NCBI GenBank assembly: GCA_016218575.1 | Contig: JACRDN010000019.1 | Span: forward strand, 332,302-396,301 | DNA length: 64,000 nucleotides | DNA from: Elusimicrobiota bacterium | GTDB lineage: Bacteria; Elusimicrobiota; Elusimicrobia; UBA1565; UBA9628 | Direction: 5' to 3' | Part shown: piece after piece, positions 1 through 64,000 of the stretch | Position numbering within the stretch: position 1 is the stretch's first letter | Layout: each line of letters opens with the position of its first letter | The notes under the pieces: generated by a model | Database searches by the model: none | The model's input: only the letters and a program-made list of their open reading frames with translations | What the model was told of the DNA's origin: nothing | Program-made: the position numbers and the translations under genes

Positions 1-2524
1 CGGCCGGGACATTCGCAAGATTACCACGGAGAGCCTCAAGCGGAATATCGCCTTCGTTCCCCAGGAGCCCGAGCTTTTCGAGGGCAGCCTGTACGACAAT
101 CTCGTCTATGGAAGCGAGGGCGTTTCCCGTGAAAAGCTCGAGGAGGTGATTGACTCCGTGGGGGCGCGCTTCATCCATGAGGTCGGGCTCGACTCCGAGG
201 TCAAGGCCGGCGGCAAGACCTTCTCCGGAGGCCAGCAGGCCCTCATCACCATCATCCGGGCCTTGCTGAGGGACCCCCGGGTCCTCATCATAGACGAGCC
301 TACGGCGAACCTCGATACCATCTCTGAAAACGAGGTGTTCCGGACCATAGAGACGCTGCGCCAGAAGCGCAAGGATTTGGCCATCATCGTGATCGCGCAT
401 CGTCTCTCCACGATCCGCAACGCCGACAACATCATCGTGCTGGGAAAGGGCCGGGTCATGGAAAGCGGCACGCATGACGAGCTGTTGGCGCGAGGCGGCG
501 AATACTCGATGCTCTGGGAGAAGGGCGGCTACGGAAAATCTTCCAAGGAATCCGTTCAGGAAGAAGAGAAGGAAGCCCCGCTCGCCGCGGCCGACTCTGC
601 GCCCGATGAGAAGAAGGAAGAGGCGCAGGTCGAGGAACACCGGCCGGGATTCATCGAGCGCGTCCGGGATGGTTTTCACCGGCTTCAGAGCCAGTGGCTG
701 GAATACAAGCGCGGCGACCCCGTCCTCCAGCCCATTCTCGCCAAGCACCGCCGCGAAATGAGGATCGCGAGCTGGGCCATGGCCGCGAGCGGCGTGTTGG
801 CTCTGGTCAAAACTTTTCTCCTAAGGGACTTCATAGACGCCGCGCTGCGTTCGGGAGGCCTGACGGCTTCCCCCGAAAGCCTGGCGTTGGGTCTGTTGAT
901 AACGGCCCTTTCCGTCGTCAACATCATCCTGACTCGCCAGACCGAGATACTGTTGGGAGGGGTTTCCTGGATACGCGCCGGCGCTCTTCGGGCCGCCGTT
1001 TACTCCGAGGTGGTCCAGAAGCTCCAAGCCGTGGTGCTCCGCAACAATATGGCTTTTCACATGAAGCACGCTTCCGGCGAGCTCGTGACCCAGGTCGCCG
1101 AGGCCTCTGGAAGCCTGGTGGACAAGAATTTGCACATGAGGGTGCCTTTGGCGCAAAACGTCATCGTGGGCGCTATAGGCGCGGCGGCCATGTTCTGGCT
1201 TTATCCCCTGTTCAGCCTCGTGACCTTCTTTGGAATTGTGGCTATCGGCGTGGCCGAGGGAAGCTTTGAGCAGAAATTCGAGAAGATATACGCCGCTTTC
1301 AACAAATTGCGGGCGGGTTTGGGCCGTTTTACTACAGAGACTTTTACGAACATACAGACTATCAGGATTTTCGGCACGGAGAAAGCCGAGTCCCGGAAAT
1401 TCGAGGCCCGGGCCATCGCTGTGGAGGAGGCGGCGGCCAAGGACGCAAGCCCCATGGCCACCACGGGCGTCCTGGAGGGCGCGGTCACCAATTTGTTCGT
1501 TGAGACCTTCCCTTATATCTTGGGGGTTTGGGCCATGGTCTGGGGACTGGTGCACGGGGTTTCCGCGGGCTCTCTTTATCAAATGGTGCTTTTAGCCGGG
1601 GCCACCAAGGCGGCCGTGGGTTGGCTTTCAAAGACCTACCAGGAATTCGGCAGCAGCAAGGGCGAGACGGAGGATCTCGTCCAGTGGCTAGGCTCCGCGT
1701 CGGACGCCGAGCGCCAGGAAGGCCAGGAGGATTTGCCCCCCCGGCTTCGGGGCGAGATTCGATTCGAGAACGTGAGCTTCGAGTATCCCCCCCGCAAAGG
1801 AGAGAAGGCCGGCGGCGGAGTCGAGAACATCTCCTTCGGGGTTCCCGCGGGCTCCAAGGTCGCTATCGTGGGGCGAAAGGGTGCCGGCAAGAGCACGATC
1901 ATTGATCTCCTCTTGGGATTCCATAGGCCGAGCGGCGGGACGATCCGGCTAGATGCCCACGACATCGCGAAGGCCACTCCCGAGAGCTTGAGGCGGGACA
2001 TCGCCCTTATACCTCAGGACGCGGAGCTCTTCACCCTGACCATCGGTGAGAACATCGCCTATCCCGCGGACGGGCCCATAGACCAGGCTCGTCTCGATTT
2101 CGCCGTGCGCGCCGCGCGCGTGGACGAGTTTGTTTACGACAAGACGCGCTTTCCGAGCGGCCTTGACACCCCCGTAGTGGCCGGAGGCCGGACCTTGTCC
2201 AAGGGGCAGAGGCAGAGGGTTTTCCTCGCGCGCGCCATTTACAGCAACGCCCGCATCCTCCTTATAGACGAGGCCACGTCGGGCTTGGACAAGAAGAACG
2301 AGGAATTGGTCAAGGCCGCCATTGACGGCTTGCGAAACCTCGACGGGACCCAGCCCACCCGCATTATCGTGGCCCACAACTTGCCCACCGTGGAGGACGC
2401 CGAAAAGATCGTGGTCATAGACTACAACAAGGCCACGGGGAAAGGCTTCGTGTCCAACGTGGGCCCCCACCAGGACTTGATGCGGAGAGACGCCCTCTAC
2501 CGCAGGCTCTACAGCGCGTTCTAA
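1..2524 (+). CDS. Fused full-length ABC exporter, 5'-partial (NBD1 C-terminus, linker, 6-TM domain, NBD2)
   Basis: The reading frame is open from position 2, upstream of the listed start at 146. It translates GRDIRKITTESLKRNIAFVPQEPELFEGSLYDNL, then the ABC signature LSGGQQ, Walker B LIIDEPT and H-loop IAHRLST, so the gene enters from beyond the window. A charged Glu/Lys linker follows, then about six TM helices, then a second NBD with Walker A GRKGAGKST, a degenerate signature LSKGQRQRV, Walker B LLIDEATSGLD and an H-loop VAHNL. Confidence 0.85.
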   Translation, partial: GRDIRKITTESLKRNIAFVPQEPELFEGSLYDNLVYGSEGVSREKLEEVIDSVGARFIHEVGLDSEVKAGGKTFSGGQQALITIIRALLRDPRVLIIDEPTANLDTISENEVFRTIETLRQKRKDLAIIVIAHRLSTIRNADNIIVLGKGRVMESGTHDELLARGGEYSMLWEKGGYGKSSKESVQEEEKEAPLAAADSAPDEKKEEAQVEEHRPGFIERVRDGFHRLQSQWLEYKRGDPVLQPILAKHRREMRIASWAMAASGVLALVKTFLLRDFIDAALRSGGLTASPESLALGLLITALSVVNIILTRQTEILLGGVSWIRAGALRAAVYSEVVQKLQAVVLRNNMAFHMKHASGELVTQVAEASGSLVDKNLHMRVPLAQNVIVGAIGAAAMFWLYPLFSLVTFFGIVAIGVAEGSFEQKFEKIYAAFNKLRAGLGRFTTETFTNIQTIRIFGTEKAESRKFEARAIAVEEAAAKDASPMATTGVLEGAVTNLFVETFPYILGVWAMVWGLVHGVSAGSLYQMVLLAGATKAAVGWLSKTYQEFGSSKGETEDLVQWLGSASDAERQEGQEDLPPRLRGEIRFENVSFEYPPRKGEKAGGGVENISFGVPAGSKVAIVGRKGAGKSTIIDLLLGFHRPSGGTIRLDAHDIAKATPESLRRDIALIPQDAELFTLTIGENIAYPADGPIDQARLDFAVRAARVDEFVYDKTRFPSGLDTPVVAGGRTLSKGQRQRVFLARAIYSNARILLIDEATSGLDKKNEELVKAAIDGLRNLDGTQPTRIIVAHNLPTVEDAEKIVVIDYNKATGKGFVSNVGPHQDLMRRDALYRRLYSAF

Positions 2525-4548
2525 GCCGACGCCTTGTCGAGCTTCGCCCTGAGGAGAAGGGCGAATATCCCGAGGGGGATGAGGCCTGCCGCCAGGACCA
2601 TGAAGGGCGCGTAGCCAGAGAGCCCCGAGAAGGCCGCCACGGGGTGGAGCCCGAAGGGGAGTTTCCCCGTGAAGAGGAACTTGAGCCCCAGAAGCCCCAC
2701 TGTGCTGACGGCGAGAGAGGCGGCACCCATGAACCCCATGGCTTTGACGAGGTGCTCCTCCGAGGTCCGGAGCTGGAAAAAGGTGTGGATCTTGAGGGTC
2801 GCCACCACCTGCGCTATCCCGAAAGGAACGAGGACGAGTGCCGCCGCGGTGAGGCCCTTGGCCCAAGACAAGAATCCCGGAAGATTTACAAGCTCCCCCA
2901 AGGTCGGAAGGGGCACGGCCATGACGGCCAAGGCCGCCAAGGCGGCGGTCGCCCAGAGCATCCATTGGAGCATGGATTTTCTCATGTGCTCCTCCACGAC
3001 TTCGGGAGAAGCTCTAGCTCTCCCCAGTTCGCGCTCCATTTTTCTCTGCTGGGCCAGCATTATGAGGCCCCCGATGAGCCCCCCCAGGCTGTAGAGCCCG
3101 GTCATGAGCCCGTACACCCCGGCGGCGAGCTCCGGTTGGGCGGGGGTCGCCACGAGCATACCGTAGGCCGGGGCGAGCACGGTATAAAGGAAGGGGTTCA
3201 GCATCATGAACGTCGTGTAGGCGAGGAATGCCAGCCTCAGGACCGGATCGTTCCAGACCAGCCGCGCGCCCTCCGCGATTTTTTTGAAGAATTGACGAAG
3301 GAGGGCGGCAAAGCCGCCCTGGGAAAGATGTTTTTCCTTTCCTTTCGGGATTTCTACGGCAGCTCGCCCAGCGCTTGCCTCTTCCGATGGCAACCGCAAG
3401 GTGAATGCCATGATTGCGATGGACAGCCCGAAGGTCACGGGGAAGGCGGCTAGGGCCGGGATGAACCCGGCCTGGGCCACCAAGGCCCCGGTGGCGATGG
3501 GGCCGAGGGTTCCCATGGTCTCGAGCAAAGTCTGCTTCCAGGCCTCGAAGGTCTCGAGCTTGTCCGGGTTGCGCTTGAGCATGGCCGCGGGGATGCTGTT
3601 CTCGGCGGTGAGGGAAATCCCCCCCAAGAGCCCGTTTAGGGCGTAGAAGGCGGCCAAGAGCGGTACGCTCATGTGTCCCGTGGCGAGCAAAGCCGAAAGA
3701 GTGGAGCTCGAGACGAGCTTGATGGCAAGCGCCCCGAGATAGGTCCCCTTGAGCCCGAATTTCTCGACAACAAGGGGTCCGAGTATCCTCCCGGCGATGC
3801 TCGTAAGAGACGAGACGATGGCGATGTCGGCCACCACCGAGAAATCCCCGAAGGTCTTCTGCAGGAGGGCGGGCATGGCCGAGCCCAGGGCCTCGATCCC
3901 GATCTGGGCCGTGACCAAGGAGGCGATGAAGAAAACCGCGGCGCTTCCGAGGCTTAGAAGCCCCGCGCCTGACTTGGTCTTGGGCGCAGGGTCGGCGGCC
4001 GCCGCGGCCGGGGCTTTTACCTCCCTTTTCTCGGCCCCCCGGCTTTCCTCGGAGAAAGCGGCCAAGGTCCGGCTGCGCGCGCCCATGGAATCGGAGGCAG
4101 GGCCGGCACCATGCGCTTCCACGGAGGCGGCGCTTTCATAGGAAGGTGCTTCCGCCTCCGCAACGCGGGGCGCGAAGGCGCGCTGGAGCTGACGGAACTG
4201 CCGGCCCACGGAGCGCGCCCGGCCCAGGCGGCCCATGGCCTCTATGGCCTCGAACGGGGCCATGATCGCCGCTTCCTGGGCGGCGGTAAGCCGCGGGGCG
4301 CGAAAGGCCGCGGTCAGCGCCGTGGTTTGGCCAGCGCCCGCGCGCATGTCGCGCGGCATGGCTGGAGCGGGCATACCGTGGGCTGAAACGGACGGCGTCG
4401 GCGCGGATTTCCCAGGCTCCCCGCCAAACAAGCCCCTCCAAGACGCGGCCGAGGCCTGAAGGCCGAGGGAAGAGAGAAGCACGGATTGGACGAGAAGGAC
4501 GGCTAAAATTCGAGTGCCCCGATTCCGCGCGCCTTTAATAATCTTCAT
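2521..4548 (-). CDS. MFS-family transporter; start uncertain, with a possible Ala/Pro-rich N-terminal extension
   Basis: The C-terminal roughly 470 aa form twelve hydrophobic helices with MFS-like loops, ending LLLRAKLDKASA. The ORF is open up to 5007, but that would overlap the divergent gene at 4652. An ATG at 4548 (MKIIKGARNRGTRILAVLLVQSVLLSSLGLQASAA) sits in an AT-richer patch. An alternative start is the ATG at 4086 (MGARSRTL), which leaves a typical short tail before TM1. Confidence 0.6.
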   Translation of the reverse strand: MKIIKGARNRGTRILAVLLVQSVLLSSLGLQASAASWRGLFGGEPGKSAPTPSVSAHGMPAPAMPRDMRAGAGQTTALTAAFRAPRLTAAQEAAIMAPFEAIEAMGRLGRARSVGRQFRQLQRAFAPRVAEAEAPSYESAASVEAHGAGPASDSMGARSRTLAAFSEESRGAEKREVKAPAAAAADPAPKTKSGAGLLSLGSAAVFFIASLVTAQIGIEALGSAMPALLQKTFGDFSVVADIAIVSSLTSIAGRILGPLVVEKFGLKGTYLGALAIKLVSSSTLSALLATGHMSVPLLAAFYALNGLLGGISLTAENSIPAAMLKRNPDKLETFEAWKQTLLETMGTLGPIATGALVAQAGFIPALAAFPVTFGLSIAIMAFTLRLPSEEASAGRAAVEIPKGKEKHLSQGGFAALLRQFFKKIAEGARLVWNDPVLRLAFLAYTTFMMLNPFLYTVLAPAYGMLVATPAQPELAAGVYGLMTGLYSLGGLIGGLIMLAQQRKMERELGRARASPEVVEEHMRKSMLQWMLWATAALAALAVMAVPLPTLGELVNLPGFLSWAKGLTAAALVLVPFGIAQVVATLKIHTFFQLRTSEEHLVKAMGFMGAASLAVSTVGLLGLKFLFTGKLPFGLHPVAAFSGLSGYAPFMVLAAGLIPLGIFALLLRAKLDKASA

Positions 4549-4651
4549 GATCCGAATTATGGCATAGGCTAAAACCCCCCGCCGGGTCCTTGGGCCTACT
4601 TTTGCGCCGGCAAAGGGCCTAGGTCCGGTTGGGGCGAAAGGCCCAAAAAGG

Positions 4652-7252
4652 ATGGGACTTAGGACCCTGTCTTGGGCCTGGAACTTCCTGTATCCTAAGG
4701 GCATGAAAATTTTGTTGAGCCTCGTCGCCTTGATCCAAGCCAATATTTTATGGGCGGAAGGGATCCGATTTTTAGAGCCTTTAGCTCGATCGGCCGGAAC
4801 CGATGTCGAAGCCGTTAAAAAGAATCTGGACCAAGCCCCCCCAGTCCCGGGCTCTCCGGCGGAGCTCTTCGTCCTCAAGGACGTCGGAGACGGCAAATAC
4901 CAGCTTGAGATCAAGGAGAGCCAACTGGAAAAGGATTTCCTGCTTTCCGCCACGTTGGAAAAGGGCACGGCTGAAGAATGGTTTTTCACAGGCGTGCCTC
5001 TCAACACCTATCTGTGGTATTTCCGTCAGATCCCGGGCTCGAAGGTCCAATTTATCCGCCGCAACACCGCCTACAGGGCCTCGGCCGGCACCCCGGAGGA
5101 GAAAGCCGTCCAAAATTCCTTTTCCGACTCCATCATAGCCACGTTGCCTATTCTCGCAAAGGACAGCGCCAGGAAAACTCTGACTTTATCCGCCAATGAG
5201 CTTTTCCTCGCGGACCTGGAGGACCTCGCCGGCGCTCTGGAAGCGCAGTATGGGAAGGTTATGCTCTCCAACAAGGACTCATTTATCCAAAAACTTCTCG
5301 CTTTCCCCAAGAACCTGGAAGCCTCGGTCCAGCTTAATTTCAAGGGGGCAGGGGGAGGCTCGAAGACCTTGCCGGATGCTCGCACCATCACGATTTTACT
5401 CCATTACAGCCTGGCGGTCCTGCCCGAGCCAAGCGCCTACCAAATCAGGCGCTCGGACTCCCGGGTCGGCTATTTCACCACCAGCTACCAGAATTTCAGC
5501 GACCCCGACCTCAAGAACAGCGTCACGCCCCAGACCAATCTCATCCATCGCTGGAATCTGCGCAAAAAGGACCCTCCGGCCCCGGTTTCGGAAACGGCCA
5601 ACCCCATAGTCTTTTGGCTGGAGGAGGCCATACCTCAGGAGTTTCGACCCGCGATCAAGGCCGGGATTTTGGCCTGGAACGAGGCTTTCGAGAGCCTGGG
5701 CTTTCGCAATGCCGTCATCGTCAAAGAAGTGGACAAGGACATGAGCCCGGAGGAGCGCCGGACTTTTAATCCGGCCAATGCCGCCTACAACATGGTGCGC
5801 TGGTATATGGGGGGCTTCAGCGGCGCCGTGGGTCCCAGCCGGGCCCAGCCCCTCACCGGAGAGATATTGAGCGGCTCCATTTTGGTCAGCGACATCGTGA
5901 CCCGTTTTTTGTCCGATGAACTGGATCTCGTGGCCCTGGCCGATGGAGCCGGGACGAGAAAAAATCCCCACGAGGGATACATGGTTCAATCCGTGCTCAG
6001 CGCCGCGGCTGGGCTGGCCATGCTCGAGGCCAAAGGCCCCGTGTCCGAAGCCGAGAGAAAGCGCTTCAAATATCAGTTCCTGTCCCACATCATGGCCCAT
6101 GAGATGGGACATGTCCTGGGCCTGCGCCACAATTTCAAAGGAAGCCAGCTTCTTCCCCAAGCCAGGCTGGGCCAAGACGGCGAGCTGACCTCCTCGGTCA
6201 TGGATTACCTGCCGGTCAATATCGCGGCTCTAGGCAAGACTGAAGGGACCTATTACCAGACAAAGATCGGGCCTTATGACCGCTGGGCCATTGAATACGG
6301 CTACTCCGAACTTTCGGGAGACGCCGCCGGCCAAGAGAGGCAGCTTAAAGCCATAGCGGCCAAATCCGGTTATGACTCGCGCCTGGCCTATGGGACCGAC
6401 GAGGACACCCACGGCATGGACCCGGACACCCAGCGCTTTGACCTTGGCAAAGACACGCTCGCCTTCGCGCATTCGCGTGCCCAACTGGCCCGCGGGCTCT
6501 GGCGATCCCTCGCCTCCCTTAAACCCTCTCAGGAGCGCGATTATCCCCAGTTGAGGCGGCTCTTCATGATGGGCTACGCGGAGTACTTTGGGGCGGCCAA
6601 CGCCGTTCCTCCCCTCATAGGGGGTGTCAGGGCCAGCCGCGTCAAAGCGGGAGAAGGGGGCGCTCCCTTTAAGCCGGTCACGGCCCAAGAGCAAAGGGCG
6701 GCCCTCAAATTCCTGGATGAAGAAGTTTTCAAGGCCGAGTCTTTTTCCGTTCCCCCGGAGCTTCTGCTGCGCCTGGGGGTTGAGCAGACGGGAGGTGGGG
6801 GCTCATTACCAGTGAATTTGGACGGCATGGTCTTGGGGCTGCAGCAAAACGTGCTTAACAAACTCTACAGCCGGGCAAGTCTTGAGCGCCTGGCCCAGCG
6901 GGAGCTTCTGGCCGGAGCCGGCGATCGCCTCTCCCTCCGGGATGTTTTTGAGTTCCTCCGGCGGTCCATTTGGAGAGAGATCGAGGGGCCCAAAGCGGCG
7001 GCCATCCCGCTTTTCCGCCGCAATCTCCAGCGCCGGCATCTGGACACCCTCATGGCCGTGATGGACAACCAGTCCCTCCCGGGAGACGCCCGCACCTCCG
7101 CGCGAAGCGATCTAAGCCGTTTGCAGTCGGCGGCTGAGAAAGCCCTCAAGGATCCCAAACTGGGCTCCACCGAGCGTGCCCACCTGGAAGACATACTCGG
7201 CCGCATAAAAAGGCAGATCTCGAAGCACGAGCGGGCGATCAAAGCGGCATAA
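4652..7252 (+). CDS. Secreted zinc metalloprotease, HExxH class (DUF4953/DUF5117-like)
   Basis: It has an HEMGHVLGLRHNF zincin motif and a downstream SSVMDYLP...YDRWAIEYGY segment typical of this uncharacterised secreted metalloprotease family. A signal-peptide-like MKILLSLVALIQANILWA begins at the internal ATG at 4703. The protein is 866 aa. Confidence 0.65.
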   Translation: MGLRTLSWAWNFLYPKGMKILLSLVALIQANILWAEGIRFLEPLARSAGTDVEAVKKNLDQAPPVPGSPAELFVLKDVGDGKYQLEIKESQLEKDFLLSATLEKGTAEEWFFTGVPLNTYLWYFRQIPGSKVQFIRRNTAYRASAGTPEEKAVQNSFSDSIIATLPILAKDSARKTLTLSANELFLADLEDLAGALEAQYGKVMLSNKDSFIQKLLAFPKNLEASVQLNFKGAGGGSKTLPDARTITILLHYSLAVLPEPSAYQIRRSDSRVGYFTTSYQNFSDPDLKNSVTPQTNLIHRWNLRKKDPPAPVSETANPIVFWLEEAIPQEFRPAIKAGILAWNEAFESLGFRNAVIVKEVDKDMSPEERRTFNPANAAYNMVRWYMGGFSGAVGPSRAQPLTGEILSGSILVSDIVTRFLSDELDLVALADGAGTRKNPHEGYMVQSVLSAAAGLAMLEAKGPVSEAERKRFKYQFLSHIMAHEMGHVLGLRHNFKGSQLLPQARLGQDGELTSSVMDYLPVNIAALGKTEGTYYQTKIGPYDRWAIEYGYSELSGDAAGQERQLKAIAAKSGYDSRLAYGTDEDTHGMDPDTQRFDLGKDTLAFAHSRAQLARGLWRSLASLKPSQERDYPQLRRLFMMGYAEYFGAANAVPPLIGGVRASRVKAGEGGAPFKPVTAQEQRAALKFLDEEVFKAESFSVPPELLLRLGVEQTGGGGSLPVNLDGMVLGLQQNVLNKLYSRASLERLAQRELLAGAGDRLSLRDVFEFLRRSIWREIEGPKAAAIPLFRRNLQRRHLDTLMAVMDNQSLPGDARTSARSDLSRLQSAAEKALKDPKLGSTERAHLEDILGRIKRQISKHERAIKAA

Positions 7253-7308
7253 GACGGGGTCAAGCGAGATCTTGACCCGCGTTTGTTTACCCTCTATACT
7301 GAGAACGC

Positions 7309-8037
7309 ATGCTCGAGCTTCGTCCGGCCAAGATCAGCGACCGCTTCATCGCCTACATCCTGGACGCGGCTCCGTTTGCCTGCGGATATATCCTCCACCG
7401 AGTCCCGCTTCTCTGGCTGGGACTGTATTTCTTCTACCAATTCCTAGGCAACTTGCTGGGGGCTACCATCGGCAAGCGCCTGATGGGGCTCCAGGTGCTG
7501 AGGCGCGACGGCCAGCCCTTGGGGGTTTTTAGAGCCCTTCTGCGCGCCTTGGGCTACGGGCTGAGCACCCCCTTCTTCAATTTTGGGTTTGTCGTGGCTT
7601 TCTTCCAGCCGGAATCCCGCACTTTGCACGATATGATTTCCGGCAGCCTTGTAGTGGAGGCCCGGGCCAAGAATCAAGGCGAGGCCGGGCTCCTTTTCCT
7701 GGCGGCAGCACTCCTCATCACGGCTCTTTTCGGCGGGACGATTTACTTATACAAGACCAACCCGACCCTTTCCGACATCCTCGCGGTGGAGAAGGCCCGG
7801 GATGGCCTCAAGATCCTGGCCCGGATCGAGGAGGAGTACAAGCGCAGTCATGGGGCCTATACTTCATCTTTGAGCGATCTCGCCCAGGCCAGCGGGGACG
7901 TGGAGGAGTTCAAGGCCGCCATGTCGAAGATTTTCGACCCCAACCTGTTCCAGATACAGGCCGGGAATCGGGGCTACCGGCTCTCCGCCGCGGCCAAGGA
8001 TCGCCGAAAGACCCGCGTCACTCTCGCGGGGCCTTAA
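7309..8037 (+). CDS. RDD-family membrane protein
   Basis: The N-terminus has the spacing pattern of the RDD domain: R...YILD, two to three TM helices, and LRRDGQP...RTLHDMISGSLVV. Confidence 0.6.
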   Translation: MLELRPAKISDRFIAYILDAAPFACGYILHRVPLLWLGLYFFYQFLGNLLGATIGKRLMGLQVLRRDGQPLGVFRALLRALGYGLSTPFFNFGFVVAFFQPESRTLHDMISGSLVVEARAKNQGEAGLLFLAAALLITALFGGTIYLYKTNPTLSDILAVEKARDGLKILARIEEEYKRSHGAYTSSLSDLAQASGDVEEFKAAMSKIFDPNLFQIQAGNRGYRLSAAAKDRRKTRVTLAGP

Positions 8038-9620
8038 AACTCAGCCAAGACCCAGCTTCCGAAAACATCGAGGCGCTTGATGTTTTTGGCGCCGACAAGG
8101 CTTATCACATGGGGCGCCTCGAAGCTCCGGAAAACCACGAAGGTCCGGTGTCCGGGAGCGGGAAGGGCGCGCAAGTCGTTGTCGTCGCCGAAGCGCCCGG
8201 TGTTTTCGGGGTAGCGCTTGGCGTAGTGGAGCTCGCCTGTCCAATTGACGAGCTTATCCACGGGCCTTCTCGCGTAGAAGGGCAGGCCGTGGAGGTATAC
8301 CCCGTAGGAGTAGACCTTGTCCTCCGGCCGGGCGCGCTCCGCGACGCTTGCCGCTAAGGAGCGCGCGCTCAGGGTCTCCGCGTTGCGGAGCAACGCGAAC
8401 AGAGAGAGTCCTCCCGCCAAGAATCCCGCCAAGGCCAAGGCGAGCGCCGGCTCCGATGTCGTGGCGGACCGGAGCAATCCTATTCCCAGCGAGGCTAAAA
8501 GCAATCCCGCCAGCGCCGCGTTGAGTCCGGCTAGGCCCGGAACGCAGGCCTTGATGAAAAGTATTGCCAGGGCCGCGGCCAGGAATAGCCCTCCCAGGGC
8601 CAGGGAAAGGCGTCTTGCCCAAACTGGCAGAGGTTTTTCAAGGGCCCAGGCCGCCAGAAGAGAGAGCTGCGGGAAAACTGGAAGAATGTAGGTGGCGAGC
8701 TTCGACTTGGATGCCGAGAAGAACGCGAAGATCAGCGTGCTCCAAATCGCCAGGGCTAAGGGCGCTCGCTCCCGGCTTTTCCAGACCCGGGTCCAGCCGG
8801 CCAAGACGGGCCCAATCCAGGGCAAAAGCCCCGCCGGCAGCACCAGGAAAAAGAAATAGAAAGGGCTGTTACGGTTGTATTTCTCCGTTAGAAATCTCTG
8901 GACATGCTGTTCCAAGAAGAAAACTTTAAGAAATCCCGGATGCCGGTGCTCCATGTAAAGAAACCACGGGGCCGCGATTCCTGTGAAAAGTGCTGCGCCC
9001 CGTGGAGAAATAAGGCGTTTGCCGTGCTGCCGTAGTTCGGGGAAAAGGATGAGCAGCGCCATCGCCCATGCCGTAGGAAATATTAAGGCGACTAGACCTT
9101 TGCTTAAAAACGCCAAGGCCGCGAAAACCCAAGCCAAGGGTGCTGCCCAAGACGCGTCTGCGGGTCTGAGCAGGCACCTTAGTATCATGGCCGAGCACCA
9201 CAAGAGGAAAACCGTCAAGGGCAGGTCGGGGGTGATGTAGTGGGAGAGGAAAAAATACAAGCCGGAGCTTCCCAGGACCAGCGCGGCCATGATTCCGGTC
9301 TGAGGGGAGAAGGCCCAGGAACCTAGCCAGACCAGGCCTAGCATCCCGGCGAGCGAGAGCAGGGCCAGGGGCAGGCGCGCGCTCGCCTCCGAGACGCCGA
9401 AAACCTTGTAGGAGGCGGCCCCCAGCCAATACCAAAGCGGGGGCTTTTCCACGTAGTCGAGGTAGTTGAGCCTGGGGGTGGCCCAGTCCCCGGACTCGGC
9501 CATCTCGCGTGGGATCTCGGCGTAGCGCGCGTCGTCTACCTCGACAAGAGGGTGGCTTAAGCTCCAAAAAGGGGAGCTCAAGGCGAGCACCAGCAAGACC
9601 CAGAGGGAGCGCGGGATCAA
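8034..9620 (-). CDS. GT-C glycosyltransferase, ArnT/PMT-like (GT39/GT83 family)
   Basis: The N-terminal motif DDARYAEIPREM...GDWATPRLNYLDYVEKPPL is the hallmark of ArnT/PMT-type lipid-linked sugar transferases, and the rest is polytopic. Its start overlaps the upstream stop by 4 bp. Confidence 0.75.
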   Translation of the reverse strand: MIPRSLWVLLVLALSSPFWSLSHPLVEVDDARYAEIPREMAESGDWATPRLNYLDYVEKPPLWYWLGAASYKVFGVSEASARLPLALLSLAGMLGLVWLGSWAFSPQTGIMAALVLGSSGLYFFLSHYITPDLPLTVFLLWCSAMILRCLLRPADASWAAPLAWVFAALAFLSKGLVALIFPTAWAMALLILFPELRQHGKRLISPRGAALFTGIAAPWFLYMEHRHPGFLKVFFLEQHVQRFLTEKYNRNSPFYFFFLVLPAGLLPWIGPVLAGWTRVWKSRERAPLALAIWSTLIFAFFSASKSKLATYILPVFPQLSLLAAWALEKPLPVWARRLSLALGGLFLAAALAILFIKACVPGLAGLNAALAGLLLASLGIGLLRSATTSEPALALALAGFLAGGLSLFALLRNAETLSARSLAASVAERARPEDKVYSYGVYLHGLPFYARRPVDKLVNWTGELHYAKRYPENTGRFGDDNDLRALPAPGHRTFVVFRSFEAPHVISLVGAKNIKRLDVFGSWVLAEF

Positions 9621-10648
9621 ATCTTGAGCACGACCTTGCCGAAGTGCTTTTTCTCGGCCAGGTATTCATGGGCCCGCCGAGCCTCTTCCAATGGGAAGAC
9701 GCGGTCAATCACGGGGATGAGCTTCTTCTCCCCCACCAGGCGCGCCACCTCCCGCATCTCGCGCGAATTGCCCATGGTGGAGCCGAGGATCTGGAGCTGG
9801 CGGCCGAAAATATAGCGCAGATCCAAAGTGACGCCGTGTCCGCTCGTGGCCCCGCAGGTGACGAGCCGACCTCCGTTCTTGAGGCTCTTGAGCGCGGCCT
9901 CGAAAACGGCCGGGCCCACGTGCTCGAAGGCGATGTCGGCCCTTCGCCCCTCGGTGAGCCTGATGGTTTCCTTTAGGATGTCTCCCGGCGGCGAGTGGAT
10001 AACGGCCCACGCTCCCAAGGCCTTGGCGCGCGCGAGCTTCTCCTGGGAGGTCGAGACGGCGATTGCCTTAGCGCCGGCGAGCCTCGCTATCTGCACCGCG
10101 GCCACCCCCACTCCGCTTCCCGCTCCGAGCACCAGGACGTATTGGCCGGGGCCGCAGCCGCCCACGGTCATGAGCATGCGCCAGGCCGTGAGAAAGGTGA
10201 GGGGATAGGCCGCGCCTTCTTCAAAGCTGAGGCTCTCGGGCAGGGGCAAAAGGGCCTGCTCGGGGACGCTCAGCAGCTCCGCGTAGCCCCCCGGCCCCGC
10301 TTGCGCGCCGATGATCCCGTACTGGGAGCATAAATTCTCTTCTCCGGCCAGGCAGCGGGGGCATTTAAGGCAGGAGCGCCCAGGGTTTACCGAAACCCTT
10401 TGTCCCACGCGGGCCTCGCGGATTGCCGGCCCCAAGGCGACGATTTCCCCCGAGACGTCGCAGCCGAGAATATGCGGCGGCTTGATTTTGTAAGCCGGGA
10501 TGCCGTCGCGCACCCAAAGGTCCAAATGGTTCAAGGCGCAGGCCCGGACTCTGAGCAGGACTTCTCCCGCGCCCGGCTCGGGGTCGGGAACCTCGGCCGC
10601 CTTTAGGACCTCGGGCCCCCCGAAGCTCTCCAGTACCATGGCTCGCAT
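9617..10648 (-). CDS. Zn-dependent alcohol dehydrogenase / quinone oxidoreductase (MDR superfamily)
   Basis: It has GCDVSGEIVALG, CxxCxxC (CLKCPRCLAGEENLC), a Rossmann motif LVLGAGSGVG and a typical MDR C-terminus. Confidence 0.8.
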   Translation of the reverse strand: MRAMVLESFGGPEVLKAAEVPDPEPGAGEVLLRVRACALNHLDLWVRDGIPAYKIKPPHILGCDVSGEIVALGPAIREARVGQRVSVNPGRSCLKCPRCLAGEENLCSQYGIIGAQAGPGGYAELLSVPEQALLPLPESLSFEEGAAYPLTFLTAWRMLMTVGGCGPGQYVLVLGAGSGVGVAAVQIARLAGAKAIAVSTSQEKLARAKALGAWAVIHSPPGDILKETIRLTEGRRADIAFEHVGPAVFEAALKSLKNGGRLVTCGATSGHGVTLDLRYIFGRQLQILGSTMGNSREMREVARLVGEKKLIPVIDRVFPLEEARRAHEYLAEKKHFGKVVLKI

Positions 10649-10705
10649 GGGGGCAGTATATAAAATTCAGGCAATTCGGTGACTGTCACCAAATTACGAC
10701 GACTA

Positions 10706-11641
10706 CTACTCGCCGAATTTTTCCTTGAGGAGACGCAGGAACTTGTCGCGCTCGGATTCGCCGCCGCTGGGAAGGAAGGAGCCTAATTGCCGGGCCATGA
10801 CGGCCATCTGGGCGCGCAGTTGGGCCGCGGCCGAGGCTTCCTGGATATACTTCCGAAGTTCTTGGGAGCGCTGCTCCAAGGCCTTGAGGAGCTCCGCCCT
10901 CTCGGCTTGCAGGGAAGCGATGACTCGCTCTTGGGAAGAGGAGTGCTCGGCCGGGGACTGGGAGAGCTCTCTGGCTTCGGCCTTGAATTCCTTCAGGACT
11001 GCGGTTTGTTCGGCCATGCGGCTTTCGAGTCGAGAGAGAGTTTGGCCGAGGCCGGCCTTAAATTCTTCAAATTTCCGCGCGAGACTCGCCAGTTCCGATC
11101 CCAGATCCAGCTTGTCCTGGAGGGATCCCCGTTCCTTGGCCAAGGCCATGGCCCCGGCGATCTCGGCCTTGAGCGCGGCCTGCTCCTGCGCCAGAGTGGC
11201 CTGGGCGGCGCTCGCGGCCTGGGATTGGGCCTCCCTCTGGCTCAAGGATTCTTTTATTAAGGAGAGCCAGCTTTGGTGCATCTCGTCCAGGCGACGCTCC
11301 AAAGCGTCCACGCGCCCCCGGGCGTGGGCCTTGGTCTCCTCGCTTTCCCTCTCCAGTTTCTCGCGCCTGAGCTGGTCGGTGAGGGACTTGAGATGGGTTT
11401 CGACCTCTTGGCGTATGGCGTCCTGCTGTTTGAGAAGGTTTTGGGCCGACTGGGCGCGCTCGCGCTCCACCGCCAGCTCCCCCTCCAGGGCCTCCAAGCG
11501 CCTTTCCAGGAAGGACATCATCGGGGTCAAGGGCACGTAGGGAGGCTGGGGCGAGATGAGTTCGGCCGGAGGCGGGAGGGGAGGTTGCGATCGAGGTGGT
11601 GCCGGGATCTGGGGCTCGTCGCTGGGGTTGGACATGGTCAT
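10706..11641 (-). CDS. Proline-rich N-terminus plus long coiled-coil protein (hypothetical)
   Basis: The N-terminus is PQIPAPPRSQPPLPPPAELISPQPPYVPL, followed by about 250 aa of heptad-like, E/R/A/L/Q-rich sequence. Its start overlaps the upstream barrel gene by 4 bp. The antisense ORFs in this region have nonsense composition. Confidence 0.6.
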   Translation of the reverse strand: MTMSNPSDEPQIPAPPRSQPPLPPPAELISPQPPYVPLTPMMSFLERRLEALEGELAVERERAQSAQNLLKQQDAIRQEVETHLKSLTDQLRREKLERESEETKAHARGRVDALERRLDEMHQSWLSLIKESLSQREAQSQAASAAQATLAQEQAALKAEIAGAMALAKERGSLQDKLDLGSELASLARKFEEFKAGLGQTLSRLESRMAEQTAVLKEFKAEARELSQSPAEHSSSQERVIASLQAERAELLKALEQRSQELRKYIQEASAAAQLRAQMAVMARQLGSFLPSGGESERDKFLRLLKEKFGE

Positions 11642-12618
11642 CTCTCGCGGTTGCGCCGGGAGGTCTTCGCCGGCAGATTGAAGCTGATCGAAAATCTGTG
11701 AATCTGGTCTCCCAGGATTCCGAAGGGAGAGAAGGCATAATCGAAGCTCCAGTCCCCCACCGAGACGCCCATGCCCGCGCTGAACGTGGTGGCAAACCCC
11801 AGGCTCTGCATGGTGAGGGTGTTGAGCCCTCCCCGCACGGCGGCCTTGATGTTGCGGTCCACCTCTAGCTTGTATTCCATGCCCAAGGCCGCGTGCGGGG
11901 TATTATTGGCCGGCATGATCCCTTCGAGGGAAAGAGTGAGCGCGTTGTTGGGATGGACGGCCGTTCCCAGGCGCGCCCGGAAGGGCAGGGTGTCTCGTAC
12001 CTGGTCGAATTTCTGGCCCTGGCCCAGGTTCTGGGCCACGAAGGCCACGTCGTAGATGTAGCGGCCGCTGTAGAAGCGGCTCAATATCCCTATGTCCCCG
12101 CCGAAGCCGTCTCCGTGCAGGAGGTAGTCCGAGTGGATCCAGCGCCCGGCCACTCCCATGGAAATGTCCATCTCGCTGTCGGAGAGGTCGTAGATGGCCT
12201 GCCCCCAGCCGCCCTCGATCACGTAGTCGCGGGGATGGAATGTTCCCACGGTCCTGCCTGCTAGATCCGTGTGGTCTATCTCGCCGATGTCTCGGTGGCG
12301 CAGGCCCGCGGCGAGCACCCCGTTGTCGGAGACCCTCTTGGCCACGGCCGCGGATTGGTAGGTGATGTCCTGCACGTAGCGCGAGTACATGAAGGTGGCC
12401 GAGATCCTGGGGATTTTGGCCAGGCCCGCCGGGTTCCAATACAGGGAGTAGGCGTCGTCTGTCACGGCCGAGTAGGCGCCGCCCATGGCGATGCCGCGCG
12501 CGCCCTGGTCGAAGAGGAGGAACTCAGAGCCGGTGGTTCCCACCGCGGCCTTGCTGAAATCCGAGGCGCGCGCCACCGGCGGTAAAGCCATCAGCAGGGC
12601 GAGGGCGGCAGTTCTCAC
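11638..12618 (-). CDS. Outer-membrane beta-barrel, FadL/PorV-like (UPF0164-type)
   Basis: It has a signal peptide, then GARGIAMGGAYSAVTDDAYSLYWNPAGLA, alternating beta-strand periodicity, and a C-terminal RFSISFNL ending in an aromatic/Leu beta-signal. It sits 4 bp-overlapped directly downstream of the CTD-bearing giant gene. Confidence 0.65.
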   Translation of the reverse strand: MRTAALALLMALPPVARASDFSKAAVGTTGSEFLLFDQGARGIAMGGAYSAVTDDAYSLYWNPAGLAKIPRISATFMYSRYVQDITYQSAAVAKRVSDNGVLAAGLRHRDIGEIDHTDLAGRTVGTFHPRDYVIEGGWGQAIYDLSDSEMDISMGVAGRWIHSDYLLHGDGFGGDIGILSRFYSGRYIYDVAFVAQNLGQGQKFDQVRDTLPFRARLGTAVHPNNALTLSLEGIMPANNTPHAALGMEYKLEVDRNIKAAVRGGLNTLTMQSLGFATTFSAGMGVSVGDWSFDYAFSPFGILGDQIHRFSISFNLPAKTSRRNRER

Positions 12619-15600
12619 CGGAGCACCACCACTTTATGGACCTTTTTTTGCCCGTTGAACTCCAAAGTCGCCAAGTACACCCCGCTCGCCGCCGGCCGGC
12701 CGTAGAGATTCACTCCGCCCCAGATCATGAGTCCAGAGCCGTTGGCTTGGCCCTCAAAGACCAATTCCCCCCTCAAAGTGAACACCCGCACCCTGGCCCC
12801 GGCCGGCATCTGCGAGAAGGTGACGTAGCCATGGCCTCGGTTCGGCATGAAGGGGTTCGGGAAAACCCGAGCCTGCTCCACCGAGGTGGAGGGGCTCACC
12901 CGCACCACCTGGAATTGGGAGAAATGGTTGAGCTGGACCGTCATGCGGTGGTTGACGCTGTCCACCACGGTCTGCAGGGGCACGCAGGCTCCGGAGTCAT
13001 CCACCCGCATGAACGTGGCTTCGCCGGCTGGGATGGGCACCGCCGCGAGCTCCGCATCGGCGAAGGAGAAGGTCAGGAAAACCGGGCCGACCGGCTGCAT
13101 CGTGGGCCGTGGGGTGATGGAAAGCCCGATATTGGCCCCGCCGGCTCCGCAGGGAGAGGGCGGGACCGTGAAAGAGGAGACGGTCACGAAGACGTCCGAG
13201 GCAAAGGACTTGGCCGGCACCGTGAGCTTGACGTAGCGGGAGTTGCCGAGGGTTCCTTCGATTATGTTGTTCTGCGTCGTGAGGACCGTGCCACCCAGGG
13301 ACCCGGCCGGGACTCCCCCGTTGAAGGGTGCCGTGGTGACGGTGTTGGAGAAGGCGCTTGCCAGGCCGCTTAAGTTCTGGGCCGCCACGCGTATGGAGAT
13401 CGTCGTGCCGGTCAGGAGGCTCGAGAGGACCAAGGCGGTCTGGTTCGACTGCTTGGAGAAGGCGAGCGGCGTCGAGACGTGCGTCACGAAGTTATCCGTG
13501 GAATAGGTCACCTGGTAGGTGGCCGAGGAGGAGTTGTTGTTGGAGTTCCAGGAAACCGAGATGGAGGATGGCGTGGTCCCCAGGACCGTCAGGCTGGTCG
13601 GGGGATTGGCCAAGGTCGAGGTGGTGCCTAGGACGAGATAGCTGGAGGCCACGCTATCGCCATTAAGCGACCGGACCTTCACGTCGAAGGGCATGGCGGG
13701 AGAGGCCAGGTCGGCGACGCTGGCGGAGAATCCCGTCGTGGTGATGGTGCTCACCACGGCGTCTCCCGAGGAGACGATCATCTCGAAGGTGGTGCCGGCT
13801 GGGTTCTCGTTGGTGTTCCATATGCCCGTAAACGAGCCCGTGGTGACGTTCAGTATGGGCGGGCTTACGGCCAAGGGGATGGCCGACAAGGTGAAGGTGG
13901 TGGCAGAGGCCGATAAGGGCCCCTCCCCGGCCTGGGTCACCGCGCTAACGTACACGGAGCGGACCGAGTTCGTGGAGAGCCCTGTGTCTTGGAAGACGTT
14001 GGTGTTGGGGGTGGCGATCACCGCACCCGTCGTCGAATTATAGACCTTGTAGAAATTGACTCCCCCCGGATCCACCCAGCTCCACTGTATGCTCGTGGTG
14101 GTGAGCCCCGTTCCGGCCAACCCCGCCACGGGGGTCCTGGTTTGTGTGGCGACGACCACGCTGAAGTTGGAGGCGGTGCCGGCGCCGTTGAAGGATCTCA
14201 GGCGCAGATAATAGGTCGTGTTCGACTGCAGTGGAGCAAGAATTACGTTGTCCGTGGTGAGCCCCGAGAGGCTAGGCACCGGGGTCGAGAAGGAGAGCGC
14301 GAAGTTGTCCGTCGAGAGCGACACCTCGTAGATGGTCCCCTGGCTGTTGCCGTTGACGTTCCATGAGAGAAGAAGGCTTGTGGATGTTACCGAGGTCACG
14401 GCCACGCTCACGGGGACGGTCGAAAGCGTGAAGAAGGTGGCCGATGTGGTCAACGGGCCGTCGCCCGTGAGGGTGTAGGCCCCCACCAGGAGCTGGGCCG
14501 TGGCGTTGGGGGCTAGGCCCCGCTGGGTGTAGGTCGGGGTGGCCGCGCCCACGGTCGAGATGAAGACCCCGGTGGTGGCGGAGAAGACCTCGTAGCCGTC
14601 CATCGTGGTCTGGCCTTGGATGTCGGTCCAACTCCAAGTGATGGTCGTGGAGGTGATGGAAACCGTGTTGGCGGTCACGCTGGTCGGGCCCACCGTGGGC
14701 TTGGGGGGGCCGGCTTGGACGAGCACGCTGTCGGAGAATTGGGAGTTGGAGGCGGAGCGCAGGTGGTACCATCCGTAAGGAAGGAAGGTCCCGCCGGGGG
14801 AGGGCAGGGGGCTCTGCGCCGCCGAGGGCATGAGCACCGTCATGGAGGAATCTGTCTTGGTCCAGAGGTTTGGATCGGGGGTCTTGCTGTAGACCCTCGT
14901 GGACAGGTCGAGGGCGAAGCCCCCGGAGCCTTGGGAGCTCGTGCCTCCGGAACCGTCCACCGCCTGCAAAACCGCGCGAGGATGGAAATGGGAGGAGTTC
15001 CCGCTGGCGGGCCCCCCGCTCGAGGCCTCCGTGATTCCCTGGAAATTCCGCCCGCTCAAAGTGACGAAGTCCCCTCGGTTGAAGGGAGAAAGGTCCACCG
15101 CGGTGATGGTGGACTGCCTGGCGCTGGGAGGGGCCCCGAGGCTCGCGGCGTCCGGCGAGCCCGTGAAGTAGAGTCGCTCGGCGCTCGACAAGAAGGCGGC
15201 CCCGCTATAGCCTCCGATGGCGTAAAGATTCCCGTCCTTGGCCAGGCTCGTCGTGTGGTAGCCCCTGGAGGCGGACATGTTCCCGCTCACCTGCCAGGAC
15301 GAGGTCGCCACGTCGAAGGTCTCGCAGCTGTTCAAGGTGTTGCCCAAGGCCTGCGCGCCGCCCGCGATGATGACGTTGCCGTTGGGCAGCAAGGTCGCCG
15401 TGTGGCTGAAGCGCGGCGTGTTCAAGGGCCTCCCCGGGACCAAGGCCCCGGTGTCGGTCCATGTGTTGGCCACGGGATCATATATTAAGGAATAGGCGGT
15501 TTCCCCGAAGCCGTCGTTGCCCCCGGTCAAGAGGACCCGGCCGTCCATGAGCAAGGTGGCTGAGTGGGAATGCGAGCGCTTGGCGCTGCCAGCGCAGGGA

Positions 15601-18299
15601 TCTGCCGCGTTATTGAGGCAGGTGGCCATGGTCCAGGCGCCGGTGACGGGGTTGTAGATCTCATTGCGCGCGAGCACCCCGCTCGCGTTGACCCCTCCGC
15701 TCACCAGGATGCGTCCGTCCTGCAGGAGGGTGGACGTGTGCAGGGCCCGGGCCAGGTTCATGCTGCTGATGGGCCGCCAGGCCCCGGCCGTGGAGTAGTA
15801 GATCTCGGCCTCGTTATGGTAGGTCCCCCCGTTGTAGCCGCCGGTCGCCAGGACGTTCCCATCGGCCATGAGGACCGCCGCATGGTTGTCCCGGGCCGTG
15901 TTCATGGACTGGGTGGGAACCCAGATCCCGGTGGCGGGGTAGTAGATCTCGGCTCCCGCGGTGGCCCCGGTGCTCGTCGCGTTGGTGGTGAAGCCCCCAG
16001 AGACCAGGACCCGGCCGTTGGGGAGCAAGGTGGCCGTGTGAAGATCGCGGACCTCCAGCATCGGCCCGGTTGCGGAGAAGCGCGCGGTCACCGGATCGAA
16101 AAGCTCGGCCGAGCGCAAGACGTTGGGGCCGTTGGACCCGCCCGCCACCAAAATATTTCCATTGGGGAGCATGGTGGTGGTGTGGTTTCCCCTAGAGTTG
16201 GTCATGCCGGCGCTGTTGGCCGTCCAGGCTCCGAGCCTGGGGATGACGCGCGCCGATCCCCGGGGCGAGGAGGAGGTGCAGTCGGTCTGGGAGGTTTGGG
16301 AGTCGGTGCAGCTCAGTCCCCCCAGGAGGGAGATGTCTCCGCTGGGGGTGAGAGTGGCGCTATGCCCGTGCTTCTGGCTGCCGAACCCCTGCACCGTGAA
16401 GCTCCAGGCGTTGCTTTGGGGGTTGAATTTGGTCAGATCGCTGAACATCATGCTGCGTATGACCACCGTGGCGACGTCCACCGTGAAATTGGTTTGGCTT
16501 AGGTTCACGCGGCTGGCCACGAACTTGAGCGTGCCGGAAAGCCCCGTGACCACCCGGCCGGCCACGTTGAAGGGAGTGACCTGGTTCGTGGTCGTGCTCA
16601 CGTCCACCGTACCCCTCAAATTGATGAAGGATGCGTTGAAGGAGAACTCGGCTCCCCCCGCCCCGTCGTCCACCACCGTGGGAGCCCCCGGGATCTGGGT
16701 GAAGCCGTCGGTGAAGGAGAGGGTCGCGATGTTGGTGATGGAGAGGCTGCCCGCGGTGAGGCGCAGGCTGCCGCTGCTGATGGCGGCTCCCAGGAAAATC
16801 TTCGAAATCGGGACGGTCAAGGTCCCGGTCAGTATGCTCGCGGTGAGTATCGTCCCGGGCGAGTTGTCCACGGTCATGGGGGAAGCGGTGAACCCCACCG
16901 TGCTGTTGGCGATCAAGGTGAAATTGTCGGGGCTTACGGTGACGTCTGGGGTGAAATACTGGCCCTGCATCGGAGACAGCGAGACGGTGCGGCTGATCTG
17001 ACCGCAGGTCCCGGCTACAGGATCGCAGAAGACCCTGGTTCCGGCGAGACTCGCGCGCAGGCCCACCGCCGGGTCCGCGGTGCCGGCCCGGAGAATGGCC
17101 TGGCCCGTGACTCCCGAGTAGGTAAAGTTGACGATGGGCGAGGACATAAGGACCTCTCCCTGTTCTATGATCCCGGTGACCGGGACGGAGAGCGGGAAGT
17201 TGAGGTTGACGGCAAGATACCCGCCTGTCACGTTCATGGTGGACAGCACGTTGCCGAAGGAGCCGGTGACCGAGGAGCCGTCCACCAAGGTCGCCGAGGC
17301 GTTGACGAAGGTGGTGGTGATGTTCCCGAGGCCTCCGAACATGGCCAACTGTCCGTCGTTTTGAAGCGTCATGCTGTGGCCGAGGCTGCGCACCAGCATG
17401 GACGGGGCGGGCACCATGGAATCGGACACGGGGTCGTAGAGCTCCGTGGTTTGGAGGATTCCCTTGTTGGCCAGGGAGTCCCTGCCGTTGAAGCCCCCGG
17501 TGATGAGGACCTTGCCGTTGCCCATGAGGTTGGCGGTGTGATAGGCCCTTTGCTGGATGAGGTTCTTTCCGGCCTTGAAAGTCCCGGAAGTGGGATTGTA
17601 TATCTCGGTCGTGACGAGGTAGGGGTAGGTGGCGTTGTTGGGATCCCAGCCGCCGGCGAGGAAAACCCTGCCGTCGGGAAGCAAGGTCGAGGTGTGGAGG
17701 GACCGGGCCGAGGCCAGGGAGCCCGTGGCGGAGAAGGAGCCGAAGGCTCCCCCGCAGGTAAACGAGGGGTTGGTGGGCGCGTTGTAGAGCTCGCAGGAGC
17801 TGTTCATGGCGCCAGAGCCTCTTTGTCCGCCGCAGACCAGGACCTTGCCGGTCTTGAGCAAGGTCGCGGTGTGGTTGAACCTTCCGTTGACCTCGGTCAT
17901 GGCCATGGAGGCGGACCAGCAGTTCTGGGACGGGTCGAAGACCACGGCGTCGGTGCGTACCCCCCCGGAGTTCACGCCGCCGACGATCAGGACCTGGCCC
18001 GTGGGAAGCATGGTCGCGGTGTGGGAGGCCCGGGCGACCGCCATGGCGGTCGCGTCCAAAAAGTCGTTTTGGCGCTCCAGGGAGATCTGGACGCCGGTCA
18101 AGGCCGTGGTGAGGTCGCCCGGGGCCGTCATTCCGCCCACGACGAGGATGTTGCCGTCGGGCAATAAAGTCGAGGTGTGGGCGAATCTAGAGGTAAACGC
18201 GACGGCGCCGGCCCTGGAGGCGCTCAATCCCAATGAAAAGCCCAAGCCGAGGGCCGTCCATAAAAATGCCGAGCGCCAAGTCGTCGGGCGAAGATGCAT
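12615..18299 (-). CDS. Giant secreted/surface protein (1894 aa): two Kelch beta-propellers, Fn3-like repeats and a T9SS-type C-terminal sorting domain
   Basis: It has a signal peptide (MHLRPTTWRSAFLWTALGLGFSLGLSASRAGA). There are at least 12 Kelch blades with the recurring HTxTLLPxGxVLVxGG pattern, in two clusters. At least five Fn3-like repeats follow (TSLLLSWNVNG...YEV, IQWSWVDPGGVNFYKVY, ISVSWNSNNN...YQVTY). The C-terminus VFPNPF...GVYLATLEFNGQKKVHKVVVLR matches the Por-secretion-tail / CTD type-A pattern. Confidence 0.85.
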   Translation of the reverse strand: MHLRPTTWRSAFLWTALGLGFSLGLSASRAGAVAFTSRFAHTSTLLPDGNILVVGGMTAPGDLTTALTGVQISLERQNDFLDATAMAVARASHTATMLPTGQVLIVGGVNSGGVRTDAVVFDPSQNCWSASMAMTEVNGRFNHTATLLKTGKVLVCGGQRGSGAMNSSCELYNAPTNPSFTCGGAFGSFSATGSLASARSLHTSTLLPDGRVFLAGGWDPNNATYPYLVTTEIYNPTSGTFKAGKNLIQQRAYHTANLMGNGKVLITGGFNGRDSLANKGILQTTELYDPVSDSMVPAPSMLVRSLGHSMTLQNDGQLAMFGGLGNITTTFVNASATLVDGSSVTGSFGNVLSTMNVTGGYLAVNLNFPLSVPVTGIIEQGEVLMSSPIVNFTYSGVTGQAILRAGTADPAVGLRASLAGTRVFCDPVAGTCGQISRTVSLSPMQGQYFTPDVTVSPDNFTLIANSTVGFTASPMTVDNSPGTILTASILTGTLTVPISKIFLGAAISSGSLRLTAGSLSITNIATLSFTDGFTQIPGAPTVVDDGAGGAEFSFNASFINLRGTVDVSTTTNQVTPFNVAGRVVTGLSGTLKFVASRVNLSQTNFTVDVATVVIRSMMFSDLTKFNPQSNAWSFTVQGFGSQKHGHSATLTPSGDISLLGGLSCTDSQTSQTDCTSSSPRGSARVIPRLGAWTANSAGMTNSRGNHTTTMLPNGNILVAGGSNGPNVLRSAELFDPVTARFSATGPMLEVRDLHTATLLPNGRVLVSGGFTTNATSTGATAGAEIYYPATGIWVPTQSMNTARDNHAAVLMADGNVLATGGYNGGTYHNEAEIYYSTAGAWRPISSMNLARALHTSTLLQDGRILVSGGVNASGVLARNEIYNPVTGAWTMATCLNNAADPCAGSAKRSHSHSATLLMDGRVLLTGGNDGFGETAYSLIYDPVANTWTDTGALVPGRPLNTPRFSHTATLLPNGNVIIAGGAQALGNTLNSCETFDVATSSWQVSGNMSASRGYHTTSLAKDGNLYAIGGYSGAAFLSSAERLYFTGSPDAASLGAPPSARQSTITAVDLSPFNRGDFVTLSGRNFQGITEASSGGPASGNSSHFHPRAVLQAVDGSGGTSSQGSGGFALDLSTRVYSKTPDPNLWTKTDSSMTVLMPSAAQSPLPSPGGTFLPYGWYHLRSASNSQFSDSVLVQAGPPKPTVGPTSVTANTVSITSTTITWSWTDIQGQTTMDGYEVFSATTGVFISTVGAATPTYTQRGLAPNATAQLLVGAYTLTGDGPLTTSATFFTLSTVPVSVAVTSVTSTSLLLSWNVNGNSQGTIYEVSLSTDNFALSFSTPVPSLSGLTTDNVILAPLQSNTTYYLRLRSFNGAGTASNFSVVVATQTRTPVAGLAGTGLTTTSIQWSWVDPGGVNFYKVYNSTTGAVIATPNTNVFQDTGLSTNSVRSVYVSAVTQAGEGPLSASATTFTLSAIPLAVSPPILNVTTGSFTGIWNTNENPAGTTFEMIVSSGDAVVSTITTTGFSASVADLASPAMPFDVKVRSLNGDSVASSYLVLGTTSTLANPPTSLTVLGTTPSSISVSWNSNNNSSSATYQVTYSTDNFVTHVSTPLAFSKQSNQTALVLSSLLTGTTISIRVAAQNLSGLASAFSNTVTTAPFNGGVPAGSLGGTVLTTQNNIIEGTLGNSRYVKLTVPAKSFASDVFVTVSSFTVPPSPCGAGGANIGLSITPRPTMQPVGPVFLTFSFADAELAAVPIPAGEATFMRVDDSGACVPLQTVVDSVNHRMTVQLNHFSQFQVVRVSPSTSVEQARVFPNPFMPNRGHGYVTFSQMPAGARVRVFTLRGELVFEGQANGSGLMIWGGVNLYGRPAASGVYLATLEFNGQKKVHKVVVLR

Positions 18300-18366
18300 A
18301 GTCGGGCTTGAGGCGCAGGGTAACAGAGGGTTGTTACAAAATCAATAACTGGCGGAAGGGTTAATT

Positions 18367-19038
18367 TTACTGCGCGACGGTCACGGCCGAGGCGTTGCGC
18401 TCGGTGCGGGCGTTTTCGGGATCGAGGGTCTTGATGCCGTCCACGAGATAGAGGTAGCGGTAGGTGGCGGGAGTCAAATAGAGGGTCAGGGTCCACATCC
18501 CGTCGCTTTCCTGGGTCATGGCCTTGCGGCCGCCGCGAATGAAGCCTCCCCAGAGCTCCACGTTCTTGGCTCCGGGAGCCTTGATCTGGAATTTGACGGC
18601 CTTGGCCTTGACCTTGGCCGATGGCTGGGGCGCAGCCAGTGCTGCTGCTGGGATGGGAGCGACTGCCCCGGCTGGAGTGGTCGCTTTGGCCGCCTCCTGG
18701 AGCTTGGGCGCCTCGCGGGGCTTGGGCGCTTCCTGCACGAAAGCGGGATTGTTGGCGGGCTTGGCCGGGGCTGCCTGCGTGGGCTCCGCGGGCTTTGCCG
18801 CGGGCGGGGCGGGCTCTTCAGCGAGCTTGGGCGCCGGCGGGGCCGGCTTGGCCCTATGGACCTGTACTGGAGGCGGCGGGAGTTGGGGAGGAGACTGCCA
18901 ATGCTGGTAGAGCTTGGCCGCCAGGGCTCCGCCGAATATGATGACAAGAAAAGCGTCCAGGACCAAAAGCACGGCCCACAGCTTTTGATTGCGGGACGAA
19001 TCTCCTTCGCTTTCGCCTGCGCCGAGGCCCGATGTCAT
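18367..19038 (-). CDS. Membrane-anchored Pro/Ala-rich protein with a C-terminal CBM48/AMPK-beta-like (E-set) domain
   Basis: It has a single TM (LWAVLLVLDAFLVIIFGGALAA), a (P/A/K)-rich linker, and a C-terminal KFQIKAPGAKNVELWGGF...DGMWTLTLYL...YRYLYLVDG that resembles a glycogen-binding/isoamylase N-terminal beta-sandwich. Confidence 0.55.
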   Translation of the reverse strand: MTSGLGAGESEGDSSRNQKLWAVLLVLDAFLVIIFGGALAAKLYQHWQSPPQLPPPPVQVHRAKPAPPAPKLAEEPAPPAAKPAEPTQAAPAKPANNPAFVQEAPKPREAPKLQEAAKATTPAGAVAPIPAAALAAPQPSAKVKAKAVKFQIKAPGAKNVELWGGFIRGGRKAMTQESDGMWTLTLYLTPATYRYLYLVDGIKTLDPENARTERNASAVTVAQ

Positions 19039-19050
19039 CTGGCAATGATT

Positions 19051-19578
19051 CTAGCGCAATCCTCCAACCCTGTCAACCAAGCCTTGGGCGCGCAAAACCA
19101 GCTCCGCGGCCTCCCTGACCGCGGCCTCTCCCCCTCGGCTGCGGGTGACCCAGTGGGCCTTGGCCTTGACCTCGGGCCTGGCGTTGGGCACGGCCACGGC
19201 CAGGCCCGCGCGCTCCAAGACCGGGATGTCGGGCCAATCATCCCCCATGTAGAGGACTTCCTCGGCCTTGACCCCGGCCTCCTTCAGGATTTGATCAAAA
19301 ACATTCAGCTTGTCGAGGCGGCCTTGATGGATGTAGGAGACCTTGACGAGCTTCAGGCGTTCCTCCATGCCCCGGGAATTTCGCCCGCTGATGACCCCGG
19401 TCTTGATCCCGCATTGGGCGAGCCAGCCGAGAGCGATGCTGTCCTGGGCGTTGACCCCCTTGAGCTCCACCAGATTCCCGGAGGTGTCCACGAAGTGGTA
19501 GATGAGGCCGTCGGTGAGCACTCCGTCGATGTCGAGCAGGAAGACCTTGACGCGCCGGGCCCGCTCCTTGATCGTCAA
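19051..19578 (-). CDS. kdsC: 3-deoxy-D-manno-octulosonate-8-phosphate phosphatase (HAD family)
   Basis: FLLDIDGVLTDG (DxDGVLTDG motif), GVISGR, MGDDWPDIPV. Size (175 aa) and motifs fit KdsC. Confidence 0.85.
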   Translation of the reverse strand: MTIKERARRVKVFLLDIDGVLTDGLIYHFVDTSGNLVELKGVNAQDSIALGWLAQCGIKTGVISGRNSRGMEERLKLVKVSYIHQGRLDKLNVFDQILKEAGVKAEEVLYMGDDWPDIPVLERAGLAVAVPNARPEVKAKAHWVTRSRGGEAAVREAAELVLRAQGLVDRVGGLR

Positions 19579-22370
19579 GTCGGCCTCGTTTTAATTTTCA
19601 AGGCGTTGGCGACGCTGGAGAGGTCCCCCGCCGCGATGGACTCGAGCGCCAGGAGCAGGACGCGGCGACCGGCTTTCTTCAGGGCTTCGAAGTCGCCCCG
19701 AGCCTGGGCGCTGATCAAGGTCCCGAAGTGATAGGGACGGCCGGGAATTTCCAGGGCCGCTGGCCTAGCTTCGCAAATCATGATAAACACGCCCTTGGAG
19801 GGTCCCCCTTTATGGAGTTGGCCCGTGGAATGCAGATAACGGGGGCCATGCTCGAGGCAGACCGGGGCCGAGGTGAGAGCGCTGATTTGAGCGCGCAGCC
19901 CCTCCAGACTCCGGCGTTGGGATTCGGGATCGAGGAAGGAGAGAAGAGCCGCGTAATCCCCGGAGTTCAGGCGGCCCAAGTGCTTGGCGAGGACCTCGGA
20001 TAGGGGAGGGGACGAATCCGTCCACGCCTCGGCCAGGGGCGCGTCCGCCCACGCCGAAACCCCGCCCCAGCGCCAAGTCGGGCTCTCCTTGGGCAGAGCC
20101 CCCTTTTTCAGGGAGCTTAAAAGTTTCCGGGTCTGGTCCTTTGCGGACTGCACATCGGGTTGGTCGAAAGGATTGACCCCCATCAAATGCCCCGCCGCGG
20201 CCGTGGCGATTTCCCAAAGGAGGAACTGCGCGCCCAAATCGTAGACGTCGGCCATTTTGAGGGTGAGGACCGGTCTTCCCGCTTTCTCCAGGGCGAGCAT
20301 TTTCCCTTGAAGGGGTAGGTCCCCGGCCGCCGCGTCGAGGCTCACGTGGACGAAGAGGCGGTCGCCGCCGTAGGAGTCGTTCTTAGCCGGGGCTTCGCCC
20401 ACCACCGGCACGATTCCCTGGCCCTCCTTGCCGGTGGACTCCGCGATCAGTTGCTCCAGCCACAGGCCGAAAGGCTCGAGGCCGGGGGGCAGGCACAAAG
20501 TGAGCTTGTCCTGCCCCTTGGCGGCGTGGGCCGCCAAAGCCGCTCCCAGCCTTAGGGCGAGATTTTCCTCGGTGGCCTTGGCGGGAGAGAGCTTCTTGGC
20601 CAAATCTCGGGCCCGGCCGAGGAGCCTTTCAATGTCGATGCCCATGAGGGCCGCCGGCACCAGCCCGAAATAAGAAAGGGCGGAGAATCTTCCCCCCACA
20701 TCCGGGGGATTGAGGCAGGTCTTGCGAAAGCGCAGCTTGACGGCGAGATTCTCAAGGGAGGTGCCCGGGTCCGTGATCGCCATGAATTGGCGGCCGGCCC
20801 TGTCTCCGGAAAGCTTGGAGACCCGGTCGTAGAAATAGTCGAGCAGACAGCCGGGCTCGATGGTGGAGCCGGACTTGCTCGAGATCACGAAGAGCGCGCG
20901 CTTGAGGTTGAGCCGCGACTCAAGCCCCGCCACGGCCTTGGGGTGCGTGGAGTCCAGTATCTCCAGCTTCGGAAATCCTTTTCCCCGGGGAAAAGCGGTC
21001 CTGAAAACTTCGCAGACCAGGCTCGACCCCCCCATTCCCAGGACCACCGCGGTCTCGAATCCCTCCTTGACGATCTCGGCGGCGCAATTGCGGATGGGAC
21101 CTAGGGCCCCCGACATGCTGTCTGGCAAGGTGAGCCAGCCCAAGGAGTTCCGAATTGCCTTCTGATGGGCCTTGTCCGTTTTCCAAAGCGTGGGATCCTT
21201 TTGCCAGAGGCGGCTTGAGAACTGGGCCTTGGCCAGGCTGTCGAGGCCAGCACCCTCCGCCTGGACCTCTGCCTTAAGGAGCTCCCGCTTGGCCGAGATC
21301 TGGCCCATCAAGGTTTCGAAGGATTTCGAGAAGGCCTTGAGGCCCTCCTCCTCGAGATCTCGGCAGATCTGGGCCATATCCACCCCGAGCTTGCCGAGCC
21401 CCTCCCATTGCTCCCGGGCCTCGAGCGGGTCTTCCTCGAGACTGGGGCGGCAGGCGCCATGGTCGTAGAACGCCTCCAAGGTGGCCGGGGGCATGGTGTT
21501 GACGGTGTCCGCCCCGATGAGCTCCTCGACGTAGAGGACGTCCCGGTAATTGGGATTCTTGGTTCCCGTGGAGGCCCAGAGGAGGCGCTGGACCTGGGCG
21601 CCGGCTCGCTTCAAGACGGCGAAGCGTTCGGATGCGATTTGGCGCTTGTAGATCTGGTAGGCGAGTTTGGCGTTGGCGATGGCGGCCTTGCCCGAGAGAG
21701 CCCGTGCCTCGGGGGTCCCCAGTGCTGCAAGCCGCTTGTCCGCGGCGGTGTCGATGCGGCTGACGAAAAAACTCGCCACAGAGGCGACTTTGGATAGGTC
21801 TTTCTTCTGCGCAAGCCTCTTCTCGAGCCCGCGCAGATAGGCCGCGAGGGTCTTGGCGTAGCGCTCCTGGGAGAAAAGCAAGGTGATGTTCACCGGCACC
21901 CCGTCGGCGATGGCTTTCTCTACGGCGAGAAGCCCTTCCTCGGTGCCTGGGATCTTGATCATGACGTTGGGGCGGCCCACCAGGCGGTGCAGGCGCAGGG
22001 CTTCCTTGTGGCTGGCCTCGGCCTGCCGCGCCAAATGGGGAGCAAGCTCGATGCTGACGTAGCCGTCTTGTCCCTCGCTCTCCTCGTAGACCGGCTTGAA
22101 CAGGTCGGCGGCCGCGCGGATGTCCTCCACGGCCATGGTCTCGAACATCTCCTGGGGCGAGCGCGTCCCGCGGGTCATTTCCTGGATGGCAGGGTCGTAG
22201 TCGTTGGAGGAGCCGATGGCCTTCTCGAAAATCGTCGGATTGGAGGTGACGCCCTTGAGGCCCCAAAGCTCCGCCTTGCGCGCGAGTTCTCCAGAAACAA
22301 GCAGCCCCCGGCTGATATTGTCGTACCAGACGCTCACCCCGAAGCGCCCCAATTCCCGTAAAGGATTCAT
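19575..22370 (-). CDS. Bifunctional transaldolase / glucose-6-phosphate isomerase
   Basis: The N-terminal roughly 370 aa are transaldolase (SVWYDNISR...VTSNPTIFEKAI). The C-terminal half is PGI (...GGRFSALS..., sugar-isomerase fold). The 931-aa length fits known tal-pgi fusions. Its stop overlaps the kdsC start by 4 bp. Confidence 0.85.
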   Translation of the reverse strand: MNPLRELGRFGVSVWYDNISRGLLVSGELARKAELWGLKGVTSNPTIFEKAIGSSNDYDPAIQEMTRGTRSPQEMFETMAVEDIRAAADLFKPVYEESEGQDGYVSIELAPHLARQAEASHKEALRLHRLVGRPNVMIKIPGTEEGLLAVEKAIADGVPVNITLLFSQERYAKTLAAYLRGLEKRLAQKKDLSKVASVASFFVSRIDTAADKRLAALGTPEARALSGKAAIANAKLAYQIYKRQIASERFAVLKRAGAQVQRLLWASTGTKNPNYRDVLYVEELIGADTVNTMPPATLEAFYDHGACRPSLEEDPLEAREQWEGLGKLGVDMAQICRDLEEEGLKAFSKSFETLMGQISAKRELLKAEVQAEGAGLDSLAKAQFSSRLWQKDPTLWKTDKAHQKAIRNSLGWLTLPDSMSGALGPIRNCAAEIVKEGFETAVVLGMGGSSLVCEVFRTAFPRGKGFPKLEILDSTHPKAVAGLESRLNLKRALFVISSKSGSTIEPGCLLDYFYDRVSKLSGDRAGRQFMAITDPGTSLENLAVKLRFRKTCLNPPDVGGRFSALSYFGLVPAALMGIDIERLLGRARDLAKKLSPAKATEENLALRLGAALAAHAAKGQDKLTLCLPPGLEPFGLWLEQLIAESTGKEGQGIVPVVGEAPAKNDSYGGDRLFVHVSLDAAAGDLPLQGKMLALEKAGRPVLTLKMADVYDLGAQFLLWEIATAAAGHLMGVNPFDQPDVQSAKDQTRKLLSSLKKGALPKESPTWRWGGVSAWADAPLAEAWTDSSPPLSEVLAKHLGRLNSGDYAALLSFLDPESQRRSLEGLRAQISALTSAPVCLEHGPRYLHSTGQLHKGGPSKGVFIMICEARPAALEIPGRPYHFGTLISAQARGDFEALKKAGRRVLLLALESIAAGDLSSVANALKIKTRPT

Positions 22371-22381
22371 ATCTGTGTGTT

Positions 22382-22468
22382 GGTGTCAGACTTTTAACTT
22401 TTGCAACTTATACAACTTATTAGGACTATAAAAGTTCAAAAAGTTGCAAAAGTTAAAAGTCTGACACC
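22382..22468. repeat. Perfect 28-bp inverted repeat (arms 22382-22409 and 22441-22468, 31-nt AT-rich spacer) between rpiB and tal-pgi
   Basis: The left arm is ggtgtcagacttttaacttttgcaactt and the right arm aagttgcaaaagttaaaagtctgacacc, an exact reverse complement. The element is about 30% GC in a 65%-GC genome. The right arm overlaps the last five codons and stop of rpiB. Confidence 0.8.
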
Positions 22469-22908
22469 AGTCGTTCTAAGGCGATGACTTTGTCGCGGCG
22501 GCGGACGTGGCGCTCCGCGTTGGAGAACCTGGCCTTGAGCCAGACCCTCACGATTTCAAGCGCAAGTTCCGGGCCGATCACCCGCGCGCCCAGGCAAAGG
22601 ATGTTGACATCGTCGTCCTCCACGCCCTGGCGCGCCGAGAAGGTGTCATGGCAGAGGCCGGCCCGCGCGCCGCGCACCTTGTTGGCCGCGACACAGGCGC
22701 CTACCCCGCTTCCGCAAATCATGATGCCGCGCTCGGCCTTGCCGGAGACCACGGCCAAGGCCACCGCCTTGGCGTAGTCGGGATAATCGGCGGGCTCGGG
22801 CCCGTCCACCCCGAGGTTCAAGATTGCGTGTCCCTCCTTGGGAAGGATTCCCTCGAGCCGCTTCTTGAGTTCGTAGCCGCCGTGGTCGGCGCCTAAAGCG
22901 ATCCGCAT
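22453..22908 (-). CDS. rpiB: Ribose-5-phosphate isomerase B
   Basis: MRIALGADHGGYELK...ICGSGVGACVAANK...ILCLGARVIG is the canonical RpiB/LacAB family sequence, about 150 aa. Confidence 0.9.
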   Translation of the reverse strand: MRIALGADHGGYELKKRLEGILPKEGHAILNLGVDGPEPADYPDYAKAVALAVVSGKAERGIMICGSGVGACVAANKVRGARAGLCHDTFSARQGVEDDDVNILCLGARVIGPELALEIVRVWLKARFSNAERHVRRRDKVIALERLVSDF

Positions 22909-23636
22909 GCCCGATATTTTATCTTTTTCAAGGCTGAGAGGAAATCCCGGCGCAGGCCTGCGTCCCGGAAAAGGCCTCCGTGGAGCGCGATGGGAACGGG
23001 AGCGCTAAGGCGCAGCCTTGACGCCAAGGCGCGCGCGAGCGCGGCGAGTTCTTCGGCGGCCCTGCGCCGCAGGGCCCGCGCCTCAGGATTTTTTGCGGCC
23101 AAGGCCAGCACGCGCCGGGCGAGCCCCGCCGTCTGGCGCCTGCCGCGGCGGGCCCGCGCCGCGGCAGCTTTGGCAAGGAGAGCCTTGAGCTTGGGGCTCT
23201 CCAGCGCTTGGCTTGCGATCCAAAAGCCCGAGCCCTCGTCTCCGAGTATGGGGCCGAACCCTCCGGCTCTGGCCGAACGGCCCTCGGCGTTCCTGCCGAA
23301 CGCCACCGAGCCGGTTCCCGCGACGACCACGATCCCGGGCTTTTCCCCGAAAGCCTGCTCGAAGGCCAGTTCGAAATCCGGAATAACTCGTGTGGTCCTT
23401 GCCAGCGAATGAAGTCCCGCCGCGAGCTGCCTGCGGGCCGAGGCCTTGCCAAGACCGGTTCCGCCCACGGTGATGGAATCGAGTTTTCCCCATTTTCCCA
23501 CATGCTTGACCTGCCTCAATGCGGCGGGGAGTTCGTTCCACGGCACGGCGGGAAGCCGCATGCGCCGAGGTCTGCTCCCTGGAGAGTGAACCGCGATCCT
23601 GAGCCAAGTCCCGCCCAGGTCTATGACGAGGCGCAT
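22893..23636 (-). CDS. BadF/BadG/BcrA/BcrD-type ATPase / N-acetylglucosamine kinase-like
   Basis: MRLVIDLGGTWLRIAV (phosphate-1), VVVAGTGSVAFG (phosphate-2) and GDEGSGFWIA are ASKHA-fold sugar-kinase motifs. Confidence 0.65.
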   Translation of the reverse strand: MRLVIDLGGTWLRIAVHSPGSRPRRMRLPAVPWNELPAALRQVKHVGKWGKLDSITVGGTGLGKASARRQLAAGLHSLARTTRVIPDFELAFEQAFGEKPGIVVVAGTGSVAFGRNAEGRSARAGGFGPILGDEGSGFWIASQALESPKLKALLAKAAAARARRGRRQTAGLARRVLALAAKNPEARALRRRAAEELAALARALASRLRLSAPVPIALHGGLFRDAGLRRDFLSALKKIKYRACGSL

Positions 23637-24307
23637 CAGGGAGCCAGGGCCGGCCCCTTCTCTTTCTCGCCGAAAAGCCGGCGCAGGTTCTTTTCCAAGG
23701 CCTGGACCCAGGACAGGGCGCTTTCCCGCGCGGGCAGGGGCTGGCTTGGGTCCATGATCTTGCGGATCATGGCTTGAACCAGGTCGCGACGTGCGGCCAC
23801 GCTCTGGTTCAAGCGAATGCGGACCAAGGCCTCCCTCCCGGCCTGGGCCTCGGCGACGGAAACCTCGACCCGCCCAAGCACTAAGATGTCCCCGGGCTCC
23901 ACGGAGAGGGATTCATGGCGGTCAAGCTCCCTAGGAAACGGAAGCTGGTATTCCTGGCCTTGGGCCGAGATGCTCATGAGCGTTCGCCGGCCTCCGAAGA
24001 GCGAGCGCTCGGGGGCGAGGCGGTAAATCCCAGGCTCCACCTGGTAAAGATAGGACTGCCCCGGCTCCAAGGCGAGCCGGTAGATTTCGGAGCCGCTTTC
24101 CAGATTGAGGATGAATTTGCCGGAAGAGGCCTCCCCGGAGAGCTCCGTTGATATCTTGAGCCCGACCAGGAAGCCCCCGACGTTGCGGCTGGGCGGCTCG
24201 TGGAGCTCGGGGATGGTCCCGCGGCAGGCGGCGGCCAGACAGCAGAGGCTAATAATCCATTTGCCCGAGCTCAACGCCCTTGAAATACGCCTTGATGATT
24301 TCCTCAT
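23636..24307 (-). CDS. Hypothetical lipoprotein
   Basis: It has a lipoprotein-type signal peptide MRKSSRRISRALSSGKWIISLCCLAAAC and no recognisable catalytic motifs. It overlaps the upstream SpoIID gene by 59 nt. Confidence 0.5.
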   Translation of the reverse strand: MRKSSRRISRALSSGKWIISLCCLAAACRGTIPELHEPPSRNVGGFLVGLKISTELSGEASSGKFILNLESGSEIYRLALEPGQSYLYQVEPGIYRLAPERSLFGGRRTLMSISAQGQEYQLPFPRELDRHESLSVEPGDILVLGRVEVSVAEAQAGREALVRIRLNQSVAARRDLVQAMIRKIMDPSQPLPARESALSWVQALEKNLRRLFGEKEKGPALAP

Positions 24308-26282
24308 AGCTTTGTCCCGCCTCGGCCCGTCCCATGGCCCCGGATTGGCACAGCCCTACCGCGTGTCCCCAGCCCCCGCCGTGGAAAACCAAGGTCTCGG
24401 GCCTGGCGGCTCCCTTTTTGTACTCTGCGTCCACGATGAAGAGCGTGCTTCTCAAGGAGCCGATGCCGAGGAGATTGCGTATCTGCATCTCGGAATCTAT
24501 CTTGACCTTGCGCTGGGAGCCTTGGATCAGGATGGCGTTGACGTTTCCCGATGCGGAGCGGCGCAGGACCCGCAGGGAGAGAAGCTTGCCGGTCTTGTAG
24601 CGCCGGGCTATCTTCTCCTCAAGATCCTTGAAGGGGATGATCCGGGTCCAGCGGAAATGGGACGGGTGTGCGTAATTGGAGGGCTTGCAGAAGGCGGCGG
24701 GCCAGCCCAAAAGCCATCGTCTAAGCTCCCACGGAGAATCCACGGTTGCAGGCAGCCCCTGGCCGTCCGGGATGGAGGACCAGTACGAAACGTCTCCCCA
24801 GCCCGTGAGGTCGCTTCCGTTCTGGGTGTGCCCCCCGCAGTTGGAGGAATAAATGACATGGGCGACCTTGCCGTTGAAAACCGCGATGCGCCCGCGGGTG
24901 GCCTCCACGACCTCGCGGGAGCGCTGGCTCTCGGCGCGCACCCCGGCGTAGACCTGGCAATGCTGGTCGTCGCAGAGGTCGTAGCCCTCCCGGCGGTGGC
25001 GCCGGGAGATTTTTTGGATGAAAAGGGCGTGGCTTCTGGCGATCACGGCCTGGGCCTTCAGGGCCTCGAGCGGCGATCCGATGGGCATTTCGGCCGCCAC
25101 CACCCCGTGGGTGTAGTTCTCGAGATCGAGGGCGTTGACGATTCTAAGCCTCCCCTTGAACGGAGATATCTCGACGACACCGCGCAGGAGCTTGCCATCC
25201 ACCGCAATCAGGCCCTTGGGGCTCTGGGGCCTGACCACGACGGCTTGGCGCCTTTGGAGCATGGAGCGTCCCGAGGAATCATGGAGCGCTAGGAGCGCGC
25301 CTTTCTTGCCGCGCCTGATCCGCGCCTGCCAGGCCTCCCCGGTCTCGCCCTTCAGAAGTTTTTTGCCCGACGAGGCGTCCACGACCAAGAAGCTCGTCGT
25401 GGCCTCGAATTTAAGGAACTGCCGAGGCCTGGGCTTGCCCAACGCGGTGCTGCCGATGTTGATTCTGAGCTTGGGAACGCTCGCGCCCCCCGAGTCCGAG
25501 TCCACGATGTAGGGCTCGGGGCGGTGCAGGCCGGAGGGAGTGAGAATATCGGCGGGGCGGCGCGTCAAGCGCGGGCGGACTTTTTTGAGCCAGGCCGTAA
25601 AGCGCCGACTCAGGGGCTCGGCGTCCAGAATCTTCGAGAGTTGGCGCCAGGCTTGGTTGTAGTCCTTTTGCTTGAAATAGGCCCGGGCCAGGGGATCGCG
25701 GCCCTCAACGAAATAGGAGTCCGCCAGCACCGCGCGGCGGTAGGCCTCGGAGGCCTTGGCGGTGTTCCCCATCTTCTCGGAGGCCTGACCCTGGTAATAG
25801 GAGACGAGGTTGAGAAGGGGTGCGGCGGCCTGGGCCTTGTCGAGAGCCTCCAGGGCTTTCTTCGGGAGCCCCAAGTCGAGCTCGGCTCGCGCTAGTCCCA
25901 GCCACGCGTAAGCCGCCTCGGGGTCGCGCCGCGCGGCCTCGTAAAGCGCGGCGGAGGCCCCCTCGAAGTCCCCGGCCCGCCAGCGGGCCCAGCCCATGGC
26001 GGTGAGGACTTCGGGCTCCTCGGCGGATATCCTCGCGGCCCGGCGGAACCACTCCGCGGCTTTCTTGGGGTTGCCCAGCTCTTCTAGGACCACGCCCCCG
26101 TTGAGCCAGGCCTTCACTGTGGTCGAGCTTTCCTCGAGCGCCTTGCCGTAGCGGTCCAGGGCCTTGGGCTGCTGGCCTTGAAAATAGAAAGCGTTGCCTT
26201 GGGCGACGAGTTCGTCGGCGGAGGCGTCGGCGCGAGGGCTCAGGGTAAACAGCAGCGCCGCCCCGAGCAGGAAATTTCGCAT
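24249..26282 (-). CDS. TPR-repeat plus SpoIID/LytB-domain protein
   Basis: It has a signal peptide and N-terminal TPR-like repeats. The C-terminal domain has GYDLCDDQHCQVY and HGGGWGHAVGLCQSGA, the SpoIID/LytB (amidase-enhancer) hallmarks. Confidence 0.8.
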   Translation of the reverse strand: MRNFLLGAALLFTLSPRADASADELVAQGNAFYFQGQQPKALDRYGKALEESSTTVKAWLNGGVVLEELGNPKKAAEWFRRAARISAEEPEVLTAMGWARWRAGDFEGASAALYEAARRDPEAAYAWLGLARAELDLGLPKKALEALDKAQAAAPLLNLVSYYQGQASEKMGNTAKASEAYRRAVLADSYFVEGRDPLARAYFKQKDYNQAWRQLSKILDAEPLSRRFTAWLKKVRPRLTRRPADILTPSGLHRPEPYIVDSDSGGASVPKLRINIGSTALGKPRPRQFLKFEATTSFLVVDASSGKKLLKGETGEAWQARIRRGKKGALLALHDSSGRSMLQRRQAVVVRPQSPKGLIAVDGKLLRGVVEISPFKGRLRIVNALDLENYTHGVVAAEMPIGSPLEALKAQAVIARSHALFIQKISRRHRREGYDLCDDQHCQVYAGVRAESQRSREVVEATRGRIAVFNGKVAHVIYSSNCGGHTQNGSDLTGWGDVSYWSSIPDGQGLPATVDSPWELRRWLLGWPAAFCKPSNYAHPSHFRWTRIIPFKDLEEKIARRYKTGKLLSLRVLRRSASGNVNAILIQGSQRKVKIDSEMQIRNLLGIGSLRSTLFIVDAEYKKGAARPETLVFHGGGWGHAVGLCQSGAMGRAEAGQSYEEIIKAYFKGVELGQMDY

Positions 26283-26331
26283 TGACGGCAGCTAGTCTAG
26301 CAAAAACGCCGTAGCGCTTGGGCCTATGCGC

Positions 26332-27096
26332 TCATAAACGCCCGAGCTCCTTCTTGAGCTGATTGGGGAGCTGTTGGATGATAGCCCAATGGCTCTTAGG
26401 CAGGAAAGCCTTGAGTTCGTTGTAGAGGAACTTCTTGTCGACCGCCTCAAGCCTTTCTAAGACCTGCTTGCGCCGCGCCGCGATCGACTTCCTTTCCCCC
26501 ATCGGCTTGCGCAGGATGAAGTAGAGGTCGTAGAAGTCCCGTGGCTTGGCGCGCGAGAGAAGTGCGTCGACCTTCTCGTCAACGAGCAATTTCTCCGGCA
26601 GGCCGTAGACGTTGTAGTTCGGCACGAGGCCCGACGTAACCACGGAGAGCTCTCCCTTAAGGGGCTTCTGGCGCGTGGAGGCCTGCAGGAGGATCTCGAT
26701 CTCCCACGGTCCCATGGGGCCGCGCACGATGCCGAAGTAGCCGCCGCTCGTGGGCTTGGACTCGACGAGCGCCAGGCCTGAGATCTCCTGGGCGACGCGC
26801 TCGGCCGTCCGCTCGATCACGGCTTGCGTCTTGTGAAACGGCATGGCCGCGGTGAAGTCGAGGTCCTCGGAGAAGCGCGGGCTCTGGTAGACGATTCGCA
26901 GGGAGGTCCCGCCCTTGAACATAAGGCCGTCCGAGGCTGGGTCCGCGTACAGATGGGAGAGGAATACGTTCTGCGCGTACTCGCGCGCGACATTTTCATC
27001 GGTCGTGTGGAATTTTACCGCGAGCTGCTTGATCTCATCTGCCGATAGCATGGCCCACCCAGGAGAGGAAGGTCTTAGGCTTGAATAGGCGCGCAT
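26332..27096 (-). CDS. AbiEii/AbiGii-family nucleotidyltransferase toxin (DUF1814, type IV TA)
   Basis: LMFKGGTSL...RFSEDLDF is the NTase signature of AbiEii. A possible shorter start lies at 27051 (MLSADEIK). It is paired with the upstream AbiEi. Confidence 0.75.
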   Translation of the reverse strand: MRAYSSLRPSSPGWAMLSADEIKQLAVKFHTTDENVAREYAQNVFLSHLYADPASDGLMFKGGTSLRIVYQSPRFSEDLDFTAAMPFHKTQAVIERTAERVAQEISGLALVESKPTSGGYFGIVRGPMGPWEIEILLQASTRQKPLKGELSVVTSGLVPNYNVYGLPEKLLVDEKVDALLSRAKPRDFYDLYFILRKPMGERKSIAARRKQVLERLEAVDKKFLYNELKAFLPKSHWAIIQQLPNQLKKELGRL

Positions 27097-27625
27097 GCTG
27101 GAGAAGCTTCTTGCGGTCCACCTTTTTCCAGGCGATGCGCTCGTTGAGAGCCCGTTTCTTAAGGAACACTAGGAACAGGTAGTCGCACAGCGCTTTCTCG
27201 GGCTCGGCCATCAGCACCAGCTCGTCGCCGACTTTGCAGGGACGGTAGCCGGTGAAAGCCTCCTTCTTGATGGAATGGTACACGTAGCCGAAGTCGTCGG
27301 TCTCGATCTCCTTGGTGCGGCGCGTGGTGGCGGAGGTCACGGCATAGACCGTCTCGGGGATCAGGTGGTAATGCGCCAAGGCGCTCTCGTAGGAGATGTA
27401 GGACGGGCGATAGAGGGCGTTGGCGATCGCCATAGCCCCCGGCTTGCTCCAGGGCAGGCAATAGAGTCCGTTTCTGAGGCGGACGACGGCGCCCTGCCTG
27501 CTGCAGCGCTCGAGCGTCTTATAAGCGGTGGGCAAAGATAGCCCGAGCGTCCGCCGGAAGTCGGCGGTCGTGAAGAGACGGAGGCCCTTTTGGGCCAGCT
27601 TTTTCTGAATATTGAGTGCAGTCAT
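27035..27625 (-). CDS. AbiEi-family antitoxin / transcriptional regulator
   Basis: It has a wHTH-like N-terminus (FTTADFRRTLGLSLPTAYKTLERCSRQGAVVRLRNGLY) and a C-terminal PSYISYESALAHYHLIPE region typical of AbiEi_4 antitoxins. It overlaps the AbiEii gene. Confidence 0.7.
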   Translation of the reverse strand: MTALNIQKKLAQKGLRLFTTADFRRTLGLSLPTAYKTLERCSRQGAVVRLRNGLYCLPWSKPGAMAIANALYRPSYISYESALAHYHLIPETVYAVTSATTRRTKEIETDDFGYVYHSIKKEAFTGYRPCKVGDELVLMAEPEKALCDYLFLVFLKKRALNERIAWKKVDRKKLLQHARLFKPKTFLSWVGHAIGR

Positions 27626-27843
27626 GATTCGTACAATTGTGTACAGAAACCTGCTACGCTCATTTTAACAGGTCCGGGCTCCCGTTTCAAGGCGCAGAAG
27701 AACCCTGTAGGAGCCTTTAATCGAAAAACCTATTTGAGTATTCGGACCTCGGAGCCGTTTTTAGGCTCTTTTTTGGGCCCTTTGGGAGGTATTGCGTGAC
27801 GCTGAAGTTCGCCGATTTGTCGACGAGAATCGGGTGTGAAATC

Positions 27844-27917
27844 TGGAGCGGGCGATGGGAATCGAACCCACGTCCGAAGCTTGGGAAGCTTCTATTCTAC
27901 CATTGAACTACGCCCGC
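27844..27917 (-). tRNA. tRNA-Gly(CCC)
   Basis: The minus-strand sequence GCGGGCG-TA-GTTC-AATGGTA-GAAT-A-GAAGC-TTCCCAA-GCTTC-GGAC-GTGGG-TTCGATT-CCCAT-CGCCCGC-T-CCA folds into a cloverleaf. The acceptor stem is a perfect 7 bp. The anticodon loop TTCCCAA gives anticodon CCC. The T-loop is TTCGATT and CCA is encoded. Confidence 0.85.
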
Positions 27918-28877
27918 TAAGGACTGCAGAGCCCTCATTTTAGCGGGATTGAGGCCTTGCGTCAAGGCCGGTTCTTTGGAGAAGGGCAGGGTCAAAGCGA
28001 ACTCCTCGCTCCACTGGTACTCCGGCTTCTTGAAATCATGGCGCACCTTCAGTTTCACCAGGTACGAGTTCTGTTCGTTTAATTCCTGGTAGAGCGGTAT
28101 CAATAAGACGTTGCGCGGCAGATTGGCGAGATCCCTCTTGCCTTTGACCATGCCGAAAGCCATGGAGCTGCCGGCGGGAATCCTCTGGGCCTCGTACTGG
28201 ATGTCGGAGATCATTTTCTTGTCCAAGACCTCCGGCTTGATGGAGACGGACATGATTCCTTTTCCGCTTTCCTTGTCGTTGTAGGCCCGGAAAACCATGT
28301 TGTCTTGGATGAAGCGGAGCAGTTCTTCATCGGGTTTCGGAGCCGGCGGGGTCGGGTCGGGCCTGCCTTCTCCCTTGGCCAGTTGGAACACGTAGGAATC
28401 GGGCATTTCCCGGTTTTGGAAGCGGTGAACCGGGGGTTCCTGATAGCTGTAATGGGAGGACTTTACCTCCGCGGCGTAGGCATCGTAGCGGGAGAAGGGA
28501 TTTCCCGCGCCATGGTGGTAGGTGAGCTTGATCTCCTCGCTCTGTCCTTCCCGCAAGGCGGCATCGGCCGGGAATTGGAGCGCGACCTTCACCGGCTTCT
28601 CGTAGTCCCGGTACTCGTAGTCCCGGCAAACTCTCGTGGGATAACAGTATTGATGGCAGTGCCAATGGCATCCGCCGTGGGGGGCCGGAAGGCAGGAGCA
28701 ATGCTCGCGGCATTCGGTCTCCCAATGGCATCTCGTTTCGATTCGATAGACCCATAGCTTTAAATCGAACTCAACGCGGTCCTGGCCGGTGCGGCGCGCG
28801 GCGCTAAACTCATCGGCCCGGGCGTTCCCTGTCAATAGAGCGCAGAACAGTCCGGCGCAGGCAATTAGGTTTTTCAT
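27897..28877 (-). CDS. Cys/His-rich secreted hypothetical protein
   Basis: The start is set at the ATG at 28877, preceded by aggataaaa (SD), giving a signal peptide MKNLIACAGLFCALLTGNARA. A cluster CHWETECREHCSCLPAPHGGCHWHCHQYCYP suggests metal or disulfide binding. The 3' end overlaps the tRNA 5' end by 21 nt. Confidence 0.55.
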   Translation of the reverse strand: MKNLIACAGLFCALLTGNARADEFSAARRTGQDRVEFDLKLWVYRIETRCHWETECREHCSCLPAPHGGCHWHCHQYCYPTRVCRDYEYRDYEKPVKVALQFPADAALREGQSEEIKLTYHHGAGNPFSRYDAYAAEVKSSHYSYQEPPVHRFQNREMPDSYVFQLAKGEGRPDPTPPAPKPDEELLRFIQDNMVFRAYNDKESGKGIMSVSIKPEVLDKKMISDIQYEAQRIPAGSSMAFGMVKGKRDLANLPRNVLLIPLYQELNEQNSYLVKLKVRHDFKKPEYQWSEEFALTLPFSKEPALTQGLNPAKMRALQSLAGVVQW

Positions 28878-29059
28878 TTTTATCCTCGCGAGATAACCAA
28901 TCTGATGATATTCAAGCCCCGCTGTCAATGGAAAATGCTCGCTAGTCCTACGTTTGAAATAGGCCCTTCGACCCATGACAGTGTTGACGCGGCCGCCCTA
29001 AAACTGGTATTTGTATTTCACCGCGAATTATTCGATAAATCGCCGCATTGGGGGACGCT

Positions 29060-29671
29060 ATGGACACTCTGCAATTCGTGACGCGCTGGCTGCATGTCAT
29101 CGCCGGGATCACCTGGATCGGCCATCTTTATTTCTTCAACTTCGTCAACGTCCCCCTCCAGGCGGCCTTGGACGACGCGGGGAAAAAAGCCGTGAACCCC
29201 AAGCTCATGCCCCGCGCTTTGTGGTGGTTCCGTTGGGGCGCCATGCTCACCTTCCTGACCGGACTCCTGCTCTTTTCCCTCATCTATATGTATTTGCCGG
29301 GCGCGGGCTTCGGGCCAAACGCGCTGTTTCATGACGAGATGGGGCTGACCGACCGCGCCTCTTGGATCATGCTCGGCATGCTTTTTGGAAGCGTCATGTG
29401 GTTCAATGTCTGGTTCATCATCTGGCCCATCCAGAAAAAAATCCTCTCCGGCAAGGCGACCCCCGAGGAGTTGCCGGTGATCCGCCGCCGGGCCTACCTT
29501 GCTTCCCGCGCCAACACCTATCTCTCCGGGCCCATGCTCCTGGGGATGCTCGCCGCCAACCACATGACGGCTGGCTACACGGTGGGAGGGCTCCTGATCT
29601 GGTCCGCTTTGGCTCTCGCCGTCGTCTGGGTTGCGATCTTCCACGCCGACCGCGTGGGAACCTCGGTTTAA
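29060..29671 (+). CDS. Polytopic membrane protein (HemJ/CopD-like, uncertain family)
   Basis: There are 4-5 TM helices. The N-terminal motif RWLHVIAGITWIGHLYFFNFV (a conserved His in TM1) resembles HemJ/CopD-type heme/copper-handling membrane proteins. The ATG at 29060 is preferred over the TTG at 29048. Confidence 0.5.
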   Translation: MDTLQFVTRWLHVIAGITWIGHLYFFNFVNVPLQAALDDAGKKAVNPKLMPRALWWFRWGAMLTFLTGLLLFSLIYMYLPGAGFGPNALFHDEMGLTDRASWIMLGMLFGSVMWFNVWFIIWPIQKKILSGKATPEELPVIRRRAYLASRANTYLSGPMLLGMLAANHMTAGYTVGGLLIWSALALAVVWVAIFHADRVGTSV

Positions 29672-29693
29672 CACAAGTTTAGAACAGAAAAAT

Positions 29694-29722
29694 CCCTGCA
29701 TTTTAATATGCAGGGGTTTTCT
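29694..29722 (+). terminator. Rho-independent terminator
   Basis: ccctgcat-tttaat-atgcaggg is an 8-bp GC-rich stem with a 6-nt loop, followed by gttttct. It is preceded by aaaaat, so it could work in either direction. It lies 22 nt after the stop of the 29060-29671 gene. Confidence 0.6.
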
Positions 29723-29835
29723 ATTCTAGCGTCTGATGATCAAGGAGTTTTAGCGAGCTCCAAGTCGCCAACCGCGCTGATGTTTGTATTGGTTGCGGTC
29801 AACTATACGGTTCATCCGAGAAACGGGAGAAGAAT

Positions 29836-30372
29836 TTGATCAGTTATCTATCAACAGTCCCTTGCGTCAATGTCATCGTGTTGGCAACCTTATTTTGTGG
29901 TGCCTGCCAGCATGAATCCCCAAGTCAACGCTTTAAGTCCATGAAACTATATTCTGAAGTTAAGATCGGACCGGCTGTTGATAGTCGAACAAGAGAAGGC
30001 AAAAGGATTGCACTGATTATTCATCCCCGGCAGTTGAAGTCCAAGGACGAAGGGAATGAGCAGTGCAAGTTGTTCGCAATGCCGCACGATGTAGTGTTGG
30101 TGGAAGATGTCCATGAACTTGTGAGAATAGAAGTCAAGTATTTGGGGGAGATGATCAGCCTGGTCAATCTGCCGGATGAGAAAGGATTTCGAGCAGTGTA
30201 TGCGTATGACAGCGACTCCGGCTCAGAATCCACGACCCTGGAATATGCCGGCCAATTGGCCGCCGATAAAGTGTCCGGACATGCTTCAATGAACGTGGAT
30301 GAGCTTGGCAAGCGCTGCGCTATAACTTTTTCATTCAATGAACGCTTGCCATCTGTGAAGAACGAAAAGTGA
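29836..30372 (+). CDS. AT-rich ORFan, putative lipoprotein (likely horizontally acquired)
   Basis: The ORF is about 45% GC against a 65% background. It has a TTG start with a gggagaag SD 5 nt upstream and a signal peptide ISYLSTVPCVNVIVLATLFCGAC. I recognise no homology to any family. Confidence 0.45.
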   Translation: MISYLSTVPCVNVIVLATLFCGACQHESPSQRFKSMKLYSEVKIGPAVDSRTREGKRIALIIHPRQLKSKDEGNEQCKLFAMPHDVVLVEDVHELVRIEVKYLGEMISLVNLPDEKGFRAVYAYDSDSGSESTTLEYAGQLAADKVSGHASMNVDELGKRCAITFSFNERLPSVKNEK

Positions 30373-30420
30373 ATGTCCCGGAGCGCGGGGGATGAAAAGC
30401 AGGCCTTCTGCCTGGCGTTT

Positions 30421-30948
30421 TTAATTGATCAGGTTCAGGAACTCCTCGCGGGTGCGGGGGTCCTTTTGGAAGCAGCCGAGCATGGAGCTCGTGACCGTCG
30501 GGGAAAGCAGGCTCTCGGCCCCGCGCATCTCCATGCAGAGGTGGCGGGCCTGGATCACGACGCCCACGCCCAAGGGCTTGAGCTTTTGGCTTAGGATCGC
30601 GGCGATTTGATTGGTCATGCGCTCCTGGACCTGGAGTCGGCGGGCGAAGATGTCCACGATCTTCGGAAGCTTCGAAAGGCCGATGATTTTCTTGTCCGGG
30701 ATGTAAGCCACGTGGGCTTTGCCGAAGAAGGGCAGGAGGTGGTGCTCGCAGAGGCTGAAGAAGGTGATGTCTTTGACCAGGACCATCTCGTTGTAGGCCT
30801 CGGTAAACAGCGCGTCGTTGATGATCTTATCGACGTCGGCGCGGTAGCCGGCGGTGAGCTCCCGCAGGGCCTTGGCCACGCGTTGGGGGGTTTTTACGAG
30901 CCCCTCGCGCTCCGGGTCCTCCCCGAGCTCGGCCAGGATGCGGAGCAT
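30421..30948 (-). CDS. folE: GTP cyclohydrolase I
   Basis: [13 protein letters not shown]...[22 protein letters not shown]...QERMT is canonical FolE. The start is trimmed to [12 protein letters not shown] (ATG at 30948); the longer ORF would overlap pepA. Confidence 0.85.
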
Positions 30949-30971
30949 TCCCTCCGCGATCGGGTCCGGCT

Positions 30972-32417
30972 TCACAGGGCCGCGAGGTATTCGATTAAGG
31001 TGCGCACCATAGAGCCGGTCCCGCCCGCCGGGCAGTAGGCCGAAGGGGCGTCGGTCCACGCGGTGCCCGCGATGTCCAAATGGACCCAGGCGGCGCCGTC
31101 CACGAACTCCTGGAGGAAGAGCCCGCCGATGATGCTTCCGGCCTCCCCCCGCGCCTTGCCGATGTTCTGGAGGTCGGCGATCGAGCTCTTGATCTGGTCC
31201 TTGTAGTCCTTGACCAAGGGCAGCTCACAGACGGCCTCCTGGGTCTTGGCCGAGGCGGCCAAAAGCTGGCGCAGAAGTGCTGGATTGTTGGTCATGGCTC
31301 CCGTCACCTTGGAGCCCAAGGCCGTGACCACCGCTCCGGTGAGGGTCGCCAGGTCAATCAAGGCGTCGAGCTTCTGGCGGCTGGCGTAGGCCAAAGCGTC
31401 GGCCAGGATAAGGCGCCCCTCCGCGTCGGTGTTCAAGACCTCGATGGTTTTCCCGTTCATGGCCTTGATCACGTCCCCGGGCTTCATGGCGTCGGGTCCG
31501 GGCATGTTGTAGGTGAAGGCGCAGAAGCCGTGCACCTCGGCGCGGGCCTTGAGGCGCGGCAGAACCTTGAAGACGGCGAGGACCGAGGCGGCCCCGGCCA
31601 TGTCCATCTTCATGGTCTCCATGTGCTGCGGGGGCTTGAGGCTCAGGCCCCCCGAGTCGAAGGTGATGCCCTTGCCCACCAACCCCAGGCGCTTGCGCGC
31701 CGGGCCTTGGGGCTTGTAAACCAGATGGACGAAGGCCGGCTCATGGGCGCTGCCCCGGGCCACCCCGAGGAAGGAGCCCATGCCGAGCTCCTGGGCCTTG
31801 GCCCGAGAGATGACGCTGACCTTGATCCCGGAGCCGTCCAGGGACTTGGCGATTTCCGCCATGGCCTGCGGGGTCTTGTCCGAGGGCCCGCGGTTGACGA
31901 GATCCCTGGCCAGGCACACCGCCTCGGCGTGGAGCGCGGCCTTGGAGAGAGCCTTCTCGAAGCCGTTCTTTTCCGCGGCTTGCGCGGCGATGAAAACCGC
32001 CTCGGAGAGCTTCTCCTCCTCGCCCTTCTTGTATTCGAGGAAGCGGTAGGAGGCCAAAATCAGGCCCTCGGCCGCGGCTTGAGGATTGTCAGCGGGGAAC
32101 ACCGCGATGCGGGCAAAGCGCCCCTTGGCGTAGTGGAAGAGGCCCGCGGCGGCCCGGCGCAAAGCCTCGGCGTCGTAGTCCCCCTTTTTTCCAAGGCCGA
32201 CCAAGATGAGCTTTCCAAAGTTCGGCGAGGAGAACGAGGCGCAGTCGCCCAGTCCCCCTTTGAAGCCGTCGGCCTTGGCCTGGTCCAGAACGGCCTTGCG
32301 CTGGGCCGGGAGAACGGGCTTGGCTCCGGCGATGGGGCCCTCCTCAAAACAAAAAAGTGCCGTCGGGAGTTCGCTGCCTTTGAGAGAAGACTGGAGTGCT
32401 GTCGTCAATTTGATCAT
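30972..32417 (-). CDS. pepA: Leucyl aminopeptidase (M17)
   Basis: [17 protein letters not shown] is the M17 signature, with [11 protein letters not shown] and a metal-binding MKMDMAGAA. Confidence 0.85.
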
Positions 32418-33115
32418 GGTTTAGTTCCTGGTGTGGATTCAAGAAAAAAATTTTCATGCAGGAGGGAAGCGGCCGCGGCCCCGGCCAGGGGGCCGATCCA
32501 ATAGACGAACCAATTCTCCCAGCGCCCGGTCGCCACCGCCGGCCCGAAGGCCCGGGCCGGGTTCAAGGCCGCGCCCGTGAGGGGCCCGATCGCGAGGGTT
32601 CCGAGAGAGACGGCCAGGCCGGCGGCCAGGGGGGCCGTGCCGGAAAATCCCCGGCAGTCCACGCTGGTGGCGTAAATGACGGAGACGAGAAAGAAAGTCA
32701 TCACCGCCTCGAGCAAGGTCCCCCCCTTGAACCCGATTCCCACAAGCCCCATGCTTCCCAAGAAAGGGGATGTGTTGGCCACATGCGGGTAGGCCTGCAG
32801 GGAGGAGGCGAGCAAAAGGCCGGCTAGGGAGGCGCCCAGAAGCTGGCAGATGACATAGAACACCCCCTTGACCGCGTCCATTCTCCGGTTGATGAGCATG
32901 GCCGCGGTCACGGCCGGGTTGAAATGGGCTCCGGAGATGGGGGCGTAGGCGTAGGACATGGCCGTGATCGCCAATCCGTGGGCCAAGGCGATTCCGGTAA
33001 GCCCCACTTTCCCTCCGGTGGCCGCGTCCATGCACACCGAGCCCGCCCCGACGAATACCAAGGCGAAGGTGCCGATAATCTCGGCCAAATACGACTTCAG
33101 GCTCCCTGTCACCAT
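32414..33115 (-). CDS. aqpZ: Aquaporin (MIP family)
   Basis: Two NPA boxes (HFNPAVT and ALNPARAFGPA), six TM helices, 233 aa. Confidence 0.85.
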   Translation of the reverse strand: MVTGSLKSYLAEIIGTFALVFVGAGSVCMDAATGGKVGLTGIALAHGLAITAMSYAYAPISGAHFNPAVTAAMLINRRMDAVKGVFYVICQLLGASLAGLLLASSLQAYPHVANTSPFLGSMGLVGIGFKGGTLLEAVMTFFLVSVIYATSVDCRGFSGTAPLAAGLAVSLGTLAIGPLTGAALNPARAFGPAVATGRWENWFVYWIGPLAGAAAASLLHENFFLESTPGTKP

Positions 33116-33125
33116 GGGAATGCTA

Positions 33126-35015
33126 TCAAATGGACAGGGCCTTGGCCAGAAGTAGAAGGCGGCGGGATGTTTCTTTTCGTGCTTCCGTCCGTTCTGGAGG
33201 AAGGTGCAGCCCGGCCGTGGTTTTCCGTTCCTTGAGCTGGGCCTGGTAGCTCTCGATCAAGGGCTTGAGGCGCTTGAGCCAGACCTGCCCCCGGCCCCGG
33301 TCGGGCCGTGTCGGGGACTCGCTCATCCTGATCGCCGCCGCCAGGGCGGACCGCCAGGCCCGCATCTCTTTGCCGTTGAGCCACTCGTGGTCGCTTTCAA
33401 GGAAGACAATCATTTCCTGGGCATGCCGTGCCAGCGCTTGCAGCAGGGGGCGATCTTGCGCCCTGGACCAGAGGCGCGCGGCGAGAGAATCGCGCAGTCT
33501 GCGGATGGCCGCCTCTTCCTCGGCGACAAGGTAGTTGTCGAGGATGATGGCGGCTATATCCTCCGTTTGACTGGCGAGCTCCCCCGCGGTTTCGGGAGAG
33601 AGGCGGGTATTCCGGATGCTTTTTCGCAAGGCGACGAATTCCGCGTAGCGCGTGTTGGACTCGTACATGCGAGCGGCAAGTCTGGAAAGAAACTCCTCCA
33701 AATCCTCCCATAGGGAGCTCCGATCGTCTTTGCGCGCCGCGAGCCTGGCGGTCAATCCCTCTCGGGCGCGCTCGGCTTGGGGAGTCAAGGCCAGGTAGGC
33801 CAGGCCCAGATCCCGAAACAGGGCGTCCTTCTCGCCCTTTTCATCGCGCAGAAAAGGGCTCGCGTAGAACACCAGGTTTTCCGCGGCCTCGGCGTACTCC
33901 ACGATCTGGGAAGGGATCATTCCCCGTCCCTGGTTTGCCTCGACGATATCCGCGGCTTGCCTTCTGGCTGCGCCATGGAGTTCTTGAAGGGCGCGGCTTA
34001 GGGCCGCGGCTCTCTCGGGGCTCGCTTCGAATTCTTCCGGAGAGGCGAAGGTGATCTGGAGCCGGCTGGCGACGTAGCCCAAGGTATTCGCCCCGGGGTT
34101 TTTTAAGAAATTCACCTCAAGCAGAGCTTGGGCGAGAGCATGCGCGGGATACTCCGGGCCTATGAGCGCAAGGGCCTCCGCCACGGCTTTCCTCCATTCC
34201 TGGCGGCGCGGCAGCCGCCGGGGCTTCCAAGATCGCTCCGGCTTGCTTGCGTCCCGGGGCTTTAGAAGGCCGGCCAGGCCGATGGATTTCGGGAAGGGCT
34301 CGCGCCGGGATCTGGGGCTTTCCGGCTCGATGGGGGCGCTGGCCTCCGGCGCGGGCGCCATAGAGCCCAAGGCCGCGGCGGTCCGGCTCATCTCGGCCGA
34401 CAATGCAGAGCCTTTTTTGAGCGATCTCTCGATCTTCTGGGCGAAAGACAGGGCGGATTCGATTCCTTTTCCGTACGGAGCGAGAAGCGCCAAAGTCTCG
34501 ACGGCCTCCTCGAGCTCCTCCAAGTCCCGCGCCGAGGACGGCACCGGTCTCTCGAAGCGCTTGCGGATGTTGTCCATCACTTCCAAGGTCTTTGCTTCCA
34601 CGTCCTCCTCCGCCCTTTTTCTGGCCCCGGAAATGGCTTCGAGCATGGATCGGGCCACGATCATTTTTACGTCCACGATTTCCGTTCCCGCGAGGCGATC
34701 GGCGCATTCGAGCATGAACTCCTCTTTGAGGTAAGGCTCCAGCGGCTTGAGGGCCATGTCCGCCCTTGTCGCGTCGGGCCACCGCACCTTCAGTTGAGCC
34801 ACGAAGTCCAGGGCGGGAGTGCCCCGTATCGGGTCAAGCAGCCGCTGCGCCTCGGCCGAGTCCAGAAAGGTCTTTAAGGTGGAGATGGTTCTGGACAGAT
34901 AGAGCCGGGGAAAATCAAATTTCAGGGGACCGGCCAGGCGCTCTCCCCCCAAGTTTGCGAAGGCGGCGGCGGAACTGGTCAGCGCCAGGACGGCGGCCAG
35001 GAAGAGCCTTCTCAT
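33126..35015 (-). CDS. Large alpha-helical secreted hypothetical protein
   Basis: It has a signal peptide MRRLFLAAVLALTSSAAAFA, is 629 aa and Ala/Leu/Arg/Glu-rich, and has no catalytic motif I recognise. Confidence 0.5.
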   Translation of the reverse strand: MRRLFLAAVLALTSSAAAFANLGGERLAGPLKFDFPRLYLSRTISTLKTFLDSAEAQRLLDPIRGTPALDFVAQLKVRWPDATRADMALKPLEPYLKEEFMLECADRLAGTEIVDVKMIVARSMLEAISGARKRAEEDVEAKTLEVMDNIRKRFERPVPSSARDLEELEEAVETLALLAPYGKGIESALSFAQKIERSLKKGSALSAEMSRTAAALGSMAPAPEASAPIEPESPRSRREPFPKSIGLAGLLKPRDASKPERSWKPRRLPRRQEWRKAVAEALALIGPEYPAHALAQALLEVNFLKNPGANTLGYVASRLQITFASPEEFEASPERAAALSRALQELHGAARRQAADIVEANQGRGMIPSQIVEYAEAAENLVFYASPFLRDEKGEKDALFRDLGLAYLALTPQAERAREGLTARLAARKDDRSSLWEDLEEFLSRLAARMYESNTRYAEFVALRKSIRNTRLSPETAGELASQTEDIAAIILDNYLVAEEEAAIRRLRDSLAARLWSRAQDRPLLQALARHAQEMIVFLESDHEWLNGKEMRAWRSALAAAIRMSESPTRPDRGRGQVWLKRLKPLIESYQAQLKERKTTAGLHLPPERTEARKETSRRLLLLAKALSI

Positions 35016-35167
35016 GGCGTTTATTCTACGATGTTTCTCTGGAGCAGTTCATAGGCCTTTCGGGGAAGAGCCCGCCCGGAAAATGGCCTAAGCCGCGCTG
35101 GGTCCGGGCGCTCCCGGCTGACTTGTCCACAAAAACTCCCCGCGAAGTTTTGTGGATAACCGGGGTT

Positions 35168-36628
35168 TTAGATTCTCTTTAGAAACGCCAGGGCCTCTTG
35201 CCGGGTCTTAATCCGGCCCTCGGCCTGGGCCTCGCGCACCTTCTCGAGAAGTTCCCCTACTTTGGGCCCGGCCGGGATGCGCAGGGCCTTCATGACGTCA
35301 TGGCCATTGATGAGGCGGGCGGGGACGGCCCGCTTTTTCTCGTCTAGGAGGCGGCGCATGAGATAGGCGATCACCTGGAGGTGATGCACCGTCTTTTCGG
35401 CTTCGGGATTCGGCTCGGCCCGCGCCTGCCTTAAGACGCAGAGAAGGCGCTTCTCCGGCAGATAGCTCGCGTGGTCGGCCCAGCAGACGAGAAGGAGGCT
35501 CAGGGCGTTCTCGCCTAGGTCCCGGCAGAACCGGTAGACGGCCTTGTCCGTGACCATGCCGCCGGCGGCCAAATGGCCGGGGCGCAGGTGATGGAGGATG
35601 GCCGCCGCGGCGATCTCGATGTGCTCGCGGGAAAACCGCAGCTTGGAGAGGATCACCGAGGCTTTCTTGGCCCCCAAAGCGTCGTGCCCGAAAAATCGCA
35701 GGCGTCCCCCCTGCCTGCGGGCGGTCTCCGGCTTTGCGACGTCGTGGAGGAGTGCCGCCAAGACGAGCAGGGGTTTGAGGCAGGACGCGCGCGCGGCCAA
35801 GGCCCGCTCGATGGCCTCCGCCTCGGCCGGGAATACGCGCTTGAGGTTGTTGAGGAGGAAATCCTCCCGGGCCGCGACGGCCAGGGAATGCTTGAGCACC
35901 CCTCCCGGCCCGTAGTAGACCGCAGCGCAGCGCCGGGCGGGACCCAACTCCGGGAAAACGGCTGTGAGAAGACCGGCCTCGTCCATGAGGCAAAGCCAGC
36001 GCGAAGAGCCCGGCGCGGACAAAAGGGCCATGAGCTCGGCTTGGATTCTTTCCCCGGCGGGTTCGCGGGCGAGATCCTTCAGGCGCCGGATCATGCCCAA
36101 AGTTTTGGGCTCTATGGAGAGCCCGAGCTGGGCGGCCAAGCGGAAGGCCCTCAAGAGGCGCAGGGGATCATCCCGGAAGAGCTGCTCGTTATCGGCCCTC
36201 AGAATTTTCTGGGAGACATCCTTGAGCCCTGCGCGAACATCGATGAGGCCGCCCGCGGCGATCGAGGCCGGCATGTCCGGCGTCAAGGGCAAGGCCAAGG
36301 CGTTGATGGTGAAGTCTCTCCGGGCGAGATCCTCTTCGAGGGTCTCGCCCTGCAGCAGCGCCACGTCCACTTGGCGTATCTCTCGGCACGAGGGGCCCAG
36401 AGCGATCCGGTAGACGGCGTTTTCCGGGTCTAGGACCACCATGGTCCCGCGCGCGGTTTTGGCCAATTTCTTGGCCAGGGGCAGGGGCTCTGGCGAGACC
36501 AGATCCAAGTCGTGGGTCTTGCGCTTTAGGAGCCAATCGCGCGGGGCTCCCCCCACCAGGTGGACGGGCCCGGGGCTTAAGCGCGCGGCCTGGCGCAGCA
36601 GCTTTAAGGCCTCAGGAGGCAGGCGCAC
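35168..36628 (-). CDS. cca: CCA-adding enzyme / poly(A) polymerase-family tRNA nucleotidyltransferase with HD domain
   Basis: It has an N-terminal pol-beta NTase head (VHLVGGAPRDWLL...DLDLV), a mid RADNEQLFRDDPLRLLRAFR, and a C-terminal HD motif LLHDVAKP. Confidence 0.8.
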   Translation of the reverse strand: MRLPPEALKLLRQAARLSPGPVHLVGGAPRDWLLKRKTHDLDLVSPEPLPLAKKLAKTARGTMVVLDPENAVYRIALGPSCREIRQVDVALLQGETLEEDLARRDFTINALALPLTPDMPASIAAGGLIDVRAGLKDVSQKILRADNEQLFRDDPLRLLRAFRLAAQLGLSIEPKTLGMIRRLKDLAREPAGERIQAELMALLSAPGSSRWLCLMDEAGLLTAVFPELGPARRCAAVYYGPGGVLKHSLAVAAREDFLLNNLKRVFPAEAEAIERALAARASCLKPLLVLAALLHDVAKPETARRQGGRLRFFGHDALGAKKASVILSKLRFSREHIEIAAAAILHHLRPGHLAAGGMVTDKAVYRFCRDLGENALSLLLVCWADHASYLPEKRLLCVLRQARAEPNPEAEKTVHHLQVIAYLMRRLLDEKKRAVPARLINGHDVMKALRIPAGPKVGELLEKVREAQAEGRIKTRQEALAFLKRI

Positions 36629-38189
36629 TTCGCTTCTCGATCTCGCGGGCGCGCAGGTCGCGCTTGAGGACTTTCTGCAGGGCGTTCTTGGGCAGCGCGT
36701 CCATGACTTCCACGTCGCGCGGGCGCTTGTACGGATCGAACTTGGCGCGGCAGTATTGCATGAGGGCGGCCTTGTCCGCCCTGGCGTCCGGGCGGAGCAC
36801 GAGGAAGGCCTTTATGGTTTCGTCGCCGTGCTCGTCGGGCACTCCGACCACGGCGGCCTCGGCCACGTCCGGATGATCGAGAAGAACCGCCTCGACCTGG
36901 GCCGAGAATACCTTGAGCCCCTTGACGATGATCATGTCCTTCTTGCGGTCCCGGATGTAGAGATAGCCGTCCGCGTCCAGGGCCCCGATGTCGCCGCTCT
37001 TGAACCACCCGTCCCGGGTGAAGGCCTGGCGCGTGGCCTCGGGGAGGCCATAGTAGCCCTTCATCACGTTGTCGCCCCTGATGCAGATCTCTCCCTCTTC
37101 TCCGATTGGAAGCTCCCGCTCATGATCATCGACGATTTTGATCCGGGTGCCGGGGATGGCGCGCCCCACGCTGCAGGGCCGGGGGGCGTCCGGGGGATTG
37201 ACCGTGGCCACCGGAGAGGTTTCGGTGAGGCCGTAGCCCTCCAGGATGGGAACGCGCAGGGCCGACTCGAAGGCCTTCTGTACCGGGAGACTCAACGGCG
37301 CGGCCCCGGAAATGGCCATCCGGACCTTGCGGAAAAACCACCAGCGCAGGACGAAGCCCTTCCAGCCCTGGGCCTCCTTGGCAAGCAAAGAGTAGACCTG
37401 GGGAACCGCCGAGAAAATGGTGACCCCGTGCCGGGCCATGAGGCCGAGCCAAGGCTTGGCCGGCGCGATATTGGGCGAGACCACGAGCTTTATGCCCAAG
37501 CGCAGGCAGACGAGCACGTTGCCGGTCCAGGCGAAGGTGTGGAACATGGGCAGGATGCAGAGCGCCACGTCCGAGGCCTTGAGCTTGAGCTGGGACAGGG
37601 TGTTCTCGCAATTGCTGACGAGATTCTTGTGCGTGAGCATGACCCCCTTGGGCACGCCGGTCGTGCCCGAGGTGTAGAGAATTCCCATGGTTTCCTGTTC
37701 GTCTGCGAGGGGAGCGTTTTTGGGAGCCTCCGGGCCTTTGAGCAGTTCGGAGAAGGGCCTCTCCGCGCCTCGGGCTTGGCCCTCGGCTATGTCGGTGACC
37801 CAAATCGTCTTGAGGCAGGGAGCCGAGGCCGAGGCGGCGCGCAGCCCTTTTAAGAACTCCCTCTGGGTCACGACGCCCGCCGTCCGGCAGTCGTTGAGCA
37901 TGTAGGACAGCTCTCCGGGTTTCTGGACCATGAAGTTAATGGGCACCGCCGCGGCCCCGAGGCGCGCCAGGGCGAAGTAGGCCACGATGAAATCCGGGCT
38001 GTTTCGGAGGATGAGGGCCACGCATTGGCCGCGCCCGACGCCGGCGGCCTCGAAACCCGCCGCGGCGCGCAGGACCTCTGCCTTGAGCTCGGTGAAGGAC
38101 AGGCTCCGGGTCTCGGTGGCGATGGCGGGTTTGGCGCCGTCCTCTAGGGCCGCGCGGTCCAGGAGATCGTTGAGGGTTTTAATTTCCAT
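36612..38189 (-). CDS. Long-chain-fatty-acid--CoA ligase (AMP-binding superfamily)
   Basis: ILYTSGTTGVPKGVMLTHKNL (AMP-binding box), GYGLTETSP, and C-terminal GEICIRG...GWFKSGDIG...RDRKKDMII. The start is set at MEIKTLNDLL (ATG at 38189). Confidence 0.85.
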   Translation of the reverse strand: MEIKTLNDLLDRAALEDGAKPAIATETRSLSFTELKAEVLRAAAGFEAAGVGRGQCVALILRNSPDFIVAYFALARLGAAAVPINFMVQKPGELSYMLNDCRTAGVVTQREFLKGLRAASASAPCLKTIWVTDIAEGQARGAERPFSELLKGPEAPKNAPLADEQETMGILYTSGTTGVPKGVMLTHKNLVSNCENTLSQLKLKASDVALCILPMFHTFAWTGNVLVCLRLGIKLVVSPNIAPAKPWLGLMARHGVTIFSAVPQVYSLLAKEAQGWKGFVLRWWFFRKVRMAISGAAPLSLPVQKAFESALRVPILEGYGLTETSPVATVNPPDAPRPCSVGRAIPGTRIKIVDDHERELPIGEEGEICIRGDNVMKGYYGLPEATRQAFTRDGWFKSGDIGALDADGYLYIRDRKKDMIIVKGLKVFSAQVEAVLLDHPDVAEAAVVGVPDEHGDETIKAFLVLRPDARADKAALMQYCRAKFDPYKRPRDVEVMDALPKNALQKVLKRDLRAREIEKRSAPAS

Positions 38190-38196
38190 GGGCGCG

Positions 38197-39090
38197 CTAT
38201 TTCTGCCGTGGATCCAGGATGTCCCGGACCGCGTCGCCCAGGAGGTTCCAGCCAAGAACGAAGAGGAAAATGGCAAATCCCGGGATGAAAACCGTGTGCC
38301 AAAACTCGAAGGGGTTGCCGGAGGTCCCCAGGATCCAGTTGCGCGAAAGCGAGATGAGCTGTCCCCAATCCGCGTAGCCGACCGGCGCGCCCAGCCCCAG
38401 GAAGCTCAGGGCCGCGGCCGTGATCACGATGCGGCCCATGGAAAGCGAGGCCACGACCAGGGCCGGGTAGATCGAGTTCGGGATGATGTGCCTAAACAGG
38501 ATGCGCAGGTCGGAGGCTCCCAGGGCCTTGGCGGCCAGCACGAATTCCCTCTCTTTTACCGAGAGCACGTCGCCGCGCAGCAGCCGGGCGTAGGACGGCC
38601 AGGAGACGGCGGTGACCGCCAGCATCACGTTGTGGAGGCTGGGTCCGCGGACCGAGACGATGACGACGGCCAGGACCAAGTCCGGGAAAGCCAGGATGAC
38701 GTCGGTAAATCGCATGAGGAGTTCGTCCACCCAGCCGCCGTAGAAGCCGGCCAGGCCCCCGAAGAGAATGCCCACGATGAGGGAGACTCCGACAACGCTC
38801 AAGGCCACGCGGAAGGCCGTGCGCGTGCCCCAGATCATGCCGTAGTAGAGGTCGTACTGCTGCTCCGTGGTGCCGAAGCGGTGCCGGGGGCTCGGGCGCA
38901 CGGGGTCGGGGCTGTAGCCGTCCTGGGGGATGATATAGGGGTCGCGAGAGTTCGCAGGAGGCGGGGCCAGGACCGGGGCCGCGAGGGCCACGGCCATAAA
39001 GAAGCCGATGAGCCCGAAGCCCAGAAGGGACATGGGCCTCTTCCTTAGGAGCCTATAAAAGGACTGCAAGCGCGTTCTATTCTCCATCAT
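38197..39090 (-). CDS. oppC: Peptide/nickel ABC transporter permease (OppC/DppC type)
   Basis: It has an EAA-type permease motif region (...AAKALGASDLRILFRHIIPNS...) and six TM helices. The start is set at MMENRTRL (ATG at 39090). Confidence 0.8.
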   Translation of the reverse strand: MMENRTRLQSFYRLLRKRPMSLLGFGLIGFFMAVALAAPVLAPPPANSRDPYIIPQDGYSPDPVRPSPRHRFGTTEQQYDLYYGMIWGTRTAFRVALSVVGVSLIVGILFGGLAGFYGGWVDELLMRFTDVILAFPDLVLAVVIVSVRGPSLHNVMLAVTAVSWPSYARLLRGDVLSVKEREFVLAAKALGASDLRILFRHIIPNSIYPALVVASLSMGRIVITAAALSFLGLGAPVGYADWGQLISLSRNWILGTSGNPFEFWHTVFIPGFAIFLFVLGWNLLGDAVRDILDPRQK

Positions 39091-40112
39091 CCTACCCGGA
39101 TGCGGGGATCCACCACCGCGTAGAGGATGTCGGAGACGAGATTTGCCAGGACGAACAGCGTGGCCGCGAGCAAAGTCGAGCCGAGAACCCCGGCGATGTC
39201 GAGCTGTTGGGCCGCCACCACGCCCCAGCGCCCGATCCCGGGGTAATCGAAGACCGTTTCCGTGATCACGACCCCGCCCAGGAGGTTGATGAAGAGGAGG
39301 CTCGATAGGGTCACGACCGGGATCAAGGTGTTTCGCAGGGCATGCTTCTTGACGATCACGTTGCCAGGCAGGCCCTTGGCCTTGGCCGTGCGGATGTAGT
39401 CCTTGCCGAGCTCTTCGAGCATGGAGGAGCGGGTGATGCGCAGGAGAAGGGCCACGCTGATGTAGGTCAAGGTGCAGGCTGGCAGTACCAGATGTTTGAG
39501 GACATCTCCCAGGGCTTTCCATTGCCCATTGAGAATGCAATCAAGCGTGAGCAGGCCCGTGTAGTGCCCGAAGGCCTCCGAATGGGTGAGAAGATCAACG
39601 TCCAGGGAGTAGCGTCCCGGCGGGAACCATTGCAGTTTTCCGTAGAAGATCATGAGAAGCAAAAGCCCCAGCACGAAGCTCGGCAAAGAATAACCCGTGA
39701 TGGCCACGAAGCGCGTGACGTGGTCGAGCCACTTGTCCTTGTACACGGCCGAAAGGGTGCCGAAATAAACTCCCAGGATGAGGATGGGAAAGAACGCCGC
39801 CACGGTCAGCTCCAAGGTGGCCGGGAAGAAGGCCTTGACCGCCTCGGCCACCGGCATTTTCGCGGTCTCGCTGTAGCCGAGGTCCCCCTTTATGACCTGC
39901 TTGAGCCAGATGCCGTACTGCACGGGCAGGGGCTTTCTGAGCCCATACTTCTCGATGACGGACTCGAGGGCCGAGAGCTGGCGGGGATCTTTGATGTAGA
40001 GCGAGGCCCGCATCTCCGGAGAGAGAAACTGCAGGGCCGCGAAAAGAAGCGCCGTCACCCCGAGCATCACGAAGGGCAGGAAGAGCAGGCGCTTCAGAAT
40101 GAACTTGGCCAT
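39087..40112 (-). CDS. oppB: Peptide/nickel ABC transporter permease (OppB/DppB type)
   Basis: IKGDLGYSETAKMPV, then a permease core with TAKAKGLPGNVIVKKHALRN (EAA loop). The start is at MAKFILKRLL (ATG at 40112). Confidence 0.8.
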   Translation of the reverse strand: MAKFILKRLLFLPFVMLGVTALLFAALQFLSPEMRASLYIKDPRQLSALESVIEKYGLRKPLPVQYGIWLKQVIKGDLGYSETAKMPVAEAVKAFFPATLELTVAAFFPILILGVYFGTLSAVYKDKWLDHVTRFVAITGYSLPSFVLGLLLLMIFYGKLQWFPPGRYSLDVDLLTHSEAFGHYTGLLTLDCILNGQWKALGDVLKHLVLPACTLTYISVALLLRITRSSMLEELGKDYIRTAKAKGLPGNVIVKKHALRNTLIPVVTLSSLLFINLLGGVVITETVFDYPGIGRWGVVAAQQLDIAGVLGSTLLAATLFVLANLVSDILYAVVDPRIRVG

Positions 40113-40122
40113 TATTCGAGGA

Positions 40123-41874
40123 TCATTGCTTGGAGATGGGGTAGTAGTATCCCCCATACGGCGAATCCGGGAACACCGGATTGTGGTACCAGCCCTTGAC
40201 CCAGTTTCGCTGGGTGCGGTAGCGGTACTGCTCTACGAAGACCATGTGCGGGACGAACTCGTACTCCAACTGCTGGAGCTTGGCGTAAAGCTGCTTGCGC
40301 TTGGCCAAGTTCGTCTCGCGGTTGGCCGCCTCGATGATCTTGTCGAACTCGGGATTGGAGAATTTTTGGCGGCCTGGAAAGTCCCCGTGGGTATGCAGGA
40401 GCGGGAAGGCGAAGTTGTGCGGGTCCGGGTAATCCGCGTTCCAGCCCATCACGAAGATGGGGAGCTTCGAGGAAGTGATGGCGTCGAGGAAGGTCGGCCA
40501 TTCCACCGCGCGCACGTCCACCGTGAACTTGGGGTTGACGGACTCTATCATCCTCTTCATGATTTGGCAGAGATTCTGACGCGCGGAGTTGCCCGAGTTG
40601 AACACCAATGTGAACCGGAAGCCCTCGGACCAGACTTTCCCCCCCCAGGCCTTCTGGAAATGCTCCTTGGCCTTGCCCAAGTCCAGGCTGTAGATGGCCT
40701 GTTTGGGGTTATAGCCGGGCAGGCTCTTGGGGATAGCACCCCGGGCGCGCACGCCCTTGCCCCCGAACACGTCCTTGATGTAGCCGTCGTAGTCGAAGGC
40801 GTAGGCAAATCCCTTGCGCACGTCGATGTCGGAGAAGAAGTCGGCGGGGATCCCCTGCCCATCGAGCTTGCCCGAGCCCAGGTAGGGGTTGCCGGCGGCG
40901 CTCACCTGGAAGGTGAAGAAGGCGATGGGGTTGATCTCCATGGTGGCTTGGCCGTCCAGGATCTGGACGCCCGGCAGGTTCTGGAACTGGCTGTATACCG
41001 AGCGGTCCGCGTAGACCGAGTCCACGTCCCCGGCCTGGAGCATGAGCTTGCGGGTGCCCACCTCGTTGATGCCCTTGATGATCACGCGCTTGAGCTTGGC
41101 CGGGCCCTTCCAGTAGCCGTCGTTGCGGGCGAGGATCACTTCCTTGGTTTTGCGGTCCCAGCGCTCGAGCTTGAAGGGGCCGGTGCCGTTGGAGCTCTCG
41201 AAGAAGGCGCTCGATTCCTTCTTGAGGTTGTTGAGCGCGGGGAGGCTCGCCTCGGCGCCGTCCCAATCCCCGCGCTTGACGGCCCAGGCCTTGGAGAGGA
41301 CGGGCCCCCAGGAGGCCAGGATGGACAGGAGCGGGGCGTAGGGCTGCGGCAAAGTCAGGACCAGAACGTCGCCCTCCACGCGCACGGCCTTCTCGGCGGC
41401 CTTGAATATATCGGGCTTGAGGGCGCCTTTCTCGTCGCGGGTGGTGGGAGTGCCGAGGATGGGCTCCAGAAGCAAGGAGGACGGCCCGGCCGCGCGGTCC
41501 AGGAGCAGGAAGCGGATGATGGAGTAGCGCACGTCCTCGGGCGTCATGGGGGTCCCGTCGTGGAATTTCACCCCCTTGCGGATGGGGATGCGGTATACCT
41601 TCCCGTCCGCCGAGATCCCGCCGTTTTCCCGGGTCGGAATCTTGGCCGCGGTGAGCGGGACCAGCTTCTCGGTCGAGGACTTGTCGAAGAAGAACAGGGG
41701 CTCGTAGATGTTGAGCATGATGCTGTGGCTGGCCGTGTCATAGGCCCAGGCCGGGTCCAAGGTGTCGGCGTCCGAGATGGTGGCGTAGGTGAAGGTGTCC
41801 GGGTGGGTGGTCGCGGAGCCCGTGCCGGCTCCGAGGCTGAGGATGGCCGTTATCGCGAGGAGTCGTTTTTTCAT
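40123..41874 (-). CDS. ABC transporter substrate-binding protein, family 5 (oligopeptide/nickel)
   Basis: It has a signal peptide and FTYATISDADTLDPAWAYDTASH...IYEPLF; architecture and length are typical of OppA/DppA-like SBPs. Confidence 0.8.
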   Translation of the reverse strand: MKKRLLAITAILSLGAGTGSATTHPDTFTYATISDADTLDPAWAYDTASHSIMLNIYEPLFFFDKSSTEKLVPLTAAKIPTRENGGISADGKVYRIPIRKGVKFHDGTPMTPEDVRYSIIRFLLLDRAAGPSSLLLEPILGTPTTRDEKGALKPDIFKAAEKAVRVEGDVLVLTLPQPYAPLLSILASWGPVLSKAWAVKRGDWDGAEASLPALNNLKKESSAFFESSNGTGPFKLERWDRKTKEVILARNDGYWKGPAKLKRVIIKGINEVGTRKLMLQAGDVDSVYADRSVYSQFQNLPGVQILDGQATMEINPIAFFTFQVSAAGNPYLGSGKLDGQGIPADFFSDIDVRKGFAYAFDYDGYIKDVFGGKGVRARGAIPKSLPGYNPKQAIYSLDLGKAKEHFQKAWGGKVWSEGFRFTLVFNSGNSARQNLCQIMKRMIESVNPKFTVDVRAVEWPTFLDAITSSKLPIFVMGWNADYPDPHNFAFPLLHTHGDFPGRQKFSNPEFDKIIEAANRETNLAKRKQLYAKLQQLEYEFVPHMVFVEQYRYRTQRNWVKGWYHNPVFPDSPYGGYYYPISKQ

Positions 41875-41883
41875 GGTTTTTGT

Positions 41884-43650
41884 TTATCCTTTAGATATTG
41901 GATACAGGTATCCGTAGAGAATGATTGGGTTATAATACCAGCCCTTCACCCACTGTCGGACGGCTTGAAAATTCACGGTGTCTATGGTGAAGATTTGCGG
42001 AAGCTCGGCGTTGGCGATGGCCGCGAGCTCGTAATAAAGGGCCTTGCGTTCGGCCAAGCCGCTCTCGGACTTGGCCTTCTCTATCAAGGCGTCGGCCCTC
42101 GGGTTCGCGTAGCCCTGGACCTTGGCGTAATAGCCCTGGCTGTGCAAAAAGGGATGGACCGCGTTATGGGGATCGGGGTAGTCCATGCCCCAGCGCACGT
42201 TGGCCATGGGGAACTTCCCCGCGGCGTAGGCGCTAAGATAAGTCGACCACTGCACCCCCCGGATGTCCATCTTGAACTTGGGGTTCAAGGACTCGACGTT
42301 TTTCTTCAATATCTGGCAGGCGAGCTGGCGGTCGGCCCGCCCTTCCATGTAGACCACGGTGAATTGGAAGCCCTTCTCCCATATCTCTCCGCCGCGGGCT
42401 TTCTTGAAATGTTCGGCGGCCTTTTCCAAATCATGCCTCGGGACTCCCTGCTGGGAATTATAGCCGATAACCCCGCGCGGGATGGGCCCGCGCGCCCGGT
42501 AGCCCTTGCCGCGGTAGCCGTCCCGGATGTAGGCGTCGTAGTCGAAGGCGTGGGCAAATCCCTTGCGCACGTCGATGTCGGAGAAGAAGTCGTCGGGGAT
42601 TCCCCGCCCGTCGAGCTTGCCGCTCCCGATATAGGGGTTGGCCTGGGGATTAATCTTGAAGGAGAAAATGAAGGCGTTATGGACTTCCAAGAAGGGCAAA
42701 TCATCCAGGATGCGCACTCCCTTAAGACCCGCTACTTGAGGGAGGAATTGCCTTTCCATCATGGCCGCGTCGGCGTCCCCGGCCTGGAGCATGAGCTTGC
42801 GCGTGCCCGGCTCGCTCACCGTGCGGAATACCAGGCGCTTGAGGGCGGCGGGCTTTCTCCAATAATTCTCATGGCGCGAGAGGACCACGAGCTTGTTTTC
42901 CTTGTCCCAGCGTTCGAGCTTGAAGGGGCCCGTGCCGTTGGCCCTGTCGTAGAGGGCCGCCTCCTGCTTTCCTTGGTCGTGGTACTTGATCCAGGACTCG
43001 GCGTTTGCGTCCCAGCCGCCGTGCCCGACGGTCCAGGCCTTGGAGACGATCGCCCCATAGCCGGCCAGGATGGAGAGAAGGGGGGCGTAGGGCTCCTTAA
43101 GGCGAACCACCAGGGCCCCGCCCTCGATACGGAGGGCCCGGTCGGCCTCGGCGAAGGCCTCGGGGTCCGGCCTGCCATCGGGGCCGGCCAGATTCTGGCG
43201 TCCGAGGATGGGCTCTAGAAGGAGGAAGGATGGGCCGCTTGAGCGGTCCATGAGGAGAAAGCGCATCAGGGAATACTTGACGTCCTCGGGGGTGAGGAGG
43301 CTCCCGTCGTGGAAGTGGACGTTTTTTCGGATGGGGAAGGTGTATGAGAGGCCGTCCTTCGACAAAAGGCTGTTTTTTAGGTCAGGCACCGCGCTCGCGA
43401 TCCGGGGCTCGAAGTCCTGGGTGGAGGAGCCCTTGTAGAAGATGAGATTTTCGTAAAGCTGGTACTCGATCTCGTGGCTGATCCCGTCGAACTCCCAGGC
43501 CGGGTCGAGGCTGTCCACGTCCCCGATCATCGCGTAGGTGAAGGTGTTGTAGTCCCCTGCCGCCCAGGCGGCAGGGGACAGGAGAACTGTCGTTATCGCG
43601 ACCGTGTATTTCCAGCTCAAGCCTTGCGCCCCTTTTCTTGCGCGAGCCAT
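41884..43650 (-). CDS. Second family-5 substrate-binding protein (tandem paralogue)
   Basis: It is a paralogue of the adjacent SBP (FTYAMIGDVDSLDPAWEFDGISH...LYENLI, a shared ...DVRKGFAHAFDYD... block). The start is at MARARKG (ATG at 43650). Confidence 0.8.
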   Translation of the reverse strand: MARARKGAQGLSWKYTVAITTVLLSPAAWAAGDYNTFTYAMIGDVDSLDPAWEFDGISHEIEYQLYENLIFYKGSSTQDFEPRIASAVPDLKNSLLSKDGLSYTFPIRKNVHFHDGSLLTPEDVKYSLMRFLLMDRSSGPSFLLLEPILGRQNLAGPDGRPDPEAFAEADRALRIEGGALVVRLKEPYAPLLSILAGYGAIVSKAWTVGHGGWDANAESWIKYHDQGKQEAALYDRANGTGPFKLERWDKENKLVVLSRHENYWRKPAALKRLVFRTVSEPGTRKLMLQAGDADAAMMERQFLPQVAGLKGVRILDDLPFLEVHNAFIFSFKINPQANPYIGSGKLDGRGIPDDFFSDIDVRKGFAHAFDYDAYIRDGYRGKGYRARGPIPRGVIGYNSQQGVPRHDLEKAAEHFKKARGGEIWEKGFQFTVVYMEGRADRQLACQILKKNVESLNPKFKMDIRGVQWSTYLSAYAAGKFPMANVRWGMDYPDPHNAVHPFLHSQGYYAKVQGYANPRADALIEKAKSESGLAERKALYYELAAIANAELPQIFTIDTVNFQAVRQWVKGWYYNPIILYGYLYPISKG

Positions 43651-45824
43651 TTCTCGCAACCCACCAGGACGAGGCAGAGCAAGAGAACCCCGAAAGCCGC
43701 CAAGGAGGTCGCGTCGCTTTGGGTCCAAGCCCCCAGCCTTTGGCTCAAATCAAGCCTCTTGACCAAGGACGGGCTCAGGGAGAACAAGGCGATCACGATG
43801 CCGGCGATGGCGCCCCCCGCGATATAGCCCGAGGAAAGAAGGACCCCGGGGCTCATTTCGGACTCCGCCGCGCTTTTCTTGGTCCAGCGGTCCACCAGCC
43901 AGCGCACGACTCCTCCCGCGAAAATGGGCGTGGATGCGGCAAGGGGCAGGTAGACCCCGACGGCGAAGGGAAGAGAGGGCACCGCGCAGAGCTCCAGGAC
44001 CAAGGCGATGGCCACTCCCAGGAGCACCAGGCCCCAGGGCAGTTTGCCCGTGAGTATGCCGTCTATGATGAGAGACATCAGCCGGGCCTTGGGAGCGTTG
44101 TACTTTTGAACCGTGCTCCCGTCCATTCGGGTTTTTTCCACGCCGTTGATCCCGGGATCGACCAGATAGCGGACAGAGCCGGAATCGTCCACCAGGTACT
44201 TGCCGGCGGGAAGGCCGGCCACGTCCCCCTCTCCCACGTGCCAGGCCCAATAGGTCTTGGAGTCCATGGCCGCGTCCGGGCCGCGCAGGGCCTCCCTTTT
44301 GGAGAGCTCCTGCATGGGCGCGTGGATCTCCGGGTAGTTGCGCGGGGCGTACACCGTGCTCGCGTCGTTTAAGACCATCAAGGTCATGCCGATGACCAAG
44401 GCCGAGGACAGGGCCCCGACCAGGAGTCCCACCTGCTGATGCCGCGGCGTGGCCCCCACCAGGTAGCCGGTTTTCAAGTCCTGCGAGGTCGTTCCCCCGT
44501 TGGAGGCCGCGATGCAGACGATGGCCGCGATGGAGAGGGCGGTGAGCCGGGCTCCCTTGCCCACCCAGCCCCCGGAGGGATCGAAATGTCCCATCAGGAC
44601 GAAGATGAGGCAGGTGAGAAGCAAGGTCGCCACGGTCATGCCCGAGATGGGGTTGGAGGAGGAGCCGATCTCCCCGGTGAGCCGCGAGGAGACGGTCACG
44701 AAGAGAAAACCGAACAGCACGATGAGGACCGCTCCCAGGAGCCCCTTGATCCCGAAGCCGAGGCCGAGCATCGGTGCTCCCGCGATGGCCAGGACCAGCC
44801 CGAGGCTTCCCCCGATCACCACGCGGCTGGAGAGATCGTCCTCCGTCCGGACCTTGCGCTGGGAGGCGGCGGATTTCCCGGTCCCCGAGGCGATGTCGGA
44901 AAGGCCGGATTTGAGCGAGGTCCAGATGGTGGGCAGGGCCTGCAGGAGGCTCACGATGCCGCCCGCGGCCACGGCTCCGGCTCCGATGTAGAGGACGTAG
45001 GCCTTCCAGATTTCCCCCGGCTCCATGTCCCGTATGAGCTTGGTGGCCGGGAAAAGCGGGGTTGGGGCCATGTCGCCGAAGAGCTTGATGGCCGGGGTGA
45101 GGACCCAGGAGGCGAGGATGCCTCCGGCCACCATCACGCAGGAGATGCGGGTCCCGATGATGTAGCCGACCCCCAGGAGCTCCGGAGCCACCTCCCCGCT
45201 CACGGCCGCGCCCTTGAAGAACGAGATGGCTCGGCTCGGGACGTCGTTCCACAGCCGCAAGGCGCTCATAAGGATCTTGTAAAGAGTGGCCAGGCCGAAT
45301 CCCGTGAACACGGTCTTAGCGCTGGCTCCCCCCTGCTCGCCCACGATGAGGACGTCCGCGCAAGCGGTGCCCTCGGGATAAGGAAGCTTGCCGTGCTGCT
45401 TGACTATGAAGGCCCGGCGCAGGGGGATCATCATGAGCACCCCCAGGAGGCCCCCCAGAGAGGAGACCACCATGACCCGGGCCAGGTCCATCTCGTAGCC
45501 GAGGACCATGAGTGCTGGCATGGTGACTCCCACGCCGAAGGCGATGGATTCCCCCGCCGAGCCGGTGGTCTGGACCATGTTGTTCTCGAGGATGGTGGCC
45601 CGGCGCGCGCCGGGCAGGCGGCTTGCGAGCCTGAATATGGTGATGGAAAGCACCGCGATGGGAATGGAGGCCGAGACCGTCATGCCGACTTTCAGCACCA
45701 GATAGAGAGAGGAGGCGCCGAAGACGATCCCTAGCACCGCTCCCAGCAGCACGGCCGACCACGTGAATTCGGGGATGCTGGAGTGGTCCGGAATGTAAGG
45801 CTTGTGTTGTGGTTCTGCGTTCAT
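43617..45824 (-). CDS. OPT-family oligopeptide transporter
   Basis: 735 aa with about 16 TM helices, N-terminal [43 protein letters not shown] and conserved OPT blocks (GYIIGTRIS, ...[14 protein letters not shown]...). Confidence 0.8.
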
Positions 45825-46981
45825 AGGGCGATCAAGGCCGCCTGGCTGGGCTTTTCCTTGAAAGGCAGGACCGGGCAGGCGGCCCAGTGCCCGGCCTTAG
45901 GCTCTCCCAGGGGCGGAACCTCCGTTTTGCAGGATGCAACGGCGTAGCGGCAGCGCGGATGAAAGTGGCAGCCGGAGGGAGGCTTCAAGGGGCTGGGGAC
46001 GTCTCCGGCGAGGAGAATTCTTTTGCGCTTCTTCTCGATGTTGGGGTCGGGGATGGGCACCGCCGATAGGAGGGCCTCGGTGTAGGGATGCTGGGGATCG
46101 TTGAAAAGCGCCTCCGACTCGGCCAGCTCCACGATCCGCCCCAGGTACATGACCGCGATGCGGTTGCAGAGGTGCCGCACCACCGAGAAGTCGTGCGAGA
46201 TGAAGACGTAAGTGAGTTTGAGCTCCCTTTGCAGATCCTTGAGGAGGTTCAGTATCTGCGCCTGGATGGATACGTCCAGGGCAGAGACCGGCTCGTCGGC
46301 CACGATGAGCTTGGGGTTCAAGGCCAGCGCCCGAGCGATCCCGACGCGCTGCCTCTGCCCGCCGGAAAACTCATGGGGGTGGCGGCGCAAATGGCTCTTG
46401 GCCAGGCCGCAGACGTCCAAGAGGTATTCCAGGCGCTTCTGGCGCTCGGCCGGGTTCTTGTGGACGCCATGGATGATGAAGGGCTCCGAGATGATCTGCT
46501 CCACGGTCATGCGCGGGTTGAGGCTGGAGAAGGGATCCTGGAATATCACCTGCATCTGACGGCGGAGCTTGCGCATCTCCCCGCCGGAGAGCTCGCTCAT
46601 CTTGCGGCCCTCGAACAGAACTTCACCTTCCGTGGGCTTCTCCAGGGCCAGAATGAGCCGGCCCAAGGTGGTCTTTCCGCAGCCGGACTCCCCGACGATG
46701 GCGAAGCTTTCCTGTGATCTTACCGAGAAGCTCACTCCGTCCACGGCCTTGACCTCGGATTTCCGGCCCATGAGGCCCTTGCGCACGGAAAAATATTTCT
46801 TGAGGCCGCTGACCTCGAGAAGCGGTTGGTCCGTGGGGCTCAAGAGACCGCCTCCCGGTGCCCGCCGTAGCGGTGGCGTGACTCCTGGGACTCGCCTTCC
46901 TGCTTCCAGCAGTTGGACATGCGGCCGCCGGCCAGGTGGAATTGGGGCGGATCCTGGGTCTTGCAGCGCTCCTCGGCGCAA
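45821..46981 (-). CDS. oppF: Peptide ABC transporter ATPase (OppF/DppF type); true start probably near 46850
   Basis: Walker [10 protein letters not shown], signature [15 protein letters not shown], Walker [13 protein letters not shown], and an OppF-type C-terminal extension ([13 protein letters not shown]). The N-terminal 45 aa of the listed ORF are low complexity and overlap oppD. Confidence 0.8.
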
Positions 46982-47859
46982 GGACAGCGGGTCACGAAGG
47001 GGCAGCCCGGGAACTCCCGGGTGAGTTCGGGGGGCTGGCCGGGCACCGCCTCGAGCCTTTCCTTGCGCTGGTAAATGGAGGGGACGGAATTGAGCAGGCC
47101 CTGGGTGTAGGGATGCTTGGGGCTCTTGAAAATCTCGGAGACAACTGCGTGCTCGACCTGGCGGCCGGCATACATCACCGAGACCTCGTCGGCCATCTCC
47201 GCCACCACCCCGATGTTGTGGGTGATGAGGATGATCGCCATCTTGTATTCCTTCTGGAGGTTGCGCATGAGCTCGAGGATCTGGGCCTGGATCGTGACGT
47301 CGAGGGCCGTGGTCGGCTCGTCGGCGATGAGGACGTCCGGCTCGCAGGAAAGCGCGATAGCGATCATGGCCCTCTGGCGCATCCCCCCGGAGAACTGGTG
47401 GGGATAGTCCTTGACCCGCTCCTCGGCGTGGGGAATCCCGACTTTTTCGAGAAGCGACACGGCCTTGGCCCAGGCCTTTTCGCGGCTCGCCTTCTGGTGA
47501 AGCATCACGGCCTCGGCGATCTGGTCTCCCACGGTGAGGACGGGGTTGAGCGAAGTCATGGGCTCCTGGAAAATCATGGCGATGCGGTTGCCGCGGATCT
47601 CGCGCATGGGAGTGGGCCCAAGGCGCAGGAGGTCCTGGCCCGCGAAAAGGATTTTTCCGGCCACGATCTTGGCGGGCGGCATGGGCAACAGCCTCAGGAT
47701 GGACAGGGCGTGCACGCTTTTCCCCGAGCCGGACTCCCCCACCACGGCCAAGGTCTTGCCGGGGTACAGGTCGTAGCTGATCCCGTCCACGGCGCGCACC
47801 ACGTTGGAGTCGGTGTGGAAGTACGTTCTGAGGCCCTGGACTGAAAGGATGGGATCCAC
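46840..47859 (-). CDS. oppD: Peptide ABC transporter ATPase (OppD/DppD type)
   Basis: [14 protein letters not shown], Walker [10 protein letters not shown], signature [15 protein letters not shown], Walker [12 protein letters not shown], and a C-terminal Cys cluster ([14 protein letters not shown]). Confidence 0.85.
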
Positions 47860-47882
47860 TTAGGGGAGAGGCAAAGTCAACC

Positions 47883-48116
47883 CTAGATCGCGGTCGTGAT
47901 CAGGCTTTCCGTGGAGAGAACGCCGGGAATGGCCCGGATGTCACGGACCACCACGTTGGAAAGGGTCGCCAAGTCGTCCGTCTCGATGTCGAGGATCAGG
48001 TCCCAGCGGCCGAACACGGCGGTGACGTGAGCCACTCCAGTGGTTTCCTTGATCTTGGCCAAGGCCTGCTTTTCCTTGCCCGCCATGAGCCGAACCAGCA
48101 CCAGTCCAGTTACCAT
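47883..48116 (-). CDS. Stand-alone Lrp/AsnC C-terminal (RAM) domain mini-protein
   Basis: 77 aa: [52 protein letters not shown] matches the AsnC-type ligand-binding fold without an HTH domain. Confidence 0.6.
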
Positions 48117-48309
48117 GCCTATTTCTCCTGTATAAACGACGCCTAAACCCCCGGAAACCCCCGCGATGTTGCGTGGGCTTCCTTATATAGCAAAATAGCC
48201 GCGTTTATTATACCAAATCGCCGTGGATTTTCTCTTTTTGATATTATGTCTGCTTCATGGTTTTAAGGGATCAAGCATCCTGTCGCCTCCGAACGCGGAG
48301 GCTCCTGTC

Positions 48310-49860
48310 ATGAAGAAGGCGCTGCCGCTTTTCCTGGGCCTGGCGGCCCTTTACGCGGTCCTGTTCGGCCTGCGGTTCTGGTGGTCCCAGTGGGCGCGCT
48401 CTGTGGAGCTCTCCACCGGAAAGCCGTCCTATCTCCACTACGAGTTCGTGGACATACGTCTGCGCGCGCGCGATCCCAAGCTGGTCGAGCGCTGGCGGAG
48501 GTCTCCTCCGAAAGCGTCCGTGCTCTTCCGGGGCAAAGAGGTGTCCACCGTTGCCCATCTGCGCGATCTAGAGCTGAAATACGATTCCGACTCGGGGGCT
48601 TGGATCGGGCTCTGGCCCTGCCCTTGGAACGCGGAGCCCGGGCGCTACGACCTTAGGCTCGCGGGATTCGAGAGTGAGCTGGCGGGCCGGCTCCGGACGA
48701 AATCCTTCGAGATCCGCCGGCGGCGGCCCAAGGCCCTGCCCCCGGGCTTCGTGGCCCTCACTTTGGAAAGCGTCATGCCTCTGCAAAGCATGAAAGTCAC
48801 GGCTCCCTCCGGGGAGAAAAAGGATTGGCGGGGACTTCTCGACTGGGTCGAGTACGTGGGGGCGGACGCCTTCTGGGTCCTGGGCGGCCAGACCCCGGGC
48901 CAAAAGCCGGGCGAGGTCTGGATGAACCAAAACCTGGCCATGATCCCAATGCTCGCGCGGGAATGCCGCCGCCGCGGCATCAAGTTCGGCGTGTACGCGA
49001 TGTGCTATCTCACCATGTCCTCCTCCAATAAAATCCCCGGCTACGAATACGCCCTGGAGATCGAGGACGGCAAGCCCGTGGAGACCCGCGCTGTGTCCCT
49101 GCGCGAGAAAAAGCGCGTCCGAGACGTGATCGAGATCCTCAAGAAATTCCGCGGCATCCCCGAGGTGGACTACCTCGGGATAGACTACGTCCGCAACGCT
49201 TTGGGCGGCTATGAGCTGGCCGAGGAGTTCTATGCCGAGATGCCGGGCCTGCGTCCGCCCCCGGACTGGGGCAAGCTCTCGCGCCAGGAGCGCATGGTTT
49301 ATTTCGCGCGCAAGAAGGTCATGCGCAGGGACCATGACTTCATCGACGCTTGGCAGTGGTGGCGGGCGCACCTCGTGGGCCAGATCGTGAGCCAGATCAA
49401 AGGGGAGCTCGGCGAGGAGAAGCCCCTGTGGGCCTTCACCCTCACCTGGGACAAGGGCTGGCATCACGGCCAGGATCCGGTAATGATGAACGATGCCGGG
49501 GTGGACGCCGACGCCCTCATGCTTTATGAGGCCACCGGCCCGCAATTCCATGACCTCATCCAAGACTGGAACGGCTACGTCAAGAGGAGGGACGCCCAGC
49601 TCGTGGTGGGAGACGTGATCGACTGGCCCCTCCATCAGCGCCACCCCGAGGGCCCCAAGGAGTTCTACCGCCGCTCCATCCTGGCCATAGACAAGATATA
49701 CTCCGACGGCCCGGCCGCCGGGGTTTTCTTCCATGACTTGAGCCGGGCCCTCTGGGGTCGGGTCGGGCCCTGGGGCACGAAGGCCTGGATGGACGAGGCC
49801 AGGAACGCGGCCCGGTATTTCCGGAGCCTCCCGCAGAATCGGGCCCCCGGGGACCGATGA
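48310..49860 (+). CDS. Secreted hypothetical protein, DUF4015-like putative glycoside-hydrolase TIM barrel
   Basis: A GGAGG SD lies 8 nt upstream of the ATG at 48310, and the signal peptide is MKKALPLFLGLAALYAVLFG. The blocks ADAFWVLGG, GIKFGVYAMCY and DYLGIDYVRN resemble the GHL/DUF4015 family. Confidence 0.5.
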   Translation: MKKALPLFLGLAALYAVLFGLRFWWSQWARSVELSTGKPSYLHYEFVDIRLRARDPKLVERWRRSPPKASVLFRGKEVSTVAHLRDLELKYDSDSGAWIGLWPCPWNAEPGRYDLRLAGFESELAGRLRTKSFEIRRRRPKALPPGFVALTLESVMPLQSMKVTAPSGEKKDWRGLLDWVEYVGADAFWVLGGQTPGQKPGEVWMNQNLAMIPMLARECRRRGIKFGVYAMCYLTMSSSNKIPGYEYALEIEDGKPVETRAVSLREKKRVRDVIEILKKFRGIPEVDYLGIDYVRNALGGYELAEEFYAEMPGLRPPPDWGKLSRQERMVYFARKKVMRRDHDFIDAWQWWRAHLVGQIVSQIKGELGEEKPLWAFTLTWDKGWHHGQDPVMMNDAGVDADALMLYEATGPQFHDLIQDWNGYVKRRDAQLVVGDVIDWPLHQRHPEGPKEFYRRSILAIDKIYSDGPAAGVFFHDLSRALWGRVGPWGTKAWMDEARNAARYFRSLPQNRAPGDR

Positions 49861-50318
49861 ACCTGCTGTTTCTTCTCTCGGCCGCCGTGGCCCATGCGCA
49901 GACCCCCGCCGCCCGGCCCGAGAAGCCGGAACGGGCGGCGCTGCACTCCGTCGGTCCGGACCAGCAGGCGCCGCCCTTGGCCCTGGCCCTCGACATGGCC
50001 TTCGGCCCCGCCGTCTGGGCCGAGGTCAAGATATCCACCACGGGTCCCGTGGCCGAGCTCTCTGGCCTTGTCAAAGAGGGTTATTACAAGCTCGAGATCA
50101 TACAGCTCGTCCTCATGAGCGTCCAGGCCCGCAGGCCCCTCAAGGAAGCCGTCAAGAAGAGGAGCGATGGCGCCAAGCTATCCGATATCGCCGCGGGCTA
50201 CAAGCTCGATTACGACAAGCTCTACGATTCCGCGCTCGCGGTCGAGGCCTTGGTGGACAAGGAGTACCTGCCGCGGTTCCCGGAGCCCAAGCCGCGCATA
50301 AGCGGGCGAGAACGCTGA
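49857..50318 (+). CDS. Small secreted hypothetical protein
   Basis: It has a signal peptide MNLLFLLSAAVAHAQ and overlaps the upstream stop by 4 bp (ATGA). It is 153 aa. Confidence 0.5.
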   Translation: MNLLFLLSAAVAHAQTPAARPEKPERAALHSVGPDQQAPPLALALDMAFGPAVWAEVKISTTGPVAELSGLVKEGYYKLEIIQLVLMSVQARRPLKEAVKKRSDGAKLSDIAAGYKLDYDKLYDSALAVEALVDKEYLPRFPEPKPRISGRER

Positions 50319-50328
50319 GAGGAGAGTT

Positions 50329-50865
50329 ATGCTTGATGGAAATTGGCGGCGAAGTCATCCACAAAAATTTCCCGGGAAGTTTTTGGGGATAAGTCTGGCA
50401 GCGGGACTGATTGCTCTCTGGTCGGGCCTCGCCCTCCCTACTGCCCTCCCTGCCGCCAAGCCCGCGATAGTCGCGCTGCGCAAGACGGCCTTGTCCCTTC
50501 CCGGCGGGAAGAAAGTCGAGGTCGAGGTGGCCGATTCCCCCTCCACGCGGGAGCGGGGGCTCATGTACCGGCGCAACCCCAAGGATTGCTGGATGCTTTT
50601 CGTTTTTTCCCAGCCCATGGCCCTGCAGTTCTGGATGAAGAACACCTTCGTCAGCCTGGACATAGTCTACATAGGCTCGGACAAGAGGATCACGCGCGTC
50701 CACGAGAAAGTCATGCCCTCCGTGGAGAAGACCATGGATGAGGATGTGGCGCGGGTCGGGGGCTTCGGCCAATACGTGCTCGAACTCCCCGCCGGGACGG
50801 CGCGACGGCTCAAGCTGAAGGAAGGGCAGGCCCTGGGATTCTCGGTCGGGATCCCGGAGAGATAG
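50329..50865 (+). CDS. DUF192-family protein (COG1430)
   Basis: GLMYRRNPKDCWMLFVF...LQFWMKNTFVSLDIVYIGSDKRI matches the DUF192 signature. Confidence 0.65.
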   Translation: MLDGNWRRSHPQKFPGKFLGISLAAGLIALWSGLALPTALPAAKPAIVALRKTALSLPGGKKVEVEVADSPSTRERGLMYRRNPKDCWMLFVFSQPMALQFWMKNTFVSLDIVYIGSDKRITRVHEKVMPSVEKTMDEDVARVGGFGQYVLELPAGTARRLKLKEGQALGFSVGIPER

Positions 50866-50871
50866 GCTCCG

Positions 50872-52581
50872 CTACGGCTTGCGCTCGCGGCGGATTTCTT
50901 CCACGCGCTTTTCTAAGAAGGCCCTGTCTTGCCACAAACCATAGCCCCAAAAGGCCAGGCCCAACGCCAGTCCCGAAGCGGCCAGGGACAGGGCGCCGGA
51001 GGAAAATAAGGCGGTTGCCAGCGATAAAAAGAAGTAAAGCGGCCATTTCCCGGCGTTTTTCCGGACAGACTTCAGGGCGTCCTCAATCCGATATGGCCGA
51101 TCCTCCTCTTTCCAAGAGACTCTTGTCCAGGAATTTTTGATTTCTTGAAGAATCCACAGCGCCACCGGCAAAAAATAGAGGGGGTTCCATGAATTGCCGA
51201 TCATTTGATAAGTGTTGTGCCAATAGTAGATGACAGCCGTGTGCATCATAAGCATAACCACGATCCAGTTGAGAGTCGCGGCATCCGAGGCGCTATTTCG
51301 GAGAGAAGGGATGTTTCGCCTCTGTGCGCGGTCCGGGTCCGCCGCTGCCCGGAGGCCGGCAAGAGCCTCGGCGGCTGCTTGCTTATCCTGCCGGAAGAGA
51401 GCTTCCCTATTGGCTTCCAGATTGCCCAGGGCCTGCTCCACGATTTTGAACGGCGATTGCAAAGTTATCAGAACATATGTCCGCAAAGCTCTCCGGGCGT
51501 AGGCGGGCTCATCCAAGTGATGGACGGGCCCCTGCTCATGGAGTTCCCGCGGCGCTGTGATGTCCACCAAAAGAAGGGACAGAGCGTCTTCTCTGCTTCG
51601 CGGCTCCGACAGGTGCTCCGAGACGGCGTCCAGGGCGTCGAATACGCGCAGGCTCCGCTCCATCTCTGGGAATTGGCGCGCGGCCAAGATGAGATTCTCG
51701 GCCAACTCGTACTGGAGGCGCTTGTCGGCGCTGGTCCTGATGTCCTCAATGATGCTCGCGAGAACGCCCTCGAACTCCTCGCCAGAGCGGGCATCGAGGA
51801 GGGATCCCATCTTTTGCTCCGCCTGGAGCTGGCTTTTAATCGCCCGGCCCACGGACCCGAGGACGGGAGCGGCGGAGTGGCGGCCAGTTTGCGGCGCAGC
51901 GGCCGCCGACGCCTCGACGGCCGCGATCCTCCCCCGCCGGGCCGCGCCCATTCTTGCCAGGATGTCCTTGGCGGTTTGCCGTGATCGGACATTGCTCAAC
52001 ATATTCAGGGCGAAGGCCGTGTCCCAGGAGGGCAGATAGGACTCGCTGACGGCCGCCAAGCGCGCCAAAGCGTCCGATTTCGCCGCCAAGTCGTGGAGCA
52101 GCTGCTGGAGGCGGGAGCGGTCGAGTGGTTTGCCGGCGCGCTCCTTATCGGACCAGGCATTGATTTCCCGCCGCAGGGCCTGGCATTCCGAGAATATCTT
52201 CAGCCTGTGGTTGTCGGCTAGGACCGCCGCCAGATCCACGGCCTCGTCCATGGCGGCAAAGACCTGTTCGGGCTTGTCCCAAGCGCTGGGGTCGTAAAGC
52301 CAGGGTGAATGCCTGGCCAGCACCGTGGCCAGAATCACGAGTTGATCGGATTCCTGTCTTGCCCAAGCGAGCCTCTCCAAGACTGGGTTGATGGAGCGGC
52401 GGAAAATCTCGGGGCGGGCGTAAAAGCGGTTGAGCAAGGTGACTGTCTCGGCCGGGACGGCCCCGAGTATCGGCGGCGCCGCGCCCGCGTGGATTAGCCT
52501 TGCGAACTCGGGCCCTGGGCGGGCGAAGCCCGAGGCGGGAAGGCAGAATCCTAGGATTAATAAGGCGAGAATACGGCTCAT
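50872..52581 (-). CDS. Hypothetical exported/membrane protein
   Basis: It has a signal peptide MSRILALLILGFCLPASGFA and a long helical Ala/Leu-rich body. The C-terminus has 3-4 TM helices (WIVVMLMMHTAVIYYW..., WPLYFFLSLATALFSSGALSLAASGLALGLAFWGYGLW). Confidence 0.5.
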   Translation of the reverse strand: MSRILALLILGFCLPASGFARPGPEFARLIHAGAAPPILGAVPAETVTLLNRFYARPEIFRRSINPVLERLAWARQESDQLVILATVLARHSPWLYDPSAWDKPEQVFAAMDEAVDLAAVLADNHRLKIFSECQALRREINAWSDKERAGKPLDRSRLQQLLHDLAAKSDALARLAAVSESYLPSWDTAFALNMLSNVRSRQTAKDILARMGAARRGRIAAVEASAAAAPQTGRHSAAPVLGSVGRAIKSQLQAEQKMGSLLDARSGEEFEGVLASIIEDIRTSADKRLQYELAENLILAARQFPEMERSLRVFDALDAVSEHLSEPRSREDALSLLLVDITAPRELHEQGPVHHLDEPAYARRALRTYVLITLQSPFKIVEQALGNLEANREALFRQDKQAAAEALAGLRAAADPDRAQRRNIPSLRNSASDAATLNWIVVMLMMHTAVIYYWHNTYQMIGNSWNPLYFLPVALWILQEIKNSWTRVSWKEEDRPYRIEDALKSVRKNAGKWPLYFFLSLATALFSSGALSLAASGLALGLAFWGYGLWQDRAFLEKRVEEIRRERKP

Positions 52582-52605
52582 TGGGGGCGCTGAGCGGTAC
52601 TCGGC

Positions 52606-53301
52606 TTACCGGTGCCAGGCACTGGGCGCGTATTCTTGCGGTTCCGCGTTGAAAAGAGAGTTTGCCGCGACCTTCCCATTTCGAGTGATTTTGATGGTGT
52701 GGGTGTAGGGATAGGAAAAGGTTCTCAGCTCCATCTGGCCGTCGCCGAATAGGATGACTTTTTGGTAGCCGCCCGGCGTTTGGGGCGTGGGCAGGTTGAG
52801 CTGGTAGACCTTGATCGCCGATGAGGCGGCCCTGTAGGCGTGGCTTCTGCGCGGCATGAGCCTAAAACCCCTGTCGAGGAGGGCTTGGCCGGGGTTTTCG
52901 GCCGTCAAGATGTCCTGGAGATTTTTGATGGGCCTGCGTTCAGGGCTGGCTTGGGGCAAGCGGCCCAGTAATTGAGGATGAACCGAAGTTCTCCTCGGAA
53001 CGCGCACCAGCTCCGAATGCTCCATCGGGCGGGGCGGGAGGCTTGCTCCATCCCAGATGGCGGAAGCATTCGCGTCCCGGACTTGACGCAGGAGGCTTTC
53101 GGCCTCTTCAGCCTGCGCCGGCCTGTCCAGGGGCGGGCGCGATAGAGCATGGGAAGTCGTCAATGGGATGGCGCTCCGGAGCAAGCTCCGGAGGTTCGCG
53201 GTTTGAACGGCCTGCGGCTTCTCCTTGTGGCCGACAGGCCCGAGGTCATCATGGATCCTCAGGCTTAGCAAGGCCAGCAATTCGGCTGGGAATGGCGGCA
53301 T
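52606..53301 (-). CDS. Hypothetical protein
   Basis: It is a 231-aa ORF co-directional with the upstream response regulator and has no recognisable motifs. The call is low confidence. Confidence 0.35.
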   Translation of the reverse strand: MPPFPAELLALLSLRIHDDLGPVGHKEKPQAVQTANLRSLLRSAIPLTTSHALSRPPLDRPAQAEEAESLLRQVRDANASAIWDGASLPPRPMEHSELVRVPRRTSVHPQLLGRLPQASPERRPIKNLQDILTAENPGQALLDRGFRLMPRRSHAYRAASSAIKVYQLNLPTPQTPGGYQKVILFGDGQMELRTFSYPYTHTIKITRNGKVAANSLFNAEPQEYAPSAWHR

Positions 53302-53414
53302 AAAGACCTCCGTAACGCGGCATGTATATTTTAGGAAATAGGGCCTGTTTTCAGAAGGGCCCTTCGGGCCATCCCGGGCTGCCCGAAAGGCCCAGATTTT
53401 AGGAGCCGAAAGGC

Positions 53415-54110
53415 CTACTTCGCGGGAGGGGCGTCGAGGCGGTAGCCGAAACCCCGGACCGCCACGATCATGGCGGAGGCGGGGCCGAGCTTGTCGCGCA
53501 GGTGGCTCAAGGTCACGTCCACGACCTTGGTGCTGAGCTCGAGGCCCTGCTCATAACCCCAGACGTGCTGCAGGAGAAAATCCCGGGTGAGCACCCGGTT
53601 GCTGCGGTAAATCAAGAACCAGAGGAGGTCGAATTCCTTGGCGCTGAGGTTGATCTCCTTGTTCTTGAGAAAAGCCTTGCGCGACTCCCGGTCGAGCTTG
53701 ACGTCCCCGGCGGCCTGCACCTGGGGCTCCTCCATCTTTCCCACCCGACGCAAGAGGGCCTCCACGCGGGCGATGAGCTCCTCGGTGTTGAAGGGCTTGG
53801 TCAGGTAGTCGTCGGCCCCTTCCTTGAGGCCCGAAACCCGTTCCTCCACGGCTTTCTTTCCGGTGAGAATGAGAAGAGGAAGGCTCGCGGTCTTCTGGTC
53901 CTCACGGAGCTCCCGGCAGAGCTCGAGGCCGTCGCCGTCTGGAAGATTGCGGTCGAGAATGATGAGTTCGGGGAGAGCCCGCCGCATGCTCTCTCTCGCC
54001 TTGTGCATGCTCTCGGCCGTCTGGACCTCGTAGCCGTCCTCCTTAAGAACCTCGGCGATCAGGTCCGAGGTGGCCGGCTGATCCTCGACGACCAGAATCT
54101 GGGCTTTCAT
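53415..54110 (-). CDS. Two-component response regulator, OmpR/PhoB family (no adjacent histidine kinase)
   Basis: The receiver domain has ILVVEDQ...LIILDRNLPDGDGL...ILTGK...DDYLTKPF. The winged-helix DNA-binding domain has LSAKEFDLLWFL...VLTRDFLL...VDVTLSHLRDKL...VRGFGYRL. Confidence 0.85.
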   Translation of the reverse strand: MKAQILVVEDQPATSDLIAEVLKEDGYEVQTAESMHKARESMRRALPELIILDRNLPDGDGLELCRELREDQKTASLPLLILTGKKAVEERVSGLKEGADDYLTKPFNTEELIARVEALLRRVGKMEEPQVQAAGDVKLDRESRKAFLKNKEINLSAKEFDLLWFLIYRSNRVLTRDFLLQHVWGYEQGLELSTKVVDVTLSHLRDKLGPASAMIVAVRGFGYRLDAPPAK

Positions 54111-54161
54111 GAAATCAATAACAGTATACTATTTGTAATTCGGTAACTGTCACCGAATTGC

Positions 54162-55769
54162 CTACAAAGGAATATTGCCGCGGTTGACTGGTTCTCCGGG
54201 GACGCGCTTGTCGCGCAGGAAGCGCAGGGCCCGGATCACCTTGTAGCGGATTTGGCTGGGCTCGATTACCTCGTCTATGGAGCCCGATGAGGCCGTCTGA
54301 TAGGGAGAGGCGAATTTCGCGGCGTAATCCGCGGTGAGCTGGGCCTTGAGCGCCGCCTTCTGCTCCTCGGTCTTGGCGTTGGCGAGTTCCCGCGAAAACA
54401 ATATCTCTATGGCCCCGGCCGGCCCCATCACCGCGATCTCGGCGCAGGGAAGCGCGAAATTGAAGTCCCCCCGCATGTGCTTGGAGCTCATGGCGATGTA
54501 GGCCCCCCCGTAGGCCTTGCGCAGTATCACGGTGATCTTGGGCACCGTGGCCTCGCAGTAGGCGTGCAGGATCTTGGCCCCGTGGCGGATGATGCCCCCG
54601 TGCTCCTGCTGGACGCCAGGCCAGTAGCCGGGGACGTCCACCAAGGTCACGATCGGGATGTTGAAGGCGTTCAAGAGGCGGATGAAGCGCGCGGCCTTGT
54701 CCGATGCGTCTATATTGATGGCCCCGGCCAGGTGCGCCGGGTTATTGGCCACGATCCCGGCCACTTCCCCGCCCAGGCGTATGAAGCCGACCACCATGTT
54801 CTTGGCATAGTTCGAGTGGACTTCGAAGAACTTGTGCTCGTCGGCGATCTGCCAAATCACGTGGTGGACGCGGTAGGGCTTCCTCGGATCGAGCTCGCTC
54901 ATTTTTTCGAGGAGAGGTGTCGTGCGGCGCAAGGGGTCGGGGTTTGCGATCCGAGGCGCGCGATCCCAGCGGCTCTGGGGCAGGTAGGACAGGAGCTCCC
55001 GCACCTGGCGGAAGCAGTCCGGCTCGGATTTAGCCACGAAGTGGCAGACGCCGGATTTGGCCGAGTGGGCCTCGGAGCCTCCCAAGGCGTCGAAGCTCAC
55101 CTCCTCGCCTGTGGCGGACTTGACCACGTCCGGGCCGGTGACGAACATGTGGCTGATCCCTTCCACCATGAAAATAAAGTCCGTGAGAGCGGGGGAGTAC
55201 ACGGCACCTCCGGCGCAGGGGCCGAGGATCACGGAAATTTGCGGGATGACGCCTGAGCACTGGGTGTTGCGGTAGAAGATTTCAGCATATCCATCCAGCG
55301 AGTCCACGCCTTCTTGGATTCTGGCTCCGCCCGAATCCAAGAGACCTATCACGGGCACCCGATTGGTCAAGGCCAGGTCCATGATCTTGCAGATCTTCAT
55401 GGCGTGGGCCAGCCCCAAGGAGCCCCCCAGGACCGTGAAGTCCTGGGCGTAGACGCAGACCTCGCGGCCGTTGACAGTGCCAAAGCCCGTGATCACGCCG
55501 TCGGCCGGGATGTCCTTGTCCTTGAGCCCGAACTCGGTGGCCCGGGTATTGACCAGGAGATCCGTCTCCTGGAAACTGCCCTCGTCCAAGAGGTAGTGGA
55601 TGCGCTCCCGGGCCGTGAATTTCCCCCGGGCCTTTTGGGCTTGGACCCTGTCAGGGCCGCCGCTCGCCAATGCCTTCTCCACGATTTTCCTTAGGCGGGA
55701 AACATTGGTGGAAGCCTCGCCGAGCGAGGGCTTGTCTTGGGCCGGCTTTGGCTTTTGGGTGCTATCCAT
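54162..55769 (-). CDS. Acyl-CoA carboxylase carboxyltransferase subunit (PccB/AccD5-like)
   Basis: 535 aa, with ARERIHYLLDEGSF...GVITGFGTVNGR...QDFTVLGGSLG and a C-terminal ...GPAGAIEILF... typical of propionyl-CoA carboxylase beta chains. Confidence 0.85.
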   Translation of the reverse strand: MDSTQKPKPAQDKPSLGEASTNVSRLRKIVEKALASGGPDRVQAQKARGKFTARERIHYLLDEGSFQETDLLVNTRATEFGLKDKDIPADGVITGFGTVNGREVCVYAQDFTVLGGSLGLAHAMKICKIMDLALTNRVPVIGLLDSGGARIQEGVDSLDGYAEIFYRNTQCSGVIPQISVILGPCAGGAVYSPALTDFIFMVEGISHMFVTGPDVVKSATGEEVSFDALGGSEAHSAKSGVCHFVAKSEPDCFRQVRELLSYLPQSRWDRAPRIANPDPLRRTTPLLEKMSELDPRKPYRVHHVIWQIADEHKFFEVHSNYAKNMVVGFIRLGGEVAGIVANNPAHLAGAINIDASDKAARFIRLLNAFNIPIVTLVDVPGYWPGVQQEHGGIIRHGAKILHAYCEATVPKITVILRKAYGGAYIAMSSKHMRGDFNFALPCAEIAVMGPAGAIEILFSRELANAKTEEQKAALKAQLTADYAAKFASPYQTASSGSIDEVIEPSQIRYKVIRALRFLRDKRVPGEPVNRGNIPL

Positions 55770-55907
55770 AGGGAGGTATTATAGCGACTTTCGCGCGGCG
55801 AGGGCAAAATGGAAAACGAACTCCTTACCATAAATTTGCCGACTTTTAGTTGAAAGCATCATCTTTGCATCATAGATAATCCGCTGCTGAAAGCCGATTG
55901 CATCTGC

Positions 55908-55936
55908 TTGACAGCACAGGTCAATTCCGATAGTAT
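55908..55936 (+). promoter_or_regulatory. Sigma70-like promoter: TTGACA, 17 nt, TAGTAT
   Basis: The -35 is cTTGACAg (55908-55913) and the -10 is TAGTAT (55931-55936), separated by 17 nt. The ATG of the downstream gene is at 55948, in an AT-richer intergenic stretch. Confidence 0.5.
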
Positions 55937-55947
55937 CTGGAAACGTC

Positions 55948-56577
55948 ATGAACGGCCTGTGGGCGGACTCCTGGTTCTACGTCTCGGCGGCTGGTTTTTT
56001 GGTGAGTTCGGTGTTTTTCATGTTCCTGTTGCGCCAATACCGTATAGCGGTCGAGAGCGAGGAAGCTCACGAGCCCGCGCCCCAGCCGGAGATCAAGCCC
56101 ATCGCGGCCGCTCTCAAACCCGTCCCTGAGGCGGTGGCGCCCCTGAGCTTGGAAAGGCCGGTTCCCAAGGTTGCCGCCGAGCCGTCTGTTCCCGCCCCGG
56201 CGCCCGCGCCTAACTTGAAGCCTCAATTGGAGAAACTTGAAAAAGAAATTTCCACGTTGAAAGCCCTGGTCATGAAGCAGGCCGAGGCGAGCCAGGACAT
56301 TCTCAAGCGTTTGAACGACATGGGAGCGAGGCTGCCCTCCCCGGCTCCGGTCTCGGTCCAGGCGCCGACGGCCTCAGATGCGGCCGGTCCTGCCCGGTCC
56401 TTGGGAGATAAGTTGCCGGGCATGGGCGCGCCAGCACCCGCGGCGGCTCCCGCCGCCGTTGAGCTGAAAGCGGAGGCTCCGGCTCAGGAGCCGAGCAAGC
56501 TTCCTTCCGTCCAACCAGAGGCATCCCCGGCTGATGAGGAAAAACCTGGCCGGAAGGGTCCTGTCTGGCCAATCTAG
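55948..56577 (+). CDS. N-terminally membrane-anchored Pro/Ala-rich protein with a short coiled coil
   Basis: It has one TM (WFYVSAAGFLVSSVFFMFLL), then PAPQPEIKPIAA..., then a coiled-coil segment LKPQLEKLEKEISTLKALVMKQAEASQDILKRLNDM, then PAPAAAPAAVELKAEAP. The composition is analogous to 10706-11641 and 18367-19038. Confidence 0.55.
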   Translation: MNGLWADSWFYVSAAGFLVSSVFFMFLLRQYRIAVESEEAHEPAPQPEIKPIAAALKPVPEAVAPLSLERPVPKVAAEPSVPAPAPAPNLKPQLEKLEKEISTLKALVMKQAEASQDILKRLNDMGARLPSPAPVSVQAPTASDAAGPARSLGDKLPGMGAPAPAAAPAAVELKAEAPAQEPSKLPSVQPEASPADEEKPGRKGPVWPI

Positions 56578-56633
56578 CCCTCCACATCTTCATCCTCGCT
56601 TGCAGCGTTCAGTCGGCCCGGGCCGGCTCTTTC

Positions 56634-57530
56634 TTGCCGGCGGTTCCTTTTTCCAAGCAATCCGCCGGAACCACGGCCGCCGCTTTCCTTAAGATTCCCA
56701 CCATGGCCAGGTCCCTGGCCATGGGAGGCACCCAGGCGGCATGGGCCCAAGGCGCTGAAGCCATTTTCTCCAATCCCGCGGGCTTGGCTTGCCTGGAGGG
56801 ACGCCGCGGCCCCGCGGAGCTGTCGCTTGCCTACGGGCGCCTCCTCGAGAGCGTTTACTCCGGGGCCGCCAGCTACGCCCGGCCCCTCGGCGCCGAGTCC
56901 GCCGTCGGGTTCGGCGTCCTCTATTTTACCCAGGCCCCGCAGACCGCCTACAGCACGACTGGGGATTCCACCGGAGAGTTCACGCCCTACGATCTGGCGG
57001 CCGCGCTGGGCTATGGGCGCAGGTCCGGCAGGATCCGGATGGGGGCGAGCCTCAAGCTCATCCGTTCCTCCCTGGCCGATGTTTCCGGGGCCACCGCCGC
57101 GGCGGACGTTTCGGTTCAGGTTCTCCATGCCGCGCGGGTAGGAGACACTCCGGTGGACATCGGGGCGGGTCTATCCAATCTGGGACCGGGTCTGCGCTTG
57201 GGCGAGAACACCGCGCCCTTGCCCCTGCACCTGCGCGCCGGCATGCTCTGGCACGCCTCAGAAGCCGCGGGCGCGGCCCTGGACCTCAACTTGCCGGTGG
57301 ACCACGATCCCTACGTCAGCCTGGGGTTTGAGCGCGAATTTAAGCGCGATTCCCTGCGGGCGGCCCTGCGCCTAGGCTACAACCAGGCCTATGCCCGGGA
57401 CGTGGAGGGGCTGGCCGGGGTCACCGCCGGGGCGGGCGTGGACACCGGGGGATTCAGGCTCGACTACGCATGGGTTCCCTTCGGAGAGCTCGGCATGACG
57501 AACCGATTTTCCCTCCTTGTTCGGTTCTGA
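56634..57530 (+). CDS. Outer-membrane beta-barrel, FadL/PorV-like (UPF0164-type), paralogue of 11638-12618
   Basis: TTAAAFLKIPTMARSLAMGGTQAAWAQGAEAIFSNPAGLA aligns with the N-terminal block of the 11638-12618 protein, and the C-terminus GFRLDYAWVPFGELGMTNRFSLLVRF ends in Phe. The listed start is a TTG; a signal-peptide-like LANLALHIFILACSVQSARA is encoded in-frame just upstream, so the true start is probably earlier (after 56538). Confidence 0.6.
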   Translation: MPAVPFSKQSAGTTAAAFLKIPTMARSLAMGGTQAAWAQGAEAIFSNPAGLACLEGRRGPAELSLAYGRLLESVYSGAASYARPLGAESAVGFGVLYFTQAPQTAYSTTGDSTGEFTPYDLAAALGYGRRSGRIRMGASLKLIRSSLADVSGATAAADVSVQVLHAARVGDTPVDIGAGLSNLGPGLRLGENTAPLPLHLRAGMLWHASEAAGAALDLNLPVDHDPYVSLGFEREFKRDSLRAALRLGYNQAYARDVEGLAGVTAGAGVDTGGFRLDYAWVPFGELGMTNRFSLLVRF

Positions 57531-59029
57531 TGGGGCTAGCGGGGATCGTTCTTGCCCTGTTCGGGTTGTGCCTGGCTCTGTTCCATCCGGTCCTGGGCTT
57601 CGGCTTCGTCAATTTCGACGATGGGCTCTATGTCGCCCAGAATCCTTTCACCGCGTCCGGGCTCACGTTTTCCGGGCTACGTTGGGCGTTCACCCGCTTC
57701 CACGGCGGCAATTGGTACCCCCTGACTCTTCTCTCCCACATGTGGGACGTCCAGATCTACGGGCTCAATCCCGCCGGGCATCACTTGAGCAATATCCTCC
57801 TCCATGCCGCCAATGTCCTCATCCTCTTCGCGGTCTTGCGCCGCTTGAGCGGCGATTGCTGGCGAGCCGCCTTGGCGGCCGCGATCTTTGCCGTCCATCC
57901 CCTGCAGGTCGAGACCGTGGCCTGGGTTTCCCAAAGAAAGACTTTGCTCAGCTTCTTCTTCTGCCTGAATGGAGTGTGGGCATACTCCCGGTGGGCGCAA
58001 ACCCGGACCAAGGGGTTTTTCGCGGCCCTGCTCGCGGTCTTCGCCGCGGCCCTCATGTCCAAGGCCACTGCCGTGACCTTGCCCGTATTCCTTCTGATCT
58101 TGGATTTTTGGCCCTTGCGCCGTCCCGAACCGTTGAGTCGCCTCATTCTGGAAAAAACCTGGCTCTGGCTTATGTCCTTGGCGGCCGGGTTTGCGGCCTT
58201 GGCGGGAGCCGCGGGCGTTTCATGGCAAGCTTTGCCCCCGGCGGCCCGTCTCGGCCACGCGGCGCTCTCGTACGCGGCGTATTTTCGGGAATTTTTCTGG
58301 CCCGCGGGGCTCTGCGTCTACTACCCGTATCCCGCCTCTCTGGACCTGAGCCGTGCCTTGGCCGCGGCCCTGGCGGGCCTGGCTCTCGGTTCCGGAGCCT
58401 GGCGGAGCCGCGAGCGCCGGCCCTGGCTCTGGGCCGGCTGGCTGTGGTTTCTTGCGGCCTTGCTGCCGATGATCGGTCTTTCCCAGGTGGGAGGCCAAGC
58501 CAGGGCCGACCATTACATGTACCCGGCCTTGCCCGGCTTGGCCGCGGCTCTGGCCTTTTCGCTGCCCCTCTCGAGGCTCGCCCTGATCCCGGCCGCGGCC
58601 ATGGTGATCGGGTGTTCGGCCGCTTCCTCGGCGCAGCTCCGGCATTGGAGAGACAGCGTCTCTTTGTTCGAGCGGGCGCTCTCGGTGGACGAAGGTGATT
58701 TCCTGGCGCACAACAACTTGGGATTTGCCCTGCTGCAAGGCGGCAAGACCAGGCAAGCTCGAATTCATTTCGAGCGCGCCCTCGAGCTCTTGCCGACCTA
58801 CGCGGACGCCCGCACCAACCTGGGCATCTGCCTGGCTCTAGAGGGCGACGCGGCCCGGGCTCGCCGTGAGTTCGAGGCCGTCCTGCGCGCCGAGCCGCGT
58901 TCCCCGGGGGCCCGCCTCAACCTCGAGATGCTGGGAAAGCTCGAGAAGCTAGGCAAGTCACAAGGCCTCGACCGCCACCGCCACCCCGAGGCCCCCTCCG
59001 ACGCAGATCGAGGCTACGCCTCTCCGTAA
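57530..59029 (+). CDS. TMTC-like GT-C glycosyltransferase (DUF1736) with C-terminal TPR repeats
   Basis: The polytopic N-terminal half has HHLSNILLHAANVLILFAVL and HPLQVETVAWVSQRK, characteristic of the TMTC/DUF1736 family. The C-terminus has TPR repeats (HNNLGFALLQGGKTRQARIHFERALELLPTYADARTNLGICLALEGD). The ATG at 57530 overlaps the upstream TGA (TGATG). Confidence 0.7.
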   Translation: MGLAGIVLALFGLCLALFHPVLGFGFVNFDDGLYVAQNPFTASGLTFSGLRWAFTRFHGGNWYPLTLLSHMWDVQIYGLNPAGHHLSNILLHAANVLILFAVLRRLSGDCWRAALAAAIFAVHPLQVETVAWVSQRKTLLSFFFCLNGVWAYSRWAQTRTKGFFAALLAVFAAALMSKATAVTLPVFLLILDFWPLRRPEPLSRLILEKTWLWLMSLAAGFAALAGAAGVSWQALPPAARLGHAALSYAAYFREFFWPAGLCVYYPYPASLDLSRALAAALAGLALGSGAWRSRERRPWLWAGWLWFLAALLPMIGLSQVGGQARADHYMYPALPGLAAALAFSLPLSRLALIPAAAMVIGCSAASSAQLRHWRDSVSLFERALSVDEGDFLAHNNLGFALLQGGKTRQARIHFERALELLPTYADARTNLGICLALEGDAARARREFEAVLRAEPRSPGARLNLEMLGKLEKLGKSQGLDRHRHPEAPSDADRGYASP

Positions 59030-60088
59030 GCGGCGGCGCTTGAGTTCCTTGAGCAACGTCAGTACGAGCCGCAGGCCCGTCCCGGCGAAAGGATGCCCCA
59101 GGGCCAAGGCCCCGCCGTTCACGTTGACTTTTTCCTCTGGAATTCCCAGCTCGCGGATGTCTATGAGGGTTTGGGCCGCGAAGGTCTCGTTGATCTCGTA
59201 GAGGTCTATTTTCTCGGGCGAGAGCTTGAGCTCGCTCAAGAGGCGGCGCACGGCGGGCACCGAGGCCTCTGCCATTCTCTCTGGAGGCACCCCTGTCACC
59301 TCTCCTCCCAGATAGCGGCCCAGGGGAGGCTCTTGGAAGCCCTCGGCCTCTTTCTCTCCGGCCAGAAGCAGGGCCGAGCCGCCGTCCACGATGGCGTGGG
59401 TGTTGGCGCGCGTGATCGAACCGTTCTCGAAGAGGGGTTCGGCCCGGGCGAAAAAGTCCGGCCGCGGGTCGGCCAGGACGGAGTCGTCCTCTCGCACGCC
59501 TTCGATAGGGACGATTTCCTCCTTGAAGATCCCCCGCCCCTGGGCCGCGCGAGCGCGGGCATGGCTGATGAGAGCCCAGCGGTCCTGCTCTGCCCGCGAG
59601 ATGCCGAGCTCTTGGGCCAAGGCATGGGCGGTCTCTGCGATGTGCCTGCCGCAGGAAATGTCCTTGAAGGACGGCACGAAAATGTCGCGCCGCAGAAGGC
59701 TTGGGCAGTCCGCTCCCGCTGCCGCGACCACGCCCGCGCGCCCCAGCTCGATCTCCGATGCCGCCGTGATGAGGGCTTGCAGTCCGGTGCCGCAGGCCAG
59801 CCCCACCGAGAGGCAGGGCGTTTGAGGCGGAATGTGGGCTCGGTGCGCGAGATAGCGCGCCCCGTAGCAGGCGTGCGGCCCCGCCTGGTACATGTTGCCG
59901 AAGACGACTTTATCGACCTTTTCGGAAATCACCCGGGCATGGGCCAAGGCGGCCTCTAGGGCCTCGGCTCCCAGGTCGAAGGGGTTGAAGCGGCTCAAGG
60001 CCCCGCCCTTTTGCCCGGCCCCGCCCAGGCCGTGGGACCAGGCGGCCAAGGGAGTGCGCGCTCCGGAAAGGATGAAAATCCGGCTCAT
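58958..60088 (-). CDS. Thiolase-family acetyl-CoA C-acyltransferase
   Basis: IFILSGARTPLAA, an active-site-region LSVGLACGTGLQAL, a C-terminal NVNGGALALGHPFAGTGLRL, and ICVGGGLGVAVAVE. Confidence 0.75.
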   Translation of the reverse strand: MSRIFILSGARTPLAAWSHGLGGAGQKGGALSRFNPFDLGAEALEAALAHARVISEKVDKVVFGNMYQAGPHACYGARYLAHRAHIPPQTPCLSVGLACGTGLQALITAASEIELGRAGVVAAAGADCPSLLRRDIFVPSFKDISCGRHIAETAHALAQELGISRAEQDRWALISHARARAAQGRGIFKEEIVPIEGVREDDSVLADPRPDFFARAEPLFENGSITRANTHAIVDGGSALLLAGEKEAEGFQEPPLGRYLGGEVTGVPPERMAEASVPAVRRLLSELKLSPEKIDLYEINETFAAQTLIDIRELGIPEEKVNVNGGALALGHPFAGTGLRLVLTLLKELKRRRLRRGVASICVGGGLGVAVAVEAL

Positions 60089-60888
60089 GAGGCCTCCGCG
60101 GCGCGCGCGGTGCGGCGCAGAAGGCGCAGCATCTCCTCGTGAACCAGGCCGTTGGTGGCCAAGGTTTGCCGGCCGAAGTTATCGGGCTGGCGCCACTCTT
60201 GGCCTGAGAAATCCGTGACGCGGCCCCCGGCTTCGCGCACGAGCAAAAGCCCGGCGCACACGTCCCAGGGGCTCAAGTTGAATTCCCAGAACCCGTCGGC
60301 TCGACCGGCCGCGATCCATGCCATGTCCAGCGCCGCCGAGCCGCTGCGGCGCACGTCGTGACAGCGCACCATGAAGGAGCGGTAGAACTCGATGTAGAAT
60401 TTGGAATGCTTGGCCCGGTCGTAGGGAAATCCGGTGACGAGCAAGGACTCCTTGAGCGATTTGGCGGCGGAGACGCGCAGAGGTTTGCCGTTGAGCGCGG
60501 CCCCGACCCCGCGCTCTGCCGTGAAGCATTCCCGCCGGAAAGGATCGTAGACTCCGCCCAGGACGGGCTCTCCGAGCCGGAGCAGCCCGATGGAGACGCA
60601 GGCCGCGGGATAGCCGTGCGCGTAATTTGTGGTTCCGTCCAGAGGATCGATGATCCAAAGGAAATCGGAGCCGCTCGAGCGTCGTTTTTTCTCCTCTGCG
60701 ATGAAGTCATGGCGGGGGACGCGCCTTCGCAGAACCGAAAGGATGGCGCGCTGGCTCTCCAGGTCCGCCTGGGTCACCAGGTTGGCCCGGCCCTTGTAGC
60801 GCACGGAGACCTTGCCGAAGCGGCGGCGCAGGACCTCTCCGGATTTTTCCAGGGCTTCTAGAAGGATCTTGCGAAGGCTGGGATTCAT
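60085..60888 (-). CDS. suhB: Inositol monophosphatase family protein
   Basis: WIIDPLDGTTNYAHG (the IMPase DPxDGT motif) and AALDMAWIAAGRADGFWE. The start is at MNPSLRK (ATG at 60888), an ATGA overlap with the hemD stop. Confidence 0.8.
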   Translation of the reverse strand: MNPSLRKILLEALEKSGEVLRRRFGKVSVRYKGRANLVTQADLESQRAILSVLRRRVPRHDFIAEEKKRRSSGSDFLWIIDPLDGTTNYAHGYPAACVSIGLLRLGEPVLGGVYDPFRRECFTAERGVGAALNGKPLRVSAAKSLKESLLVTGFPYDRAKHSKFYIEFYRSFMVRCHDVRRSGSAALDMAWIAAGRADGFWEFNLSPWDVCAGLLLVREAGGRVTDFSGQEWRQPDNFGRQTLATNGLVHEEMLRLLRRTARAAEAS

Positions 60889-61664
60889 GGTCTCTTCTCC
60901 AGGTAAAAATCCCGTAAGGCCCTCACCAGGGCGCGGGCGGAGGCTTGCGAGGATTCGACGCCCGCGCGGATTCCTCGGACCGCGAGGGCCGCGGAGGTGG
61001 CGGGGCCGATTGACACGGCGACCGCGGCCTTGAAAATCCGCCGGCAAGCCCCGGGCCCCAAGCGCGAGGCGAATTGCTCCACCGCCGAGGGCGAGGCGAA
61101 GATCACCGCGTCGACGGCCCGCCGCGAGAGCTCATTTTCCAAGCGTTCGAGGCCTTGAGCATCGGGCAAGGTCCGGTAAGCCTCGACCAGAGAGACCTCG
61201 GCTCCCCGCCTCCGAAGCTCTCTCGGGAGGATTTCCCGCCCTCTTTGGGCCCTGGGCAGGAGAATCCTCAAGCCCTTGACTTCTCCCATGGACGCCAGGA
61301 GGCCTCCGGCGTGTTGGGCCGAGGCAACCTTGGCTTTTCGCCAGCCATGCCGCGCCAGGCGCGACGCGGTGGCGGGGCCGACGGCCCACAAGAATCTCGG
61401 CTGCGGCGGGTTTTTGATTTTGAGCGCTCGGCAGCGCGCGAAAAACCGGTCCACGGCGTTGGCGCTCGTGAAAACCGCGGCGTCGTAGCCAACGAGATCG
61501 CGCAAGGCGCGATCCAGCCCGGAGTAGGACGATGGAGGGGCTATACGGATGAGGGATGTCAAGACCACTCTGGCGCCTTCAAGGCGCAGTTCCCGCTCCA
61601 GCGCGCGGGCCTGAAGTCTCGGCCTTGTCACGATGACGGTTTTCCCTTTCAAAGACCCCTTCAT
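60885..61664 (-). CDS. hemD: Uroporphyrinogen-III synthase
   Basis: GKTVIVTRP...DAAVFTSANAV...LWAVGPATA...DAVIFASPSAV is a two-lobed HemD-like pattern. Confidence 0.7.
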   Translation of the reverse strand: MKGSLKGKTVIVTRPRLQARALERELRLEGARVVLTSLIRIAPPSSYSGLDRALRDLVGYDAAVFTSANAVDRFFARCRALKIKNPPQPRFLWAVGPATASRLARHGWRKAKVASAQHAGGLLASMGEVKGLRILLPRAQRGREILPRELRRRGAEVSLVEAYRTLPDAQGLERLENELSRRAVDAVIFASPSAVEQFASRLGPGACRRIFKAAVAVSIGPATSAALAVRGIRAGVESSQASARALVRALRDFYLEKRP

Positions 61665-61734
61665 GGGCTCATTTTACTAAAAGGCCTCCGCGTTTGACAG
61701 CCGCCGAGGGCTTATGCGAAAATGACTGGCGACC

Positions 61735-62268
61735 ATGTCGATTTGGTTCGGAAAAAAATCCAGCGCCGCGCCCTCTTCCACGCCCCCTAAGCCCGGGCGC
61801 GGCAAGGCGCCGAGCATTTCACAGCTTTTGAGCGAGGAGACGGTGCTGTTTGCCCAACCCGAGCAGGACAAGAATTCCCTGCTGGAATCCATGGTGAATC
61901 TTCTCTGCGACAAGAAGGGCTTGCCGGACCGCCAGGCCCTGCTGCACAAGGTCATGGAGCGCGAGCAGGGAATCAGCACGACGTTGGACACGGGCTTGAG
62001 CCTCCCCCACGCCCGCGTGGACGGGCTCAAACAGATCGCGGCCGCCATCGCGATCTCGCCTAGGGGAATTGCCGATCCCAAGCAGGCGGATCTGCTCATT
62101 CGGGTGATGTTCCTGTTCTTCTCCCCCAACCATCAGGAGGCTTTCCCCATTCATTTGCAGCTCTTGCGCGGGGTTTCCTCCCTTTTCCAGACCGCTTTCA
62201 TCGCGGAGCTCTCGCGGGCCTCCTCTTCGTCCCAGGTCCTCGAGCTCATTCGCCGCCAGGAAGGATAA
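61735..62268 (+). CDS. PTS EIIA (fructose/nitrogen-regulatory PtsN-type) domain protein
   Basis: It has a PTS_EIIA_2 fold pattern, and GISTTLDTGLSLPHARV contains the phospho-acceptor His motif. Confidence 0.65.
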   Translation: MSIWFGKKSSAAPSSTPPKPGRGKAPSISQLLSEETVLFAQPEQDKNSLLESMVNLLCDKKGLPDRQALLHKVMEREQGISTTLDTGLSLPHARVDGLKQIAAAIAISPRGIADPKQADLLIRVMFLFFSPNHQEAFPIHLQLLRGVSSLFQTAFIAELSRASSSSQVLELIRRQEG

Positions 62269-62287
62269 GGGCTCGCCGCGTCGCCCC

Positions 62288-62800
62288 ATGCCCATCCTAA
62301 GGATTTGCAAGCATGGGGAAACCGTCCTGAAAAAGACCTGCCAGCCGGTGGATTACGAGGCTCTCAAGCCGGAGCTTCCCGCCATCCTCAAGCAAATGTG
62401 GGCCACGATGTACGCGGCCAACGGAGTCGGCCTGGCCGCCCCCCAGGTGGGCTTGGATCTGAGGCTTTCCATCATCGATGTCAGGCCCGGAGGCAAGCAC
62501 CAGCGCTTGGTGCTCATCAATCCGGAGATACTCTCGAGCCGAGGCCAAATTCTAGAGGAGGAGGGCTGCCTCTCCGTGCCCGGGGTGTACGCCAAGCTTC
62601 AGCGCGCCTCGGCGGTGCGAGTGCGGGCTCTCGACGCCCGGGGACTCCCCTGCGAAATGGCTGGCGAGGGTCTGTTGGCCAGGGCCTTTCAGCACGAGAT
62701 AGACCACTTGGACGGCAAGCTCTTCATCGACAGGCTCGACTTCGTCCATAAGCTCAAGGTCATGTCGATTATCAAAGATCTCAAGAAGAACTGGAGCTGA
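62288..62800 (+). CDS. def: Peptide deformylase
   Basis: GVGLAAPQVG, EGCLSVPG and QHEIDHLDG are the three canonical PDF motifs. Confidence 0.9.
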   Translation: MPILRICKHGETVLKKTCQPVDYEALKPELPAILKQMWATMYAANGVGLAAPQVGLDLRLSIIDVRPGGKHQRLVLINPEILSSRGQILEEEGCLSVPGVYAKLQRASAVRVRALDARGLPCEMAGEGLLARAFQHEIDHLDGKLFIDRLDFVHKLKVMSIIKDLKKNWS

Positions 62801-62825
62801 TCTTCTTCGCGGCCTCACCGATTTT

Positions 62826-63776
62826 ATGAAGGTTTTGTTCTATGGCACCCCGCAGACGGCGGTGCCCTACCTCGAGCTCCTGGCCCGCAGGGAAACGGTC
62901 TTGGCCGCGGTCACCCAGCCCGATAAGCCGGCTGGGCGTTCCTTGAAGACGGCGCCGACGCCGGTCAAGGCCAAGGCCCTTGAGCTGGGCCTGCCAGTTC
63001 TTGCCCCCGCCAGCTCCTCCGAGCTGTGGGACCTCGCCAAGGAGCTCAAGCCGGACCTCGGCGTGGCCGTGGCTTACGGCAGGATGCTCAAGCCCCAGGT
63101 CCTGGCCCTGCCGCGGCTCGGCACCTTGAACGTGCATTTTTCCCTGCTTCCCAGGCACCGCGGCGCGGCTCCGGTGCAGTGGTCCTTGGTCCGCGGGGAG
63201 TCGCGGACGGGCGTGACCTTGTTTTGGCTCGACGAGGGCCTCGACACCGGCCCGATTTTTCTCAAGCGCGAGCTGGAGATCGGCCCGGACGAGGACGCGG
63301 CTTCGCTCATGGAGCGTTTGAAAGCCCTGGGGCTCGATGCTCTCGAGGAGGGATTGGCCGAGCTCGCGGCGGGCAGGATCCGCCGCGAGCCACAGTCAGG
63401 TCCCGCGAGCCTGGCTCCCCTCATTGACAGGGAGGACGCCCGCATCGTCTGGGGCCTGGAGGCCAGGGAAATCCACAATCTCGTGCGGGGAATGCGCCTT
63501 TGGCCTCGGGCCTACCTGGATCTGGAGCGTCCCTCCGGCGGTCTCAGGATTTTGGTCCTGAAGACGGTCCTTTCCCAGGAGCGCGGCTCCCGGGCTCCCG
63601 GCACCATTCTTCGCGTTGAACCCGGGAAGGGTTTTTTGATACAATGCAATGGTAGCAGCTGCCTGTGGTTTCTCACAGTTCAGCCTGAGGGAAAAAAGCC
63701 GATAAGCGCCGCGGATTTTCTTAACGGCCTCCGCTTGGGGGCGGGTGATTTTTTGCCTATTAAGGCGGGAGCTTGA
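62826..63776 (+). CDS. fmt: Methionyl-tRNA formyltransferase
   Basis: MKVLFYGTP...LNVHFSLLPRHRGAAPVQWSL (formyltransferase core, SLLP motif) plus a C-terminal Fmt-specific domain. It lies immediately downstream of def. Confidence 0.9.
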   Translation: MKVLFYGTPQTAVPYLELLARRETVLAAVTQPDKPAGRSLKTAPTPVKAKALELGLPVLAPASSSELWDLAKELKPDLGVAVAYGRMLKPQVLALPRLGTLNVHFSLLPRHRGAAPVQWSLVRGESRTGVTLFWLDEGLDTGPIFLKRELEIGPDEDAASLMERLKALGLDALEEGLAELAAGRIRREPQSGPASLAPLIDREDARIVWGLEAREIHNLVRGMRLWPRAYLDLERPSGGLRILVLKTVLSQERGSRAPGTILRVEPGKGFLIQCNGSSCLWFLTVQPEGKKPISAADFLNGLRLGAGDFLPIKAGA

Positions 63777-63777
63777 A

Positions 63778-64000
63778 TGATTCGGGCCTGGGAGGCATGC
63801 GTCGCTTTTTTCGTGGCCGCGGCGGCGGCTTATTATTTATTCCAATGGGGGCTGGCAGGAGTGATCCATAGCCGCAAGATTCAGACGGTGCCCGATCTGA
63901 AGGGGAAGTCCCTGGCCGCGGCCTTGGACATGGTTTCCCCCCTCAACATGGGCTTGCGTAAGGACGCGGTCGAGTTCGACAGCCGCGTTCCCATCTCCTC
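63778..64000 (+). CDS. 3'-truncated ORF; membrane anchor then a PASTA-like segment (uncertain)
   Basis: ATG at 63778: MIRAWEACVAFFVAAAAAYYLFQWG...VPDLKGKSLAAALDMV. It runs off the window. Confidence 0.3.

Follow-up and report, generated by a model that had tools for sequence, protein, structure and literature searches.

The window, a 64-kb stretch of DNA from an Elusimicrobia MAG, contains a tRNA-Gly(CCC) gene (27844..27917, minus strand; ARAGORN, and Rfam RF00005 at 68.7 bits) that belongs to a backbone of SpoIID-TPR, tRNA-Gly(CCC), a PuuD-like membrane protein, zf-CDGSH, FolE and PepA, shared by three relatives (loci L021, L022 and L023). The fuller order of this backbone is RpiB, BadF-like, a hypothetical gene, SpoIID-TPR, tRNA-Gly(CCC), PuuD-like, (zf-CDGSH), FolE and PepA, anchored on the left by the SpoIID-TPR gene (24249..26282, minus strand; PF08486 plus TPR families) and on the right by folE, encoding GTP cyclohydrolase I (30421..31059, minus strand; PF01227, E 4e-75). 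The SpoIID-TPR protein shares 52-53% identity with its counterparts in L021 and L022, and 45% with that of a fourth relative, L019; in all three of these loci the SpoIID homologue lies downstream of tRNA-Gly(CCC). FolE is 74-75% identical to its homologues in L022 and L023, which are likewise found near PepA, and the tRNA is 92-94% identical to those of L021, L022 and L023, where its neighbourhood is alike. The PuuD-like gene (29060..29671, plus strand; 203 aa, Urate_ox_N domain only, PF06181, E 4e-25) has a GC3 of 0.83 and, at E <= 1e-10, 7818 homologues, of which the closest shares 80% identity with it. It lies in the middle of the patch but was not named in the original prediction. It adjoins the tRNA in L021 and L022 and is one gene (zf-CDGSH) away in L023. 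It is a conserved native gene and not cargo.

In L021, SpoIID is followed after 11 nt by the tRNA and after a further 125 nt by the PuuD-like gene. The order in L022 is SpoIID, a radical-SAM gene, the tRNA, 61 nt, PuuD-like, zf-CDGSH, FolE and PepA; in L023 it is PepA, FolE, PuuD-like, zf-CDGSH and the tRNA; and in L019, the tRNA, a 91-aa ORF and SpoIID. What separates the tRNA 3' end from SpoIID is thus the 11-nt gap in L021, the radical-SAM/B12 gene in L022 and the 91-aa ORF, on the opposite strand, in L019. By blastn and tblastn, the homology of the window to these relatives, which are distant (SpoIID 45-53%, PuuD-like 76-80% and FolE 74-75% identical), is confined to SpoIID, the tRNA, the PuuD-like gene, FolE and PepA. 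The gene order and GC dip seen in the window are not conserved: an AbiE pair, a secreted-protein gene and a low-GC ORFan are absent from the matching positions in all four loci.

The first window-specific block (26283..27843, 1.56 kb) comprises an abiE operon and its own promoter region, lies between the tRNA 3' end and SpoIID, and is unmatched in L021, L022, L023 and L019 by both blastn and tblastn. The original prediction of an AbiE-type nucleotidyltransferase toxin and HTH antitoxin pair beside the tRNA 3' side is confirmed by HMMs. The first gene of the pair, 218 nt beyond the tRNA 3' end, is abiEi (27035..27625, minus strand), which encodes an antitoxin/repressor whose N-terminal wHTH precedes a C-terminal domain. 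This product matches PF13338 (AbiEi_4) over residues 8-58 (E 7e-7), PADLOC AbiEi over residues 32-190 (E 5e-38) and NCBIfam TAA_AbiEi at E 1.6e-11 and 44 bits, under that model's 150-bit cut-off. The 3' end of abiEi overlaps abiEii (26332..27051, minus strand) by 17 nt. AbiEii, a DUF1814 nucleotidyltransferase toxin (PF08843, E 9e-22), is 239 aa long from the ATG at 27051, or 254 aa from an upstream ATG at 27096. It matches 28 PADLOC AbiEii models (best E 5e-27), which begin at residue 16, and all four nucleotidyltransferase motifs, as defined in PMC3985639, can be read in it: FKGG (I), R-x3-DLD (II), K-x6-R (III) and RDFYD (IV). Its PDB relatives are 4o8s/4ok0 (E 4e-4) and MenT4 6y56 (E 0.21). 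Because both proteins match models over their full length, the pair looks like a genuine, intact module.

A candidate abiE promoter (27662..27690, minus strand; TTGAAA-17-TAAAAT with extended TG, 10/12 matches in a consensus scan) is surrounded by short GGAGCC/GGCTCC repeats, and a putative operator may lie in the short and the imperfect inverted repeats at 27668-27768. No convincing long inverted-repeat operator was found, and the 23-bp inverted-repeat operators of known AbiE systems are not evident. In composition the pair is native-like (GC3 of 0.82 for abiEi and 0.84 for abiEii, the latter with a codon-fit z of +0.2), which is compatible with long residence as well as with a donor whose GC is similar.

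The AbiE systems of Streptococcus agalactiae and Lactococcus (Dy et al. 2014, PMC3985639) are likewise bicistronic, with the antitoxin first and the genes overlapping. There too, AbiEi combines an AbiEi_4 wHTH with a C-terminal domain and AbiEii belongs to DUF1814/PF08843 and carries motifs I-IV, including a family-specific Arg in motif II and a +DxxD motif IV, and in both cases a sigma-70-like promoter lies shortly upstream. The window pair differs in its gene overlap (17 nt versus 4), in its low identity to characterised members (25-31% by tblastn against plasmid-borne AbiEii), in the sub-threshold score of AbiEi against the NCBIfam equivalog, and in its host, an uncultured Elusimicrobia bacterium. 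The MenAT systems of Mycobacterium tuberculosis (MenA3/MenT3, MenT4 and relatives) have the DUF1814 nucleotidyltransferase fold family in common with the window pair. The FKGGTSLR...RFSxDLDF segment of AbiEii aligns to MenT4, in a match that is marginal at the E-value given above, AbiEi and MenA3 are both antitoxins of the COG5340/AbiEi type, and a Thr/Ser follows the motif I GG, where the phospho-acceptors of MenT toxins lie.

AbiE has been described as a type IV toxin-antitoxin system with GTP binding and inverted-repeat operators (PMC3985639). MenT toxins modify tRNA (PMC7450476 and PMC10435456), and in MenA3/MenT3 the antitoxin neutralises by inducing auto-phosphorylation of the toxin (PMC11375011). 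By family membership, AbiEi would repress the abiE operon via its N-terminal wHTH domain, and its C-terminal domain would neutralise the toxin without a classical tight complex. Free AbiEii would bind NTP and, like MenT toxins, would add nucleotides to tRNA acceptor ends, which would stall translation and growth (abortive infection or stasis).

The second block (27974..29049, ~1.08 kb) separates the tRNA promoter from the PuuD-like gene and consists of a gene for a secreted protein plus the DNA upstream of it; homology with the relatives restarts at 29050. The gene (27897..28877, minus strand; NCBI call P0001) encodes 326 aa with a signal peptide (MKNLIACAGLFCALLTGNARA, ahead of DE) and a Cys/His cluster; a longer ORF extends over 27897-28976 (minus strand), in which 28877 is the likely start (MKNLIA..., SD GAGGA). 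As had been predicted, the gene shares its final 21 nt with the 5' end of the tRNA, its stop codon lying at 27897-27899 and the tRNA beginning at 27917. The last ~25 codons come from DNA that makes up an ancestral tRNA promoter and the start of the tRNA. This promoter (27937..27973, minus strand; TTGACG-17-TAAAAT at 27965-27937, 10/12 matches in a promoter scan) lies inside the tail of the ORF, and the 36-nt block 27973-27938 is identical at 29 of 36 positions (81%) to the tRNA-upstream region of L021, where it is intergenic.

Among 5.8e9 proteins, the only match to the secreted protein is itself, and Pfam, NCBIfam, PADLOC and PHROG yield no family match. An exhaustive HMMER search returned one other cluster (P0123), whose full-length member P0124 (MDE2038658.1 / MDE2426419.1, from Elusimicrobia MAGs) shares 39% identity with it across residues 19-297 (E 5e-54). 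Both proteins have 326 aa and a signal peptide, but their C-terminal tails are unrelated, and P0124 has adh_short and HEAT-repeat neighbours with no tRNA, whereas the window gene lies beside one. The protein had been called Cys/His-rich and secreted; the secretion stands, but the richness holds only for one 35-residue cluster (8 Cys and 6 His in residues 50-84). The cluster is not conserved in P0124, which carries in its place a Trp-rich segment with only 2 Cys, the two that align. Homology to P0124 stops at residue 297 (window position 27987), 14 nt before the promoter block that is intergenic in L021, a pattern that an insertion junction would be expected to leave. The gene is mildly low in GC (0.573, z -3.1; GC3 0.74, z -1.4). 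We regard its product as a real, expressed extracytoplasmic protein, which is, on these searches, a member of a very small, Elusimicrobia-restricted family.

The third block (29672..30420, 0.75 kb, 44-47% GC) occupies the position of zf-CDGSH, which follows the PuuD-like gene in L022 and L023, is two genes away in L021, and is encoded nowhere in the 64-kb window. Homology to L022 and L023 by blastn ends at 29661 and restarts at 30422-30427. The strong hairpin terminator named in the original prediction is present at 29679..29729, where a terminator scan also reports it, and is bidirectional, its core stem at 29694-29715 being preceded by an A-run and followed by a T-run. It folds at -24.8 kcal/mol (z -6.7), and none of 200 shuffles is equally stable. 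Beyond it lies the ORFan (29836..30372, plus strand), with 178 codons from a TTG or 143 from an internal ATG. Its GC had been put at 45%, about 20 points below background; it is indeed strongly low, but the deficit is ~16 points (0.473 against a gene mean of 0.637 +/- 0.020, z -8; GC3 0.52 against 0.80, z -6.3). Tetranucleotide deviation across the 64 kb peaks in this block (z 4.2), and the ORFan lies within the peak. The suggestion that the ORFan is a lipoprotein finds no support, as there is neither a canonical lipobox (CGAC or TLFC) nor a positively charged n-region.

The ORFan is probably a recently acquired gene from a low-GC donor. Alternatively, the 178-codon ORF may not be a gene, and 29672-30420 would be non-coding foreign DNA or a decayed gene remnant carrying terminators for the convergent PuuD-like and folE genes, a reading we consider possible but unlikely. 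The NCBI annotation is empty here, and only Logan's caller made a call, of 143 aa from the internal ATG. The sole match in the collections searched is the ORFan itself (P0002, Logan only), with no family match in four HMM libraries and no phage, plasmid or viral-contig relatives found. The AF2 model of the ORFan has a pLDDT of 31, and both structure models made in the analysis were unusable. Under a dinucleotide model the length of the ORF is only moderately improbable, being reached in 0.9% of Markov-1 simulations (p ~0.009). Yet under mononucleotide shuffling the corresponding p is 0.0002, the ORF covers 72% of the block, an SD (GGAG, 6-nt spacer) precedes the TTG, the GC1/2/3 values of 0.53/0.37/0.52 (GC1 > GC3 > GC2) are typical of coding sequence of ~47% GC, and no Rfam family matches there.

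Taken together, we favour, with a probability of roughly 70%, three small, independent, integrase-free gene gains on a conserved backbone, as ordinary small-scale gene flux. The first would have placed the intact abiEi-abiEii operon directly 3' of the tRNA. The second would have brought the Sec-secreted protein gene directly 5' of the tRNA promoter, after which its frame would run through the ancestral promoter and stop 21 nt inside the tRNA. The third would be the 0.75-kb low-GC segment with terminator and orphan ORF, replacing the zf-CDGSH gene; the secreted protein and the ORFan would both be cargo.

The AbiE pair and/or the secreted-protein gene could instead be ancestral at these positions and lost in L021, L022 and L023, with only the ORFan acquired. 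The fully native-like GC3 and codon fit of AbiE, the homologue of the secreted protein in other Elusimicrobia, and the distance of the relatives, over which many changes have piled up, are consistent with such differential loss. It is nevertheless improbable: unrelated contents fill the slot 3' of the tRNA in L022 and L019, and L021 has just 11 nt there, which would take several independent replacements; the secreted-protein homologue lies in an unrelated setting without a neighbouring tRNA; and the homology to it ends as expected of an insertion junction. The choice between gain here and loss elsewhere rests on parsimony and composition, because the relatives are distant and no closer genome than L019, L021, L022 and L023 was found in the collections searched.

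The original prediction had read the locus as a decayed island. On such a model, a single element would have come in at the 3' end of the tRNA and later shed both integrase and att sites, leaving AbiE, the secreted protein and the ORFan as cargo. The accessory nature of the three blocks is supported, and, as in tRNA-linked genomic islands, the stretch immediately 3' of the tRNA, where integration classically occurs, is taken up by accessory genes and differs in all four genomes compared; intergenic GC is also low (0.44-0.49). Such islands, however, have an integrase and attL/attR from duplication of the tRNA 3' end, whereas the main ORFs between 18.4 and 39.5 kb contain no integrase or transposase domain or detectable remnant, as had been noted, and the proposed direct repeat of the tRNA 3' end has no copy in 64 kb (<=3 mismatches in 26 nt); nor are there junction repeats or target-site duplications above chance, local alignments not exceeding shuffled controls. 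A single island is very improbable and already largely refuted by the interleaved backbone, because an insertion at the tRNA 3' end, here one 1.5-kb operon, cannot put genes 5' of the tRNA, where two of the blocks lie, or past the conserved PuuD-like gene; the tRNA and PuuD-like gene separating the blocks are neighbours 61-125 nt apart in L022 and L021, and the blocks bear three compositional signatures (AbiE native-like, the secreted protein mildly low in GC, the ORFan strongly foreign).

Three separate small gains agree with the other private indels of this backbone, which lie at a distance from the tRNA (MIP with a 629-aa protein, and a hairpin element); small-scale gene flux is therefore general at such evolutionary distance.

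The stretch of the window between the SpoIID-TPR gene (24249-26282) and folE (30421-31059, minus strand) resolves into three segments that have no counterpart in related loci, set among genes that do. SpoIID-TPR scans of genome and metagenome contigs yielded only distant relatives, at most 61% identical, among them L019; the loci L021, L022, and L023 came from the closest homologues of the PuuD-like protein. In these three loci, homology to the window by blastn and tblastn is confined to SpoIID (to 26208), the tRNA (27839-27920), the PuuD-like gene (29050-29661), and FolE/PepA (from 30422); the same searches find no counterpart there of AbiEi, AbiEii, the 326-aa secreted protein, or the low-GC ORFan. 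The gene order and the GC dip are thus not shared by these relatives. In L021 the order is TAL/PGI, RpiB, a BadF-like gene, a hypothetical gene, SpoIID (minus), 11 nt, tRNA-Gly(CCC) (minus), 125 nt, the PuuD-like gene (plus), a 246-aa gene, and zf-CDGSH. L022 runs SpoIID (minus), radical-SAM/B12 (minus), tRNA-Gly(CCC) (minus), 61 nt, PuuD-like (plus), zf-CDGSH (plus), FolE (minus), PepA (minus), the CCA-adding enzyme, and an AMP-binding enzyme, and L023 runs PepA, FolE, PuuD-like, zf-CDGSH, and tRNA-Gly(CCC) on a single strand throughout.

Laid on this backbone, the private segments of the window are a block with the AbiE genes (26283-27843), one with the secreted protein (27974-29049), and one with the ORFan (29672-30420), and they are interleaved with two backbone elements, the conserved tRNA-Gly(CCC) (27844-27917, minus strand) and the conserved PuuD-like gene (29060-29671, plus strand; a 203-aa ORF, MBI5631170.1). 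The patch is therefore not one decayed integrase-type island, as the original prediction had proposed, and is best explained by three small gains, each independent of the others, set between native genes; the genes are accessory, but they do not form a single island. An integrase-type tRNA-linked island carries a tyrosine or serine recombinase at one end, attL/attR repeats, and one contiguous block of foreign DNA that relatives lack, none of which is seen here. No integrase, recombinase, or transposase domain occurs in the main ORFs between 18.4 and 39.5 kb, in agreement with the prediction that no integrase remains. Repeats of the tRNA 3' end that would delimit an island are likewise missing: its last 26 nt occur only once in the 64 kb with up to three mismatches allowed, and local alignments of the tRNA 3' half to each private block are no better than those to shuffled sequence. 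A search for direct and inverted repeats over 22-32 kb and local alignments between the junction neighborhoods, compared with shuffles, yield nothing above chance.

Private differences are also present away from the tRNA, which indicates that small indels are frequent between genomes this far apart. An AT-rich hairpin (22381-22469) fills the space separating RpiB from TAL/PGI; its 38-nt arms are 92% complementary and enclose a loop of 13 nt, and it is single-copy in the window and has only miRNA-like, sub-threshold Rfam matches. Because RpiB and TAL/PGI overlap by 4 nt in L021, this hairpin is a private insertion, a MITE-like element or else a terminator. A MIP aquaporin gene (32414-33115) and a gene for a 629-aa protein without a family match (33126-35015) separate PepA from the CCA-adding enzyme; PepA is directly followed by the CCA-adding enzyme and the AMP-binding enzyme in L022, marking this pair as another lineage-specific insertion.

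The first private block holds an AbiE toxin-antitoxin pair. AbiEii, read as an ORF of 239 or 254 aa (26332-27051 or 26332-27096, minus strand), matches PF08843 (DUF1814) with 78.6 bits (cut-off 22.5; E = 9e-22), aligning to profile positions 2-212 of 238, and is hit by 28 PADLOC AbiEii models (best 5e-27). These models begin at residue 16 of the longer ORF, which favors the ATG at 27051 as the start. Numbered from this methionine and read from the translation, motif I (hG[G/S]) is present as FKG47G48, motif II (R...DhD) as R59-FSE-D63-L-D65, motif III (K...R) as K160-x6-R167, and motif IV (+DxxD) as R171-D172-FY-D175. Mutagenesis shows that NTase motifs I-IV of AbiEii are required for toxicity (Dy et al., PMC3985639), and the original prediction had staked the toxin assignment on their presence. 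The closest solved structure is that of a DUF1814 protein (4o8s/4ok0, E = 4e-4), with MenT4 (6y56, E = 0.21) a marginal second; the alignments to 4o8s and 6y56 span motifs I and II, and that to 4o8s also covers motif IV.

AbiEi (27035-27625, minus strand; a 196-aa ORF) has the expected architecture of an N-terminal winged helix-turn-helix (wHTH) and a C-terminal antitoxicity domain (COG5340), with matches to PF13338 AbiEi_4 at residues 8-58 (E = 7e-7; 29.7 bits, cut-off 25) and to PADLOC AbiEi at residues 32-190 (E = 5e-38). It scores 44 bits against the NCBIfam equivalog NF047376, below the cut-off of 150, and is therefore a divergent member. The antitoxin gene comes first, with abiEi (27625-27035) upstream of abiEii (27051-26332) on the same strand and overlapping it by 17 nt, and a promoter-like site (TTGAAA-17-TAAAAT, 27690-27662, minus strand) precedes abiEi; we infer that the two genes are co-transcribed. 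Judged from these sequence features, the pair is genuine and looks intact, and both its assignment as AbiE and its accessory status had been called correctly.

By family membership, the AbiEii NTase would be expected to block translation, the probable route being the modification of tRNA acceptor ends seen with MenT toxins (PMC7450476, PMC10435456). The wHTH antitoxin AbiEi would restrain it by repressing the operon and neutralizing the toxin, possibly by inducing toxin auto-phosphorylation as in PMC11375011. An active pair of this type would halt growth when the toxin acts, be rescued by its antitoxin, and protect against phage by abortive infection. AbiE operons are negatively autoregulated through inverted repeats in the promoter, which in S. 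agalactiae are the 11-23-bp IR1 and IR2 (PMC3985639); nothing similar is seen upstream of abiEi in the window, where the repeats are short and imperfect (arms of 13 nt with 77% complementarity, plus GGAGCC/GGCTCC hexamers). Also lying between abiEi and the tRNA is a hairpin that resembles a terminator, with a T-run after it on the plus strand (27751-27769, GGAGCCGTTTTTAGGCTCT TTTTTGG). It has no plausible plus-strand gene upstream, and it overlaps the GGAGCC repeats, which are candidate AbiEi operator half-sites.

The composition of the AbiE genes is native-like in both GC3 (0.82-0.84) and codon fit, pointing to old residence or to a donor of similar GC. Plasmid-borne relatives of AbiEii are uninformative as a clue to the donor, with matches only 25-31% identical and scattered over taxa. 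Exact-protein look-ups of AbiEii, the ORFan, and the protein P0003 gave no match, probably owing to different start choices by gene callers.

The second block encodes the secreted protein (MBI5631169.1, which like the PuuD-like protein comes from a 551-kb contig of an Elusimicrobia MAG with HY921_ locus tags; 27897-28877 as a 326-aa ORF or 27897-28976 as a 359-aa ORF, minus strand), whose TAG stop codon (27897-27899) falls 21 nt inside tRNA-Gly(CCC), as predicted. Only two further members of its family were found, the partial P0123 and the 326-aa P0124, each in another Elusimicrobia MAG. With P0124 it shares 39% identity across residues 19-297 (E = 5e-54), and the tails beyond are unrelated. 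Homology ends at residue 297, which corresponds to position 27987, just ahead of a 36-nt stretch (27973-27938) that contains a promoter-like TTGACG-17-TAAAAT and agrees at 29 of 36 positions with the DNA preceding the tRNA in L021. This promoter block is intergenic in L021 and lies inside the 326-aa ORF in the window. Hence, the last ~25 codons (the C-terminal tail ...TQGLNPAKMRALQSLAGVVQW) run through the ancestral promoter of the tRNA, its leader, and 18 nt at the start of the tRNA itself, until the TAG is reached, and the 21-nt overlap results from an insertion junction. Were transcription to continue past this gene into the tRNA, RNase P cleavage at the tRNA 5' end (27917) would deprive the message of its stop codon.

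The gene has a Shine-Dalgarno (SD) sequence (GAGGA) ahead of the ATG at 28877, and the protein begins with a Sec signal peptide of the usual form (...ARA|DE). This fits the predicted Cys/His-rich secreted protein, with the richness confined to residues 50-84, which contain all eight Cys of the mature protein together with six His. In a single-sequence AF2 model (pLDDT 43), these residues form a long beta-hairpin at ~80, with the remainder below 50. Only two Cys of the cluster align in P0124, where the corresponding segment is Trp-rich, so the cluster is not a conserved family feature. The protein has no match in Pfam, NCBIfam, PADLOC, or PHROGs and no relative in viral-contig scans.

P0124 lies in an unrelated context, adjoined by adh_short-like and HEAT-repeat genes with no tRNA beside it. 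In L028 (10001-14257), L029, L030, and L024, this homologue of the secreted protein is always followed by a 960-1056-aa protein (weak HEAT_2 or DUF3626 match) and then by an AAA ATPase, and these may constitute a conserved three-gene neighborhood. The partner genes are not found beside the copy in the window.

Between the second and third blocks, the PuuD-like gene is widely conserved (7818 homologues, the nearest 80% identical), and already at 69-71% identity (P0016, P0036, and P0018) synteny with the window is lost. More distant homologues of this short protein (L026, 7175-8627; L027, 2404-3694; and the DCF104Sa locus) adjoin cytochrome c genes, and one adjoins a full aa3-type cytochrome oxidase operon. 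These neighbors suggest a respiratory or haem-related role for the short PuuD-like protein, rather than the urate oxidation implied by its NCBI name.

L021, L022, and L023 each have a small zf-CDGSH (2Fe-2S) gene alongside the PuuD-like gene (11350-11598, 4492-4716, and 2717-2956, respectively), and in L022 the two genes overlap by 4 nt. No such gene occurs in the 64 kb of the window, where its position is taken by the low-GC ORFan block. The Cys/His cluster of the secreted protein does not substitute for it: the CxC...CDG[SAT]H signature is lacking, PF09360 gives no match even at E <= 10, BLASTP against three neighboring zf-CDGSH proteins returns only noise (E >= 1.5), and a Sec-type signal peptide is unlikely for an Fe-S protein. 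A haem site is rejected as well: neither the single CX3CH string nor most of the Cys and His residues are conserved in P0124.

The third block opens with a terminator-type hairpin (29679-29729; -24.8 kcal/mol, z = -6.7, its stability equaled in 0 of 200 shuffles), as strong as had been anticipated; the A-run upstream and T-run downstream would allow termination in both directions. An Rfam search of the spacers and the low-GC block (E <= 1) finds no non-coding RNA besides the tRNA, apart from spurious miRNA-like matches to an unrelated hairpin. The ORFan (29836-30372, plus strand, 178 codons) has a GC content of 47.3% (z = -8.0), a GC3 of 0.52 (z = -6.3), and a codon-fit z of -5.7, against 62.9% GC for the whole window and 63.7 +/- 2.0% GC and 80 +/- 4.4% GC3 for 39 background genes. 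The predicted GC dip is therefore real, although its size is about 16 points (47% GC), less than the 20 points (45% GC) first quoted. Composition sets apart the ORFan and not the AbiE genes: the most deviant tetranucleotide window of the 64 kb is the 750-nt window at 29751 (z = 4.2).

Markov-1 simulations produce an ORF of this length in 0.9% of runs, and mononucleotide shuffling of the block does so in 0.02%; an SD precedes its TTG start, and its GC1/GC2/GC3 profile is coding-like. Its sole database match is the sequence itself, called by Logan as a 143-aa protein and absent from the NCBI annotation; it belongs to no HMM family in Pfam, NCBIfam, PADLOC, or PHROGs, has no phage or plasmid match by tblastn and no viral-contig relative, and its single-sequence AF2 model has a pLDDT of 31, so that fold matches to it, or to the model of the secreted protein, would carry no meaning. 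It is probably a recently acquired gene. The lipoprotein label it had received is unsupported, as judged by reading the sequence: the N-terminus (MISYLSTVPCVNVIVLATLFCGACQ) has no Lys or Arg ahead of the hydrophobic stretch, and the residues preceding its two Cys (T-L-F and C-G-A) do not fit the canonical lipobox [LVI][ASTVI][GAS]C.

The slot 3' of tRNA-Gly(CCC) is unusually variable: no two of the four genomes compared show the same state. In L019, a further relative, the tRNA lies 431 nt upstream of the SpoIID homologue, with an unrelated 91-aa ORF without a family match (1326-1601) on the opposite strand between them. On the 5' side of this tRNA, L019 encodes an SMC_N/RecF-like ATPase (30-1070) that matches PtuA weakly and has a Cys-rich tail resembling a zinc ribbon; this may be a defense gene. 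The 3' CCA of the tRNA is encoded in the window, L019, L022, and L023; the L021 tRNA (9805-9876) does not encode it, and the SpoIID start codon follows just 11 nt downstream. A far-reaching extension of these observations, which we consider improbable, is that both tRNA flanks in this Elusimicrobia clade form an integrase-independent hotspot that repeatedly captures single defense or accessory cassettes (AbiE here; the SMC/PtuA-like ATPase and small ORF in L019; radical-SAM in L022). One such capture would have fused the secreted-protein ORF to the tRNA promoter and 5' end, and RNase P would then remove the stop codon of any read-through transcript, so that the captured gene would depend for its expression on tRNA maturation and on the rescue of non-stop mRNAs.

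The current understanding of AbiE and of island biology is unchanged by these findings. The locus offers a worked example in which a toxin-antitoxin pair beside a tRNA, together with ORFans, need not mean a decayed island, since comparison with relatives divides the patch into small acquisitions, made separately along a conserved backbone. The ORF that ends in the tRNA by way of the conserved tRNA promoter is a small, clear case of a C-terminus derived from formerly non-coding and tRNA sequence. To our knowledge, Elusimicrobia is a phylum with almost no cultured members, and the window adds a divergent but complete AbiE module to its sparse inventory of defense and toxin-antitoxin systems.

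Follow-up and report, generated by a model that had tools for sequence, protein, structure and literature searches.

In the GT-C superfamily, TMTC1-4 are eukaryotic O-mannosyltransferases with C-terminal TPRs, and the PMTs carry a MIR domain. Among bitopic inner-membrane proteins, ZipA and YhcB combine an N-terminal anchor with long disordered Pro-rich linkers. Arrest peptides such as SecM, MifM and TnaC pause termination or arrest the ribosome, and known monitoring substrates combine an N-terminal TM helix and a motif at the C-terminus. An NPA motif is present in the outer-membrane barrel FadL. To our knowledge, a T9SS has not been reported in the phylum Elusimicrobiota. In Bacteroidota, a type-B CTD cargo is followed by its dedicated PorP/SprF-like barrel (PMC9143113), and BamG is a FadL-like barrel of the BAM complex in the same phylum (PMC12578637). 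As for the TMTCs, the DUF1736 loop lies between TM7 and TM8, and the human proteins score E<1e-30 for this family (PMC7801869).

The window analysed here comprises 64,000 nt from an Elusimicrobiota bacterium (GCA_016218575.1 JACRDN010000019.1:332302-396301), with positions 55908-59029 as the region under study. ORF calling confirmed the three same-strand ORFs originally placed there (ORF1, barrel2 and GT-C; Table 1) as real genes that are transcribed together in the Elusimicrobia genome concerned. The region is best described as a single transcription unit with two parts of different age, an ORF1+barrel2 pair and a GT-C add-on, a description in which we place even confidence. The sigma70-like promoter of its own proposed for the first gene was also borne out, since in all 14 orthologous loci examined a perfect TTGACA plus TAnnnT precedes the ORF1 ATG by 6-13 nt. 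In the window the promoter ends 11 nt before this ATG, so that the ORF1 mRNA would be leaderless or nearly so.

Table 1. Position, strand and supporting evidence of the features in the window.
Feature	Position	Strand	Evidence or remark
sigma70-like promoter, TTGACA-17 nt-TAGTAT	55908..55936	+	scan, 10/12 match
ORF1, 209 aa, uncharacterised Elusimicrobia family	55948..56577	+	ORF call and orthologue alignments
ORF1 TM helix, residues 10-28, FYVSAAGFLVSSVFFMFLL	55975..56031	+	orthologue alignments
ORF1 heptad-like segment, residues ~89-129, NLKPQLEKLEKEISTLKALVMKQAEASQDILKRLNDMGARL	56212..56334	+	conserved block in orthologue alignments
ORF1 C-terminal motif RKGPVWPI and TAG stop	56551..56577	+	overlaps barrel2 ribosome-binding region and start codon
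Probable barrel2 start CTG 56565 and 20-aa Sec signal peptide (M)ANLALHIFILACSVQSARA/GS	56565..56624	+	inferred start
Mature PorV/PorQ-family outer-membrane beta-barrel (barrel2) and stop codon	56625..57530	+	NF033709, AF2, Foldseek
GT-C-fold glycosyltransferase with C-terminal TPRs, 499 aa	57530..59029	+	fold, DD motif, TPR matches
barrel1, paralogous PorV/PorQ-family barrel	11638..12618	-	overlaps stop of upstream cargo gene by 4 nt
barrel1 cargo, 1894-aa Kelch/FN3-type surface protein with T9SS-like C-terminal domain	12615..18299	-	profile matches

A common gene order was found in 45 orthologous loci, in which RR and PCCB on one strand are followed by ORF1 and the barrel on the other, then by a variable slot, and finally by thiolase and IMPase genes convergent with the barrel. 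All of these loci come from one clade, so that their shared gene order by itself says little about function. Each of the 34 loci with enough upstream DNA has an ORF1 orthologue, and the sequence GPVWP[VI]-stop lies directly 5' of the barrel in 43 of the 45 orthologous loci and in none of 33 paralogue loci. An abutting same-strand cargo gene is found at none of the 45, ORF1 standing upstream instead. As judged by sequence comparison, the conserved unit is the ORF1+barrel2 pair, with ORF1 as the strictly conserved partner gene. In this regard, the original prediction was right in naming the upstream coiled-coil protein as a partner of the barrel, but not in relating it to its supposed counterpart at the first locus (cc1), with which it shares no detectable similarity.

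ORF1 matched no Pfam or NCBIfam family, and its named homologues are all annotated as 'hypothetical protein [Elusimicrobia]', none with known function; the family has 167 representatives among 1.84 billion proteins. With 15% Pro, 18% Ala and one TM helix, the description as a Pro/Ala-rich membrane protein holds, while its coiled coil comes down to one short heptad-like segment, for which the Pfam coiled-coil matches are weak and all sub-threshold. The protein consists of this N-terminal TM helix, Pro/Ala-rich disordered linkers, the short conserved segment, (SPAVVYLQN)IKxQMExFDKEIxxLK...ILKRLxEL, and an invariant C-terminal tail with the consensus [KR][KR]GPVWP[VI], of which the variants PIFPI and NVYPV occur in loci L037, L041 and L049. 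The linkers vary in length, from 200 to 420 aa, and their ends are conserved. In the alignments, a conserved LWADxW precedes the TM helix and RQYR comes after it. Summed over orthologues, the 15 residues after the helix contain 65 K/R, in comparison with at most 18 before it, where the flank is acidic. This excess favours an N-out/C-in orientation by the positive-inside rule, and ORF1 is most likely a single-pass inner-membrane protein of that topology. The predicted cytoplasmic location of the bulk of ORF1 sits oddly with coupling to an outer-membrane protein, and counts against our main reading.

The strict co-occurrence and translational coupling of ORF1 and barrel2, together with linkers of variable length and conserved ends, would also suit a trans-envelope tether, in which periplasmic ORF1 linkers span the periplasm as in TonB/TolA and barrel2 receives the GPVWP[VI] tail at its plug or lateral opening, an arrangement that would link inner and outer membranes or gate the barrel. 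There is precedent in the partner termini of BamG and BamH, which are wedged into the wall of a FadL-type barrel (PMC12578637), and periplasm-spanning proline-rich transducers are widespread (PMC12204202). However, the charges around the TM helix predict the opposite topology, N-out and not N-in, and a Pro-rich linker is all that ORF1 has in common with TonB/TolA, lacking as it does the SHLS motif, any match to their C-terminal domain and adjacent ExbBD/TolQR genes. We regard a tether as distinctly unlikely.

The coupling between ORF1 and barrel2 would take place within the ORF1 tail itself. The start originally assigned to barrel2, TTG 56634, is almost certainly wrong, as a signal peptide lies upstream of it. 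No ATG, GTG or TTG is found in frame upstream of the barrel2 hydrophobic core, and by comparison of orthologues CTG 56565 is the probable start. From this codon, located 10 nt before the ORF1 stop, barrel2 would share 13 nt with ORF1 in the -1 frame. The homologous codon is CTG in 31 of 35 loci, TTG in three and GTG in one, and a canonical start placed to encode the signal peptide is absent in 24 of 47. The third positions of the ORF1 tail codons are free except that of Val, a synonymous position occupied by C in 31/35 loci where the background is 50% (nominal binomial P 2e-6). As an initiator CTG is poor, and synonymous changes in ORF1 could turn it into GTG, TTG or ATG; since C has been retained although such stronger starts are within reach, selection may act on something other than a start codon. 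Moreover, loci L007, L038 and L040 keep the tail motif, and there the ORF1 stop is followed by a canonical start of the barrel's own.

Such a pattern raises the question of whether ORF1 is mainly a regulatory uORF, with a C-terminal peptide, aromatic-Pro-aliphatic before the stop, that pauses termination or stalls the ribosome and gates CTG initiation of barrel2 depending on whether the ORF1 TM helix has entered the membrane. The invariance of the last six residues, encoded right over the downstream start by codons with free third positions, the retention of the weak CTG and the arrangement of TM helix and C-terminal motif, as in monitoring substrates, all agree with this possibility. On the other hand, conservation of the coiled-coil block and of the TM sequence suggests a protein function, the wide range of linker lengths is unlike tuned force sensors, and the motif persists in the three loci just mentioned, where the barrel starts elsewhere. 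Nor was a conserved mRNA structure hiding the barrel2 start detected (z-score 0.14; four invariant pairs without covariation). Altogether, a mainly regulatory ORF1 seems very unlikely.

Regarding the second gene of the pair, barrel2 scored 149 bits with the NCBIfam PorV/PorQ family model NF033709 (cutoff 90), for which barrel1 scored 157. Its N-terminal plug region contains AMGG and NPAGLA, and its C-terminus ends in ...RFSLLVRF. The AF2 model (pLDDT 82, pTM 0.79) has about 14-16 predicted DSSP strands, and its best Foldseek match is 8gl6 chain F, from a T9SS complex (E 1e-12, TM 0.76), which we take to be PorV. FadL, TodX, TbuX and CymD come next, five orders of magnitude behind in E-value, and two chains of BAM structures, 9hiv_F and 9hjm_F, also match with scores below 8gl6_F. 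According to the model, barrel2 is a small PorV/PorQ-family outer-membrane barrel of FadL fold. Assignment as T9SS PorV or PorQ proper was considered and rejected, with 59 and 91.6 bits for the equivalogs NF033710 and NF033711, far under their cutoffs of 250 and 220. Among the ORFs scanned within the 64-kb window, no T9SS components (SprA/Sov, PorU, PorZ, GldKLMN) were found, which counts against a PorV-like shuttle role for barrel2.

A FadL-type channel passing hydrophobic substrates for the acyl-CoA metabolism genes nearby, PCCB (acyl-CoA carboxylase beta subunit) and thiolase, with ORF1 as a mere syntenic neighbour, would be in line with the second-best structural matches, the NPA-containing plug region shared with FadL, and synteny conserved with PCCB and, in many loci, with thiolase. 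The profile scores do not agree with it, since against the 149 bits of the PorV family the Pfam model Toluene_X (PF03349) gave 13.2 bits (E 0.032) over the N-terminal 33 residues only, below its cutoff of 29.7, and 8gl6_F leads the structural matches by the margin indicated. PCCB and thiolase lie on the opposite strand, many loci lack thiolase, there having IMPase abutting the barrel, and the 13-nt overlap argues for coupling to ORF1 and not to metabolic genes. A channel of this kind appears quite improbable.

The original prediction took the region for a second copy of a module at 11638-12618 and beyond, a claim that holds for the barrels alone. These are paralogues, aligning end to end with 27% identity (E 2e-26) and sharing AMGG and NPAGLA near the N-terminus and the predicted DYA..PFG..RFS at the C-terminus. 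The pairwise comparison proposed for the two GT-C proteins gave no significant similarity (E 0.11), the first being ArnT/PMT_2-like and the second of a PMT-like/TPR family. Unrelated, too, are the coiled-coil proteins, cc1 lacking both a TM helix and a GPVWP tail, and the order cargo-barrel-cc-ADH-GT-C at the first locus differs from cc-barrel-GT-C at the second. By sequence, homology between the two loci is confined to the barrels.

PorV-family paralogues, including barrel1, usually lie directly behind a giant with a T9SS-like C-terminal domain, but barrel2 never does. The barrel1 cargo matches the PorZ C-terminus at 47 bits and Por_Secre_tail at 20.4 (cutoff 23), the CHU_C and Por_Secre_tail matches being sub-threshold. 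Paralogue barrels typically have ORFs of 700-1950 aa before them, and in 10 of the 10 tested the C-terminus matches CHU_C, Por_Secre_tail or FlgD_ig, with a single match exceeding its threshold; among downstream giants, two attain the TIGR04183 cutoff. These giant ORFs are CTD cargo and not SprA. Since barrel2 lacks adjacent cargo while its paralogues adjoin theirs, a general docking or shuttle role may be inferred for it, and action in trans, as first suggested, is compatible with the data.

The third gene is translationally coupled to barrel2 as predicted, with stop and start overlapping in TGATG (57528-57532). Its membrane domain (about residues 1-373) contains a D30-D31 motif (57617-57622), nearly invariant across 24 relatives, and is followed by about 3-4 TPRs (residues ~376-473, 58655-58948; TPR matches cover 392-468). 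Of the proposed TMTC/DUF1736 enzyme, the DD motif and TPRs are there along with a predicted GT-C fold, but DUF1736 (PF08409) is not, with no Pfam match at E<=0.1 in the window protein and no place among the 25 most frequent of 33 families reported for the 24 relatives. Pfam PMT_2 (PF13231, GT39-like) matches eight of these 24, and the closest solved structure is yeast Pmt4. If the topology is that of TMTC/PMT, the DD loop and TPR domain would be periplasmic, a sidedness based on the helix count of the model.

The same coupling speaks for the functional triad first proposed, in which a coiled-coil protein, a PorV-like barrel and a GT-C occur together twice and the GT-C glycosylates the clients of the barrel. 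In this line, cargo-barrel1-cc1 order recurs in three near relatives, and the ArnT-like gene with RDD in two (L091, L092); a GT-C/TPR gene follows the barrel2 orthologue in L008, and another PMT_2-like gene fills the slot in L033. Such genes recur after the barrel more often than their background density at these loci predicts (P about 0.001-0.015 with the densities assumed), so that barrel and GT-C may have some functional affinity. Absence of the pairing in the lineage, named beforehand as evidence against the triad, is nevertheless what was observed for the GT-C, which follows the barrel in only one of 45 orthologous loci. In at least 20 the barrel runs straight into the convergent housekeeping gene, and elsewhere the slot holds unrelated genes (TauE, DUF1634, radical SAM, sulfatase, MtrB/PioB). 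The L008 enzyme belongs to a different GT-C subclade, neither it nor the window GT-C being the closest relative of the other, and the six nearest homologues of the latter have no barrel neighbour. In three assemblies the pair and a close GT-C homologue are unlinked (JACRDT, P0009 vs L031; JACRDS, P0014 vs L017; JAQUNT, P0018 vs L032). As for the first locus, relatives whose barrel1 identity is down to 38% no longer have cc1 or the ArnT-like gene. Together with the dissimilarity of the two loci in the window, this synteny has largely refuted the triad, which we consider highly improbable; the GT-C is a lineage-specific add-on and not a constitutive partner of barrel2.

The explanation that we prefer, with about as much to be said for it as against it, is that of a clade-conserved ORF1+barrel2 pair with an in-trans docking barrel, to which the GT-C was added in one lineage. 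A consensus-like promoter would give a nearly leaderless ORF1 transcript, and ORF1 would sit N-out/C-in in the inner membrane with its disordered Pro/Ala-rich arms and short coiled coil. Ribosomes ending ORF1 would initiate barrel2 at the conserved CTG, making barrel2 synthesis dependent on ORF1 translation, and the Sec signal peptide would export the barrel, which may have a general role in docking or shuttling surface proteins whose genes lie elsewhere. The GT-C, having taken the variable slot 3' of barrel2, would move a sugar from a putative polyprenyl-phosphate donor to presumed acceptors among envelope or surface proteins. A more far-reaching version is unlikely, in which the pair would form the core of an envelope system not yet described, in a phylum without a reported T9SS. 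In it, barrel2 would be a housekeeping PorV-like barrel receiving in trans the many giants with T9SS-like C-terminal domains, and its synthesis would be tied to that of a disordered protein anchored in the membrane, by re-initiation at the conserved CTG inside the invariant GPVWP[VI] tail. PMT-like GT-C/TPR enzymes, having joined this operon independently in at least two lineages, would glycosylate the same clients.

As compared with known systems, barrel2 resembles PorV in its family score, plug blocks and best structural match, and in being encoded away from any cargo gene. It is, however, about 100 residues shorter, remains below the PorV and PorQ equivalog cutoffs, and never occurs without ORF1, a protein to which nothing in T9SS corresponds. 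The first locus and most Elusimicrobia paralogue loci, with a giant CTD protein and then a small same-strand barrel, follow the PorP/SprF layout; the Elusimicrobia barrels differ from it in belonging to the PorV/PorQ and not the PorP_SprF family, and barrel2 in lacking adjacent cargo. By analogy, barrel2 would stand to the barrel1-type paralogues as, in Bacteroidota, PorV stands to the PorP/SprF-like proteins encoded beside their cargo. In the comparison with BamG, no BamA or BamD gene adjoins barrel2. ORF1 shares with ZipA/YhcB the N-terminal anchor, the predicted N-out/C-in orientation and disordered Pro-rich linkers plus a coiled coil on the predicted cytoplasmic side, but it has no sequence similarity to them and no globular domain, and it differs in its unique invariant tail and its coupling to an outer-membrane barrel. 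Finally, the window GT-C has the predicted N-terminal polytopic fold and first-loop DD motif of TMTC1-4 and PMT/GT39; it is like TMTC1-4 in its C-terminal TPR domain and unlike them in the missing DUF1736 match and the small number of repeats, the structural match to Pmt4 and the PMT_2 matches of eight of its 24 relatives point towards the PMTs, from which it differs by the lack of a MIR domain.

In this window, which derives from an Elusimicrobia metagenome-assembled genome, three ORFs, all on the same strand, lie within positions 55908-59029 and encode a Pro/Ala-rich membrane protein (ORF1), a PorV/PorQ-family barrel (barrel2) and a GT-C enzyme. The DNA of the region is identical in an independent Logan assembly (L001), and the GT-C product shows 100% identity to the NCBI entry 'MAG: tetratricopeptide repeat protein [Elusimicrobia bacterium]'. 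We conclude that a conserved ORF1-barrel pair and an accessory GT-C gene form a composite operon here. The original prediction, which took it for the second copy of a coiled-coil/barrel/GT-C triad, was largely correct in what it observed: the overlap between the barrel stop and the GT-C start is present, and ORF1 does have its own sigma70-like promoter. In a scan of the region two such promoter matches were found versus 0.4 expected from shuffles, and a perfect TTGACA -35 box with a TAnnnT -10 box was present in 14/14 loci examined, together with a conserved AATTCCGATA-like spacer (window 55908-55948; L007, L008, L012, L019 and other related loci). As these promoters end only 6-13 nt before the ORF1 ATG, translation of ORF1 probably takes place from a leaderless or near-leaderless mRNA.

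Features of the ORF1-barrel-GT-C region and of the first locus of the window
Feature	Position	Strand	Details
sigma70-type promoter	55908-55936		TTGACA, 17 nt, TAGTAT; 10/12 match
ORF1	55948-56577	+	209 aa (ORF listing)
barrel2, as listed	56634 (TTG) to 57530	+	from the ORF listing
GT-C	57530 (ATG) to 59029	+	499 aa; TGATG overlap with barrel2 stop
barrel1, paralogous barrel of the first locus	11638-12618	-	
cargo gene of the first locus	12615-18299	-	

The proposal that the two barrels of the window are paralogous proved correct, as judged from family scores, full-length alignment and structure matches. Both exceed the cutoff of 90 bits of the NCBIfam PorV/PorQ family (149 bits for barrel2 and 157 for barrel1), although neither comes near the equivalog cutoffs for PorV and PorQ, and they align over their full length with 27% identity (E 2e-26), sharing the blocks AMGG, NPAGLA and DYA..PFG..RFS. 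An AlphaFold model of barrel2 (17 orthologues; pLDDT 82, pTM 0.79) begins with a plug of about 60 residues, after which the barrel follows. Of the solved structures, it best matches T9SS complex 8gl6 chain F (E 1e-12, TM 0.76), which we take to be PorV. The next matches are FadL, TodX, TbuX and CymD, followed by chain F of Bacteroidota BAM complexes, and a rival to the docking role proposed below would make ORF1 the mere neighbour of a FadL-type channel.

Beyond the barrels, the two loci do not represent copies of a single module, even though each contains a coiled-coil protein, a barrel and a GT-C enzyme. The coiled-coil protein of the first locus (cc1) lacks a TM helix and is not similar to ORF1, and the pairwise comparison of the window GT-C with the ArnT-like GT-C of the first locus was not significant (E 0.11). 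Related loci L090-L092, with 57% identity to barrel1, keep the order cargo, barrel1 and cc1, and two of them (possibly from the same organism) also retain the ArnT-like gene and an RDD gene without the dehydrogenase; at 38% identity (L067, L075, L078 and L093) both cc1 and the GT-C are gone. With these genes lost and cc1 unrelated to ORF1, the architecture described as mirrored between the loci comes down to barrel paralogy. As to gene spacing, barrel1, cc1, a zinc dehydrogenase and the ArnT-like GT-C are chained in the window (8034-12618, minus strand) by 4-nt overlaps save for one 57-nt gap, and near relatives (L091, 5158-10075) show cargo, barrel1, cc1, the ArnT-like gene and a convergent RDD gene, the dehydrogenase being absent. 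Elsewhere in the window, a 931-aa ORF (19575-22370, minus strand) carries a full transaldolase domain plus a phosphoglucose isomerase domain and appears to be a fused bifunctional enzyme of the pentose-phosphate and glycolysis pathways. A gene for an AbiEii-type nucleotidyltransferase toxin (26332-27096, minus strand) adjoins the only part of the window with low GC (28-30 kb, 0.55 vs ~0.63), and 26332-30000 is possibly a small island, mobile or defence-related.

A pattern scan with the barrel alignment, taking one genome per species, gave 79 loci, 45 of which carry a barrel2 orthologue (43-57% identity) in the same neighbourhood. In these 45, a response regulator and an acyl-CoA carboxylase beta subunit lie upstream on the opposite strand, and then come ORF1, the barrel, a variable stretch and a convergent thiolase and/or inositol monophosphatase. 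A GT-C/TPR homologue follows the barrel in only one of the 45 (L008). By the standard set in the original prediction, absence of the pairing from other genomes of the lineage, this refutes the functional triad, and a constitutive triad is excluded. The slot after the barrel is otherwise empty or occupied by TauE, DUF1634, a B12/radical SAM enzyme, a sulfatase or an MtrB/PioB porin (L005-L050), with a convergent housekeeping gene within 150 bp of the barrel in at least 20 loci. Seen from the side of the enzyme, none of the six nearest GT-C homologues (46-51% identity) has a PorV-family neighbour; the gene upstream of the homologue P0060, considered as a barrel candidate, turned out to encode a polytopic membrane protein. 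Three assemblies contain the GT-C homologue as well as the ORF1-barrel pair, but on different contigs. In L008 (3868-8685) the barrel orthologue precedes a GT-C/TPR gene, a PMT_2-like 686-aa protein and a second GT-C/TPR gene, the two GT-C/TPR enzymes (P0051 and P0090) being 66% identical tandem duplicates of a different subclade from the window GT-C, which indicates that GT-C genes were placed directly behind the barrel at least twice. Another PMT_2-like gene fills the slot in L033, and the rest of the related loci, 0.96 Mb in total, yielded no further GT-C/TPR gene. This recurrence exceeds a rough Poisson background (P 0.001-0.015, depending on the assumed density), and there may be a loose functional affinity between barrel and GT-C.

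The window GT-C had been assigned to the TMTC/DUF1736 enzymes. It shares with TMTCs the overall architecture of a GT-C membrane domain, a DD motif and C-terminal TPRs, but the DUF1736 loop, which is among the defining features of these proteins (PMC7801869), was not detected in it. We file it as a PMT-like GT-C/TPR enzyme with TMTC-like architecture and not as a TMTC. It would act on envelope proteins, as a protein glycosyltransferase that faces the periplasm and depends on polyprenyl-phosphate sugars. Close homologues adjoin other envelope-biogenesis genes (L086, 2581-5492; L084, 738-5609): one lies directly after an Omp85-family gene, and two are found within a cluster including DsbA, DoxX/MauE, a response regulator, OmpA and a BamD(YfiO)-like gene. 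The 3' end of the window gene overlaps that of the convergent thiolase (58958-60088, minus strand) by 72 nt (58958-59029), and the last ~22 residues, modelled with low confidence, may be read-on past the functional end.

The constant partner of barrel2 is ORF1, an orthologue of which is present in all 34 orthologous loci having enough upstream DNA. No Pfam or NCBIfam model for this family was found, every database homologue is named 'hypothetical protein' and comes from Elusimicrobia, and an exhaustive profile search recovered only 167 representatives among 1.84 billion proteins. The proteins, from 209 to ~420 aa, combine a conserved N-terminal helix, LW(A/G)DGWFY(I/V)SAxGF...LLGQYR, with Pro/Ala/Glu-rich linkers of very variable length, a single conserved heptad-like block, (SPAVVYLQN)IKxQMExFDKEI...ILKRLxEL, and an invariant extreme C-terminus, [KR][KR]GPVWP[VI]. 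This terminal motif is directly upstream of the barrel in 43/45 orthologous loci, occurs once in the window and is found in 0/33 paralogue loci; tail variants PIFPI or NVYPV occur in three loci. Lysines and arginines cluster after the helix (65 vs at most 18 before it) and the N-flank is acidic, suggesting by the positive-inside rule an N-out/C-in topology in which the bulk of the protein would be cytoplasmic; a rival reading sees in ORF1 a periplasm-spanning tether. A TonB/TolA-like protein was rejected, the defining features being absent.

The signal peptide of barrel2 lies upstream of the TTG chosen by the ORF listing and by gene callers, which consistently start the protein inside or after it (275-298 aa vs ~321). 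In the window the barrel frame reads ...CLANLALHIFILACSVQSARA/GSFLPAVPFSK, and no ATG, GTG or TTG occurs in that frame before the hydrophobic core. Since the barrel frame is that of ORF1 shifted by -1, the codon lying across the ORF1 Val-Trp pair (GTN TGG) must be NTG, and in 35 orthologous loci it is CTG in 31, TTG in 3 and GTG in 1 (window CTG 56565). The third positions of the adjoining Gly and Pro codons vary freely. In the remainder of these genes 50% of the Val codons are GTC, against which 31/35 has a binomial P of 2e-6 that is nominal, loci of shared ancestry being counted as independent. In 24/47 loci there is no canonical start where the signal peptide could begin, so that the overlapping CTG is plausibly the sole barrel start in about half of them; in L005 the barrel frame opens only three codons before it. 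Starting at CTG yields textbook signal peptides of 20-22 residues with AXA cleavage sites throughout, and in the window this codon precedes the stop of ORF1 by 10 nt, with an AAGG Shine-Dalgarno-like element 7 nt upstream. The most economical reading is that barrel2 would be initiated, or re-initiated after ORF1 termination, at CTG 56565. Translation that begins at ATG 56534 (MRKNLAGRVLSG, frame +2) and shifts to the frame of the barrel was rejected, this ATG being conserved in no orthologue and the independent assembly having the same sequence. So was a programmed -1 frameshift fusing ORF1 to the barrel, for which there is no conserved slippery site: the heptamer G GGC CCC is present only in loci whose Gly and Pro codons by chance end in C, and the window has GGT CCT. 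Nor did the junction show a conserved mRNA structure (z-score 0.14; only four invariant pairs, without covariation). ORF1 might alternatively be a SecM-like regulatory upstream ORF; its motif is retained in L007, L038 and L040, three loci with a separate barrel GTG or ATG immediately past the stop of ORF1, which argues that the ORF1 tail is selected as protein too. Initiation at the overlapping CTG would offer a clear-cut natural example of a non-canonical start conserved within a gene overlap.

To our knowledge, PorV-type barrels and T9SS-like C-terminal sorting domains (CTDs) have been studied almost only in Bacteroidota, and the library searched contained no paper dealing with a T9SS or with PorV homologues in Elusimicrobia. 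At the 33 paralogue loci an ORF of 700-1950 residues typically lies immediately upstream of the barrel, in the same orientation and with no gap between them. Ten such ORFs (the window cargo and nine from related loci) were tested with their C-terminal 150 residues, and all gave concordant CHU_C, Por_Secre_tail or FlgD_ig matches, mostly sub-threshold and one above threshold; two giant ORFs that follow paralogue barrels have scores reaching the TIGR04183 cutoff. Paralogue barrels (L051-L083, e.g. L054 7938-14689 and L062 3416-12733) are usually directly behind CTD giants and sometimes also in front of them; at the first locus the cargo is a Kelch/FN3 protein of 1894 aa whose C-terminus is PorZ-like, its gene having a 4-nt overlap with barrel1. 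Barrel2 is the exception in the family, being syntenic, without an adjacent cargo gene and paired with ORF1. The data show Elusimicrobia to carry two barrel classes, one adjacent to cargo and one locked to an uncharacterised membrane protein, and if the latter is a general receptor, surface-protein sorting becomes testable in a basal diderm phylum. What is known here is the kind of barrel; the tightly coupled two-gene unit is new and its conserved CTG start unusual. By analogy with PorV, which is general and whose gene is unlinked to cargo, as opposed to barrels adjacent to their cargo, barrel2 most likely serves CTD-bearing surface proteins in general, as their docking or shuttle barrel. No T9SS translocon was seen in the 64 kb of the window, which the search covered. 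For its part, the cargo-then-barrel layout of the Elusimicrobia paralogue loci resembles that of Bacteroidota, in which type-B CTD cargo is followed by PorP/SprF-like proteins (PMC9143113).
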